Source of the DNA: Candidatus Nealsonbacteria bacterium
GTDB taxonomy: Bacteria; Patescibacteriota; Minisyncoccia; Minisyncoccales; PWPS01
DNA: 44,466 bases
NCBI GenBank assembly: GCA_003560095.1
Contig: PWJI01000043.1
Location: 1 to 44,466, forward strand
Direction: 5' to 3'
Part shown: piece by piece, positions 1 through 44,466 of the stretch
How the letters are laid out: each line of letters starts with the position of its first letter
How positions within the stretch are numbered: the first letter of the stretch is position 1
Position numbers and translations under genes: made by a program
The notes under the pieces: model-generated
The model's database searches: none
Seen by the model: only the letters and a program-made list of their open reading frames with translations
What the model was told of the DNA's origin: nothing

Positions 1-50
1 AAATAACCTAGAACAAGAAAGAGAGGAGTGAAATTTAAAATTTTTATAAA

Positions 51-1169
51 TCAATGAAATATTCTTTTTATTTTTGGGTTTAACCGGGTAATTAATTCAT
101 AGGTAGTTGTATTTGAGGTGAGTGCTACTTTTTGAGCACTTACTGGCGAATCTTCTCTGTTTTCAATAATAATTACATCGTCTCCTCTTTTGACATTTTT
201 GATGTCGGTTATATCAACAACCAGCATATCCATGGAGACGATGCCGAGAACTTTTGCTTCTTTGTTTTTTATAAGCACTCTTCCCTTCAAGGAAAGTGAT
301 CGTGGAAATCCGTGCCAATAACCTATTGGCAATATGGCTATTTGTGTTTTGCGTGTTGTTTTTTCCAAAAGATTATAACCAATGCCTTTTCCTTTTGGGA
401 CATTTTTAATTTGGGCAACTATTGTCTTCCAAGAGAGAGCCGGTTTAATTTTAATTTTTGAAGAGAAAAGGTTTTTTATCTCCTCTGATGGCCATATTCC
501 GTATAAGCCAATTCCTATTCTGGTCATGTCAAAATGGTTTTTAGGAGAAATGATTGTTCCCGATGTCGCTGATGCGTGCTTTATTGTGTTATGAAAACCG
601 TTTTTTTCAAGAATCTGTATTGCTTTTTTAAATTTATTTGTTTGGCGTTTTGTTTCTTCTTGCATTTTTGGATTTTTTGCGCAAGAAAAATGAGTATAAA
701 CTCCTTCAAGAAAAATATTTTTGTCTTTTTTTATTATTTTTAAAACTTTCTCTATTTCATTTATAAAAATTCCTTGACGATGCATCCCTGTATCAACCTT
801 AAGGTGAACCTTTAAAGCAGGAGAAGACTTTTTTATTTTTTTAAGACAATTTAATTGATAAATATCAGAAATAGTAATTGAGATATTATTTTTTTTAGCA
901 AAATCTATTCCTTCTTCCAGCGAGTGTCCAAGAACTAAAATGGGTTTTTTTATTTTCTTTTTTCTTAGTGTTTCTGCCTCAACCAAAGAATCTACTCCCA
1001 AGAAATCAATCCCCAATTTTTCAAGTTCATAAGAAAAATCAATTAAATTATGACCATAGGCATTTGATTTTACTACTGCCATTAGTAAGCAATCAGGAGC
1101 AATTATTTTTCTAAATTCGTTGTAATTATTTTTTATATTTTTTTTACTAACTTGAATCCATGTGCGCAT
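51..1169 (-). CDS. alr: Alanine racemase
   Basis: PLP-lysine motif MAVVKSNAYGH, KVDTGMHRQG, GVYTHF, IGY, PIGYWHG, G.VSMD; 372 aa. Confidence 0.97.
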   Translation of the reverse strand: MRTWIQVSKKNIKNNYNEFRKIIAPDCLLMAVVKSNAYGHNLIDFSYELEKLGIDFLGVDSLVEAETLRKKKIKKPILVLGHSLEEGIDFAKKNNISITISDIYQLNCLKKIKKSSPALKVHLKVDTGMHRQGIFINEIEKVLKIIKKDKNIFLEGVYTHFSCAKNPKMQEETKRQTNKFKKAIQILEKNGFHNTIKHASATSGTIISPKNHFDMTRIGIGLYGIWPSEEIKNLFSSKIKIKPALSWKTIVAQIKNVPKGKGIGYNLLEKTTRKTQIAILPIGYWHGFPRSLSLKGRVLIKNKEAKVLGIVSMDMLVVDITDIKNVKRGDDVIIIENREDSPVSAQKVALTSNTTTYELITRLNPKIKRIFH

Positions 1170-1215
1170 AAATTTGTAATTTATAGTAGGAGGATTATTT
1201 AAAATAACTTCTTTG

Positions 1216-1224
1216 TGCTATTAT
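1216..1224 (+). promoter_or_regulatory. Putative extended -10 promoter (TGcTATTAT) for the NUDIX-AEC-MFS operon
   Basis: TG-n-TATTAT 32 nt upstream of ATG 1257; AT-rich context raises the chance of a random match. Confidence 0.4.
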
Positions 1225-1256
1225 ATCAAAAAATTAAAACAGTTAGTTTATTAAAC

Positions 1257-1679
1257 ATGAATAATGCAAAAAAAGAAAGAGTTCGTGCTGTAATATTGAA
1301 AAATAAAGAAATTATTTTAATTAAGAGAGTGAAAAAAAATGATTTATATTGGGTTATTCCCGGAGGGGGAGTAGAGGAAGGAGAGACCAGAGAAGAAGCC
1401 GTTAAAAGGGAGTGCTTGGAGGAAGTTGGTGTTGAAGTAGAAATAGAGAAAAAAATTTTTGAAAAAATTTCCAAAAAACCGGCAACACAAGGACAAAAAG
1501 AAATTTTTTATTTGTGCATTGTTGTTGGCGGAGAGATAGGGACGGGAAAGGGCCCTGAGTTTCAAGAAAATAACGGTTATGATGGAGAGCATGTAGTAGA
1601 AACAATAGCGCTAAAAGATGCTATAAAGATAAATCTAAAACCGGAAGAAATTAAGGAAGTGATAAAAAATATATCTTAA
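1257..1679 (+). CDS. NUDIX hydrolase
   Basis: Nudix box GGGVEEGETREEAVKRECLEEVG; start moved from GTG 1215 to ATG 1257. Confidence 0.92.
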   Translation: MNNAKKERVRAVILKNKEIILIKRVKKNDLYWVIPGGGVEEGETREEAVKRECLEEVGVEVEIEKKIFEKISKKPATQGQKEIFYLCIVVGGEIGTGKGPEFQENNGYDGEHVVETIALKDAIKINLKPEEIKEVIKNIS

Positions 1680-1680
1680 G

Positions 1681-2580
1681 ATGGAGATTTTAGAAAACAT
1701 ATTTTCAATTTTTTTAGCTTTCTTTTTGGGGTATTTTCTTAAAGTTTTTGGTTTTTTAAAAAAAGAAAAGGCAGATATTTTTTTTAAACTTGTCTTTTCG
1801 TTTTTTCTACCCGTTTTAATTATTTTATCCGTAAGCCAGGCAAAAATTTCTTCGGAAATGATTATTTTGCCATTTATTCCTCTTGCAATATCTCTTTTAA
1901 TATTTTTTGTTTCTTTTTTATCGGGAAGAATAATGAGGATGGAAAATCAATACTTTGGTCCATTCCTTGTAGGTACAATTGCAATGAATATAGGATTTAC
2001 CTTACCCTTTATAATTAATTCTTATGGGAACGAGGGGCTTACGAGAATAATTATCTTTGATATAGGAAATGCTTTTATGGCCCTTACTTTGGCATATTAT
2101 TTGGCTTGCAAATATGGAGAAAATGGAAATAAAAAGATAAATATTTTTAGAAAATTTCTCTCTTCTCCTCCTCTTTTAGCACTTATGATTGGCCTTTTAA
2201 TTAATTTTTTAGAAATTGAGATGCAAAAGAATATGGTCATTGCCTTTGATGCCTTAAGTAGGTTTACTGTTCCTCTTATTTTGGTAGCCGTAGGAACATA
2301 TTTTACACCGAAAATAATAAAACCCTTTTATGTTGGATTGGCTGTTTTTTTGCGTATGTTTTTGGGTCTTTTGCTTGGCTTTATTGTTGTTTGGTTTTTA
2401 GGATTAGATGGAATTGACAAGTATATTGTTTTAATGGGCTCTTGTGCTCCTATAGGATTTTCTTCAATTATTTTCTCGTCACTCGAAAAAATGAATAAAG
2501 AATTTGCTGCCAGTATGGTTTCTATAGGAATGCTTGTTGGGATTTTTCTTTCTTCTTTCTTAACAATATTTTTAACGTAA
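1681..2580 (+). CDS. AEC (auxin efflux carrier/malate permease-like) family transporter
   Basis: About 10 TM segments, LPVLII, NIGF.LP, SPPLLA, AVFLRM, APIG motifs; 299 aa. Confidence 0.85.
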   Translation: MEILENIFSIFLAFFLGYFLKVFGFLKKEKADIFFKLVFSFFLPVLIILSVSQAKISSEMIILPFIPLAISLLIFFVSFLSGRIMRMENQYFGPFLVGTIAMNIGFTLPFIINSYGNEGLTRIIIFDIGNAFMALTLAYYLACKYGENGNKKINIFRKFLSSPPLLALMIGLLINFLEIEMQKNMVIAFDALSRFTVPLILVAVGTYFTPKIIKPFYVGLAVFLRMFLGLLLGFIVVWFLGLDGIDKYIVLMGSCAPIGFSSIIFSSLEKMNKEFAASMVSIGMLVGIFLSSFLTIFLT

Positions 2581-2581
2581 A

Positions 2582-3784
2582 ATGAGTTTATTTCCTAAGA
2601 TTGAAAAAATAACAAAAGATGTTACGGTCATACATTTTCTTTTGATGTTCGGGTATAAGCTGTTTTCTTTGTATTTCCCCTTATTTTTAGTTGCAAACAA
2701 TCTTTCCTTTCATCAAATTGGATATACGTATCTTTTAATTTATTTATCAATTGCCATTTTTTCTCCCGTGGTTGGGTATTTGAGTCATAAAATAAATCCT
2801 GCAATACTGGCTTTTTTGGGTATTTTAGGTTATGGAGCTTACTCTCTTGGAATGATCTTGACTCCTCTTTATGAGCAAAATTATTTTTTTATATTATTTT
2901 ATTTGTGGCAATTTTTCTTAGGTTTTTCGGCAGCACTTTTCTCTACTTCTTTTCGAGGAATATTAATGGAGAGCTCGCTTAAGAAACCAAGTAGGGCTTT
3001 TGGATGGTTTTACTCTGCTCCGTTTTGCGCAGCATCATTAGCTCCGGTTTTTGGAGCTTTCTTTGTTTGGAAATTTGGTTTTGTCGGAGTTTTTATTTTT
3101 AGTCTAATAATTCATTTTTTTAATGCTCTTTATTGCATTTTTAAGCTTCGTTTTCCAAAAAAAGATTCATCAAGCAGTAGTCTTAATTTTTTTACAGCGA
3201 GAAAAAGCTATATTTCTTTATTTAAAAAAATCAAAGAGAAAGAAGTAATTTTTTTCTTCATTGTTTCTTTTGCGGTTTTATTTTTGGCTGGTATATACAA
3301 GGCTTTTTTTATTTTGTTTTTAAAGGACAGTATTGGCTGGGGACAAGATTTTATTCTTTTTTTTATAGCTCTTTTTTCTTTTCTTTTTATGCCAATTGCT
3401 TTTTGGACTATCAAGAAATTAGGAAAAAAGAATCTTTTTAAAAATGTTTTTCAGGGCGGGATTCTTACAGGATTATCAACTATGATTTTAGGAGTTGCCC
3501 CTTCTTTCTTAGGGTTTTTTTCCGTACTACTTATTAATTTTGGAAAATCTGCAGGAGAGCTTATAACCAGCTCTGCAAGAAGTGGATTAATTCATAGAAA
3601 ACTTAATTTTCATCCAAAAGAAGCAGGAGTAATCGATGCTATCTTTAGGCCCACCGGAATTGCAATCGGTTCCTTGATTGCAGGGATTTTCGTTTCTTAT
3701 TTAGGATATGAGCTGCTTTTTATTGTTTTTGGGGGAGGAGTTGTTTTTGTAACTCTTGTTGGCGGTTTTTTTATTTTTCGGTAG
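2582..3784 (+). CDS. MFS transporter
   Basis: About 12 hydrophobic segments in two halves, GYLSHKI loop, RAFGWF...APVFG; 400 aa. Confidence 0.85.
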   Translation: MSLFPKIEKITKDVTVIHFLLMFGYKLFSLYFPLFLVANNLSFHQIGYTYLLIYLSIAIFSPVVGYLSHKINPAILAFLGILGYGAYSLGMILTPLYEQNYFFILFYLWQFFLGFSAALFSTSFRGILMESSLKKPSRAFGWFYSAPFCAASLAPVFGAFFVWKFGFVGVFIFSLIIHFFNALYCIFKLRFPKKDSSSSSLNFFTARKSYISLFKKIKEKEVIFFFIVSFAVLFLAGIYKAFFILFLKDSIGWGQDFILFFIALFSFLFMPIAFWTIKKLGKKNLFKNVFQGGILTGLSTMILGVAPSFLGFFSVLLINFGKSAGELITSSARSGLIHRKLNFHPKEAGVIDAIFRPTGIAIGSLIAGIFVSYLGYELLFIVFGGGVVFVTLVGGFFIFR

Positions 3785-5441
3785 ATTGCTTTTTAAGCTT
3801 AGAAAGCTCTTCTTCTATTAGCTCTTTTTCTATTTTTTTATAAATAGGTTTTGTCTTGCTTGGTTTTATTTTTTTATTCAAAGGATATTCCCATTTTATA
3901 TCAGAAAAATCTTCTCCCAATTGAATATGTATTTCTTCAGATGTGGTGGGTAAAAAAGGATTAATTAATATAGAAATGCATTTAACAATATGAGCTGCAA
4001 CCGCCAAGTCTTTTTCTGCTTTTTTAGGGTTTTCTTTTATAGTCGCCCAAGGCTTAGCATTATCGATAAAGCGATTTCCTTCTTCTGCCAACTTAAAAAT
4101 TTCTTGTAGTGCTTTTCTAAATTTACCTTCCTCAATAAGAATCGATGTTTTGGGAAAGGTTTTTTCTGCCAAAGCAAGAAATTTATGAGACTGAGGACTT
4201 ATATCATCAGAAAAACTAACGCCTTCTTTAAAGTTTTTTTCAATAAAAGAAAGAACCCTGTAAATATAATTACCAAAATTACCGATTAATTCGTTATTTG
4301 TTCTACTTGAAAATTCATTCCAGGAAAAATCTGAGTCTGACGTTTCTGATCCGTTTGCAATAAGATAATATCTAAGCGTATCACAATCAAAATTTTTCAA
4401 AAAATCAGGAATCCAGATTGCCCAATTTCTACTTTTTGATAGTTGTTTTTTCTCTAGGGTAAGATATTCAGAAGATATTATTCGATCGGGAAGGTGAAGG
4501 TTTTTATATCCCAAAAGGATTGATGGCCAAATAATTGAGTGAAAAGGAATGTTATCTTTTCCGTGAACGTAGTAATGTATTGCATTTTTGTTTTTCCAAT
4601 ATTTTTCCCATTCCTTGTCTTTTCCTATTTTTTTTGACCACTCTTTACTTGCACTTAAATACCCACAAACTGCTTCAAACCAAACATATATTTTTTTTCT
4701 TTCATATCCTTTTATAGGAACGGGAACTCCCCATAAGGTGTCTCGAGTTATGGAGCGATCGTGAAGGCCTTGCAAAAGTAATTGAAAAGTAAAGTTTTTT
4801 GCTCCAATGCGCCAACCCTTACTTTCTTTTACCCATTTTTTAAGATCTTTTTCAAGGGAAGTTAATTTAAGAAAAAAATGTTCCGAACTTTTCCACTTTG
4901 GAGTATTTTCACAAGTTTTACACTTTGGTTTTATGAGTTCTTTTGTGTTCATTAAATTTCCACAATTATCGCATTGATCTCCTCTTGCAGAATCAAATCC
5001 GCACAAGTAACATTTTCCTTCTATATATCTATCAGGAAGAAATTTTTCGCAAGACGGGCAGTAGGGTAAATTTTCTGTTTTTTTGTATATATATCCGTCA
5101 TTAAATAATTTTGTAAATATTTTTTGAACGGTTTTATGGTGCTCTTTGGATGTTGTTTTTGTGTAAAAATCATACGAAAAATTCATTCCATCAATAAGGG
5201 TTTCTTGAAATTCTTGGTGATACTTTTCGGCAATACTTGAAGGTGTTGAATTTTGTTTTTCTGCCTCAAATACAATTGGAGTGCCGTAGCAGTCGCTTCC
5301 TGAAACAAAAAGGACATCGTCTCCTTTAATTCGAAAATAACGAGCAAGAACGTCAGACCCTATAAGACCGGCAACATGACCCAAGTGAAGAGAACCGTTA
5401 GCATAAGGAAGTGCTGCTGCTATAAGTATCTTTTTTTTCAT
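3771..5441 (-). CDS. metG: Methionine--tRNA ligase (short form, no C-terminal Trbp111 domain)
   Basis: ALPYANGSLHLGH, four CxxC zinc-knuckle motifs, YVWFEA, GKDNIPFH, KMSKS-like QLSKS. Confidence 0.98.
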   Translation of the reverse strand: MKKKILIAAALPYANGSLHLGHVAGLIGSDVLARYFRIKGDDVLFVSGSDCYGTPIVFEAEKQNSTPSSIAEKYHQEFQETLIDGMNFSYDFYTKTTSKEHHKTVQKIFTKLFNDGYIYKKTENLPYCPSCEKFLPDRYIEGKCYLCGFDSARGDQCDNCGNLMNTKELIKPKCKTCENTPKWKSSEHFFLKLTSLEKDLKKWVKESKGWRIGAKNFTFQLLLQGLHDRSITRDTLWGVPVPIKGYERKKIYVWFEAVCGYLSASKEWSKKIGKDKEWEKYWKNKNAIHYYVHGKDNIPFHSIIWPSILLGYKNLHLPDRIISSEYLTLEKKQLSKSRNWAIWIPDFLKNFDCDTLRYYLIANGSETSDSDFSWNEFSSRTNNELIGNFGNYIYRVLSFIEKNFKEGVSFSDDISPQSHKFLALAEKTFPKTSILIEEGKFRKALQEIFKLAEEGNRFIDNAKPWATIKENPKKAEKDLAVAAHIVKCISILINPFLPTTSEEIHIQLGEDFSDIKWEYPLNKKIKPSKTKPIYKKIEKELIEEELSKLKKQSTEK

Positions 5442-5472
5442 ATTAATGTTTTAAAGTAGGGGATTATTTTGC

Positions 5473-5501
5473 TTGACCAAAAGCAAATTTTTAATTACGA
5501 T
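5473..5501 (+). promoter_or_regulatory. sigma70-type promoter TTGACC-N17-TACGAT
   Basis: -35 at 5473-5478, -10 at 5496-5501, ATG 6 nt downstream at 5508. Confidence 0.6.
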
Positions 5502-5507
5502 GTAGGA

Positions 5508-5723
5508 ATGAAAGATGTTTTAAAAATAAGAATATTTTTTTTGATTTTGATATTTTTGCCATTTTATGTTTTTTCTCAAGAGCTTGAGCCCATTATAACA
5601 GAACCTTCGCAAATTATACAATTTTTCAATAATATAATCGAATATGCGGCGATTTTACTGGATAGTATTTTTGCATTTATTTCTAACATCATCTCGTCAT
5701 TTTTTCAACATTTTATCTCTTAA
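5508..5723 (+). CDS. Small exported/membrane protein with signal peptide (71 aa)
   Basis: Basic N-terminus, hydrophobic core, VFS|QE cleavage-like site, amphipathic C-terminal helix; start moved from TTG 5469 to ATG 5508. Confidence 0.6.
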   Translation: MKDVLKIRIFFLILIFLPFYVFSQELEPIITEPSQIIQFFNNIIEYAAILLDSIFAFISNIISSFFQHFIS

Positions 5724-5817
5724 GAGTTTTATAAAATATAATATAAGGAGAATATAATAAGCAAAAAAATAAGATGAAAGGGATTATAAAAAAATATTTA
5801 TCTAAAAATAACTGATT

Positions 5818-6270
5818 ATGAGAAACGGTGCCATTGCTTTTTTGTTTTTAATTACCTTAGCACTTCTTTTTTATTATTATGATTCACCCGAAGAAGAAAG
5901 AGGAATAGAACAAGAAAGAGAAGAAAGTGTCATCACTGTTCAAGAATATGATTCACCTCAGCAAGAAAGAGAAGAAAGTGTTATCGAGGAAAGTTTTTTA
6001 AGCGAAGACAATGTGCAAGAAGGTCAAGAAATTACTATTACAGGTAATATTTTCTATGACGATTCTAAGAATAATGATTATTTTTGGTACTTAAGGGAAA
6101 AAGAAGAAGAGAAAGAATTAAAATTAATAATGGACGATGAAACCGATTGTCGTATTGAAGCTGATTGCTGTGAAAAATTACTTTCAAACAAAGAAAAGAT
6201 AATAGAAGAAATGGTAACCGTAAAAGGAGAAAAATACGAAAATAAATTAATTGTCAAAGAAATAAAATAA
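5818..6270 (+). CDS. Membrane-anchored acidic hypothetical protein, possible C-terminal OB-like beta domain
   Basis: N-terminal TM, duplicated QEREESVI linker, ITITG...VTVKGE...LIVKEI pattern. Confidence 0.75.
   Translation: MRNGAIAFLFLITLALLFYYYDSPEEERGIEQEREESVITVQEYDSPQQEREESVIEESFLSEDNVQEGQEITITGNIFYDDSKNNDYFWYLREKEEEKELKLIMDDETDCRIEADCCEKLLSNKEKIIEEMVTVKGEKYENKLIVKEIK
5911..5981 (+). repeat. Intragenic direct repeat, 2 x 20 bp CAAGAAAGAGAAGAAAGTGT
   Basis: Copies at 5911-5930 and 5962-5981; TATGATTCACC also repeated at 5878 and 5947. Confidence 0.85.
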
Positions 6271-6288
6271 AATATATCTTGTAACAAC

Positions 6289-6813
6289 ATGTCAAATAAG
6301 TTAATACCAAAATCAATTTTTTTTATTTTTCTTTTTGTTGCAGTGCTTGTTTTTCTTTTTATCTTTTTAGGTGAGAAAGATACCGGCAGTGACTTTTCTT
6401 TAATAAAAGAAAGTCATGTTTTTGAAAACCAAAAAGATGTAGTCAAGTACCTTGAGAAAGATGTGATAAATCCTTCAAGAGAAGACGGGGTTGTTTTTGC
6501 CAATTATTATGAGTTTGGCACAGAGAAAGAGAAAATTTTTTTGTGGGCTTATATTGTCGAGTATTATATGGAAAACGGAATAATAAAAGAGGGGGAGAGG
6601 GCTTCTTTGCCGATGACACTTTTTCTTTCAAAATCAAAAAAACCAATAGGGCATAATTATATACAAGAAGAGGGGGATGCTCATAAAATTTTTCCGGAAA
6701 AATACGAAAAAGAGTTAATTAATTTTCGAGAAGACAATAGAAATATAGTTTTAAAATTGGAAAAATCGATAACAGAAAAAGCAGAAAATTATTTTAACGA
6801 AAAACAATTTTAG
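6289..6813 (+). CDS. Membrane-anchored hypothetical protein
   Basis: N-terminal TM then soluble domain; 174 aa, in line with neighbours. Confidence 0.75.
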   Translation: MSNKLIPKSIFFIFLFVAVLVFLFIFLGEKDTGSDFSLIKESHVFENQKDVVKYLEKDVINPSREDGVVFANYYEFGTEKEKIFLWAYIVEYYMENGIIKEGERASLPMTLFLSKSKKPIGHNYIQEEGDAHKIFPEKYEKELINFREDNRNIVLKLEKSITEKAENYFNEKQF

Positions 6814-6830
6814 CTTGGGGAAAATATAAT

Positions 6831-6858
6831 TTGTCTTAAATTTTTTTTACTATATAAT
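6831..6858 (+). promoter_or_regulatory. sigma70-type promoter TTGTCT-N16-TATAAT
   Basis: -35 at 6831-6836, -10 at 6853-6858, ATG 6 nt downstream at 6865. Confidence 0.55.
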
Positions 6859-6864
6859 GATTAA

Positions 6865-7506
6865 ATGGAGGTAGAGAAAAAAGATAGTTTGAAAAGGAAA
6901 GAGGTAATATATTGTTTTGACTTTGATGGTACTATTGCAGACACTCTTCCTCTCATCATCAAAAAAGCGGATTTTGCTTTAAGAAAAAGCGGTATGAAGG
7001 AGATTGATGGTGATTTTTTGAGAAAAATAAGAAAAGAAGGTATTGAGGAAGTTTTTAAAGAAATGAATGTTCCATTATATAAGCTCTTTTTTTTATACAT
7101 AAAAATAAAAAGGGGAATGAATCAAGGCATTGGAGGTGTTGTGATGAAAGAAGAAATGAAAGAAGTTCTTCTTGAATTAAAAAGGAGAAATCATTCTCTT
7201 GGTGTATTAACATCAAATTCAAGAAAAAATGTAAATTATTTCTTGAGGGAAAATGGTGTTGATTTTTTTGACTTTGTAAATAGCTCGGGTATATTTAATA
7301 AGGCGAATAAAATAAAAAAATTAAAAAGAAAAGGAGGGATTTTTGTTTATATTGGTGATGAAATACGAGATATAGATGCGGGAAAAAAAGCAGGGGCCAA
7401 GACAGTTGCAGTCCCTTGGGGCCTTAGCTCAAAAAAAGCATTGCAGCTTGCATGTCCTGATTTTTTAATAGAGAATCCTCGAGATCTTTTAAGTCTTCCT
7501 TTTTGA
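6865..7506 (+). CDS. HAD-IA family hydrolase (phosphoglycolate phosphatase-like)
   Basis: Motif I FDFDGT, motif II LTSN, motif IV IGDEIRD. Confidence 0.92.
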   Translation: MEVEKKDSLKRKEVIYCFDFDGTIADTLPLIIKKADFALRKSGMKEIDGDFLRKIRKEGIEEVFKEMNVPLYKLFFLYIKIKRGMNQGIGGVVMKEEMKEVLLELKRRNHSLGVLTSNSRKNVNYFLRENGVDFFDFVNSSGIFNKANKIKKLKRKGGIFVYIGDEIRDIDAGKKAGAKTVAVPWGLSSKKALQLACPDFLIENPRDLLSLPF

Positions 7507-7535
7507 AATTTATATAATCTATATTTTCGTTTTTC

Positions 7536-8735
7536 ATGCAAAAAAAAGTACTAATGTTTGGATGGGAATTTCCACCTCATAATAGCGGAGGTCTTGGTGT
7601 TGCTTGCTATGGACTTTCAAAAAATTTGGCAAAAAAGGGAGTGAGAATATCTTTTGTGTTGCCAAAAAAAATTAAAGGAATTGAGAGTGATTTTTTGAAA
7701 ATTATTGACCCTGAATTCGCTTATGAAAACTCTTATCAATTTAATTCTATCTTGCATCCTTATATTACCGAAAAAAAATATGATTCTATTTTCTTTAAAT
7801 CAAAGCCCGTTTACGGAAAAACTCTTTTTGAGGAAGTCTTAAGATATGCCGATTTTGCAGATATTGTTGCTCAAAAAGAAGATTTTGACATTATCCATGC
7901 ACATGACTGGCTTTCCTTTGGTGCCGGAATAAGGGCTAAAGAAAGATCAGGAAAACCCTTTATAGCTCATATTCATGCAACGGAGTTTGATAGAGGCGGT
8001 GGTGAAGGAGTAAATTCTCTTGTCTATAGTCTTGAAAAGGAGGGAATGGAAAAAGCCGATAAGGTAATTGCTGTTAGTTATTTTACAAAAGAAATAATTT
8101 TAAAACATTACGGAATTAATCCCCAAAAAGTGGAAGTAGTGCACAATGGAATTGATTTTTCCAAAGAGGAAGACGTTTCAAGAAATGTCCATCAAATAAA
8201 GAAAGCAGGTAAAAAAGTAGTTCTTTTTGTAGGAAGACTTACCCTCCAAAAGGGACCGGACTATTTTATTAAGGCGGCAAAAAGAGTTTGCGATTTTTCT
8301 AAAGATACTTATTTTATAATTTCAGGTTCTGGCGATATGGAAAATTATTTGATTGAAGAGGTTGCGCGAATGGGGATTTCCGACAAAGTTTTTTTTACCG
8401 GTTTTTTGAGAGGAGAAAAGTTAAAAGAAGTCTATCGTTTAGCTGATTTGTTTGTTATGCCCTCAGTTTCAGAGCCCTTTGGAATAACTCCGCTTGAATC
8501 TCTTATAAACGGTACACCGGTACTTATGTCAAGACAATCAGGTGTTTCAGAAGTTGTTTCGCATGCTCTTAAAGTTGATTTTTGGGATGTAGAAGGTATT
8601 TCTGATAAAATTTTAGCAGTATTAAATTATGATGCTCTTTCCTGTTGCCTTAAAGAGCACGGAAAAAAAGAAGTAAAAAAAATTAGCTGGGAAAGTGCTG
8701 CAGAGAAATGCATAAAGATATATAAATCAACTTGA
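7536..8735 (+). CDS. Glycosyltransferase family 4 (glycogen-cluster type)
   Basis: MFGWEFPP.NSGGLG, HAHDW, HATEFDR, GR...QKG, PSVSEPFGITPLE. Confidence 0.93.
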   Translation: MQKKVLMFGWEFPPHNSGGLGVACYGLSKNLAKKGVRISFVLPKKIKGIESDFLKIIDPEFAYENSYQFNSILHPYITEKKYDSIFFKSKPVYGKTLFEEVLRYADFADIVAQKEDFDIIHAHDWLSFGAGIRAKERSGKPFIAHIHATEFDRGGGEGVNSLVYSLEKEGMEKADKVIAVSYFTKEIILKHYGINPQKVEVVHNGIDFSKEEDVSRNVHQIKKAGKKVVLFVGRLTLQKGPDYFIKAAKRVCDFSKDTYFIISGSGDMENYLIEEVARMGISDKVFFTGFLRGEKLKEVYRLADLFVMPSVSEPFGITPLESLINGTPVLMSRQSGVSEVVSHALKVDFWDVEGISDKILAVLNYDALSCCLKEHGKKEVKKISWESAAEKCIKIYKST

Positions 8736-8766
8736 AAAAACAATATTTTATTATTTAAATTCTTCT

Positions 8767-9987
8767 ATGCCTTCTATTTGTTTTTATTTTCAGGTTCATC
8801 AGCCATATCGTATAAAAAATTATACCTTTTTTAATATTGGGAAAGATTCTTCTTATTTTGATGATTATAGCGAAAGTCATTTAAGTAATAGTGCAATAAT
8901 GAAAAAAGTTGCTCAAAAATGCTATATTCCAACAAATAGATTATTGCTTAAGCTTCTAAAAAAATATCCTGATTTTCGTTTTAGTTTTTCTTTTTCCGGC
9001 ATTGCCATAGAACAGATGGAGAAATTTGCCCCTGAGGCACTTAAATCTTTTCAGGATCTTATAGACACCAAAAGAGTGGAGGTTCTTGGAGAGACCTATT
9101 ATCACTCACTTGCTTTTTTATATTCAAAAGAAGAATTTTATAAGCAAGTTGAGATGAATAAAGAAAAAATAAAAGATGTTTTCGGTGTTAAGCCAAGAGT
9201 TTTTCGCTGCACCGAACTTGCATATAGCAATGAAATTGCCAAAGAGGCTGAAAAAATGGGATTTGAAGCGATCCTAGGAGAGGGAGTTGATCATGTTTTA
9301 GGATGGAAGAGCCCTAATTTTCTCTATCGAGCAAAAAATGCCAAGATAAAACTTTTTTTAAAAAATTATCGACTTTCTGATGATGTTGCTTTTCGTTTTT
9401 CTGAAAAGAGCTGGAAAGAGCATCCTCTAACTGCTGATAAATTTTCAAAATGGATTTCACAAATAAACGGAAATGGAGAAATAGTTAACCTTTTTATGGA
9501 TTACGAAACTTTTGGTGAGCATCAGTGGGAAGAAACGGGTATTTTTAATTTTTTGGAATCTTTTCCGGGAGAGGTATTAAAGCACAATGATAATAATTTT
9601 TTAACTCTTTCTGAAGCGACTTCTAGATATTGGCCAAAAGATGAAATAGATGTTCCATATATAACATCATGGGCTGATACCGAACGTGATCTCTCAGCAT
9701 GGCTTGGAAATCAAATGCAGCAAGATGCTCTAAAAAAACTATATGAGCTTGAAAAAGATGTTTTTGAAGTTGGGGATGAGGAAGTGATTGATTGTTGGAG
9801 AAAACTACAAACCTCCGATCAAGTTTATTATATGTGCACGAAGGGAATGGGGGATGGAACGGTTCATGACTATTTTAGTCCTTACGGATCTCCTTATGAT
9901 GCTTTTATATGTTTTATTAATGCACTTAGTGATTTTAAATTAAGAATAGAAGAAAAGAAAAAGAACAAAAAAATTGCTAATTTATAA
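8767..9987 (+). CDS. Glycoside hydrolase family 57 (alpha-amylase-like)
   Basis: FQVHQPYR, ETYYHSL, FRCTEL, MDYETFGEHQW, SWADTERDLSAWLGN, LQTSD. Confidence 0.94.
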   Translation: MPSICFYFQVHQPYRIKNYTFFNIGKDSSYFDDYSESHLSNSAIMKKVAQKCYIPTNRLLLKLLKKYPDFRFSFSFSGIAIEQMEKFAPEALKSFQDLIDTKRVEVLGETYYHSLAFLYSKEEFYKQVEMNKEKIKDVFGVKPRVFRCTELAYSNEIAKEAEKMGFEAILGEGVDHVLGWKSPNFLYRAKNAKIKLFLKNYRLSDDVAFRFSEKSWKEHPLTADKFSKWISQINGNGEIVNLFMDYETFGEHQWEETGIFNFLESFPGEVLKHNDNNFLTLSEATSRYWPKDEIDVPYITSWADTERDLSAWLGNQMQQDALKKLYELEKDVFEVGDEEVIDCWRKLQTSDQVYYMCTKGMGDGTVHDYFSPYGSPYDAFICFINALSDFKLRIEEKKKNKKIANL

Positions 9988-9999
9988 TATTTTATACGT

Positions 10000-11802
10000 A
10001 TGAAAAAAATCAAGACAACTAATCCAAAGTGCGAAAAATTATTTGAGGTTTCTTTTGAGGTTTGCAATAAAGTTGGAGGAATTTATAGAGTGATAGAGTC
10101 AAAAGCGAATAAAATGATACAACACTATGGCGAAAATTATTTTTTAATAGGACCTTATTATAGAGAAAAAGCAAGAGGGGAATTTAAAGAAGAAGCTCCT
10201 CCGATTGAGATGGGAGAGGTTTTTGAAAAATTACAAAAAGAGGGAATAAAATGTTACTACGGAAGATGGCTCATAAAAGGAAAGCCTCATACTATTCTTA
10301 TTGATTTTGGTGATATTTTTTACAAAATAGATGACATAAAAAGAGAGATGTGGGATTCCTTTAAGGTAGACTCTCTTCATGCAGGACACGACTTTAATGA
10401 GCCGGTTTGCTGGGCTTATGCAGTAGGAAGATTCATAAAAGAAATTTCAGAAAAACAAAATGACAAAAAGACGGTAGCTCACTTTCATGAATGGCTCTCC
10501 GGAGCGGGAATTTTATATTTAAAGAAAAACGCAGTTAATGTAAAGACAGTCTTTACGACTCACGCCACAAGCCTTGGAAGAGCACTTGCATTTCATAGTA
10601 TTAATTTTTATCAAAACTTGAAAGAACTCAATCCCGATGAGCAAGCAAAAAAATATGATGTTTTTCAAAAACACTCCATTGAGTGTGCTTCTGCAAGAGA
10701 GTGTAATGTGTTTACTACTGTTAGTGAAATTACCGGCGTTGAGGCAACTCATTTCCTTAAAAGAAAGCCGGATATTATTTTGCCCAACGGACTTGATATA
10801 GAGAAATATTTAAGCTTTGAAGACATTGTCGTAAAGCACAGATTGCAAAGAAAAAGACTCAGAGAGTTTGTTGCTTCTTATTTTTTTCCTTATTATAAAT
10901 TTGATTTAGAGGAGACACTTTTTTATTTTATTATTGGAAGAAATGAGCTAAGAGCCAAGGGTATTGATATTTTCATTGAGTCACTGGGAAAGCTAAATAA
11001 AAAAATGATAGAAGAGAAAAGTAAAAGAACAATTGTTGCTTTTCTTTTTATTCCTACAGAAACAAGAGGTGTTAATCCCTCTCTTCTTGAAAATTTAGAA
11101 TATTTCAGAGATCTTCAGGAGTCATTGGAAGGAGCTTTTCCGGATATTGAAGAGAGAGTTCTTTATAATGTATTAAGAGAAAAAGAGCTTAATAAAGAAA
11201 ATTTAATTGGCGAAGAATATTTATTTGATGTTGAAAAAAAATTACACAGAATGAAGCGAGATGAAGAGACTCCTTCCTTGTCCACACATCACCTAAACTC
11301 TCTTCATGACGAGATAATGAATGGCCTAAAGAGCAATGATTTATTAAATAGGGAAAATGATAGAGTTAAGGTGATATATTATCCTATTTATTTAACAGGG
11401 CACGATGGGCTTGCTAATCTAAACTATGAAGAAACTTTAGAGGCTTGTCACATGGGTGTTTTCCCAAGCTTCTATGAGCCTTGGGGGTACACTCCACTTG
11501 AGGCAGCGGCATTGGGCGTTTCTTCTGTTACAACTAATTTAGCGGGTTTTGGTAAATTTTGTGAAGGAATTAAAAGAAAAAAAGAGCGACCCGGAATTTA
11601 TGTGCTTAGGAGAGAAAAAAACAAAGACGATAGTGTGGTGAAAGATCTTTATCGTTTTCTTCACAAATTTACAAAAACATCAAGAAGAGAAAGGGTTGAA
11701 AACAAAATAGAAGCAAGAAAAATAGCATCTAAGGCTGACTGGAGTAATTTTGTTTTTAATTATATTGAGGCACACAATAAGGCAATAACAAAAAGACAAT
11801 GA
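10000..11802 (+). CDS. Glycogen synthase, GT3 (eukaryote/Gsy2-like) family
   Basis: FEVSFEVCNKVGGIY, HFHEWL, FTTHAT.LGR, FTTVSEITG.E, CHMGVFPSFYEPWGYTP.E. Confidence 0.93.
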   Translation: MKKIKTTNPKCEKLFEVSFEVCNKVGGIYRVIESKANKMIQHYGENYFLIGPYYREKARGEFKEEAPPIEMGEVFEKLQKEGIKCYYGRWLIKGKPHTILIDFGDIFYKIDDIKREMWDSFKVDSLHAGHDFNEPVCWAYAVGRFIKEISEKQNDKKTVAHFHEWLSGAGILYLKKNAVNVKTVFTTHATSLGRALAFHSINFYQNLKELNPDEQAKKYDVFQKHSIECASARECNVFTTVSEITGVEATHFLKRKPDIILPNGLDIEKYLSFEDIVVKHRLQRKRLREFVASYFFPYYKFDLEETLFYFIIGRNELRAKGIDIFIESLGKLNKKMIEEKSKRTIVAFLFIPTETRGVNPSLLENLEYFRDLQESLEGAFPDIEERVLYNVLREKELNKENLIGEEYLFDVEKKLHRMKRDEETPSLSTHHLNSLHDEIMNGLKSNDLLNRENDRVKVIYYPIYLTGHDGLANLNYEETLEACHMGVFPSFYEPWGYTPLEAAALGVSSVTTNLAGFGKFCEGIKRKKERPGIYVLRREKNKDDSVVKDLYRFLHKFTKTSRRERVENKIEARKIASKADWSNFVFNYIEAHNKAITKRQ

Positions 11803-13529
11803 AGATCATACACTCACTGGGTCCCAAAAGCAAAGAGAGAAAAAATGTTAATAATGTTAGCTTTTCTTTGTCGAACAAAAAAGGTGACTATATTTGGATG
11901 AGTGAGATTTCCAAGAGTCGATACGAGGGTTGGTTTTGTAGGTTATCAAAAAAAATACACCTTGAAGGAAAGAGGTGCTTTGCTTCTTGTGGTGAATCTA
12001 ATCCTGTTTATAGGATTATAGAGTCAATAGAAGTTCAAGAAGGAGGAGAGGTTCTTGAGTTAGTTAATGGCTTTGATCATTTTGAAAGAAAAAGAGAAAA
12101 AGTGGAAGAACTTTTTTATCTTTCAGAATTATCACACGTTTTTGTTTACGAACTGAGCAAAAAAAAGAAAGTTGATGTTTATTTTGATGTTAGAAAGTCT
12201 TATTCTTCGGCTGAGACGAAAGATTACAAGTTAAAAAGGGAAGATGGATTTTTGGTTTTAGAGTTTGATAGTAAAATTTTTCTTGCCATTAAGTGTGAAA
12301 GAGGAGAAGATGTAAATGAAATTTTTCCGCGTTACTATGAATATGATGAAGGAAGAAACTCACCACCCTTTCACAGAAATGTAAGAAAAGGTGTTTGCTT
12401 AGAGGGTAAGAGGTTTGTTTTTGCGCTTGGTGAAAGCAAAAAAGAGGCCAAAAAAGAGGCAGGCAGGATATTTTCTCAAAACTTTTTAAAAGAAGAGGAG
12501 CTAGATACTCTTTGTGTTAAAAACTCTTTAGCAAATCTTTTGGTTCCTGACTATGTTGGTGCATATGCCGGAATTCCTTGGTTTTTTCACTTTTGGCCCA
12601 GAGATGAAGCAATTTCTCTAAAATCAATCATTTCTCTTAATCCTCAGGAGGGTAAAAAGATTTTTTTTAGACTTTTAAGAGATTGTCTTAAAGAGGGGCC
12701 CGGGGGAGCTATTAATATAGATGCTCCAGGATGGCTCTTTAAGAGAACCGCTGATGTTTTGCCGTTTTGCAGTGAGAGAGAAAAAGATATTATTAGAAGG
12801 GAATTAAAAGCAAAGATTGAAGAATTACTTTGGTCTTTTACAAGAAACGGATTTTTAGTAAACGGTCCTTATGAGACTTGGATGGATAGCCTTAAAAGAT
12901 CCGGTGCCAGAATTGAAATGCAAGCAATGAAGATGAATATGTACAAGACAGCTTCTTTTCTTTCAAGAAATAAAGGAGAAAAAATGTTCTATAAAAAGAT
13001 GGAGATGGAAATGAAAGAAAAAACTTATAGGACATTTTTTGATGGAAATAAATTGTATGATGGATATTTTCCGGAAACAAAAAGTCTTGATAAAACAACT
13101 CGTCCAAACTTATTTATTGCAGCCTATATTTATCCTGATCTTCTTTCAAAAAAAGAGTGGATAAATTGCTTCACTCATGCTCTCGATGATCTTTGGCTTT
13201 CTTGGGGAGGAGTTTCTACTATAGATGTCAAAAATAATGATTTTTGCGAAAATCATACAGGGGAGAGTGCTGAAAGTTATCACAAGGGAGATAGCTGGTT
13301 TTATTTAAACAATTTAATAGCCATTATTCTTTACAGGTTTGATAGAAAAAGATTTTCCACGTATATAAAAAAAATAATGAGTGCAAGCGAAGAAGAGATA
13401 ATGTGGAAGGGAGCAATAGGTTCTCATGGCGAGATAAGTTCAGCCACAAAATTAGAAAGTAGGGGTTGTATTAATCAAGCGTGGAGCAATGCAATGTACT
13501 TAGAGGCAAAAAAAGAAATAGAGAGCTAG
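11799..13529 (+). CDS. Glycogen debranching enzyme / amylo-alpha-1,6-glucosidase family
   Basis: AG.PWF..W.RD, TWMD, R.G.RIE.QA, RPN, YH.GDSW, QAWS; ATGA overlap with GT3 gene. Confidence 0.85.
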   Translation: MKIIHSLGPKSKERKNVNNVSFSLSNKKGDYIWMSEISKSRYEGWFCRLSKKIHLEGKRCFASCGESNPVYRIIESIEVQEGGEVLELVNGFDHFERKREKVEELFYLSELSHVFVYELSKKKKVDVYFDVRKSYSSAETKDYKLKREDGFLVLEFDSKIFLAIKCERGEDVNEIFPRYYEYDEGRNSPPFHRNVRKGVCLEGKRFVFALGESKKEAKKEAGRIFSQNFLKEEELDTLCVKNSLANLLVPDYVGAYAGIPWFFHFWPRDEAISLKSIISLNPQEGKKIFFRLLRDCLKEGPGGAINIDAPGWLFKRTADVLPFCSEREKDIIRRELKAKIEELLWSFTRNGFLVNGPYETWMDSLKRSGARIEMQAMKMNMYKTASFLSRNKGEKMFYKKMEMEMKEKTYRTFFDGNKLYDGYFPETKSLDKTTRPNLFIAAYIYPDLLSKKEWINCFTHALDDLWLSWGGVSTIDVKNNDFCENHTGESAESYHKGDSWFYLNNLIAIILYRFDRKRFSTYIKKIMSASEEEIMWKGAIGSHGEISSATKLESRGCINQAWSNAMYLEAKKEIES

Positions 13530-13533
13530 TTTT

Positions 13534-14787
13534 TTAAATTATTTCAAGAATTTCTTTTATTGTTTTCATTTTTTTGTCATTTAACATTTCTTTTTTTATC
13601 TTTCTGGAAACGGAAAGAGCTGTAAGGGGTTTGGTTTCTTTTACCTTAAACGAAGAAGGGTAGACTGCCTCAAGGTCTTTTTCAAGAATAAAAATCTCTT
13701 TTTCCTTTAAAAGATTTAATTTTTTTTCAAGAGATGTTTTTTTTCCCAATTTGGGAAATTTTTTTATTTTCATCAGAGATGAAGAGTTTAAGGCATCTCT
13801 GTCAAGCATAATTGCATAGGGAATGTTAAAAATATCACAAAGATTTGCATAAAGATCGACAGAGCCTTTGCCACTTGTATAAACAACCTTGATGTCTTTT
13901 TCTTTTTCATAAAAGCGATCAATCATTTCTCTCATAAATATAGAATCAGAAATTCCTTCCACCAAAAGAACTTTGTCTGAAAAAAGCATTCCTGAATTGT
14001 CGTCATTTATTTCTTGAACAAAACGGTCTAAGTCAACATTTTCTTTTTGAAGACCATAAAGGGCGGTACTTTGATTTTTATTGCGAGTAATTCTCCATAT
14101 ATGAGAAAGATACTTTGCTTGCACAAAAGATGGGTGATGTGTAGTGAAAAATATTTGATTTTTTAAATTTTCATCCTTGAGTAGTTGCAAAAACCTTCTA
14201 ATTATTGAAGGATGAAGATGTGTCTCGGGTTCATCGATGAGAATTATTTTGTATTCGGGGTGGAATATATAAAAAAGAATAACAAAAAGACGCTTGAATC
14301 CTTCGCCCATTCGTTTTACTGAACGTTTCTTTTTATCAGAGTATATATTACAAAGAAAAAGCTCTTCATTTATCTCAATTTCTTTAAAGTATTTTTCAAG
14401 AGAATGAGAGAAATTAGTATATTCTTGAGGGTGCTTTTTTTTAAATAACTGTAGATTCTTGGCAATCAAAGAGTAGTTAATTTTCTTATTGATACGAATA
14501 AAACTGTTTCTGAAGTGTATTTTGGGAACAGTTTCGATTTTTCCTTTTCTACAGGAGAGGAGATATTTTTTTCCTTTTTCTGATACAGTTATTGTGATAT
14601 CGGCATCGTTATCGGAAAACCTCTCCTTTTCTAATTTACTGTTAAAAAGAAAATCTATTGCATCTAGAATATTTGTTTTTCCGGCATTATTAGGACCCAC
14701 TAAAATATGAAAATTCAAAAAATCTCTTAAATGAATAGGGTCTTTAATGCTTTTATAATGATTGATTGCAATTTCTTGAATTTTCAT
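13534..14787 (-). CDS. OLD-family ATP-dependent endonuclease (ABC ATPase + TOPRIM)
   Basis: Walker A GPNNAGKT, Walker B LIDEPETHLHP, TTH switch, TOPRIM LLVEGISD and DRD. Confidence 0.9.
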   Translation of the reverse strand: MKIQEIAINHYKSIKDPIHLRDFLNFHILVGPNNAGKTNILDAIDFLFNSKLEKERFSDNDADITITVSEKGKKYLLSCRKGKIETVPKIHFRNSFIRINKKINYSLIAKNLQLFKKKHPQEYTNFSHSLEKYFKEIEINEELFLCNIYSDKKKRSVKRMGEGFKRLFVILFYIFHPEYKIILIDEPETHLHPSIIRRFLQLLKDENLKNQIFFTTHHPSFVQAKYLSHIWRITRNKNQSTALYGLQKENVDLDRFVQEINDDNSGMLFSDKVLLVEGISDSIFMREMIDRFYEKEKDIKVVYTSGKGSVDLYANLCDIFNIPYAIMLDRDALNSSSLMKIKKFPKLGKKTSLEKKLNLLKEKEIFILEKDLEAVYPSSFKVKETKPLTALSVSRKIKKEMLNDKKMKTIKEILEII

Positions 14788-14837
14788 ATAAAAATTATAA
14801 ATTATTTTTATTAAAAAGCAAAAACTCCTCTAAGCTC

Positions 14838-14865
14838 TTGCATAATTTTTATAATTACTTATAAT
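14838..14865 (+). promoter_or_regulatory. sigma70-type promoter TTGCAT-N16-TATAAT
   Basis: -35 at 14838-14843, -10 at 14860-14865, upstream of ATG 14911. Confidence 0.5.
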
Positions 14866-14910
14866 AATTAAAGGTTTTAAAGGTCGATTTAAACATTAAA
14901 TAAAACAGTT

Positions 14911-15234
14911 ATGGATACTAAAAAGATATTAATTATAATCGGTGTTGTTCTTGCTATTGTTGTTGTTGTTGCAGCTGTTTCCTTAATGGACACAGAGATG
15001 CCCGATTATGATGATGATCCTGTAGATGTACCTACTCCAGAGGATCCTACTGCTGATATAGAAACAGCGGAAGATTGTGAAGAAGAAGGATTTTACTGGT
15101 ATGATGACGCTTGTCACTTAGATCCGGAAGAAGATGAAGACGATGAAGATGATGAAGATGAGAATGATGAGGAAGACGAGGATGAAGAAGATGAAGAAGA
15201 TGAAGAAGAGGAAGAAGAGGAAGAAGAAGAATAA
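14911..15234 (+). CDS. Small membrane-anchored, extremely acidic protein
   Basis: N-terminal TM, CEEEGFYWYDDAC mini-motif, 35-residue almost pure Asp/Glu tail; own promoter and terminator. Confidence 0.8.
   Translation: MDTKKILIIIGVVLAIVVVVAAVSLMDTEMPDYDDDPVDVPTPEDPTADIETAEDCEEEGFYWYDDACHLDPEEDEDDEDDEDENDEEDEDEEDEEDEEEEEEEEEE
15127..15231 (+). repeat. Low-complexity GAN codon tract encoding poly-Asp/Glu
   Basis: Run of GAA/GAT/GAG/GAC codons with one AAT interruption. Confidence 0.85.
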
Positions 15235-15259
15235 ACAATCTTTCTTCAAAGAAAATAAG

Positions 15260-15297
15260 AACCCTTTCGGCAAAATGCTTGAGAGGGTTTTTGTTTT
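15260..15297 (+). terminator. Intrinsic terminator
   Basis: AACCCTTTCGGCA-aaa-TGCTTGAGAGGGTT hairpin (G-U pairs, one bulge) followed by TTTGTTTT. Confidence 0.75.
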
Positions 15298-15301
15298 GGT
15301 C

Positions 15302-15330
15302 TTGTTTGTTTGCCCTTAATATGATATTTT
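15302..15330 (+). promoter_or_regulatory. Putative promoter TTGTTT-N17-TATTTT with extended TGn
   Basis: Lies just after the terminator and 24 nt before ATG 15355. Confidence 0.35.
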
Positions 15331-15354
15331 TAACTCAAAATAAACTTTAAAAAA

Positions 15355-16410
15355 ATGTCTGTAGTAAAAAAAACTTTAATTATCGGTGGTTTTGTTTTTT
15401 CAACAGCTTTATTTACTTTTCTTTTTATCGAAGCCGGTAATCGTTTTTTCCCAAGAGAGGATGTTCCAACACTGGATGAAGGAAGAATTATCGCAGAAAA
15501 CTGGATAAAGAACTACTCTTCTCTTTATCCTCTTTACGGAAGAGATATTAAACTTCTCAACCAAGAGGAGATTGGCAGGGGAGAGTATAGGTTTACTTTT
15601 TCGTTTAATACTGTAAGGCCGGAATATGGTACTCATAAAAACGAGATAATTGTTGAAACTAAACACACGGAAATAGTTTATGCGATCACAAACAATATCT
15701 ATGATGAAATAGCCGGGAAATACATTGAGGACGAAGAAACAATATATGTTTATTTTGTTGTTAAGGAAGAGAATGAGGAAGGTGATATAGAAAGAAAGAT
15801 TGATTCTATAGAAAGAGAAGTATCTTTGTCGGTTCTTGAAAACATAAAAGAAACTTCACTAAAAGAATTATTGAAGGGCCCAAGTGATCAAGAGAGGCAA
15901 GGGGGGTACTCTACTCATATTAGTGAAGGAACAGAACTCGTCTTACTTAGGACAGAGGGAGAGGTTGCTTATGTGGGTCTTACTATTGATTTTAACGACC
16001 AGTCGGATATTGCAAAGAAGCAAATTGAAAAAACTCTTTCTCAGTTTGAAGAGATAACTACAGCAAGATCAAGTCAAGAGGTTGTAAGAGTTGTTGTGAG
16101 AGTAGAAAATGTTCCTGATGATTTTTGGTTTGGAGAAATGCTTGAAGAAGGAGATGAAAGAATAGATGTTAAATATTTACAAAAAGTTCTTAACGCTGAT
16201 CCGGAAACAATGATTGTGGATGAGGGAGTTGGTTCTCCGGGAGAAGAAAGTAATCAATTCTGCAAAAAGACAAGAGATGCAGTTGCTTCTTTTCAAAGAA
16301 AGTATCGTAGCGAAGTACTTGCTCCTGTAGGATTGATTTTAAGTACCGGTATTGTAAATGAAAGTACAAGAGATAAGCTTAATGCCATACTTCAACAAAA
16401 TAGATTATAA
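15355..16410 (+). CDS. Membrane-anchored GerMN-domain protein with C-terminal peptidoglycan-binding (PG_binding_1-like) domain
   Basis: LKELLKGPS..E...GYST.I GerMN motif; DVKYLQKVLN.DP...GSPG.E...KTRDAV..FQ.KY...TG.V...TR.KLN PG-binding pattern. Confidence 0.8.
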   Translation: MSVVKKTLIIGGFVFSTALFTFLFIEAGNRFFPREDVPTLDEGRIIAENWIKNYSSLYPLYGRDIKLLNQEEIGRGEYRFTFSFNTVRPEYGTHKNEIIVETKHTEIVYAITNNIYDEIAGKYIEDEETIYVYFVVKEENEEGDIERKIDSIEREVSLSVLENIKETSLKELLKGPSDQERQGGYSTHISEGTELVLLRTEGEVAYVGLTIDFNDQSDIAKKQIEKTLSQFEEITTARSSQEVVRVVVRVENVPDDFWFGEMLEEGDERIDVKYLQKVLNADPETMIVDEGVGSPGEESNQFCKKTRDAVASFQRKYRSEVLAPVGLILSTGIVNESTRDKLNAILQQNRL

Positions 16411-16456
16411 GCAAAAAGGTCGAATTATTGTTTAGTAGTTAATATTAGTTTAAAAT

Positions 16457-17263
16457 ATGTTTAGTAAAATTTTAGCAGGTTTAATTGTTGTTTTTCTTAT
16501 AATTATGATAGGTTTTTTTATAAGTACCTTAGATGTTCCGGACATGCCTGAAAGAAAAGATAATCAATTAAGTCAGGAGGACGTTGAAATGGTTAAAGAA
16601 TGGATTAAAGAAAATGCAAGTACCTATACTCAAAGAGGGGGGTTTGATTTAGAGCACTTAAGAACAGTAATAGTTGAGGAAAATATCTTTGAATTGAGTT
16701 TTTCTTTTCAATCTAATTATGCAGGATACGGCCCTAAAAAGGATGACGAGGTTGCTGCACAAGTAATAACGGATCATACTATAGTTGTAATTCTAAAAGA
16801 AGGAGATGTTGTGAGTGCCATTACTGACGAAAAATATGATGAAATAAAGGAAGAATTAATTGAGATGGAGGAAACAAAAGAAGAGGAAGAAGAAACAATG
16901 AAAGTCCGTTTGTATTTTTATTCAATTAAAGAAGGCTTAGAGGAGATTTCTTTTGTAGAAAGAGAGTTTTTAATTCCTGAAGATGAGAAACTTTATACTC
17001 TAAGCAGGTTAATTGAAGGACCGACAAAAGAAGAGCAAGAAAAAGGATATCAAACTGCAATAGAAGAAGGAGTAAAAATTAATTCTCTATATATTGAAGA
17101 TTCTGTCGCGTATGCTGATTTTAGTTATAAGCTTGATGCTTCCGGCTCTGCAAGAGTAACAATGATTAGGGATCAAATTGAAAAAACATTACTTCAGTTT
17201 AATAATGTAAGCGAGGTCATTATTTCAATTGAAGGAGAAACGGAAGAAATTTTGCAACCTTAA
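16457..17263 (+). CDS. Membrane-anchored GerMN-domain protein
   Basis: LIEGPTKEEQEKGYQTAI, AYADFS, GSARVTMIRDQIEKTLLQF..V..V.ISIEG.TEEILQP. Confidence 0.85.
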   Translation: MFSKILAGLIVVFLIIMIGFFISTLDVPDMPERKDNQLSQEDVEMVKEWIKENASTYTQRGGFDLEHLRTVIVEENIFELSFSFQSNYAGYGPKKDDEVAAQVITDHTIVVILKEGDVVSAITDEKYDEIKEELIEMEETKEEEEETMKVRLYFYSIKEGLEEISFVEREFLIPEDEKLYTLSRLIEGPTKEEQEKGYQTAIEEGVKINSLYIEDSVAYADFSYKLDASGSARVTMIRDQIEKTLLQFNNVSEVIISIEGETEEILQP

Positions 17264-17279
17264 TTTAATTAAGTTCATT

Positions 17280-17321
17280 ACAAAAAAGAAAACGGCAATA
17301 ACTTGCCGTTTTCTTTTTTGT
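17280..17321. terminator. Perfect 19-bp inverted repeat, likely bidirectional intrinsic terminator
   Basis: ACAAAAAAGAAAACGGCAA-taac-TTGCCGTTTTCTTTTTTGT, 16 nt after stop 17263. Confidence 0.9.
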
Positions 17322-17370
17322 GGTAAGTGTTGTAGAATGATTTAATATTTAAAGTAGATTTATTGATATA

Positions 17371-18246
17371 ATGATAAAAAACAAGAAGCCTCTAATTGGA
17401 GCTCACATCTCTTCTTCCGGAGGAATTCTGAAAATTCCCAAGCGAGCAAAAGAAATTGGCGCTGAATGTATTCAAATTTTTGCAGGGAGCCCAAAAAGAT
17501 ACGATGTGAGGATTCCGGAAAAAGAAAGTATAGATAAATACAGAGAAGAGCTTGAAAAAAACGGAATAAGTTTAGTTTATATTCATGCAAGTTATCTGTT
17601 AAATCTTGCCTCTGAAAAAAGTGAGCTAAAAAGAAAATCAATAGAAAGCCTCAAAAATACTCTCTATTTTTCTTCTGCAATAGGAGCAAAGGGTGTTGTT
17701 TATCATCCCGGATCACCAAAAGGAAAAGATAAAGAAAAAGCCATTTTTAGGGAAATTAAGTCACTTGAGGAAGTTATTTTAGATACCCCTGAAAGTTCAA
17801 CTGTTTTTATTGAGAATACTGCCGGAAAAAAGAAAATTGGAACAACTCAGGAAGAGATTGGTTTTATTGTTCATAAAATAAATTCTCCAAGAGTTAAGGT
17901 TTGTATTGATACTGCACATTCTTTTGAGGCTGGACTAATCGAAGATTTTGAGAAAAATAATATTTTATTCTGGCTCAAGGAATGGAAAAAGAAAATAAAT
18001 TTACACGACATAGGTTTACTTCATATAAATGATTCTCTAACAAAATTCAATTCTCAACACGATCGTCATGCAAATATAGGCCTTGGAGAGATAGGACTAA
18101 AGGGATTTAAGAATTTAATGGAAGTAGATGAATTACTTAATATTCCTTGGATAATAGAAGTTCCCGGATTTGAAAATGAAGGTCCAGACAAGAAAAATGT
18201 TGATATTTTAAAAAAAATAAGAAAAGAAAAAAATAACTTTGTTTAA
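17371..18246 (+). CDS. nfo: Endonuclease IV (AP endonuclease)
   Basis: IGAH.S..GG, HASYLLNL, HPG, ENTAG, VCIDTAH, HINDS, DRHANIG.G.IG. Confidence 0.96.
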   Translation: MIKNKKPLIGAHISSSGGILKIPKRAKEIGAECIQIFAGSPKRYDVRIPEKESIDKYREELEKNGISLVYIHASYLLNLASEKSELKRKSIESLKNTLYFSSAIGAKGVVYHPGSPKGKDKEKAIFREIKSLEEVILDTPESSTVFIENTAGKKKIGTTQEEIGFIVHKINSPRVKVCIDTAHSFEAGLIEDFEKNNILFWLKEWKKKINLHDIGLLHINDSLTKFNSQHDRHANIGLGEIGLKGFKNLMEVDELLNIPWIIEVPGFENEGPDKKNVDILKKIRKEKNNFV

Positions 18247-18296
18247 TTTTCTAAATTTTGCAATATAGTATATAATCATGGTTAAATTTATTTATA

Positions 18297-18575
18297 ATGA
18301 ATTTTCATATAATTGAAAAAAATATCATCAAAGCAATTTCCCAAAAAAAGGAACTAGAGATTTATTATCCTGAGACGGAGAATTCTCCGGCCGGATGGAG
18401 AAAAATAACTCCCCTTAGCGTTACAACCGATATTCCTCCCAGTGGAGAATTACTTGTTATTGATAAAGAGCCCTTAAGTCCGGGACATATTCTCAATGCC
18501 AAAGATAAAAAAAACAAGGAGGAGATAAAATCTTTTATCATTGGTAAAATTAAAAAGATAAAAGAAGTTAAATAA
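18297..18575 (+). CDS. Stand-alone WYL-like domain protein (92 aa)
   Basis: I.KAI.QKK.L.IYY...R.I.P..V...IL.A.D...IKSF...KI..I spacing matches the WYL pattern; no HTH. Confidence 0.55.
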   Translation: MNFHIIEKNIIKAISQKKELEIYYPETENSPAGWRKITPLSVTTDIPPSGELLVIDKEPLSPGHILNAKDKKNKEEIKSFIIGKIKKIKEVK

Positions 18576-20006
18576 ATGAATGAAATTTATCAAAAAATAA
18601 TAGAAAATGCCAAAGATGCAATAGTTATTATTTGTGATGATGTTGTTGAATATATTAACGAATATGGAGCAAAAAAACTGGGCTATAAAAAAGAAGAAAT
18701 TGTAGGCGCAAATTTCCTGAGCTTTGTGCCAGAAGAAGAAAGGGAAAATCTTGAAAAAGAATATAAGAGTACAATAAAGGGGGAAGAAAGTTTTTTATAC
18801 GAAACAAATTTTAGAACAAAAAATGGAAGAATTATTTTTTCTGAGATTCATGCTCAAAAAATAAATTACAAGGGGAAAATTGCAAGCCTTGCTTTTATAA
18901 GAGATATAACGGCAAGAAAAAAAACATCCGAAATTTTTCATCAACAAGAAGAAAGATTTGAGGCGGTTACCGAAAATACACCTGATATTATTGCGCGTTA
19001 TGACGAAGAAGGTCGCTATGTTTATATTAATGCAGCGGGAGAAAAAGAATTTAAAATAACAAAGAAAGAGGCTTTTTGGAGAACAGACGAAGACCTTGGT
19101 ATAAATAAAGAAAGAATCAAATCCCTCAAAGAGGCGATTGATTTGGTTTTTAAAAATAAAAAAAAGAAAACTTTTTATAGCGAGGGCAGTGCAGGTGATG
19201 CAAGAAAGTATTATTATACAATTCTTGTTCCGGAATTTTTTAAAGATGGGGACGTTAGCTCTGCGCTTAGTATTACAAGAGATATTACGGAGATAAGAGA
19301 AATTGATCAAGCAAAATCAGAGTTTATTGGTATTACATCACATCAGCTTCGATCTCCTCTTTCTGTTATTAACTGGTGCGCGCTTTCTCTTCTAAGAGGT
19401 GAAGAGGGAGAGCTTAATGAAGAAGAAAAAGATTATGTAAAAAGAATTTATGATTCTGTAAGAAAACTAATAAAAATAACAGATGTCTTTTTAAATACCA
19501 CAATGCTTGACTTAGAGATGTTTGTTTTTAACTTACAAACAACGGATGTAGTTGAGGAAGCAAAGAAAATAGCCAATGAGCTTACTCAAGCAGCTAAAGA
19601 AAAAGAAATAAAATTTCTTACTAAGTATGATAAAATTCCTCCTATAAAAATAGACAAAAGGGCATTGAAAATTATTTTAAGGGGTCTTCTTTCCAATGCA
19701 ATGGAGTATTCTTTCTCAAAAGGGAATGTTTTCTTTTCAATAAAGAGAACCTCTGAGGAAGAGTTGACCATTTTTGTAGGAGATGATGGTTGTGGAATAA
19801 ATAAAGAAGATCAAGAGAAAGTTTTTAGTAGATTTTATCGTGCAGAAAATGCAAGAAACATGAAGGCTTATGGAACAGGGCTTGATCTTTATTTAATAAA
19901 ATCCATTATTGAAAAAATAGAGGGAGATATTCGTGTTGAGTCTCCCAATCCTCATTTTAAAAAAGGAACTCTTTTTTCTGTTAAAATACCAATCTCTTTT
20001 AATTAG
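18576..20006 (+). CDS. Cytoplasmic PAS-PAS sensor histidine kinase
   Basis: Two PAS/PAC units ending RDIT, H-box SHQLRSPL, N-box LLSNA, G1 DDGCGI, F-box FSRFYR, G2 GTGLDL; no TM. Confidence 0.93.
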   Translation: MNEIYQKIIENAKDAIVIICDDVVEYINEYGAKKLGYKKEEIVGANFLSFVPEEERENLEKEYKSTIKGEESFLYETNFRTKNGRIIFSEIHAQKINYKGKIASLAFIRDITARKKTSEIFHQQEERFEAVTENTPDIIARYDEEGRYVYINAAGEKEFKITKKEAFWRTDEDLGINKERIKSLKEAIDLVFKNKKKKTFYSEGSAGDARKYYYTILVPEFFKDGDVSSALSITRDITEIREIDQAKSEFIGITSHQLRSPLSVINWCALSLLRGEEGELNEEEKDYVKRIYDSVRKLIKITDVFLNTTMLDLEMFVFNLQTTDVVEEAKKIANELTQAAKEKEIKFLTKYDKIPPIKIDKRALKIILRGLLSNAMEYSFSKGNVFFSIKRTSEEELTIFVGDDGCGINKEDQEKVFSRFYRAENARNMKAYGTGLDLYLIKSIIEKIEGDIRVESPNPHFKKGTLFSVKIPISFN

Positions 20007-20019
20007 ATAAATATTATTA

Positions 20020-23000
20020 ATGAGCTTTAAAGAAAGATATGCAAATCTTAATACAAGACAACGCTCAGCAGTTGATAGCACGGAGGGACCCTTGATGGTT
20101 ATTGCTGGACCGGGTTCCGGGAAAACAGAAGTTCTCGGTATGAGAATTGCCAATATTATAAAAAAAACAGACACTCCTCCCGGGAGTGTTTTATGTCTTA
20201 CGTATACCGATGCAGCTTCGGTTAATATGAGAGAAAGGCTTATTGATCTTATAGGAGAAGAAGCTTATCGAGTTTCCGTATACACATTTCATGCGTTTTG
20301 TAAAAAGATTATTGAAAATCACCCTGAGTATTTTTATAAGGGTGTCAGTTTTAATTTAGCGACAAGAGTAACTCAAACCGGAATAATTGAAAAAATATTA
20401 AACGAATTGGATTACAGTGATCCACTTTCCGGCTTTCATCCAAAGCTTGGCTTTGCTTATCTTAAAGACATAGAAAAAAGAATTTTTGAACTCAAAGAAG
20501 AGGGTATTTCTCCAAAAGATTTTCAAAAAATAATAGAAAAAAATGAAATATTTTTTAAAAAAATAGAGCCAAAAATTAATAATGTTTTTAAAGAGAGAGT
20601 TAGTAAAAAAACATTTTCAAAAATAGAGAGCTTTATTGATGATTTGGAAAAGATAAAAGAAGGGGAGTATCCATTTGGCATTACTTCAATAAATAAAGAA
20701 ATTGCTTTCTCTTTAAAAAAAATATTAAAAAAAGGAAGCACAAAAGAAATTTCAAAATGGAAATCCAAAAGAATTATTAAAAAAAATAAAAGATTTGTTT
20801 TGAAAGATGCTGAAAACACGGAAAAGATGAAAAGTTTTTCAAGGATTTATGAGAAATATCAAGAAGAAATGAGGAATGCGGGTTATTATGATTTTTCCGA
20901 TATGATTTTAGATGTTATAAAAGAAATGGAAAAAAATGAGGATCTTTGTAGTTTGATAAAAGAAAAATATCTCTATGTTCTTGTCGACGAATTTCAAGAC
21001 ACAAGCGGAGTACAAATGAGGTTCTTAAATTTACTTTTTAAAGACGATCAAGATAAAAATCCAAATATTTTTACGGTAGCCGATGACGATCAGGCTATTT
21101 ATAGATTCAGAGGTGCTGAGATTGCAAATATTTTAAGGTTTAAAGAAAGTTATCCTAAAACAAGAATTGTTGTCTTAAAAGAGAATTATCGTTCAGTAAA
21201 AGAAATATTGGATTTTTCATACAACACGATAAGAAAAGGAGAAGAGAGATTGGAAAATTACTTTCCTGAAATCAAAAAAAGACAAACAGCAAATAAAAAA
21301 AATAAAGGAAATATTTTTCATAAAGAGTTTAAGACAGAAGAAGAAGAATTTTCTTTTTTAGTAAAAGAAATTGAAAAAGAAATAAAAAAAACTTCTCCGG
21401 AAAAAATAGCTGTAATCGGAAGAACACACAATACCATCAAAAAGGCAATTTCATTTTTTTCCGGCAAAAAGATACCCGTGTATGCGGAAAGGAAGGAAAA
21501 TGTATTAGAAAAAAAACACATAAATGAAATTATAACGATTATAAGATTTGCAAAAACTTTACTTGATGGAAATAGTAGAGATGCTGATTCTTTTTTACCG
21601 GAAATACTGACTTATCCGTTTTGGGGAATAAAAAGAGAGGAAGTTTGGAAAATTTCCGTAATGTCTTATGAAAAAAACATTCCCTGGATAGAGTGTATGA
21701 AAAGAAGAAGAGAAACTTCTTGTATTGCGGATTTTTTATTAGACCTCTCCTTAAGGGTAAAAAATAGTTCGGCCGAAGAGTTGATTGATATTATAATTGG
21801 AAATAAGAAAGGAATTTTTTTAAGTTCTTTTAAGCAATATTATTTCTCAAGAAAAGAATTTAAAAATAATAAAGAAAATTACTTATCTCTTTTATCTTCA
21901 CTAAAATGCTTTATTAAGGCCACGCGTGAATATAAGATAGGTAGGCCCGTAATGGCAAAAGATCTGATTGAATTTGTTGATCTTTTAGAAAAAAACAATA
22001 TCCCTCTTTTAGATAAAAATCCTCTGATTTTAAACGATAATGCTGTTTCATTTATTACCGCACACAGCGCTAAAGGAAGAGAGTATGATTGTGTTTTTGT
22101 CTTAAATTGCAATCAGGGAGAATGGGCAAAGACAAGGAGTAGCAATAAAATATCCTTACCCCTTAATATGCCATTCGAGAAAGAGGCAAATAGCAGAGAT
22201 GATCATTTGAGGCTTTTTTATGTTACAATGACTCGGGCAAAAGAGAAAATTTATTTTATTTTACATAAAAAAGAAGAGAAAAGGGAAAATATACCTCTTG
22301 AATTTATCGAAGACTTGAAAAAAACAAAAGAAAAAATCTCTATTGAAAAAAACAAGCACTCCTTGTCACAAGAGGAAAATTTTTCTTTTTCCAGAAAAGA
22401 AAAGGATTATATTTTTCCTTTAGTAGAAAAATACAAGATAAGTGCAACGGGATTAACAAAATTTCTTAATGTTGAAGAAGGGGGCCCGACAGAATTTTTT
22501 GATAAAAATATATTAAGATTTCCCGAGAAAAAAAGCTTCTCTCTTTCTTATGGGACAGCAATTCATGAGGCTATTTCTTCCATCTATAATATTTTAAAAA
22601 AAGAGGGGAAAGTTATTTCAGAAAAGGAATTTATTTCTCTCTTCAAAAAAGCATTAATAAGAGAAAGGTTGCCGGAAAAAGATTTCAAGAAAGGCTATAA
22701 AAAAGGTAAAGAGGCTCTTTCGATTTTTTATAAAAAAAGAAAAAAAGATTTTATTTCAGAATACGAAATAGAGAAAAATTTTAAATACCAGAATTGTTTT
22801 GTAGGAGATATAGAAATTACCGGAAAAATAGACAAAATGATAAAGAAAGATAATGAAATAGAAGTAACAGATATTAAAACAGGAAAAAGTTTAAAAAACT
22901 TTAATGGGGTAGGGGACTATGAAAAAATAAAAGCATGGAAATACAGAAATCAACTAATTTTTTATAAAATATTAATAGAAAGCGCGCGAGATTATAAAGG

Positions 23001-23235
23001 AAAATATAATGTTAATCGAGGTATTTTAGAATTTGTAGAACCTAGTAACGAAAAAGAAATTGTTACTCTTCTACTTGAAATAGACAGCGAGGAAGCGAAA
23101 AGGCTAAGAAATTTAATTTTTATTATTGGAAAAAAAATAAAAAAATTAGACTTTCCTTCAACCAAAGAATATAAAGGAAAAGGAATTAGAGGAATTAGAG
23201 AGTTTGAAGAAGATATTATAAAAGGAAAAATATGA
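20020..23235 (+). CDS. UvrD/PcrA-family helicase fused to C-terminal PD-(D/E)XK (RecB-like) nuclease, AdnAB/AddA-like architecture
   Basis: AGPGSGKT, VDEFQD, DDDQAIYRFRGA, NYRS, TAHSAKGREY, RLFYVTMTRAK; C-terminal YGTAIH, GKIDK...DIKTG, QLIFY. Confidence 0.93.
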   Translation: MSFKERYANLNTRQRSAVDSTEGPLMVIAGPGSGKTEVLGMRIANIIKKTDTPPGSVLCLTYTDAASVNMRERLIDLIGEEAYRVSVYTFHAFCKKIIENHPEYFYKGVSFNLATRVTQTGIIEKILNELDYSDPLSGFHPKLGFAYLKDIEKRIFELKEEGISPKDFQKIIEKNEIFFKKIEPKINNVFKERVSKKTFSKIESFIDDLEKIKEGEYPFGITSINKEIAFSLKKILKKGSTKEISKWKSKRIIKKNKRFVLKDAENTEKMKSFSRIYEKYQEEMRNAGYYDFSDMILDVIKEMEKNEDLCSLIKEKYLYVLVDEFQDTSGVQMRFLNLLFKDDQDKNPNIFTVADDDQAIYRFRGAEIANILRFKESYPKTRIVVLKENYRSVKEILDFSYNTIRKGEERLENYFPEIKKRQTANKKNKGNIFHKEFKTEEEEFSFLVKEIEKEIKKTSPEKIAVIGRTHNTIKKAISFFSGKKIPVYAERKENVLEKKHINEIITIIRFAKTLLDGNSRDADSFLPEILTYPFWGIKREEVWKISVMSYEKNIPWIECMKRRRETSCIADFLLDLSLRVKNSSAEELIDIIIGNKKGIFLSSFKQYYFSRKEFKNNKENYLSLLSSLKCFIKATREYKIGRPVMAKDLIEFVDLLEKNNIPLLDKNPLILNDNAVSFITAHSAKGREYDCVFVLNCNQGEWAKTRSSNKISLPLNMPFEKEANSRDDHLRLFYVTMTRAKEKIYFILHKKEEKRENIPLEFIEDLKKTKEKISIEKNKHSLSQEENFSFSRKEKDYIFPLVEKYKISATGLTKFLNVEEGGPTEFFDKNILRFPEKKSFSLSYGTAIHEAISSIYNILKKEGKVISEKEFISLFKKALIRERLPEKDFKKGYKKGKEALSIFYKKRKKDFISEYEIEKNFKYQNCFVGDIEITGKIDKMIKKDNEIEVTDIKTGKSLKNFNGVGDYEKIKAWKYRNQLIFYKILIESARDYKGKYNVNRGILEFVEPSNEKEIVTLLLEIDSEEAKRLRNLIFIIGKKIKKLDFPSTKEYKGKGIRGIREFEEDIIKGKI

Positions 23236-24284
23236 AAAATAAAAGAATAATACTTCATATTGATATGGATTATTTTTTTGCTCAAATAGAGGAAAGAGAG
23301 AACCCGCGCTTTAAGGGTAGACCGGTTGTAGTTGGGGCAAACCCTAAGAAGGGAAAGGGGAGAGGTGTTGTTTCAACCTGTAACTATCATGCAAGAAAAT
23401 ATAAAATAAAATCAGGTATGCCGATATCAAGAGCTTATAAGCTTTGTCCTAAAGCAGTTTTTTTGCCTGTTAATATGAGTTTTTACAAAAAGGTTTCGTC
23501 TTCTATTTTTAAAAATATAGAAAAAAAACACAAGAAAATAGAAAAAATTTCTTTAGATGAGGCTTATGTTGATCTTACAAGTAGCGTAAAAAGTTTTAAA
23601 AAAGCAGAAGAAATTGGAGAAAAAATAAAAACAGAAATATTTAAAAAAGAAAAGCTAACTTGTAGCGTAGGTATTGCGGAAAATAAGATGCTCGCAAAAA
23701 TTGCTTGTGAGTTAGTTAAGCCAAACGGAATAAAGGTTATTAGCCCAAGCTCTTCTATAAAAGTAATTTCTAAGCTTGATATTGATATTATACCGGGCAT
23801 AGGACCAAAAACAAAAAAGAAAATCGAAGAGTATCTTGAAAAAGAAAACCCAAAAGTTTCTGATTTGCGTAAAATAAGAAAAAAGAAATTAATTCATATG
23901 TTTGGAAAAAGAGGATCTGATTTTTATCACAGGGCAAGAGCTATTGATAATTCTCCCGTAAAAAAGAAAAAAACAAAATCCATAGGAAAAGAAATTACTT
24001 TCCAAAAAGACACAAGAGATCCGCAAAAGATAACAAGTTGTTTTAGGGCATTAGTTTTTTCAGTAGCAAAAACTTTAAAAGAAAAAAATATTCCTCAAAA
24101 AGGAATTGTTGTTGTTTGCCGTTTTGATGACTTTCAAACTTACACAAAACAAATCTCTTTTGAGAAAAATTATTATAGTAGAGATTTTTTGTACAAAAAA
24201 AGTATACCCCTTCTTTTGCATTTTTTAGTTAAAGGAGGCAAGAAAATAAGACTCATTGGCTTTCGTGTTATTGTTTCCGATTAG
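23232..24284 (+). CDS. dinB: DNA polymerase IV (Y-family)
   Basis: HIDMDYFFAQIE, STCNY.AR, SLDEAY.D, KPNG, IPGIG; ATGA overlap with helicase gene. Confidence 0.96.
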   Translation: MKNKRIILHIDMDYFFAQIEERENPRFKGRPVVVGANPKKGKGRGVVSTCNYHARKYKIKSGMPISRAYKLCPKAVFLPVNMSFYKKVSSSIFKNIEKKHKKIEKISLDEAYVDLTSSVKSFKKAEEIGEKIKTEIFKKEKLTCSVGIAENKMLAKIACELVKPNGIKVISPSSSIKVISKLDIDIIPGIGPKTKKKIEEYLEKENPKVSDLRKIRKKKLIHMFGKRGSDFYHRARAIDNSPVKKKKTKSIGKEITFQKDTRDPQKITSCFRALVFSVAKTLKEKNIPQKGIVVVCRFDDFQTYTKQISFEKNYYSRDFLYKKSIPLLLHFLVKGGKKIRLIGFRVIVSD

Positions 24285-24288
24285 TAGT

Positions 24289-24316
24289 TTGATTTTTATA
24301 AATTTTTCTATATACT
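24289..24316 (+). promoter_or_regulatory. Putative promoter TTGATT-N16-TATACT for gdhA-xseA-xseB-uvrD
   Basis: -35 at 24289-24294, -10 at 24311-24316, ATG at 24338. Confidence 0.45.
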
Positions 24317-24337
24317 TCTCGAAAAAGAAAAAATAAA

Positions 24338-25540
24338 ATGGAAAATTTCTTAAGAGACACAAAAAGAAAAATTAAAAAAGAGGCTCAAAGAAGCAAAATA
24401 AATCAAGAGCTTCTTGAAAAAATTCTTTTGCCTGAAAGGATATTAGAATTTTCAATAAACTTAAAGGATAAGTATTTTCGCGCTTATAGATTTCAACATA
24501 GCAGTATTCTTGGTCCATACAAGGGCGGTATTAGATTTAGTGAAAGTGTTAAAAGAGATGAAGTAGAAGCACTTTCGATTTTGATGACAATTAAGTGTGC
24601 TCTTATTGATATTCCCTTTGGAGGAGGTAAGGGTGGTGGAGTTATTGATTTTCAGAAATTGGGGGAAAGAGAAAAAGAGGAATTTGCAAGAAAATACGTG
24701 AGAGGAATTTTTCCTATTATTGGATTTAATATCGATATACCTGCTCCGGATATAAATACAGATGAAAAAATTATCTCTACAATGAATAATGAATATTTAA
24801 AAATTAATAAAAAAAATAAATTAAGTTCTTTTACCGGTAAAAGAATTAAAGATGGGGGTGTTAGTGGGAGGGTTGAGGCTACCGGTTATGGAGGTTTTGC
24901 TGTTTTTGAAAAATTATGCGAAGAGATGAGAATAAAAAATCCCACAATCGGGATTCAAGGATTTGGAAATGTTGGGAAGAATTTTGCAAAATTCGCTTAT
25001 CAAAAAAAGCATAAAATTACTGCAATTACAAGCTCTGCAGGGGGAGTTGAGAAGAATAGCGGATTAGACATTGATTTGGCTTTAAAGAAAAATAAAATTG
25101 ATGCTGCTGGGGGCTTAAAAATAAGCAACGAAGAACTTTTAAAAAAACCCCTTGACGTTCTTGTTTTAGCTGCAGTAGATGGTGTTATAAATAAAAAAAA
25201 TGTTCATACGGTAAAAGCTAAATATATTATTGAACTTGCCAACGGTCCAATAACAGAAAGTGCGGAGAAAATATTGAACAGAAAAGGTGTATTGATTGTT
25301 CCCGACATTTTAGCTAACTCGGGAGGGGTTGCAGCGTCTTATTGTGAGTGGATACAAGAGAAAAGAAAAAAGCCATATAAAAAAGATGAGGTTTTTTCTT
25401 TTATTGAAAAAACCCTTAAGAGATCTTTTCTTGAGCTAATTAAGATGAGAAAAAAAAGTACAAAAGATATAACACTAAGAAGTGCAGGCTTCTCTCTAGC
25501 TCTATTTAGATTACAAAAAAAATTTCTAAAAGATAAATGA
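24338..25540 (+). CDS. gdhA: Glu/Leu/Phe/Val dehydrogenase (glutamate dehydrogenase-like)
   Basis: GPYKGGIRF, MTIKCA, PFGGGKGG, DIPAPD, FTGK, EATGYG, QGFGNVG, ELANGP, PDILANSGGV. Confidence 0.92.
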   Translation: MENFLRDTKRKIKKEAQRSKINQELLEKILLPERILEFSINLKDKYFRAYRFQHSSILGPYKGGIRFSESVKRDEVEALSILMTIKCALIDIPFGGGKGGGVIDFQKLGEREKEEFARKYVRGIFPIIGFNIDIPAPDINTDEKIISTMNNEYLKINKKNKLSSFTGKRIKDGGVSGRVEATGYGGFAVFEKLCEEMRIKNPTIGIQGFGNVGKNFAKFAYQKKHKITAITSSAGGVEKNSGLDIDLALKKNKIDAAGGLKISNEELLKKPLDVLVLAAVDGVINKKNVHTVKAKYIIELANGPITESAEKILNRKGVLIVPDILANSGGVAASYCEWIQEKRKKPYKKDEVFSFIEKTLKRSFLELIKMRKKSTKDITLRSAGFSLALFRLQKKFLKDK

Positions 25541-26841
25541 TGGCATACGAAAGAGCAAAACAAAGTCAAATTTTTTCGAGTAAACCTGTTTCGGTTTCGG
25601 ACTATATTTCAATACTAAATCAGCTTATCTCACGAGTTAATTTAAAAGTTATTGGCGAAGTTAGCGGAGTAAAGGTGGCGAGCAGTGGCCATGTTTATTT
25701 TTCTTTAAAAGATTCAAAAACCGGAGATATAATAAATTGCGCCATATGGAGGTCAATATACAACATGTGTGGAATTAAGATAGAAGAGGGTATGGAAGTT
25801 GTTTTGTCGGGATCTGCTGACATATATAAACCACGAGGAACGTTGACTTTTAAAGTAAAAACAATAGAGCTTGTAGGTGAAGGAGCTTTAAGAAAAGCTT
25901 ATGAAGAACTTAAAAAGAAGCTGGAAAAAAAAGGTCTCTTTGATGAGCAAAGAAAGCGCAAAATACCTTATTATCCTCATAGAATAGGTGTAATAACCTC
26001 AAAAAAAGGAGCTGCAATTCATGATTTTATTAATAATTTAGGTAAATTCGGCTTTAAGGTTCTTGTTTGTGATTCCAGGGTAGAAGGTCAAGAAGCGGTA
26101 GAAGACCTTATAAAATCTATCAAAATAATGAAAAAAAAGAGCTTGGATGTTTTGGTGATTGTTCGAGGAGGAGGATCATTGCAATCCCTTATGGCATTTG
26201 ATAACGAAATGCTCGTTACAGAAATTGCAAAATTTCCCGTGCCGGTAATTACAGGAATTGGTCATCACGAAGATATACCTTTAGCTTCTTTAGCTTCTGA
26301 TGCTTTCGAATCTACTCCAACAGCTGCAGCTCATCGTCTTTCGTGTGGATTTCAAGAAGCAAAAGAAAAAAATAGAAAATACGAAAAAATTATTTTTGAA
26401 AACTATCGAGATATTTTTCGTGAAAAAATAGAAAAATTTACTTTAAAAGAAGAAATAATTAAAAATTTCTTTAAAAATATTTTTGAAGAATACAGAAGGA
26501 GCGAAGAAAAAATCAAGAAAAGCATTAATTTGGCAACTTATTTCGTGAAAGAAGGAGAGAAAAGAATAAATAGAGACGCTAAGAACATATTTTCTTTCTT
26601 TTCCAGGGGAGTCAGGGAAAATGAAAATAAAATAAAAAGAGTTAGCAATATTATTTACTTAAATAATCCTCAAAAGCAATTACGTCTTGGTTATGCTATA
26701 ATAAAAAAAGATAAAAAAATCGTAAAAAGCATTGAGGAAATAAAAGAGGGAGACATAATTAGAGCAACATTATTTGATGGAGAGGTGGATTCCCAAATTA
26801 AAAATATTAAAGAAAAAAAACATGACAAAAGAAAACAATAA
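25537..26841 (+). CDS. xseA: Exodeoxyribonuclease VII large subunit
   Basis: SGHVYFSLKD, GEGAL...YE.LK.KL...GLFD, RIGVITS..GAA, RGGGS, ITGIGH, TPTAAA, LGYA. Confidence 0.97.
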   Translation: MMAYERAKQSQIFSSKPVSVSDYISILNQLISRVNLKVIGEVSGVKVASSGHVYFSLKDSKTGDIINCAIWRSIYNMCGIKIEEGMEVVLSGSADIYKPRGTLTFKVKTIELVGEGALRKAYEELKKKLEKKGLFDEQRKRKIPYYPHRIGVITSKKGAAIHDFINNLGKFGFKVLVCDSRVEGQEAVEDLIKSIKIMKKKSLDVLVIVRGGGSLQSLMAFDNEMLVTEIAKFPVPVITGIGHHEDIPLASLASDAFESTPTAAAHRLSCGFQEAKEKNRKYEKIIFENYRDIFREKIEKFTLKEEIIKNFFKNIFEEYRRSEEKIKKSINLATYFVKEGEKRINRDAKNIFSFFSRGVRENENKIKRVSNIIYLNNPQKQLRLGYAIIKKDKKIVKSIEEIKEGDIIRATLFDGEVDSQIKNIKEKKHDKRKQ

Positions 26842-27028
26842 TTTAACCAATAACTTAAAAAAGCTTTCTGAGATTGCGCAATGGTTTGAGGAATGTGAAG
26901 AAATTGACCTTGAGGAGGGACTTAAAAAAGTAAAAAACGCTACCAAGCTTATTAAAGAAAGTAAGGAAAGACTAAAGGAGATAGAGAACGAATTTGAAGA
27001 AGTAAAAAAAGAGCTTGACGAAGAATAA
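26822..27028 (+). CDS. xseB: Exodeoxyribonuclease VII small subunit
   Basis: L..L.EI...FE..EIDLEEGL...L...E helical pattern, overlapping the xseA end; start set at ATG 26822. Confidence 0.88.
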   Translation: MTKENNNLTNNLKKLSEIAQWFEECEEIDLEEGLKKVKNATKLIKESKERLKEIENEFEEVKKELDEE

Positions 27029-27042
27029 AAGACTTTTTGAAA

Positions 27043-28959
27043 ATGATTGAATTTGAAGAAAAGCTCAATAAAGAGCAATTAAAAGTGGTTTACGAGGGCG
27101 ACGGCCCTTGTCTTGTTTTGAGTGGCCCGGGAAGTGGCAAAACAAGAACTTTGGTTTATAGAGTTGCTTATCTTCTTGGAAAAAATGTTCCTCCCAATAG
27201 AATTTTACTGCTTACTTTTACCAAGAGAGCTGCAAACGAAATGATTTCAAGAATTAATAGCCTAACTATGAAAAAAGAAGGGGAAGTTCTTGGAGGAACA
27301 TTTCATCATGCTGCAAATTTCTTTTTAAAAAAATATTTTAAAAAAATAGACTATTTATCGAATTTTATTATTCTTGACGAAGAAGATTCTCGCTCGCTCA
27401 TATCATCAATAATTAAAGAAAAAGGAAAGAAAGATTCTTTAAAAGCTCCGGTTGCTCAAAGAATATTTTCTTTGTCAATTAATTCACTTAAGGAAATTGA
27501 TGAAATTATTGAAGATTATTTTGAATATCTTGATACAAACGCAAAAGAGTGTGCTTTGGGTATTTATAAAGAGTATTGTAAGAGAAAAAAAGAGAACAAT
27601 TTAATGGATTATGATGATCTTTTATTAAATTGGAATAATTTGCTTTTAATACCGGAAATCAGGGAGGAAATATCAAAACAATTTGAATATATTTTAATTG
27701 ACGAATATCAAGATACTAACACTCTTCAAAACGAAATTGTAAAGAAGATAAGTCAGGCTCATGGTAATATCTTAGTTGTTGGAGATGATTCTCAAAGTAT
27801 TTATTCTTTTAGAGCAGCTAATATTGGAAATATATTAAATTTTCCAAAAACATTTAAAAATAGTAAGTTATTTAAGCTTGAATTAAATTACAGAAGCACG
27901 CCTGAAATTCTCGAGGTTGCCAATAGAGTAATAAGAAGTAATACTCAAAAACTTGAAAAAAACTTAAAAAGTACAATTAAGTCAGGCTTTCCTCCTGCTA
28001 TTGTTTCATTTCCCAATTCATCAATGGAGGCAAGATTTGTGTATGAAAAAATAAAAGAAAAAGACTTATCAAAAACAGCGGTGTTGTTTCGTGCCCACTA
28101 TCATGCGGTTGAACTTGAAATGGAGCTTTTGAAACGAAATATACCTTATAACTTAAGAGGAGGAGTGCGTTTTTTTGAACAATTTCATGTTAAAGATATA
28201 ATTGCTTTTTTAAAAATATTTTTAAATTTTTATGATGAAATGTCGTGGCAAAGGCTACTTTTAAGACAAGAAAAAATAGGGGAGGCTGGGGCTAAAAAAA
28301 TAGTTAAAGAAATTTTTAAAAGAAAAAGCATGAAAGAATTTTTAAAAGAAAAAGAGGAAATTGTTTCCTTAATAAGAACTTCTACTGCAAAAGAAAAAGC
28401 AAAGAATTTTTTCTTGATTATTGAAGAAGCACAAGAAAAAGATACAGACAAAAAAATAAATCTTTTTTTGAGCAAATTCTACAACCATTTTTTGGATATT
28501 TCTTTTGAAAATTCTCTTGAAAGAAAAAAAGATATAAAGAAACTCATAGAAGTTTCTGAAAAATATGAAAGTGATGAAAAAATGATTTCTGATTTTTCCT
28601 TGAGTGAAGATTATCAAAAAGAAAGCCCTAAAGGGGGTGCTGTTACATTAAGCACAATTCATCAAGCAAAGGGACTTGAGTGGGAAAATGTTTTTATAAT
28701 ATCATTAAGAGAAGGAGATTTTCCTCATCTTAAATCTTTAGACGAAAATTTACTCGAAGAGGAAAGAAGGCTTTTTTATGTTGCAGTTACAAGATGTAAG
28801 CAAAATCTTTTCCTAACTTACTCAACATACAATTTTAAAAGTAAAAAAGTCTCTACACCGTCCAGATTTATAAAGGAAACAAGTCTTTTAAAAGAGGAAA
28901 GTTATCCCATAAATGACGAAGAAGTGGTTGAGGATAGTGACGAATGGGAGTTTTTTTAA
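27043..28959 (+). CDS. ATP-dependent DNA helicase, UvrD/PcrA/Rep family
   Basis: GPGSGKT, TFT.RAA.EM, DEYQDTN, VGDDSQSIYSFR, NYRST, TIHQAKGLEW, EEERRLFYVAVTR; start ATG 27043 (or TTG 27037). Confidence 0.95.
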   Translation: MIEFEEKLNKEQLKVVYEGDGPCLVLSGPGSGKTRTLVYRVAYLLGKNVPPNRILLLTFTKRAANEMISRINSLTMKKEGEVLGGTFHHAANFFLKKYFKKIDYLSNFIILDEEDSRSLISSIIKEKGKKDSLKAPVAQRIFSLSINSLKEIDEIIEDYFEYLDTNAKECALGIYKEYCKRKKENNLMDYDDLLLNWNNLLLIPEIREEISKQFEYILIDEYQDTNTLQNEIVKKISQAHGNILVVGDDSQSIYSFRAANIGNILNFPKTFKNSKLFKLELNYRSTPEILEVANRVIRSNTQKLEKNLKSTIKSGFPPAIVSFPNSSMEARFVYEKIKEKDLSKTAVLFRAHYHAVELEMELLKRNIPYNLRGGVRFFEQFHVKDIIAFLKIFLNFYDEMSWQRLLLRQEKIGEAGAKKIVKEIFKRKSMKEFLKEKEEIVSLIRTSTAKEKAKNFFLIIEEAQEKDTDKKINLFLSKFYNHFLDISFENSLERKKDIKKLIEVSEKYESDEKMISDFSLSEDYQKESPKGGAVTLSTIHQAKGLEWENVFIISLREGDFPHLKSLDENLLEEERRLFYVAVTRCKQNLFLTYSTYNFKSKKVSTPSRFIKETSLLKEESYPINDEEVVEDSDEWEFF

Positions 28960-28983
28960 TGCCTTTTCTTTTTAATTTCTTTT

Positions 28984-28992
28984 TGCTAAAAT
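28984..28992 (+). promoter_or_regulatory. Extended -10 element TGcTAAAAT
   Basis: Intergenic, upstream of 29039; identical 9-mer upstream of tig. Confidence 0.5.
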
Positions 28993-29038
28993 AAATCTGT
29001 ATAGTTATTTGTTGTCTTCTTTTTAATCTATAAAAAAT

Positions 29039-29290
29039 ATGAAAAGTGAAAAAATTTTATTTATTATAATCGGAATCTATTTTTTATTAAGTGGACTTTT
29101 TCATTTTGCTCGCTTGGCACTTGGTCTTGATATTATTGTTGGAGATAATTATATAGATACCATGGTAAGTGCCATATGTGTTTTATTTTCGGTTTTTATT
29201 ATTTATTCCATAGTAAAAATACAAAAAAACACTAAAGAGAAATTAAATAAAGGAAATGTTATAAAACAGGAAAAAGAAGATACTGAATAA
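29039..29290 (+). CDS. Small two-TM membrane protein
   Basis: Two hydrophobic segments (..LFHFARL..), charged tail. Confidence 0.75.
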   Translation: MKSEKILFIIIGIYFLLSGLFHFARLALGLDIIVGDNYIDTMVSAICVLFSVFIIYSIVKIQKNTKEKLNKGNVIKQEKEDTE

Positions 29291-29321
29291 TGCTTTAAGT
29301 CAAAATAATAATTTAAAAAAT

Positions 29322-30023
29322 ATGAAATTATACAAACAACCATGGATATGGATTCTTGTCTTTTCTGTTGCAATCTCAGGATCAATACTTTATTTCAAAG
29401 AAGAGATAAGTAATTTAATGACAGGCAGTGATGCCGTTATTAGAGTTAATAACAAAGCAGTAAACGAAAGAGAGTTTAATGCAATATTTAAGCAAGTTGA
29501 GCAAAGTCAAGCAGAAACAGTTAGGGCAGGAGGAGAAGAGTTGTCAGAAGAAAAGCTCAGGGAAGTTGCTGTTGAAACTGCCGTTGACCAACTTTTACTA
29601 ATGAGTTTTGCAGAAAAAAAAGGAGTTAAAGTAACAGAGGAAGATTTGGAAAAATTCTATAACGAGATAATTTCAATTGATTCGGAAATTGAAACAAAGG
29701 CACAACTTTTCGATATTTGGGAAAAAGAAGGGTTTGGGAAGGAAGAGATGATAATGCAAATTGAAGTTTATCTTATGTATGACAAAGTTTATAACAAATA
29801 CTCCAATGAAGTAAAAATAACTGAAGATGATATAAAGGAAGCTTATGAAGAATATTTTTCGTGGGCAATGGAAACTGATTTTTCAGAAAATGAAGAAGTG
29901 GAAAGCTATGAAGAGATAAGAGAAGATCTTGAAGTTCTTGTTCATCAAGAAAAAGTATTTAAAAAGATGGAAGAAGATTTGGATAATTTTCGAAAAGAAA
30001 GCAATATTGAAATATTGATTTAA
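29322..30023 (+). CDS. SurA N-terminal domain / PrsA-like chaperone without PPIase domain
   Basis: TM anchor, VIRVN...V...EF, DQLLL..FAEKKG.KVTEED, C-terminal L..FRKESNIEI. Confidence 0.8.
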   Translation: MKLYKQPWIWILVFSVAISGSILYFKEEISNLMTGSDAVIRVNNKAVNEREFNAIFKQVEQSQAETVRAGGEELSEEKLREVAVETAVDQLLLMSFAEKKGVKVTEEDLEKFYNEIISIDSEIETKAQLFDIWEKEGFGKEEMIMQIEVYLMYDKVYNKYSNEVKITEDDIKEAYEEYFSWAMETDFSENEEVESYEEIREDLEVLVHQEKVFKKMEEDLDNFRKESNIEILI

Positions 30024-30028
30024 AAGGC

Positions 30029-30700
30029 ATGGAGAAAAAAAACTCCAATAATTATTTTATATTTTTTTATGTTTTCTTCATATCTCTGTTTGTTGGGATT
30101 TTTTTTCTTTTTAGTGGAATAAGAGATGAAAATATTGATTTTTTACTAAGTGTTAATGGTGAAAAAATAGAAAAAAATAAATTTATTACTCACCTCAATC
30201 AAGTAAAAAGAGATTTTTCAGAAGAAAATTTGTCTAGTAAAGATTTAAAAAAGAAAGCGATAGAAAAAACTATAAGAAGAACACTGCTTGGTCAATATTT
30301 CAAAGAAGAGGGAATAAGGCTTTCTCTAGAAGATATTGAAAGGATGTTTTCAAGTTTTGTCTTAAAAGAAAAAAGAGCTGAAACAAAAGAAGATTTTTTT
30401 GAAATTATGGAAATTAAGGGATTTTCAAGAGGTGAGGTTGAGACAGAGGTTTTATTTCGGGCAAAAGAAGAAAAATTAATAGGTCACCTTATGAGAAATA
30501 TTGAAGTTGAAAAGAGTGAAATTGAAAAAAGATATAATAAATTAAAAAAAGAAGCTGACAATGAAGAGAATATTGACATTCTTCCTCTTTACGAAATAGA
30601 AGAAAAACTAAAAAAGAAAATAAGAAGAGAAAAAGCAAAAGATAAAATAATTAAAGATCTTGATAAAAAAAGAGAGGAAGCGGAAATTATTTTTTTATAG
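30029..30700 (+). CDS. Second SurA N-terminal domain protein (paralog)
   Basis: TM anchor, LSVNGEKI, AIE..I.R.LL.Q...EEGI, C-terminal L.KKREEAEIIFL. Confidence 0.72.
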   Translation: MEKKNSNNYFIFFYVFFISLFVGIFFLFSGIRDENIDFLLSVNGEKIEKNKFITHLNQVKRDFSEENLSSKDLKKKAIEKTIRRTLLGQYFKEEGIRLSLEDIERMFSSFVLKEKRAETKEDFFEIMEIKGFSRGEVETEVLFRAKEEKLIGHLMRNIEVEKSEIEKRYNKLKKEADNEENIDILPLYEIEEKLKKKIRREKAKDKIIKDLDKKREEAEIIFL

Positions 30701-30717
30701 CAAATTAATTAATTTAT

Positions 30718-31782
30718 ATGTTTCAGAAAAAAACACTCTGGATTTCACACTCCGCAATATCCTCATATTCAAAATGCCCTCATCTTTATTATTTGGAGTA
30801 TGAATACCGTAATCCAAGAACAGGAAACAGAATACAAATAACCAACCCTTATCTGGCACTTGGCTTATCGGTTCACGAAACAATTGAGGGCCTTTTGGAT
30901 GTTTCTTTAAAAGAGAGGACGAAGGTGTCGCTAAAGGAGAGGTTTGACAAAATATTTAACGAGTACAGGGGTCTTAAAGGAGGGTTTCTTTGTGATAAAA
31001 AAGAAAACAGTTTTTATAAAAGAGGGGTTATGATGATAGAGAGAGTCGAAAAATCTTCTTTTCTCTTGAAACCTTCAAAATCACTTGAAAATAGTTTTCC
31101 TACTGTTAATCTTCTTGAAAATGACAAAGATTCTCAAATAGAGGCAAAGCTTGTAGGAAGTGTGGATTGGATTGAAATTTTACCAAACAAAAAAGCACAT
31201 ATCATTGATTTTAAGACCGGAAACAGCAGAGAAAGCAATGGTTCGCTTCAGCTTCCTATTTATACTATTTTGGCAGAAAATAACTTAAAGGAGGAGGTAG
31301 AAAAAACAAGCTATTGGTATTTAGAGCATGACAGTGCGCCTGCCGAACACAAGGTTGGAGATATAAATTACTGGAAAAATATAATTGAAGAAAAAGCTGC
31401 AATTATAAAAAGTGCCGTAAAAAGAAAAGAGTTTTATTGTAATTATCCCGGAAGGTGTTTTTCTTGCGGTGATTATGAAAAAATATTCAAAGGAGAAGCG
31501 GAGAAAGTTGACTTGAAAAACACTAAAAATAAAGATGTTTTTTGTATTTTTAAAGAAAAAGATGTTATTGATAAGGTCATGGCAGGCGATTTTCTTGACG
31601 AAAGAGAAAAGAAAATATTTGAACTTCGAATGAAGAAAGAAATGAAAGAGATAAATAAAGAATTAAGACTTTCCGATAAAAAAAGTGAAGAAATTGTGCA
31701 TGAAATAAAAAGAAAATTAAAAAAAGGACTTAGAAAAAAAGAACTAAATGTTATTATAAGGCTTTTAGGAAAAAAATATTAA
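30718..31782 (+). CDS. PD-(D/E)XK (RecB/Cas4-like) nuclease with C-terminal sigma70 region-4-like HTH
   Basis: SHS.I..Y..CP..YY, G..VH, G.VD.I...IIDFKTG, QL.IY; tail LDEREKKIFELR...KEI.KEL.LS...I..KLK. Confidence 0.82.
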   Translation: MFQKKTLWISHSAISSYSKCPHLYYLEYEYRNPRTGNRIQITNPYLALGLSVHETIEGLLDVSLKERTKVSLKERFDKIFNEYRGLKGGFLCDKKENSFYKRGVMMIERVEKSSFLLKPSKSLENSFPTVNLLENDKDSQIEAKLVGSVDWIEILPNKKAHIIDFKTGNSRESNGSLQLPIYTILAENNLKEEVEKTSYWYLEHDSAPAEHKVGDINYWKNIIEEKAAIIKSAVKRKEFYCNYPGRCFSCGDYEKIFKGEAEKVDLKNTKNKDVFCIFKEKDVIDKVMAGDFLDEREKKIFELRMKKEMKEINKELRLSDKKSEEIVHEIKRKLKKGLRKKELNVIIRLLGKKY

Positions 31783-31783
31783 A

Positions 31784-32377
31784 ATGTCAAAAACCAATCT
31801 CTTAAAGAAAATAAAAGAAGAGATTATTACTTTAAAAGAATCACCGCTTTATAAACTAAGGATTGAAAATAGTTATTTTCCGGTTATTGGGGAGGGTAAT
31901 CATGATGCTAAGTTAGTTTTTGTTGGAGAAGCTCCTGGAGGACGTGAGGCAGCAACAGGAAGACCTTTTTGTGGAAGTGCGGGGAAAATACTCACTGAAT
32001 GTCTTAAAGAAATAGGAATAGAGAGAAAAGATGTTTATATTACAAATATATTAAAAGATAGACCACCAAAAAACAGAGATCCGCTACCAAATGAAATTGA
32101 ACTTTATGCTTCTTTCTTAGATCGTCAAATAGAAATAATAAAACCTTCTCTTATCGCTCCTTTGGGTAGGTTTTCCGGAGAATATATAATGAGACGATAC
32201 GGGCTAGAAAATAAAATAAAACCGATAACAAAAATGCACGGTAATCTTTTTAGAGCTCAAGTATTATATGGAGAATTAAAGATAATTCCTCTTTTGCATC
32301 CTGCAGTTGCAATATATAATCGAAGCAAGAGAGATATTTTAATGAAAGGCTTTTATGAATTGAAAAATAATATTTAA
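31784..32377 (+). CDS. Uracil-DNA glycosylase, family 4
   Basis: FVGEAPG..E..TGRPF.G.AG..L, YITN..K.RPP.NR.P, LG, HPA. Confidence 0.94.
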   Translation: MSKTNLLKKIKEEIITLKESPLYKLRIENSYFPVIGEGNHDAKLVFVGEAPGGREAATGRPFCGSAGKILTECLKEIGIERKDVYITNILKDRPPKNRDPLPNEIELYASFLDRQIEIIKPSLIAPLGRFSGEYIMRRYGLENKIKPITKMHGNLFRAQVLYGELKIIPLLHPAVAIYNRSKRDILMKGFYELKNNI

Positions 32378-32381
32378 GAAG

Positions 32382-33026
32382 ATGATAATTCCCATATACA
32401 AAGAAAAGGGACCAACCTCAAGGCAAATATTAAACAAAATACAAAAAAAATATAATTTGAAAAAAGTCGGTCACGCGGGAACTCTTGACCCTTTAGCAGA
32501 AGGAGTTTTGGTAGTTGGTATTGGTAGAGAAAGCACTAAAAAATTACACACAAAAGACCTGGATGAGAAAGAATATTTAGCGGAAATTTTTTTAGGTGAG
32601 AAAAGTTTAACAGATGATAGTGAGGGTAATAAAGAAAAAGTTTCGGTGGCGAAAATACCTACAAAAAAAGAAATAGAGGATGCTCTTTTTAGTTTCCAAG
32701 GGTTTTTTATGCAAAAACCACCTATTTTTTCCGCAGTAAAGGTGAAAGGAAAGGAGGCCTATAAGATCGCAAGAAAAGGTGGGCTTGTAAAGTTAAATTA
32801 TAAAAAAGTGCAGGTAAAAAGTATTTTTTTAATGGATTACAAATATCCTTTTCTTAAGGTAAAAATTATTACCGGAGGGGGTTTTTATGTTCGTTCACTT
32901 GCCAGAGACCTGGGAAACTATCTTAAAACAGGAGCATATCTTTATTCTTTGAAGCGAACCAGAGTAGGTGATTTCCAAATCAAAGATTGCGTTAAGATTG
33001 AAAATATTTATAATGAAATAAGTTAA
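32382..33026 (+). CDS. truB: tRNA pseudouridine(55) synthase (no PUA domain)
   Basis: KVGHAGTLDPLAEGVL, PP.FSAVKV.G, GFYVRSLARDLG, L.RTRVG. Confidence 0.96.
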   Translation: MIIPIYKEKGPTSRQILNKIQKKYNLKKVGHAGTLDPLAEGVLVVGIGRESTKKLHTKDLDEKEYLAEIFLGEKSLTDDSEGNKEKVSVAKIPTKKEIEDALFSFQGFFMQKPPIFSAVKVKGKEAYKIARKGGLVKLNYKKVQVKSIFLMDYKYPFLKVKIITGGGFYVRSLARDLGNYLKTGAYLYSLKRTRVGDFQIKDCVKIENIYNEIS

Positions 33027-33045
33027 AAATTTTATTTAAAAAAAT

Positions 33046-34113
33046 ATGGATATTATTTTCTCCGAATCATTCTGGAAAATAGAATACTTTAATAATGCTC
33101 TTTGGGAGTATCTTGTTTTTTTGCTTATATTCTTGGGGCTCTCCTTCGGTTTTTTTCTTTTTAAATATATATTTTATCGAAAAATATCCGCCATTATTAA
33201 AGAAAAGAAAGTATTCTCTCTTCTTTTAAGTATCTTAGATAAAATTCGATCTCCTTTTTATATTTTTGTCTCTTTTTATATTGCTCTTTCAAGTATTGTT
33301 GTTCCGGACATTCTCTATAGGTTATTTTTTTTAATTTTTCTTTTTTGGACTACTTACCGTGCTGTTATTGTTGGATATCAATTTATTGATTTTCTTTTAG
33401 AAGAATATATAAAGAAAAATGTTGAAAAGGGGAGTAAGGCAATGGTAAGGGCTCTTGGAAATATTGCAAAAGGAATTTTGTGGGCTTTTGCCTTTCTTGT
33501 TGTTTTATCTATTTTGGGAGTTAATGTTACCGGTCTTGTTGCAGGAATGGGTATAGGGGGAGCTGCTATAGCTTTTGCTCTTCAAGGAATTCTTGCCGAT
33601 CTTTTTAGTTCTTTTTCCATTTATTTTGATAAGCCCTTTATAGAGGGAGATTTGATTGTTGTTGGAGGGAAGTGGGGGACTGTAGAAAAAATCGGAATTA
33701 AAAGTACTCGTATCAGGTCTCTTCAAGGAGAAGAAATTGTATTTTCCAATAAAGAACTAACAGCTGCTCAAGTACACAACTATAGAAAAATGACTCAAAG
33801 GAGATCTGAGTTTAAGCTTGGAATTACCTACGAAACCCCTACTCAAAAAATGGAAAAGATACCAAAAATGGTCAAAAGCATTGTTGATAAGGAAGACTTA
33901 GCGGAGTTTGGAAGAATTCATTTCTATAATTTTGGTGATTTTTCTTTAGATTATCTGCTTGTTTATGATATAAAATCAGCAGATTATATGACTTATATGG
34001 ATATAAACCAAAAAATACTGCTTAATATAAAAAAGGCTTTTGAGAAAGAAGAAATAGAGTTTGCTTATCCAACAAAAACAATACATCTTTCAGGAAAAGA
34101 AGAAAACTCATAA
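33046..34113 (+). CDS. MscS-family mechanosensitive channel
   Basis: AG.GIGG.AIAFALQ..L.D.F, DKPF..GD.I, G.VE.IGIKSTR.R...GE....N. Confidence 0.95.
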   Translation: MDIIFSESFWKIEYFNNALWEYLVFLLIFLGLSFGFFLFKYIFYRKISAIIKEKKVFSLLLSILDKIRSPFYIFVSFYIALSSIVVPDILYRLFFLIFLFWTTYRAVIVGYQFIDFLLEEYIKKNVEKGSKAMVRALGNIAKGILWAFAFLVVLSILGVNVTGLVAGMGIGGAAIAFALQGILADLFSSFSIYFDKPFIEGDLIVVGGKWGTVEKIGIKSTRIRSLQGEEIVFSNKELTAAQVHNYRKMTQRRSEFKLGITYETPTQKMEKIPKMVKSIVDKEDLAEFGRIHFYNFGDFSLDYLLVYDIKSADYMTYMDINQKILLNIKKAFEKEEIEFAYPTKTIHLSGKEENS

Positions 34114-34158
34114 TTTTTTATAAATTTTTCGGTAAATTGATGATTTTATTTACAAGAA

Positions 34159-35862
34159 ATGCTTGAATTTTTTGAGCAACTTATTGAAAATACAGGAAAC
34201 GTGGCCCTAGTTGAGCTTGCGCTTATTTTAATTTTTGCCTCGTTTTTGGGAATTATTTTTAAAATGCTCAAACAGCCTCTTGTTTTAGCATATTTAGCTA
34301 CAGGTATTTTTATTGGTATTTTCGGTTTTTTAAAATTAGAAAGCGGGGATGTAATTGAAGTTTTTTCCACTCTGGGAATAATGTTCTTGCTCTTTTTGGT
34401 AGGAATGGAGATGGACTACACCTCCATTAAAAAAACAGGAAAAGTTTCTTTAGCGATAGGTCTTGGGCAAGTTTTATTTACAGCTATGGGAGGATTTTTA
34501 ATATCTTATTTTCTTTTTGGTTTTGACATACTACCTGCAATTTATATTGCTGTTGCCCTTACCTTTTCAAGCACCGTAATAATTGTAAAACTTCTCTCGG
34601 ATAAAGGGAATTTAACGAGCTTACACGGAAGAGCTTCTATTGGTCTTTTGCTTGTTCAAGACTTGGTTTTAATTATTATTTTAATTGTCCTAAATGCTAT
34701 TGATACGGGAGAGAGTGTTAGTATTTTTGCTGTTTTGCAAACTGTTTTTATTGGAGTCTTACTTTTTGCTTTGATGCTTTTTTTAGGAATAAAAATCTTT
34801 CCCTACATTTTTCGCAAGATAGCGAACTCTCAAGAGCTTTTATTTTTAGTTAGTTTAACCTGGCTCTTGGCGTTTGCGGTAATAGTAAAACAGCTTGATT
34901 TTTCAATTGAAATTGCGGGTTTTTTGGCAGGGGTAGCTCTAGCAAATTCCGCTGAAAAATATCACATTGCAAACAAAATAAAACCACTCAGAGACTTTTT
35001 TATTTTGGTATTTTTTGTTTATTTAGGGTCCTTGATGATTGTTTCTGATTTTCAAGAAATGATTTTTCCGGTTATTGCTTTTTCACTTTTTGTATTAATC
35101 GGAAACCCTTTGATTGTAATGTTTATTATGGGCCTTATGAGATATAAAAAACGAACAGGTTTTTTGACAGGCCTGACTGTTGCTCAAATTTCCGAGTTTA
35201 GTTTAATATTTGCAACTCTTGGTCTTGCTCTCGGACATATCACGGATCAAATTTTTGCAATTATCGTTGCTGTGGGTGTCGTTACCATAACTCTTTCTAC
35301 ATATCTTATTCTTTATGCAGAAAATATTTTTCCTTTCATCTCTAAAGCATTATCAATTTTTGAGAGAAAAAATACAAAAGAAGAGGAAGGGGACTTTGGA
35401 GTATCGAAAAAAATTATCTTAATTGGTGCCAATCGAATTGGTCAAGGAATTATGAATTACATTAACACAAAAGAGGTTCTAGCAATAGACTTTGATCCGG
35501 TAGTTAATGATTCACTGAAAAAAAACGGAACAGAGCGTATTTTTGCAGATATAAAAGATCCTTATCTTTTTGAGGAACTTAATTTGGAAAAGACAAAAAT
35601 AGTTATCTCAACAAGCCCTCATCTGGATGATAATTTAAGTATAACTGAAAGGATAAAAAAAATAGATGAAGATATAAAAGTCGTTGTGAGAGCTGAAAGT
35701 AATCAAGAGGCCAAAGAGCTTTACGAAAAAAGAGCTGACTATGTTCTTTTACCACACCTTCTGTCGGGAAAATATTTGGGTAAATTAATTACTTCCGACT
35801 TGGAGCTTAACAACTTGGAAGAGTTACGTAAAAAAGAGATAAAATTTTTGAAAAATCAATGA
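34159..35862 (+). CDS. CPA2 cation:proton antiporter with C-terminal TrkA-N/KTN domain
   Basis: GI.FLLF.VG.E, SST.I.VK.L, L.VQD, LRDFF..FF, QISEFS; C-terminal IIL.G..R.G Rossmann-like domain. Confidence 0.93.
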   Translation: MLEFFEQLIENTGNVALVELALILIFASFLGIIFKMLKQPLVLAYLATGIFIGIFGFLKLESGDVIEVFSTLGIMFLLFLVGMEMDYTSIKKTGKVSLAIGLGQVLFTAMGGFLISYFLFGFDILPAIYIAVALTFSSTVIIVKLLSDKGNLTSLHGRASIGLLLVQDLVLIIILIVLNAIDTGESVSIFAVLQTVFIGVLLFALMLFLGIKIFPYIFRKIANSQELLFLVSLTWLLAFAVIVKQLDFSIEIAGFLAGVALANSAEKYHIANKIKPLRDFFILVFFVYLGSLMIVSDFQEMIFPVIAFSLFVLIGNPLIVMFIMGLMRYKKRTGFLTGLTVAQISEFSLIFATLGLALGHITDQIFAIIVAVGVVTITLSTYLILYAENIFPFISKALSIFERKNTKEEEGDFGVSKKIILIGANRIGQGIMNYINTKEVLAIDFDPVVNDSLKKNGTERIFADIKDPYLFEELNLEKTKIVISTSPHLDDNLSITERIKKIDEDIKVVVRAESNQEAKELYEKRADYVLLPHLLSGKYLGKLITSDLELNNLEELRKKEIKFLKNQ

Positions 35863-36461
35863 AAAAAATAAAAGAAAAATTTGGTAGTGAAGTTATTGGT
35901 GCCGTAAAGTTTTACTCTCCTATTGCATTTATAATTTTTTATTTTTCTTTTTTGGTGGGGATTATATTTGTCGCCCTTAATCCAGAAGCTTCTACTAATT
36001 ATCTTACAAGAGTAGTCGAAGAGCTTTCTTTTCTTACCAGTCTCAATACTTTACAGCTTGGAGTTTTTATTTTTTTAAACAATTTAGTAAAAACTTTTCT
36101 TTTTATGATTATGGGTGTTTTGTTTGTTGTTCCGACAGTTTTATTTTTAGTGATAAACGGATTGGTTCTTGGCATTGTTGTTGCAATAAGCTACCCTCAA
36201 CTAGGAGTAGGGGGGCTTTTTCATTCTTTGTTTTTTCATGGTATATTTGAGTTGACAGCTGTTTTTATGGGATCCGGCTTGGGTCTTTGGCTTGGCATAT
36301 CTTCCTTTGATATTTTGAAAAAAAAGAAAAAGTCACTTCAAAATATTTTTTCCGTGATGGAGATTCAAATAAAAAAATCTTGTTATTTTTTTATTTATCT
36401 TATTCTTCCTTTAATTCTTGTTGCAGCGATAATAGAGACGGCAATGATTTTCTTTTTATGA
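35859..36461 (+). CDS. SpoIIM/DUF95-family membrane protein
   Basis: IFLNN, NG..LG, HGIFEL.A, L..AA.IE motifs. Confidence 0.88.
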   Translation: MKKIKEKFGSEVIGAVKFYSPIAFIIFYFSFLVGIIFVALNPEASTNYLTRVVEELSFLTSLNTLQLGVFIFLNNLVKTFLFMIMGVLFVVPTVLFLVINGLVLGIVVAISYPQLGVGGLFHSLFFHGIFELTAVFMGSGLGLWLGISSFDILKKKKKSLQNIFSVMEIQIKKSCYFFIYLILPLILVAAIIETAMIFFL

Positions 36462-37096
36462 TTATTTCAAGGAAAAAAGATGGAGACATGAAGCTTAAAA
36501 AAAATATTGATTTTTTTTTAAAAAAACAAAACCTTGATCATTTTACTTTAATAAGAGGAGGGCAATCTCACGGAAATAATTTAGAAATAATAAGAAAAGA
36601 TAGATATAAAAAATTTTTCAAAAATACAGACGCTCTCATAACTGACAATAGAAATGTATTGCTTTGTGTTCTTGTTGCAGATTGCCTTCCTATTTCTTTT
36701 AAGTCAAAAAATGTGTGCGGAATTATTCATGCAGGATGGCGAGGGATTGCTTCGGGAATTATTGAAAAAACAATCACTCGAGCAAAAAAGTTTGAAAAAA
36801 TAACCGAATTAGAGTTTACAATTGGTCCTGGTATAAGTGTTTGTCATTTCCAAATAAAAGAAGATCTGATTGAAAAGTTTTCTGATCTTCGAGGAATAAA
36901 AAAAATAAATAATTATGTTGAAAAAAAAGAGAAAGAAGTTTACTTAGACATTAAAAAAATTGCAAAAGATCAAATAACCTATTACGGAGGGAAAAAAATA
37001 AATATTTCATCAATTTGTACATTTTGCAGTAGTGATTATTTTTCTTTTAGAGAGAACGAAACCTCAAGGAGGATGATCGCTTTAATTAAATTATAA
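36458..37096 (+). CDS. YfiH/PgeF (laccase-domain, purine nucleoside phosphorylase/peptidoglycan editing) family protein
   Basis: Q.HG, DALIT, VADCLPI, HAGWRG, GPGI..C.F, CT.C...FS.R; start moved to ATG 36458 (ATGA overlap). Confidence 0.9.
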   Translation: MIISRKKDGDMKLKKNIDFFLKKQNLDHFTLIRGGQSHGNNLEIIRKDRYKKFFKNTDALITDNRNVLLCVLVADCLPISFKSKNVCGIIHAGWRGIASGIIEKTITRAKKFEKITELEFTIGPGISVCHFQIKEDLIEKFSDLRGIKKINNYVEKKEKEVYLDIKKIAKDQITYYGGKKINISSICTFCSSDYFSFRENETSRRMIALIKL

Positions 37097-37114
37097 ATCT
37101 TATAAGAAAATAAT

Positions 37115-38002
37115 ATGCAAGAAAAAAAAATAAAAAAAGCAATTATTGCCGCTGCCGGTTATGGTACAAGATTTTTACCAGCGACAAAAAATCAACCCAA
37201 AGAAATGCTTCCCATCATCGATAAGCCAATAATTCATTATTTAGTAGAAGAAGCTGTGCAGTCAGGAATCGAAGAAATTATTTTAGTGACAAGATCGGGA
37301 CAAAATACACTGGAAGATTATTTTGACTCTCACAGAGAACTGGAAAACGAACTTAAAAAAAGTGGTAAAGAAGAGAGACTTAAAGAGATAAAAAAAATAC
37401 CCAAAATGGCTAATTTTATTTATATGAGACAAAAAAGCGATCTTCCTTATGGAAATGCCACTCCCTTGCTTTCTGCCTCTTCAATAATTGATCCTCAAGA
37501 GTCTTTTGTTTATATGTTTGGAGATGATCTTACTGTTTCCCAAAAACCGGTCACAAAACAACTTATTGAGGTTTATAAGAAACAAAAGGCAAAAGCAATT
37601 TTGGGTGTGCAAGAAGTTTCAAAAGAAGATGTTCACAAATATGGAACTGTGCGATACAAGAAAGACGGAGAGTATGAATATGAGATAGAGGAAGCATGCG
37701 AAAAGTTTCCGGCAGAAAAGGCTCCCTCAAGAATGGCAGCTTTTGGTAGATTTGTTTTTTCTTATGATGTGATTGAGAAAGCTCTTCAGACGCCACTTGG
37801 CAAAGATAATGAGTTGTGGGTTATGGATATATTAAATTCTATCGCTAAAGAAGGTAAAAAAGTAATTGCTCAACCAATAGAGGGGGAGTGGTGCACTACC
37901 GGAGACCCTCTTAACTATCTTAAAACATCATTTAATTTTGCAATGAAAAGAAGTGATATTAAAGAAGAACTAATAAATTATTTAAAGAAAAATATAGATT
38001 AA
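37115..38002 (+). CDS. galU: UTP--glucose-1-phosphate uridylyltransferase
   Basis: KAII.AAG.GTRFLPATK..PKEMLPI.DKP, EDYFD, GDD. Confidence 0.93.
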   Translation: MQEKKIKKAIIAAAGYGTRFLPATKNQPKEMLPIIDKPIIHYLVEEAVQSGIEEIILVTRSGQNTLEDYFDSHRELENELKKSGKEERLKEIKKIPKMANFIYMRQKSDLPYGNATPLLSASSIIDPQESFVYMFGDDLTVSQKPVTKQLIEVYKKQKAKAILGVQEVSKEDVHKYGTVRYKKDGEYEYEIEEACEKFPAEKAPSRMAAFGRFVFSYDVIEKALQTPLGKDNELWVMDILNSIAKEGKKVIAQPIEGEWCTTGDPLNYLKTSFNFAMKRSDIKEELINYLKKNID

Positions 38003-38003
38003 G

Positions 38004-38930
38004 TTAAGAGAGTATCACGCCGATAGAGTGCATATTTCCTTGAAGAAAATCTTTTGAGTTTGTTGAGTTTTTGCCCTCAATTTGAAGTTTTTTTACGAGA
38101 AGAAAATCTTTACCTGTTTGTATCGCAATAGTATGATTTGTCCCAAGATACATCTTACCCGGTTCTCCAAAGGGACCGTTTGCAGTTTGTTCTTGAACTG
38201 TCGCTTCAATTATTTTAAATATCTTGCTTCCCATTTTAGAATAAGTTCCCGGCCAAGGATTGAGAGCTCTTATTTTTCTTTCAATTACTTGTGCAGATTC
38301 TTCCCAATTTATTCTTCCGTCTTCTTTTTTGAATTTTTTGCTATAAGTTGCATCACTTTCATTTTGCTCTATTTTTCTAATTTTTTCCTCTATTATGGAA
38401 TTTATGTTTTTTACAATCATCTCTGCTCCGTTTTTGGCAAAAATTTCTTCGGCCTCTAGATAATTAACATTAGAGGGAAGCTCTGTCTCTGCTTGTAACA
38501 AGATAGGTCCCGCATCAATTCTTTCCTCCATTTCTATTACAGTTACACCGTTTTTTTTCTCCCCGCTAAGTATTGCTGACTGAATTGGGCTTGGTCCTCT
38601 GTATTTGGGCAAAAGAGATGGGTGTATATTTATAAATTTAGATAAAGCAAGAGTTTCTTTCGGAATGATGATGCTCATGCCAGCTACAATAACGAGATAG
38701 GGCTGATTTTTTTTAATAATTTCGTGAAAATCGTTTTTATCTTCTACTTTTTTCGTTTCGATTTTTTGCTTTTGAGCAAAATCTTCAATAAAAAGTTTCT
38801 CAAACTTAAGACCCCTTCCTCTTTTTTTATCGGGAGAAGTTAAAAGTAAGGAAGGCTTTGCTCCTAAATTTATCATTTTTTCTAACGCTATTTTCCCAAA
38901 TAATGAATTGCTGGCAAAAATTATTTTCAT
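38004..38930 (-). CDS. fmt: Methionyl-tRNA formyltransferase
   Basis: PDK.RGRG, INIHPSLLPKYRGPSPIQ, DAGPI, K..G.INW, IRALNPWPG; start moved to ATG 38930. Confidence 0.96.
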   Translation of the reverse strand: MKIIFASNSLFGKIALEKMINLGAKPSLLLTSPDKKRGRGLKFEKLFIEDFAQKQKIETKKVEDKNDFHEIIKKNQPYLVIVAGMSIIIPKETLALSKFINIHPSLLPKYRGPSPIQSAILSGEKKNGVTVIEMEERIDAGPILLQAETELPSNVNYLEAEEIFAKNGAEMIVKNINSIIEEKIRKIEQNESDATYSKKFKKEDGRINWEESAQVIERKIRALNPWPGTYSKMGSKIFKIIEATVQEQTANGPFGEPGKMYLGTNHTIAIQTGKDFLLVKKLQIEGKNSTNSKDFLQGNMHSIGVILS

Positions 38931-38944
38931 ATTTTTTATATTTA

Positions 38945-39670
38945 TTAGTCTTCTTCTTTCCACTGTATTTGATCTTCTTCTCCCGCAAATTCTAGCCAAT
39001 CACCGTTTTTATCTATTACATACCATTTGTGTTTATTTTTCGACCAAATCATCGGATCACCCCTAAAATAAGGTATTTTCTTCTTTTCTTTTGGTTTTAA
39101 TTTATCAATTTCCGGCCATTTTTTAAAGACTGTTTCAATAGCATAATCAAGATTTCTTGAGGTTGCCCATTGCGCTACTTTATCAATGGCATTATTTGCT
39201 TTTTTTACAGAGCCGGCAAGCTCAAGCAAGTCTTTTGCGGGCCTTGTATATCTTGAATAAATTATTTTTCTTTTTTTGGCGTTTTTCTTGATCTCCTCAA
39301 CGCAATAACCCTTGGTCTGAAAATAATGATTTACAATTTGCTGAACATCACTTTCTTTCTCTTGAAAGCTCACTGTTATTATGTCTTTTTCTGCTAAGTA
39401 TTCTATCAAATCACGGATTGTTTTCAAGTATTTTTTAGCAGTCTTCTCACTTATGTTATTTTTTAGAATACTTTTTTTGAAATTATAAATTTGTTTTTCA
39501 CTTAATTTGGAGGGAGTTATTTGAGAGAGATCCTTCTTTTCAAGCCAAGCATTAAAGCATCTAATGTGTTTTTCTTTTTCTTTTACTGTTGAGGAGGCAA
39601 ATTTTTCCTCTAGCATGCTTATAAAAGGTGGAAAATAACTTTTAAGGTGTTTTTCTTTTTTTGATTTCAT
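38945..39670 (-). CDS. Hypothetical protein: N-terminal integrase SAM-like (core-binding) domain fused to an uncharacterised domain
   Basis: F..WL...P..L....I..F...L....S.KT...YL..IR....YL pattern; no R-H-R-Y catalytic domain. Confidence 0.6.
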   Translation of the reverse strand: MKSKKEKHLKSYFPPFISMLEEKFASSTVKEKEKHIRCFNAWLEKKDLSQITPSKLSEKQIYNFKKSILKNNISEKTAKKYLKTIRDLIEYLAEKDIITVSFQEKESDVQQIVNHYFQTKGYCVEEIKKNAKKRKIIYSRYTRPAKDLLELAGSVKKANNAIDKVAQWATSRNLDYAIETVFKKWPEIDKLKPKEKKKIPYFRGDPMIWSKNKHKWYVIDKNGDWLEFAGEEDQIQWKEED

Positions 39671-39966
39671 TGTTTTCGGGTAAAAAATTTTTCTATTCTT
39701 TGTACTTCTTCTTCTATTTTTTTTCCTTCATATTCAGCTCCATGATCATGTGCATTTTTGTAACGAGGAGCTTTATGGTCTAGGTGAAGATTTATTTCCT
39801 TTTTTTCTTCATTGTAGTATATATGAAAACGAGGATATTTATCCCCAAGAAGTGGTCTACAAAATGAAAATTCTTTTTTTGTATTTTTTTTAAAATCAGG
39901 AGTGTACCCCAAAGACCTCATTTCTCTTAAGATATTTCCTTTAAAGTTTTTGATTCTTATTTTCAT
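39667..39966 (-). CDS. Conserved-looking small hypothetical protein
   Basis: YPRFH, LHLD, H..EY.G motifs; ATGA overlap with downstream gene; start ATG 39966 or TTG 39978. Confidence 0.7.
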   Translation of the reverse strand: MKIRIKNFKGNILREMRSLGYTPDFKKNTKKEFSFCRPLLGDKYPRFHIYYNEEKKEINLHLDHKAPRYKNAHDHGAEYEGKKIEEEVQRIEKFFTRKQ

Positions 39967-39984
39967 CTTGTTTTTCAATTTTGA

Positions 39985-39993
39985 ATTTTACCA
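39985..39993 (-). promoter_or_regulatory. Extended -10 element TGgTAAAAT for the minus-strand hyp-hyp-fmt operon
   Basis: Reverse complement of ATTTTACCA at 39985-39993. Confidence 0.5.
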
Positions 39994-40081
39994 CAAATTT
40001 TAGAAATTAAAAATATATTTTTTACTTGAAGATAATTATAATTCTGTAATAATGGAATTAAGATAAAAATAAATAGAAAAT

Positions 40082-41392
40082 ATGGTAAAGAAAAGAAAAA
40101 AAATTCATTTTATTGGAATAGGAGGAATAGGGGTTTCTTCGTTGGCTCGTTATTTTCTAAGCAAAGGATGTATTGTTTCAGGATCAGATTCCTTACCTCA
40201 AAATGACATGCAATCTTTAGGTGTAAATGTTTTTCAGGGTCATTTTAAAGAAAATATATCAAAAGACATCGATTTATTGATTTTTAGTAATGCAATTCTT
40301 CCCGACAATCCGGAAATTTTAGAAGCTAAAAGAATGAAAATAGAAGTAAAGAGCTACCCTCAGGCGCTCGGGGAGATTACAAAAAAATATAACACAATCG
40401 CTGTTTCCGGAACTCATGGAAAAGGAACCACAACAGCGATACTTTCTATTATAATGATTGACGCTGGACTTGATCCAACAGTTATTATAGGAACAAAATT
40501 GAAAGAATTTAACGAAACGAATTTCAGAAAAGGAAATTCGAAATATCTCTTAATTGAGGCAGATGAATTTAAGGCTGCTTTCTTAAATTATAATGTTAAT
40601 CTATCCGTAATAACCAATATTGAAGAAGATCATCTTGATTTTTATAAAGATATAAACGATATCAATCTTACCTTTCAAAAGTATGTAAACGAAAACCTAA
40701 AGAAAAACGGAGCAGTTATACTAAACGGTGACGACAAGAATTGTCTCCTTTTAAGAAAAGAGACGAAAAAAGAAGTTATAGAATACTCTCTGTCAAAGCA
40801 AGAAAAGAATAAAATAAAGCTCTCCATTCCTGGAAAACACAATCTTTACAATGCTCTTGCAGCCTTTTTTGCCGCAAAAAAATTAGGAATAAAAGAAGAG
40901 ATAATATTAAAAAGTATTTTAAAATTCAAAGGTACTTGGCGCCGCTTTGAGGAAAAAAATATTATCTTAAAGAATGGAAGATCTATTAATTTAATAAATG
41001 ATTATGCTCATCACCCAACAGAAGTAAGAGCTACCCTGCAGGCAACAAAGGAAAAATACCCTCAAAAAGATGTTGTTGTTGTGTTTCAACCTCATCAATA
41101 TGAAAGAACTTACCGATTTTTCAATGATTTTAAAAAAGTTCTTTTGGAATTTGAAATAAAAAAAATTGTAATTCCCGATATATATACGGTCGAGGGACGA
41201 GAGTCAGAGGAAATTATTAAAAAAGTTAGTGCAAGAAAATTATCAAAAAAAGTTAAAAACTCTACTTATACCGAAAATATTAAAAAAACGAGTGAATATT
41301 TACTTGATTATTTGCAAGGTGATGAAATTCTGGTTATAATGGGTGCAGGAGATATATATAAGCTTGAAAATTATATTAAAAAAGAAATTTAA
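40082..41392 (+). CDS. murC: UDP-N-acetylmuramate--L-alanine ligase
   Basis: IHFIGIGGIG.S, GTHGK.TTT, EADE, DHLD, G.HN..NA, RRFE, DYAHHPTE, FQPH. Confidence 0.96.
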   Translation: MVKKRKKIHFIGIGGIGVSSLARYFLSKGCIVSGSDSLPQNDMQSLGVNVFQGHFKENISKDIDLLIFSNAILPDNPEILEAKRMKIEVKSYPQALGEITKKYNTIAVSGTHGKGTTTAILSIIMIDAGLDPTVIIGTKLKEFNETNFRKGNSKYLLIEADEFKAAFLNYNVNLSVITNIEEDHLDFYKDINDINLTFQKYVNENLKKNGAVILNGDDKNCLLLRKETKKEVIEYSLSKQEKNKIKLSIPGKHNLYNALAAFFAAKKLGIKEEIILKSILKFKGTWRRFEEKNIILKNGRSINLINDYAHHPTEVRATLQATKEKYPQKDVVVVFQPHQYERTYRFFNDFKKVLLEFEIKKIVIPDIYTVEGRESEEIIKKVSARKLSKKVKNSTYTENIKKTSEYLLDYLQGDEILVIMGAGDIYKLENYIKKEI

Positions 41393-41424
41393 AGCTTTAA
41401 ATTACAAATAACTAATATTTTTAA

Positions 41425-41880
41425 ATGCCTGATAATTTTTTCTTTTTCTTGTTTATTTTATTTTTTGCCATTGCAATGTGGTATTTTGTCGAATGGCAAA
41501 TTAAAAGACAAGAAGAGCAAGATAAGAACATTGATAAAAACAAAGAAGATGAAGATAATCTTTCTGATTTTTCCACAAAAGAGCAGCCGGGAGAAAAGAA
41601 GGAAGAAGAAAATGATATGCAAGAAGAAAAACCAAAAAAAGAAGACAAAGAAGGTAATTTAAGTGAAGGAGTTAAAGAGAATGAAGAAATAGAGAAAGAA
41701 GAGTTTGAAAAAGGTAATGATCAAAACGAAGAAAATTCTTTAGACGATGATGAGCTTTTTAAAGAGGAGGTAGAAGTTGAGACAATAAAAGAAAAAATAA
41801 CAATTAAAGCAAAAGAGAATGAAGAAATAGAGAAAGAAGAAGAAGAGGAGAGGGAGGAAGAAGAAACAAATGAAGATTGA
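41425..41880 (+). CDS. Single-TM, highly acidic low-complexity protein
   Basis: N-terminal TM, Glu/Lys/Asp-rich tail with duplicated KENEEIEKEE. Confidence 0.72.
   Translation: MPDNFFFFLFILFFAIAMWYFVEWQIKRQEEQDKNIDKNKEDEDNLSDFSTKEQPGEKKEEENDMQEEKPKKEDKEGNLSEGVKENEEIEKEEFEKGNDQNEENSLDDDELFKEEVEVETIKEKITIKAKENEEIEKEEEEEREEEETNED
41674..41840 (+). repeat. Intragenic direct repeat, 2 x 29 bp AAAGAGAATGAAGAAATAGAGAAAGAAGA
   Basis: Exact copies at 41674-41702 and 41812-41840. Confidence 0.85.
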
Positions 41881-41963
41881 TTATAAATAATCATTTAATC
41901 AACAAACAAAAATTTATTAGCATAAAATATGTAATTTTTATTCATGGAAATTATTTTTTTTTA

Positions 41964-41972
41964 TGCTAAAAT
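41964..41972 (+). promoter_or_regulatory. Extended -10 element TGcTAAAAT upstream of tig
   Basis: Same 9-mer as 28984-28992, 39 nt before ATG 42012. Confidence 0.5.
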
Positions 41973-42011
41973 TGGTAATCACTTAATTTAAAATATAATA
42001 ATATTATCTTT

Positions 42012-43313
42012 ATGGATGTTAAAATTGATAAAAAATCAGACACAAAGAGGGAAATAGAAGTTACCATTTCTGTAGAGGAGATGGAGGATTATATGGAAAA
42101 AGCTGCTCAGAAAGCAGTAAGTGAAATGAATATCAAAGGTTTTAGGCCCGGAAAAGCTCCTCGCAGTGTTGTAGAAAATACCATTGGAAAAGAAAAACTT
42201 TTTGAGAACGCTGCAAGAGAGGCGGTACAAGAAACTTATCCTAAAATTATAGAAGAAAACAAACTATTTGCCCTTTCTAGCCCACAGGTTAATTTAATAA
42301 AATGTGCTCCGGGAAATGATGTTGTTTATAGGGCTTTTGTTTATGTTATGCCCGAAATAAATCTTCCGGATTATAGAAAAATATCAAAGGATGTTGCTGC
42401 AAAAAGTGAAAAGGCAGATGTTAGTAATGAAGAAATTGATCAAGCTATATCAAGAATAAGAGAGACAAAAGCAAGAACAGAAAAGGTTGATAGAGAGGCA
42501 AAAAAAGGGGATGCGGTAATTATAAATTTTAAAGGAGTTTTTCTTGGCCAAGGTAATACAAAAGAAGATGGTAAAAAAGTTGAAGAAGAAAACTTTCAAG
42601 TTGTGCTTGGAAAGGGTGATCTTGATGACTTAAAGGGTTTTGAAGATAATATTTTAGGAATGAAAGCTGGTGAAAACAAAGATTTTTCAATTAATGCATC
42701 TACGAGTAAAACCGAAGGAAAGGAAGAAAAAATTGATTTTAATGTTGAGATGATCAGTGTGATGAATCGCGAACTCCCGGATATTGATGATGAGTTTGCA
42801 AAATCTTTTCCCAATATAGAAAATATAAATCAATTAAGAGAAAAGGTGAAAGAAGGTGTGCTTGCTGAAAAAAGAAAAAAAGAAAAAGAAAAAATAAAAC
42901 TTGATGTTTTGCAAGCTATTAAAAATGAAACAAGTTTTGAGGTTCCCGATATTCTTGTCGAAAAAGAACTGGACAACATGATTAAAACAATTGAAAATCA
43001 GTTAATGCAAAGCGGTTCTTCTCTTGATAATTACCTAAAAGAAATAAATAAAACACAAGATGATTTGAGAAAAGACTGGCAAAAAAGAGCTCAAGAGAAT
43101 GTTTCTTTTGCTCTTATTTTACATAAAATAAGTAAAGACGAAAAAATAGAAGTATCAGAGGAAGAGATAGATCAGGAAGTAGATCATCACTTTAAAGCAA
43201 TGGGGAAAAATAAAGAAGATGAGACAAAAGAAAATATGGATAGAATGAAAGCTTATATACACGACACTCTTAAAAACCAAAAAGTCTTTAGAATTCTCTC
43301 TATAGAAGAATAA
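42012..43313 (+). CDS. tig: Trigger factor
   Basis: Ribosome-binding signature I.GFRPGKAP, FKBP-like middle domain (GD.V.I.F.G, GFED.I.GMK.GE), ELP..DDEFAK. Confidence 0.96.
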   Translation: MDVKIDKKSDTKREIEVTISVEEMEDYMEKAAQKAVSEMNIKGFRPGKAPRSVVENTIGKEKLFENAAREAVQETYPKIIEENKLFALSSPQVNLIKCAPGNDVVYRAFVYVMPEINLPDYRKISKDVAAKSEKADVSNEEIDQAISRIRETKARTEKVDREAKKGDAVIINFKGVFLGQGNTKEDGKKVEEENFQVVLGKGDLDDLKGFEDNILGMKAGENKDFSINASTSKTEGKEEKIDFNVEMISVMNRELPDIDDEFAKSFPNIENINQLREKVKEGVLAEKRKKEKEKIKLDVLQAIKNETSFEVPDILVEKELDNMIKTIENQLMQSGSSLDNYLKEINKTQDDLRKDWQKRAQENVSFALILHKISKDEKIEVSEEEIDQEVDHHFKAMGKNKEDETKENMDRMKAYIHDTLKNQKVFRILSIEE

Positions 43314-43333
43314 ATTTAATTTTCATAAATAAT

Positions 43334-43723
43334 ATGGAAGAAAATATTAAAAAAGAAAAAAACAAAATTCTCATTATCGAGGACGAGAAAATGCTTGCTG
43401 AAATGTATCGTGACAGACTTATCTATGAGGGCTTTGATGTTTTTTCAGCTTTTGATGCGGAGGAGGGAATGGAAATGGCTGAAAAAATAAAGCCCGATCT
43501 TATTCTTCTTGATATTCTCCTTCCCAGAGATAACGGAACCGACTTTATAGAAAAATTACGCAACAAAGAAGGAGAGATCTCGGGTGTAACGGTAGTTGCT
43601 TATTCAAATTACGATGACAAAGAGTCACGTGAAAAGGCGATGAAATATGGAGCAAAAGAGTATTTGATTAAAACCAATTATACTCCCAAAGAAGTAATTG
43701 AAATAATTCGAAAATATATTTAG
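43334..43723 (+). CDS. Single-domain response regulator receiver (CheY-like)
   Basis: ILIIEDE, PDLILLD..LP..NG, SN, conserved K in LIKT; no output domain. Confidence 0.93.
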   Translation: MEENIKKEKNKILIIEDEKMLAEMYRDRLIYEGFDVFSAFDAEEGMEMAEKIKPDLILLDILLPRDNGTDFIEKLRNKEGEISGVTVVAYSNYDDKESREKAMKYGAKEYLIKTNYTPKEVIEIIRKYI

Positions 43724-43766
43724 TTTTAATTATTTTTGATTTTTTCATATTGTTATTAGAGTAACA

Positions 43767-44466
43767 ATGAAAGGTTATTTGGAAACAATATTAAAAGCAA
43801 TAAACACAAAAAGAGGTAAGGTTTTTTTACTCCTTTTTTTTGTGTTGTTTTTTATCGGTATCTTTTTTTTGTTTTTTAGAACGCAAGGAAAGCAAGAAAC
43901 TGAAAGACAAGAAATAACCCTTAAAAAAGAAATTACATATCCTCAAAAACTGGAATTAAGTGAAAACTTGGAAAAGCCAATATCTTCAGCTTCTCTTTCC
44001 ATTTATCACAAAGAAAACGGGGAAAAAGTACTTTTTGAAGAAAACTCCAATGAAGTTTTTTCGATAGCCAGCATTAGTAAACTTATGACAGCAATGGTGG
44101 TTTTTGAAAACTATAAGCTGGAAGAAGCAACTAAAATAACAGAGGAAGAAATAATTTCAAGAACAGAATTTCGTGATTTTAGAGCATGGGAGGGGACAAA
44201 GATAGAGGAAATGGTTTACCCTTTGTTAATTGAATCCAATAATAGTGCAGCTTTTGCGCTTGCACTTATAAGCGATCGTTTCCTGGAAACGAAAGAAGAG
44301 CCGGTTATTGGATTTGTAAATAAAATGAATGAAAAAGCAAAAGAAATAGGAATGCAAGACACTCAATTTATAAATCCCAGTGGACTGGATAGTAAAAATA
44401 AATATAACTCATCTACGGCAAAGGATATTGCAAGGCTACTGCAATACATTATAAAAAACAATGAAA
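43767..44466 (+). CDS. D-alanyl-D-alanine carboxypeptidase (peptidase S11), 3'-truncated by the window edge; absent from ORF track
   Basis: Own translation from ATG 43767: TM anchor, SxxK motif IASISKLMTA, SxN motif ESNNSAA, MN.KA.E.GM..T.F.NPSGLD, STA.D. Confidence 0.92.
   Translation, partial: MKGYLETILKAINTKRGKVFLLLFFVLFFIGIFFLFFRTQGKQETERQEITLKKEITYPQKLELSENLEKPISSASLSIYHKENGEKVLFEENSNEVFSIASISKLMTAMVVFENYKLEEATKITEEEIISRTEFRDFRAWEGTKIEEMVYPLLIESNNSAAFALALISDRFLETKEEPVIGFVNKMNEKAKEIGMQDTQFINPSGLDSKNKYNSSTAKDIARLLQYIIKNNE

Follow-up and report, generated by a model that had tools for sequence, protein, structure and literature searches.

A stand-alone WYL-fold protein encoded upstream of a UvrD-PD-(D/E)XK helicase-nuclease in a narrow group of ultra-small bacteria: a candidate nucleic-acid-binding accessory

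The locus described here raises the question of what a protein of only 92 amino acids does in front of genes for a histidine kinase, a helicase-nuclease and a DNA polymerase. The genes lie in a stretch of 44,466 nucleotides from a Candidatus Nealsonbacteria bacterium (contig PWJI01000043.1), the whole of which we call the window. The first-pass annotation proposed a damage-signalling operon in which a WYL-like nucleic-acid sensor feeds the kinase and is linked to end resection and translesion synthesis. The features of the region are as follows.

17371-18246, + strand: nfo, an Endonuclease IV-like AP endonuclease (AP_endonuc_2, 2.2e-40), upstream of the WYL-like gene
18247-18296, + strand: AT-rich spacer of 50 nt between nfo and the WYL-like gene, containing TATAAT at 18271-18276
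18297-18575, + strand: WYL-like gene, an ORF of 92 aa
18576-20006, + strand: PAS-PAS-HisKA-HATPase_c histidine kinase, an ORF of 476 aa with Pfam domains
20020-23235, + strand: UvrD-PD-(D/E)XK helicase-nuclease, an ORF of 1071 aa with AddA/RecB-like architecture
23232-24284, + strand: dinB (DNA polymerase IV), an ORF of 350 aa (IMS and IMS_C domains, NF002677)

The ORFs, junctions and domain calls first reported for this region were all reproduced by the ORF list and Pfam. The TAA stop of the WYL-like gene abuts the kinase ATG (0 nt), 13 nt separate the kinase from the helicase-nuclease, the latter overlaps dinB by 4 nt, and 53 nt lie between dinB and the next gene. The promoter suggested by the TATAAT at 18271 fared less well. 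The hexamer is present, but a paired -35/-10 scan of 15000-28000 returned 46 sites where shuffled sequence gave 46.5 +/- 7.0, and listed none at 18271. TATAAT occurs 92 times across the window, and a second copy (18293-18298) overlaps the WYL-like start codon. Since the hexamer is common and the paired scan is at chance level, promoter calls carry no weight in what follows. The only intergenic terminator-like hairpins on the + strand, at 15252-15297 and 27092-27111, enclose ten genes, not four. In the same block the genes for glutamate dehydrogenase and xseA also overlap by 4 nt, so the close packing of genes in a genome this compact does not point to shared function.

Conservation shows that the 92-aa ORF encodes a real protein and did not arise by chance: it has 136 homologues at E <= 0.01 (141 candidates), none of them annotated, and an alignment of 45 family sequences has 17 invariant columns. 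Its AlphaFold (AF2) model (pLDDT 87.3, pTM 0.76) consists of one N-terminal helix (residues 3-16) and a five-stranded Sm/SH3-like barrel (strands 20-24, 33-43, 65-70, 77-81 and 87-90), with a conserved loop of ~20 residues (about 44-64) between strands 2 and 3. In a Foldseek search of the PDB, ranks 1-29 were all WYL proteins of the BrxR/CapW/DriD/PafBC kind, most at a TM of about 0.6 and an rmsd of 2.3-3.0, the best being BrxR 7qfz (E 5.3e-4, TM 0.64, rmsd 2.4, 89 columns). The top nine of 48,161 chains compared by VIA-align were likewise all WYL (Z 9.1-10.6), led by CapW 9c5g (Z 10.6, rmsd 2.3, 74 aligned). Profile comparison by hhalign gave a moderate match (probability 70.7, E 3.8e-5, 74 columns) to nine canonical WYL domains encoded elsewhere in this phylum. 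The Pfam WYL profile (PF13280) scored the window protein at 11.7 bits (E 0.26), under its gathering cut-off of 21.8, and matched 38 of the 45 family members only with scores under the threshold or close to it (best E 9.2e-5). The structure and profile comparisons agree on the fold that had been suspected, and from model and profiles together the protein is assigned a WYL fold within the Sm-like SH3 beta-barrel superfamily.

The small protein shares with the WYL domains of CapW/BrxR, DriD and PafBC the fold itself, including the helix before the barrel (model residues 1-92 against CapW 119-192), a detectable profile similarity and a setting among DNA-repair genes. It differs from these wHTH-WYL-WCX regulators in having neither wHTH nor WCX in its total of 92 aa, and in carrying the conserved ~20-residue insert between strands 2 and 3. 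That an HTH is absent, as the first reading of the sequence held, is borne out by the length of the chain, by a model made up of helix and barrel, and by the lack of any Pfam or NCBIfam HTH match. A WCX domain is likewise absent; the chain stops two residues after its last strand, and the C-terminal tail of its relatives measures only 15-20 residues. Alone, the protein cannot serve as a transcription factor.

A lone helix with five strands in about 90 residues is also the architecture of Sm and Hfq proteins. The protein could therefore be a small neighbour-independent factor that binds RNA or nucleotides, such as an Hfq-like chaperone or a small-ligand sensor, its proximity to repair genes being inherited synteny of no functional meaning. 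Hfq, YaeO and Lsm chains do match the model at Z 5-7.5, and Hfq (PF17209) was not found in the 99.7%-complete genome of the window. Nevertheless, WYL structures match clearly better (Z 9.1-10.6 versus 7.5 or less for Hfq/Sm, with Hfq at 7.0-7.5 and YaeO at 7.0), and sequence profiles also favour WYL over Hfq; Pfam scans of the window proteins and of the 45 members matched no Hfq or LSM family. A single homologue fused to a MazG nucleotide pyrophosphohydrolase hints at nucleotides as ligands. Distribution bears on this alternative in two ways. Apart from the window's own genome, its taxonomic family is represented by 27 genomes, of which 26 gave one match each and the exception is 66% complete; this single-copy, near-universal presence is housekeeping-like. 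In other families of the same order, 3 of 33 genomes had a match, and in a phylum-wide sample of 201 genomes only the window's own carried the gene, a range unusual for a general RNA chaperone. As far as genome sequences indicate, the protein is lineage-specific, single-copy and stand-alone in a narrow group of ultra-small bacteria.

The kinase is well formed. Its Pfam domains are PAS (14-113 and 133-241), HisKA (246-311; 35.4 bits, cut-off 26.9) and HATPase_c (360-473; 75.7 bits, cut-off 26.4), and 10 orthologues all keep H256, N374, D403/G405/G407 and G433/G435, so that the product of 18576-20006 has the phospho-acceptor His and the N and G boxes of a two-component histidine kinase. It had been described as a soluble kinase with no adjacent regulator, and this description holds: the maximum 19-residue Kyte-Doolittle mean is 0.96, no hydrophobic segment is present, and no receiver domain lies next to the gene. 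The six receiver matches in the genome are all away from it, the nearest at 43334-43723 of the window. The arrangement also recurs. The kinase was confirmed as the middle gene, with the WYL-like gene on one side and the helicase-nuclease on the other, in 12 of 39 related loci, and gaps of kinase size place it there in 14 of the 24 family genomes that could be assessed, in two genera; the adjacency is thus not peculiar to one genome.

In the signalling scheme, the small protein would sense nucleic acid (single-stranded DNA) and modulate the soluble PAS-PAS kinase, which would then act through an unlinked response regulator on resection and translesion synthesis. Intact catalytic motifs without an adjacent regulator fit such a scheme, as do the WYL fold, the kinase-type order in 14 genomes of two genera, and WYL-like/kinase junctions that abut in the window and, across all 12 kinase-type loci, stay between -8 and +14 nt. 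Co-translation with the kinase would give junctions this tight, a point against the reading favoured below. A precedent is CapK, described in PMC13373217 as an ssDNA-activated GHKL kinase paired with CapS, a STAS-wHTH repressor. CapK is a functional analogue only if the signalling scheme is right, in that ssDNA sensing would be coupled to a GHKL-type kinase in both. The account in that source gives CapK as an HTH-STAS-GHKL serine kinase with no WYL domain, whereas the window kinase is of the canonical PAS-HisKA-HATPase_c two-component type, and comparative data do not support its coupling to WYL.

The comparative data point instead to the kinase as the variable part of the neighbourhood. The middle gene encodes an unrelated membrane metzincin-like protein in the other 10 of the 24 family genomes (X-type loci, in two sister genera). 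This protein of about 225-243 aa has a transmembrane helix in 10/10 X-type loci and HExxH zinc-protease motif matches in 9/10, and its junctions are as tight as those of the kinase. Searches of four X-type genomes turned up no ortholog of the kinase; the best matches there were partial, 29-38% identical and located elsewhere. None of the 25 related loci without the gene block has a kinase adjoining the WYL-like gene; only one of them (L031) has a kinase nearby, two genes upstream and unrelated. Neither of the two orphan response regulators of the genome shares the phyletic pattern of the kinase. In exactly the kinase-type loci the WYL-like protein has lost its otherwise conserved C-terminal tail, and a single event explains the adjacency: a rearrangement in an ancestor shared by two genera would have brought the kinase into the slot and deleted the tail. 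With the slot interchangeable and no kinase beside the gene in the 25 loci that lack the block, a flow of signal from the WYL protein to the kinase is not supported, and we regard the signalling scheme as improbable. The kinase probably lies outside the core function of the WYL-like protein.

The constant genomic companion of the WYL-like gene is the helicase-nuclease and not the kinase between them. The WYL-like gene lay upstream of the helicase-nuclease on the same contig and strand, with one gene between, in every one of the 24 genomes that could be assessed (4 more could not), all from one taxonomic family and hence kin that are not independent. The intervening distance falls into two size classes, with 14 genomes at 1134-1555 nt and the other 10 at 660-707 nt. 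The order is kept while the upstream flank varies among germination-like protein/nfo, a 119-aa protein and a cytidylyltransferase (nfo lies upstream in related loci L001, L004, L005, L006, L012, L013 and L014). This constancy, despite turnover of both the middle gene and the flank, argues against meaningless synteny around an Sm-like factor.

The partner combines an SF1 UvrD-type helicase core (UvrD-helicase 1.6e-64, UvrD_C 1.3e-28) and a C-terminal PD-(D/E)XK nuclease (PDDEXK_1 6.5e-13, residues 823-1046) in one chain, as expected of the AddA/RecB type. It falls under every NCBIfam equivalog cut-off among PcrA, UvrD, Rep, RecB and AddA, scoring best against PcrA (290.3 bits versus 911.2) and lower against RecB (127.6 versus 696.05) and AddA (115.9 versus 707.65). 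Nucleases also recur more widely around the family. Counting the UvrD fusion, a PD-(D/E)XK nuclease is found near the WYL-like gene in 21 of 39 related loci, and a free-standing Cas4-like one lies within 4 kb in 10 of the 25 loci without the block; the genome of the window has only three PDDEXK_1 genes. Note however that the window is rich in repair genes (nfo, xseA, a second UvrD, another PDDEXK_1 and UDG), so part of this proximity may be inherited synteny. The contexts of the gene are diverse across the 25 loci without the block, as the Sm-like alternative would have it, and the nuclease-specific part of the helicase-nuclease, used as query, was found in none of 10 genomes that carry the WYL-like gene and belong to the loci outside the taxonomic family. 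The protein family can thus exist without this partner.

The fourth gene is a less faithful member of the block. The dinB product exceeds the DNA polymerase IV equivalog cut-off (NF002677, 318.3 bits versus 256), and of the 10 related loci that could be assessed only 5 have the gene after the helicase, which weighs against the proposed signalling operon. The same count weighs against the small protein being a YolD-like accessory of a Y-family polymerase. YolD proteins are described as small stand-alone members of the WYL-like superfamily, encoded in SOS and Y-family polymerase operons and proposed as UmuD counterparts (PMC6511836, PMC4012209); like them the window protein is small, stand-alone and set among damage-tolerance genes, with dinB two genes downstream. 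Unlike YolD, the family is nowhere encoded directly beside dinB; a scan of neighbouring genes at 26 loci showed no dinB next to it, the block can do without the polymerase, and none of 45 members matched the YolD profile (PF08863) at E <= 10, a search in which HMMER filters drop most weak matches. We consider this reading highly improbable.

What the protein might bind is suggested by its relatives. CapW WYL domains bind ssDNA, with contacts at S144, R164, R168 and R184 as given in PMC11662680. The earlier observation that the usual R-x-F-R segment reads KSFI was recovered by hhalign, which sets the canonical R-x-F-R-x-D-R-I against K-S-F-I-I-G-K-I (K78-S-F-I81). The RWHVR strand of CapW (PMC11662680) corresponds to G-H-I-L-N, and three of the four contact positions are apparently lost, a mapping taken from a profile alignment and not from superposed coordinates. 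The window protein thus appears to lack most of the conserved basic ligand-contact residues of the WYL superfamily, and its ligand or binding mode may differ from that of canonical WYL domains. The replacement of most contact arginines suits an Sm-like factor, which all the evidence above leaves, in our judgement, unlikely though less so than signalling through the kinase. The first motif position is K/R/H within the taxonomic family versus D/N/H/S/G/Q at other loci. It is K or R in all kinase-type loci, which fits ssDNA signalling to the kinase, but also in X-type genus g172, and so the residue does not track the kinase.

On balance, we tentatively favour, at somewhat less than even confidence, the reading that the protein binds nucleic acid and assists the helicase-nuclease in trans, a function deduced from fold and gene order. 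Its ligand would be a nucleic acid, with single-stranded DNA or DNA ends the likeliest kinds, and the protein would serve the helicase-nuclease as a separately encoded accessory or regulatory subunit in end processing and repair. The closest functional analogy to this linkage is offered by the WYL fusions to Superfamily-I helicases, Cas3, and Mrr-like and HNH nucleases listed in PMC4012209, and the PIF1 helicase of Thermotoga elfii is reported to have an accessory ssDNA-binding WYL domain (10.1101/163188). Unlike in the fused helicases, the WYL module is here a separate polypeptide encoded two genes upstream, and no helicase fusion was present among 11 matches of the family in an all-length search. 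If the accessory reading is true, the WYL-like protein of these bacteria would be the free-standing counterpart of the WYL domains that are fused elsewhere to SF1 helicases, Cas3 and nucleases.

The window, on contig C47 of genome G000 (768 kb, 99.7% complete), is AT-rich (GC 0.28-0.34) and carries the following genes of interest:

18297-18575, + strand: small ORF encoding the WYL-like protein, 92 aa
18576-20006, + strand: kinase with Pfam domains PAS, PAS, HisKA, and HATPase_c
20020-23235, + strand: helicase-nuclease, 1071 aa, with Pfam domains UvrD-helicase, UvrD_C, and PDDEXK_1
23232-24284, + strand: dinB, with Pfam domains IMS and IMS_C, passing the NCBIfam Pol IV equivalog
27037-28959: second UvrD/PcrA-type helicase, 640 aa
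30718-31782: PDDEXK_1 protein, 354 aa
31784-32377: uracil-DNA glycosylase (UDG)

The first-pass annotation had described the first four genes as a candidate new damage-signalling operon in which the WYL-like protein feeds the kinase. Its ORFs are present, Pfam agrees with its domain calls for the kinase, helicase-nuclease, and DinB, and its junctions were recovered (0 nt between the small ORF and the kinase, 13 nt between the kinase and the helicase-nuclease, and a 4-nt overlap of the helicase-nuclease with dinB). The kinase is indeed soluble and without an adjacent regulator, showing no hydrophobic segment and no neighbouring receiver domain. Together with the second UvrD helicase, the PDDEXK_1 protein, and UDG, the block forms a repair-rich stretch of ~15 kb. 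Elsewhere in the window, positions 7536-13529 hold a glycogen-metabolism cluster (a GT4 glycosyltransferase, GH57, glycogen synthase, and an amylo-alpha-1,6-glucosidase-like protein).

Most of what is known of WYL domains concerns ligand-sensing modules coupled to an HTH on the same chain. The small protein is a single-copy WYL fold that lacks an HTH, as had been proposed, and also lacks a WCX domain; it does not belong to the class of wHTH-WYL-WCX regulators. An AlphaFold2 model derived from a 45-sequence alignment (pLDDT 87.3) consists of one helix and five strands. When this model was compared to the PDB with Foldseek, ranks 1 to 29 were occupied only by WYL-domain regulators (BrxR, CapW, DriD, and PafBC), the best match having an E of 5.3e-4, a TM of 0.64, and an rmsd of 2.4 over 89 columns. 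The first nine of 48,161 chains in VIA-align were again WYL proteins (Z 9.1-10.6, 73-76 residues aligned), and other barrels reached 8.2 (designed SH3 barrels), 7.0-7.5 (Hfq), and 7.0 (YaeO). These scores bear on a rather unlikely alternative, that the protein is a neighbour-independent, Sm-like binder of RNA or nucleotides; Hfq was not found in G000, which would leave room for such a binder, but the WYL matches are clearly better than those to Hfq. Note that about 74 of the 92 residues align, and that solved WYL domains are without the conserved loop of ~20 residues that the family carries between strands 2 and 3.

The sequence evidence points to the same assignment, more weakly. With nine canonical WYL domains from genomes of the same phylum, hhalign gave a probability of 70.7 and an E of 3.8e-5 over 74 columns. 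The Pfam WYL model was matched, below or near its threshold, by 38 of 45 members (best E 9.2e-5), no second family recurring, and the window protein scored 11.7 bits, below the 21.8 cut-off. A search of PDB sequences with the family profile at E <= 10 returned two matches, neither significant (cyclophilin, 0.11; CapW 9c5g, 1.2). By fold and profile, the small protein is a member of the WYL superfamily, despite missing the Pfam cut-off and the canonical basic motif. Among 141 candidates, 136 were homologues at E <= 0.01; these proteins of 50-161 aa are all named 'hypothetical protein', none with a precomputed Pfam domain. Neighbours in a protein atlas, which serve as a lead only, are clusters of 84-95 aa that are mostly phage-labelled, one of the nearest (87 aa) having PF13280 in 70% of its members. 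Weak matches to phrog_13105, of unknown function, were found in PHROGs for two of eight family proteins (E 0.001-0.004). One homologue of 227 aa (P0123) fuses a MazG nucleotide pyrophosphohydrolase (residues 32-109) to a WYL-like domain (122-211), the sole fusion among 11 matches.

The first-pass annotation had cautioned that the usual R-x-F-R segment reads KSFI and that ligand binding may be altered; hhalign bears this caution out, aligning the canonical R-x-F-R-x-D-R-I with K-S-F-I-I-G-K-I. The strand bearing RWHVR in CapW reads G-H-I-L-N in the WYL-like protein. CapW contacts ssDNA through S144, R164, R168, and R184 (PMC11662680), and most of these positions are not kept, as mapped by profile alignment rather than by superposed coordinates. 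The 45-sequence alignment contains 17 invariant columns (E21, I22, Y23, Y24, T27, W34, R35, D45, E51, G63, H64, I65, F80, I81, G83, K84, and I85). Given the altered motif positions and an invariant set of its own (Y23, Y24, T27, W34, R35, D45, E51, H64, and K84), the ligand or the binding mode of the family may differ.

The distribution of the WYL-like family is narrow but fixed. Of 201 genomes sampled from the whole phylum, only G000 itself contained it, and other families of the order gave 3 of 33 genomes. Within the window's own taxonomic family, 26 of 27 further genomes had one match each, the single miss being a genome that is 66% complete. Whole-genome searches in relatives placed both the WYL-like gene and the helicase-nuclease gene, and the two sets of coordinates were compared. 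Both genes lie on the same contig and strand, with the WYL-like gene upstream, in all 24 assessable genomes of the taxonomic family; four further genomes fell outside this count through contig breaks or missing matches. The gap between them is kinase-sized in 14 genomes (1134-1555 nt; genera g1 and g171) and measures 660-707 nt in ten others (genera g170 and g172). In all ten short-gap loci (nine fetched, plus L006), the slot is filled by a gene for a ~225-243 aa protein that has one hydrophobic helix and an acidic N-terminus. The product bears no relation to the kinase, and nine of the ten copies weakly match metzincin-type zinc proteases at the HExxH region. The kinase directly follows the small gene in 12 of 39 loci from species-level genomes (L001-L005, L007, and L009-L014), and the whole syntenic block is common to these 12. 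A kinase ortholog was not found in four genomes with the metzincin-like gene, where the best matches were partial, 29-38% identical, and outside this locus. In the kinase-type genome G215, the slot holds a full-length copy, 44% identical. The flank upstream of the WYL-like gene also varies by genus, being a Germane-domain protein with nfo, a 119-aa protein, or a cytidylyltransferase. In genus g170, a conserved protein of 119-121 aa lies directly upstream in seven of eight loci fetched (L067 and L070-L075); a Pfam scan of one copy found no family.

In four genera, the order of the WYL-like and helicase-nuclease genes is thus fixed, although the genes between and upstream of them turn over. Since both the middle gene and the upstream flank vary, the two genes constitute the constant pair, with the kinase as an insert that can be replaced. 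Consequently, the comparative data do not support the proposed damage-signalling operon. A relay from the WYL-like protein to the kinase would be consistent with the tight junctions of the two genes in all kinase-type loci (-8 to +14 nt); however, the junctions of the metzincin-like gene are just as tight and neither of two orphan regulators co-varies with the kinase, making such a relay decidedly improbable. Phyletic patterns did not single out either regulator as the partner of the kinase: the REC-only orphan (43334-43723) has orthologues throughout the order, and the 211-aa regulator is absent from kinase-type genomes G215 and G205 and present in G217, which carries the metzincin-like gene. 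An orthologous kinase of 529 aa in genus g171 (L076, G221:C16, 872-2461, - strand) is extended at its N-terminus by a hydrophobic stretch ahead of PAS-PAS-HisKA-HATPase_c, so that some relatives have a membrane-anchored kinase where that of the window is soluble.

Parsimony suggests that the kinase type is derived. A C-terminal tail of the WYL-like protein (F-x-P-R-x-x-W-K-V-E-F) occurs in 10 of 10 aligned sequences from loci with the metzincin-like gene and in 11 of 13 from other contexts, and is missing from all 11 kinase-type rows (10 distinct genomes, window included). It could be a docking peptide that was lost when the kinase gene arrived. A read-through fusion of the small ORF and the kinase was also considered, the pair being in frame in the window with one TAA between them. 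It was rejected because, by a hand count from locus coordinates, ~5 of 13 loci are in frame, near the one-in-three chance expectation.

The TATAAT ahead of the small ORF is present at 18271 (+ strand), but its significance as a promoter did not hold: the window contains 92 copies of this hexamer (53.2 +/- 8.4 in dinucleotide shuffles, none of 100 reaching 92), and a paired-hexamer scan of 15000-28000 gave 46 sites against 46.5 expected, the one at 18271 not being among those listed. The promoter therefore carries no weight. Several of the TATAAT copies lie clustered in intergenic spacers (e.g., 5592-5788, 14754-14939, and 18271-18313). The only terminator-like hairpins in intergenic regions of the + strand, at 15252-15297 and 27092-27111, enclose ten genes: two encoding Germane-domain proteins, nfo, the small ORF, the kinase, the helicase-nuclease, dinB, glutamate dehydrogenase, xseA, and an 84-aa ORF. 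Glutamate dehydrogenase (24338-25540) and xseA, the exonuclease VII large subunit (25537-26841), share a 4-nt overlap, so start/stop overlaps in this genome also join functionally unrelated genes. The sequencing runs listed with the stretch are three DNA runs (X1-X3) and no RNA run. The 84-aa ORF (26774-27028, + strand) overlaps the end of xseA, where the exonuclease VII small subunit would be expected, and matched no Pfam family at E <= 1e-5.

Among the 25 loci that lack the block (L015-L039), contexts differ and no kinase is adjacent, an unrelated one lying two genes upstream of the WYL-like gene in L031. Their commonest neighbour is a free-standing Cas4-like PD-(D/E)XK nuclease, no more than 4 kb away in 10 of 25; counting the UvrD fusion, 21 of 39 loci have a PD-(D/E)XK neighbour, and G000 has only three PDDEXK_1 genes in total. 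The remaining neighbours are chiefly enzymes acting on nucleic acids or nucleotides (NYN, HD, Exo_endo_phos, a DNA alkylation repair enzyme, ATP-cone with Mrr-like proteins, and RelA/SpoT). As the window itself is repair-rich, some of this nuclease proximity may be inherited synteny. The nuclease-specific part of the window helicase-nuclease found no match in ten genomes from these loci, which counts against strict dependence of the family on that enzyme. YolD is likewise a stand-alone WYL-like protein, already known (PMC6511836, PMC4012209), and a comparable role as polymerase accessory can be imagined here; as dinB occurs in no more than 5 of the 10 related loci that could be assessed, this reading is barely credible.

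We also searched for SOS and defence functions. RecA is present in G000. The LexA halves gave one marginal match each, on different contigs (Peptidase_S24, 23.3 bits, at the cut-off, in a 186-aa ORF of C21; LexA_DNA_bind, 25.9 bits, in a 240-aa ORF of C20), and no single ORF with both was found. Four family proteins were scanned with PADLOC: the window copy and P0006 had no match, and P0122 and P0126 weakly matched WYL (E 0.003) and the AbiEii C-terminal model (E 0.0005), respectively. GajB models match the helicase-nuclease only generically, as a UvrD helicase, and the scan makes no case for a defence system. A 417-aa OLD-family protein (13534-14787, - strand; AAA_21/AAA_15 ATPase with an OLD-like TOPRIM) matches PADLOC Old, AriA, and GajA; it stands alone as a defence-type gene, on the opposite strand and separated from the UvrD-type helicase by ~5 kb, without being its neighbour.

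WYL domains of CapW bind ssDNA (PMC11662680), and fusions of WYL domains to SF1 helicases, Cas3, and nucleases are on record (PMC4012209). By analogy, we tentatively favour, at somewhat less than even chances, a role in which the WYL-like protein would act in trans as a nucleic-acid-binding accessory or regulator of the helicase-nuclease. A more elaborate version is a long shot. The protein would sense in trans the ssDNA made by the helicase-nuclease and pass the signal on to an output enzyme that can be exchanged and whose gene comes directly after its own, a PAS histidine kinase in two genera and a membrane-anchored zinc protease in two others. CapK, a known ssDNA-activated kinase, differs in architecture and has no WYL domain (PMC13373217). 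If true, the scheme would represent a modular sensor with a swappable transducer. Known ssDNA-responsive regulators are of three types, namely WYL repressors, ssDNA-activated proteases, and ssDNA-activated kinases. A single locus in ultra-small bacteria would then parallel all three.

In searches of a limited literature collection, no description of the WYL-like family or of a WYL-histidine kinase pair turned up among the titles and abstract openings listed. The attractive idea of a WYL-to-kinase relay hinges on a gene that proved replaceable in the genome comparisons. Interest in the locus is low as a damage-signalling operon and moderate as a WYL family of Patescibacteria that is unannotated and linked to a helicase-nuclease: a strongly conserved stand-alone fold that has lost most canonical ssDNA-contact arginines, its gene locked to that of the helicase-nuclease across one whole taxonomic family. 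If the protein is indeed a trans-acting accessory, the family would gain a function-based name and would show how DNA-end processing is controlled in minimal genomes without the usual RecBCD/AddAB partners.
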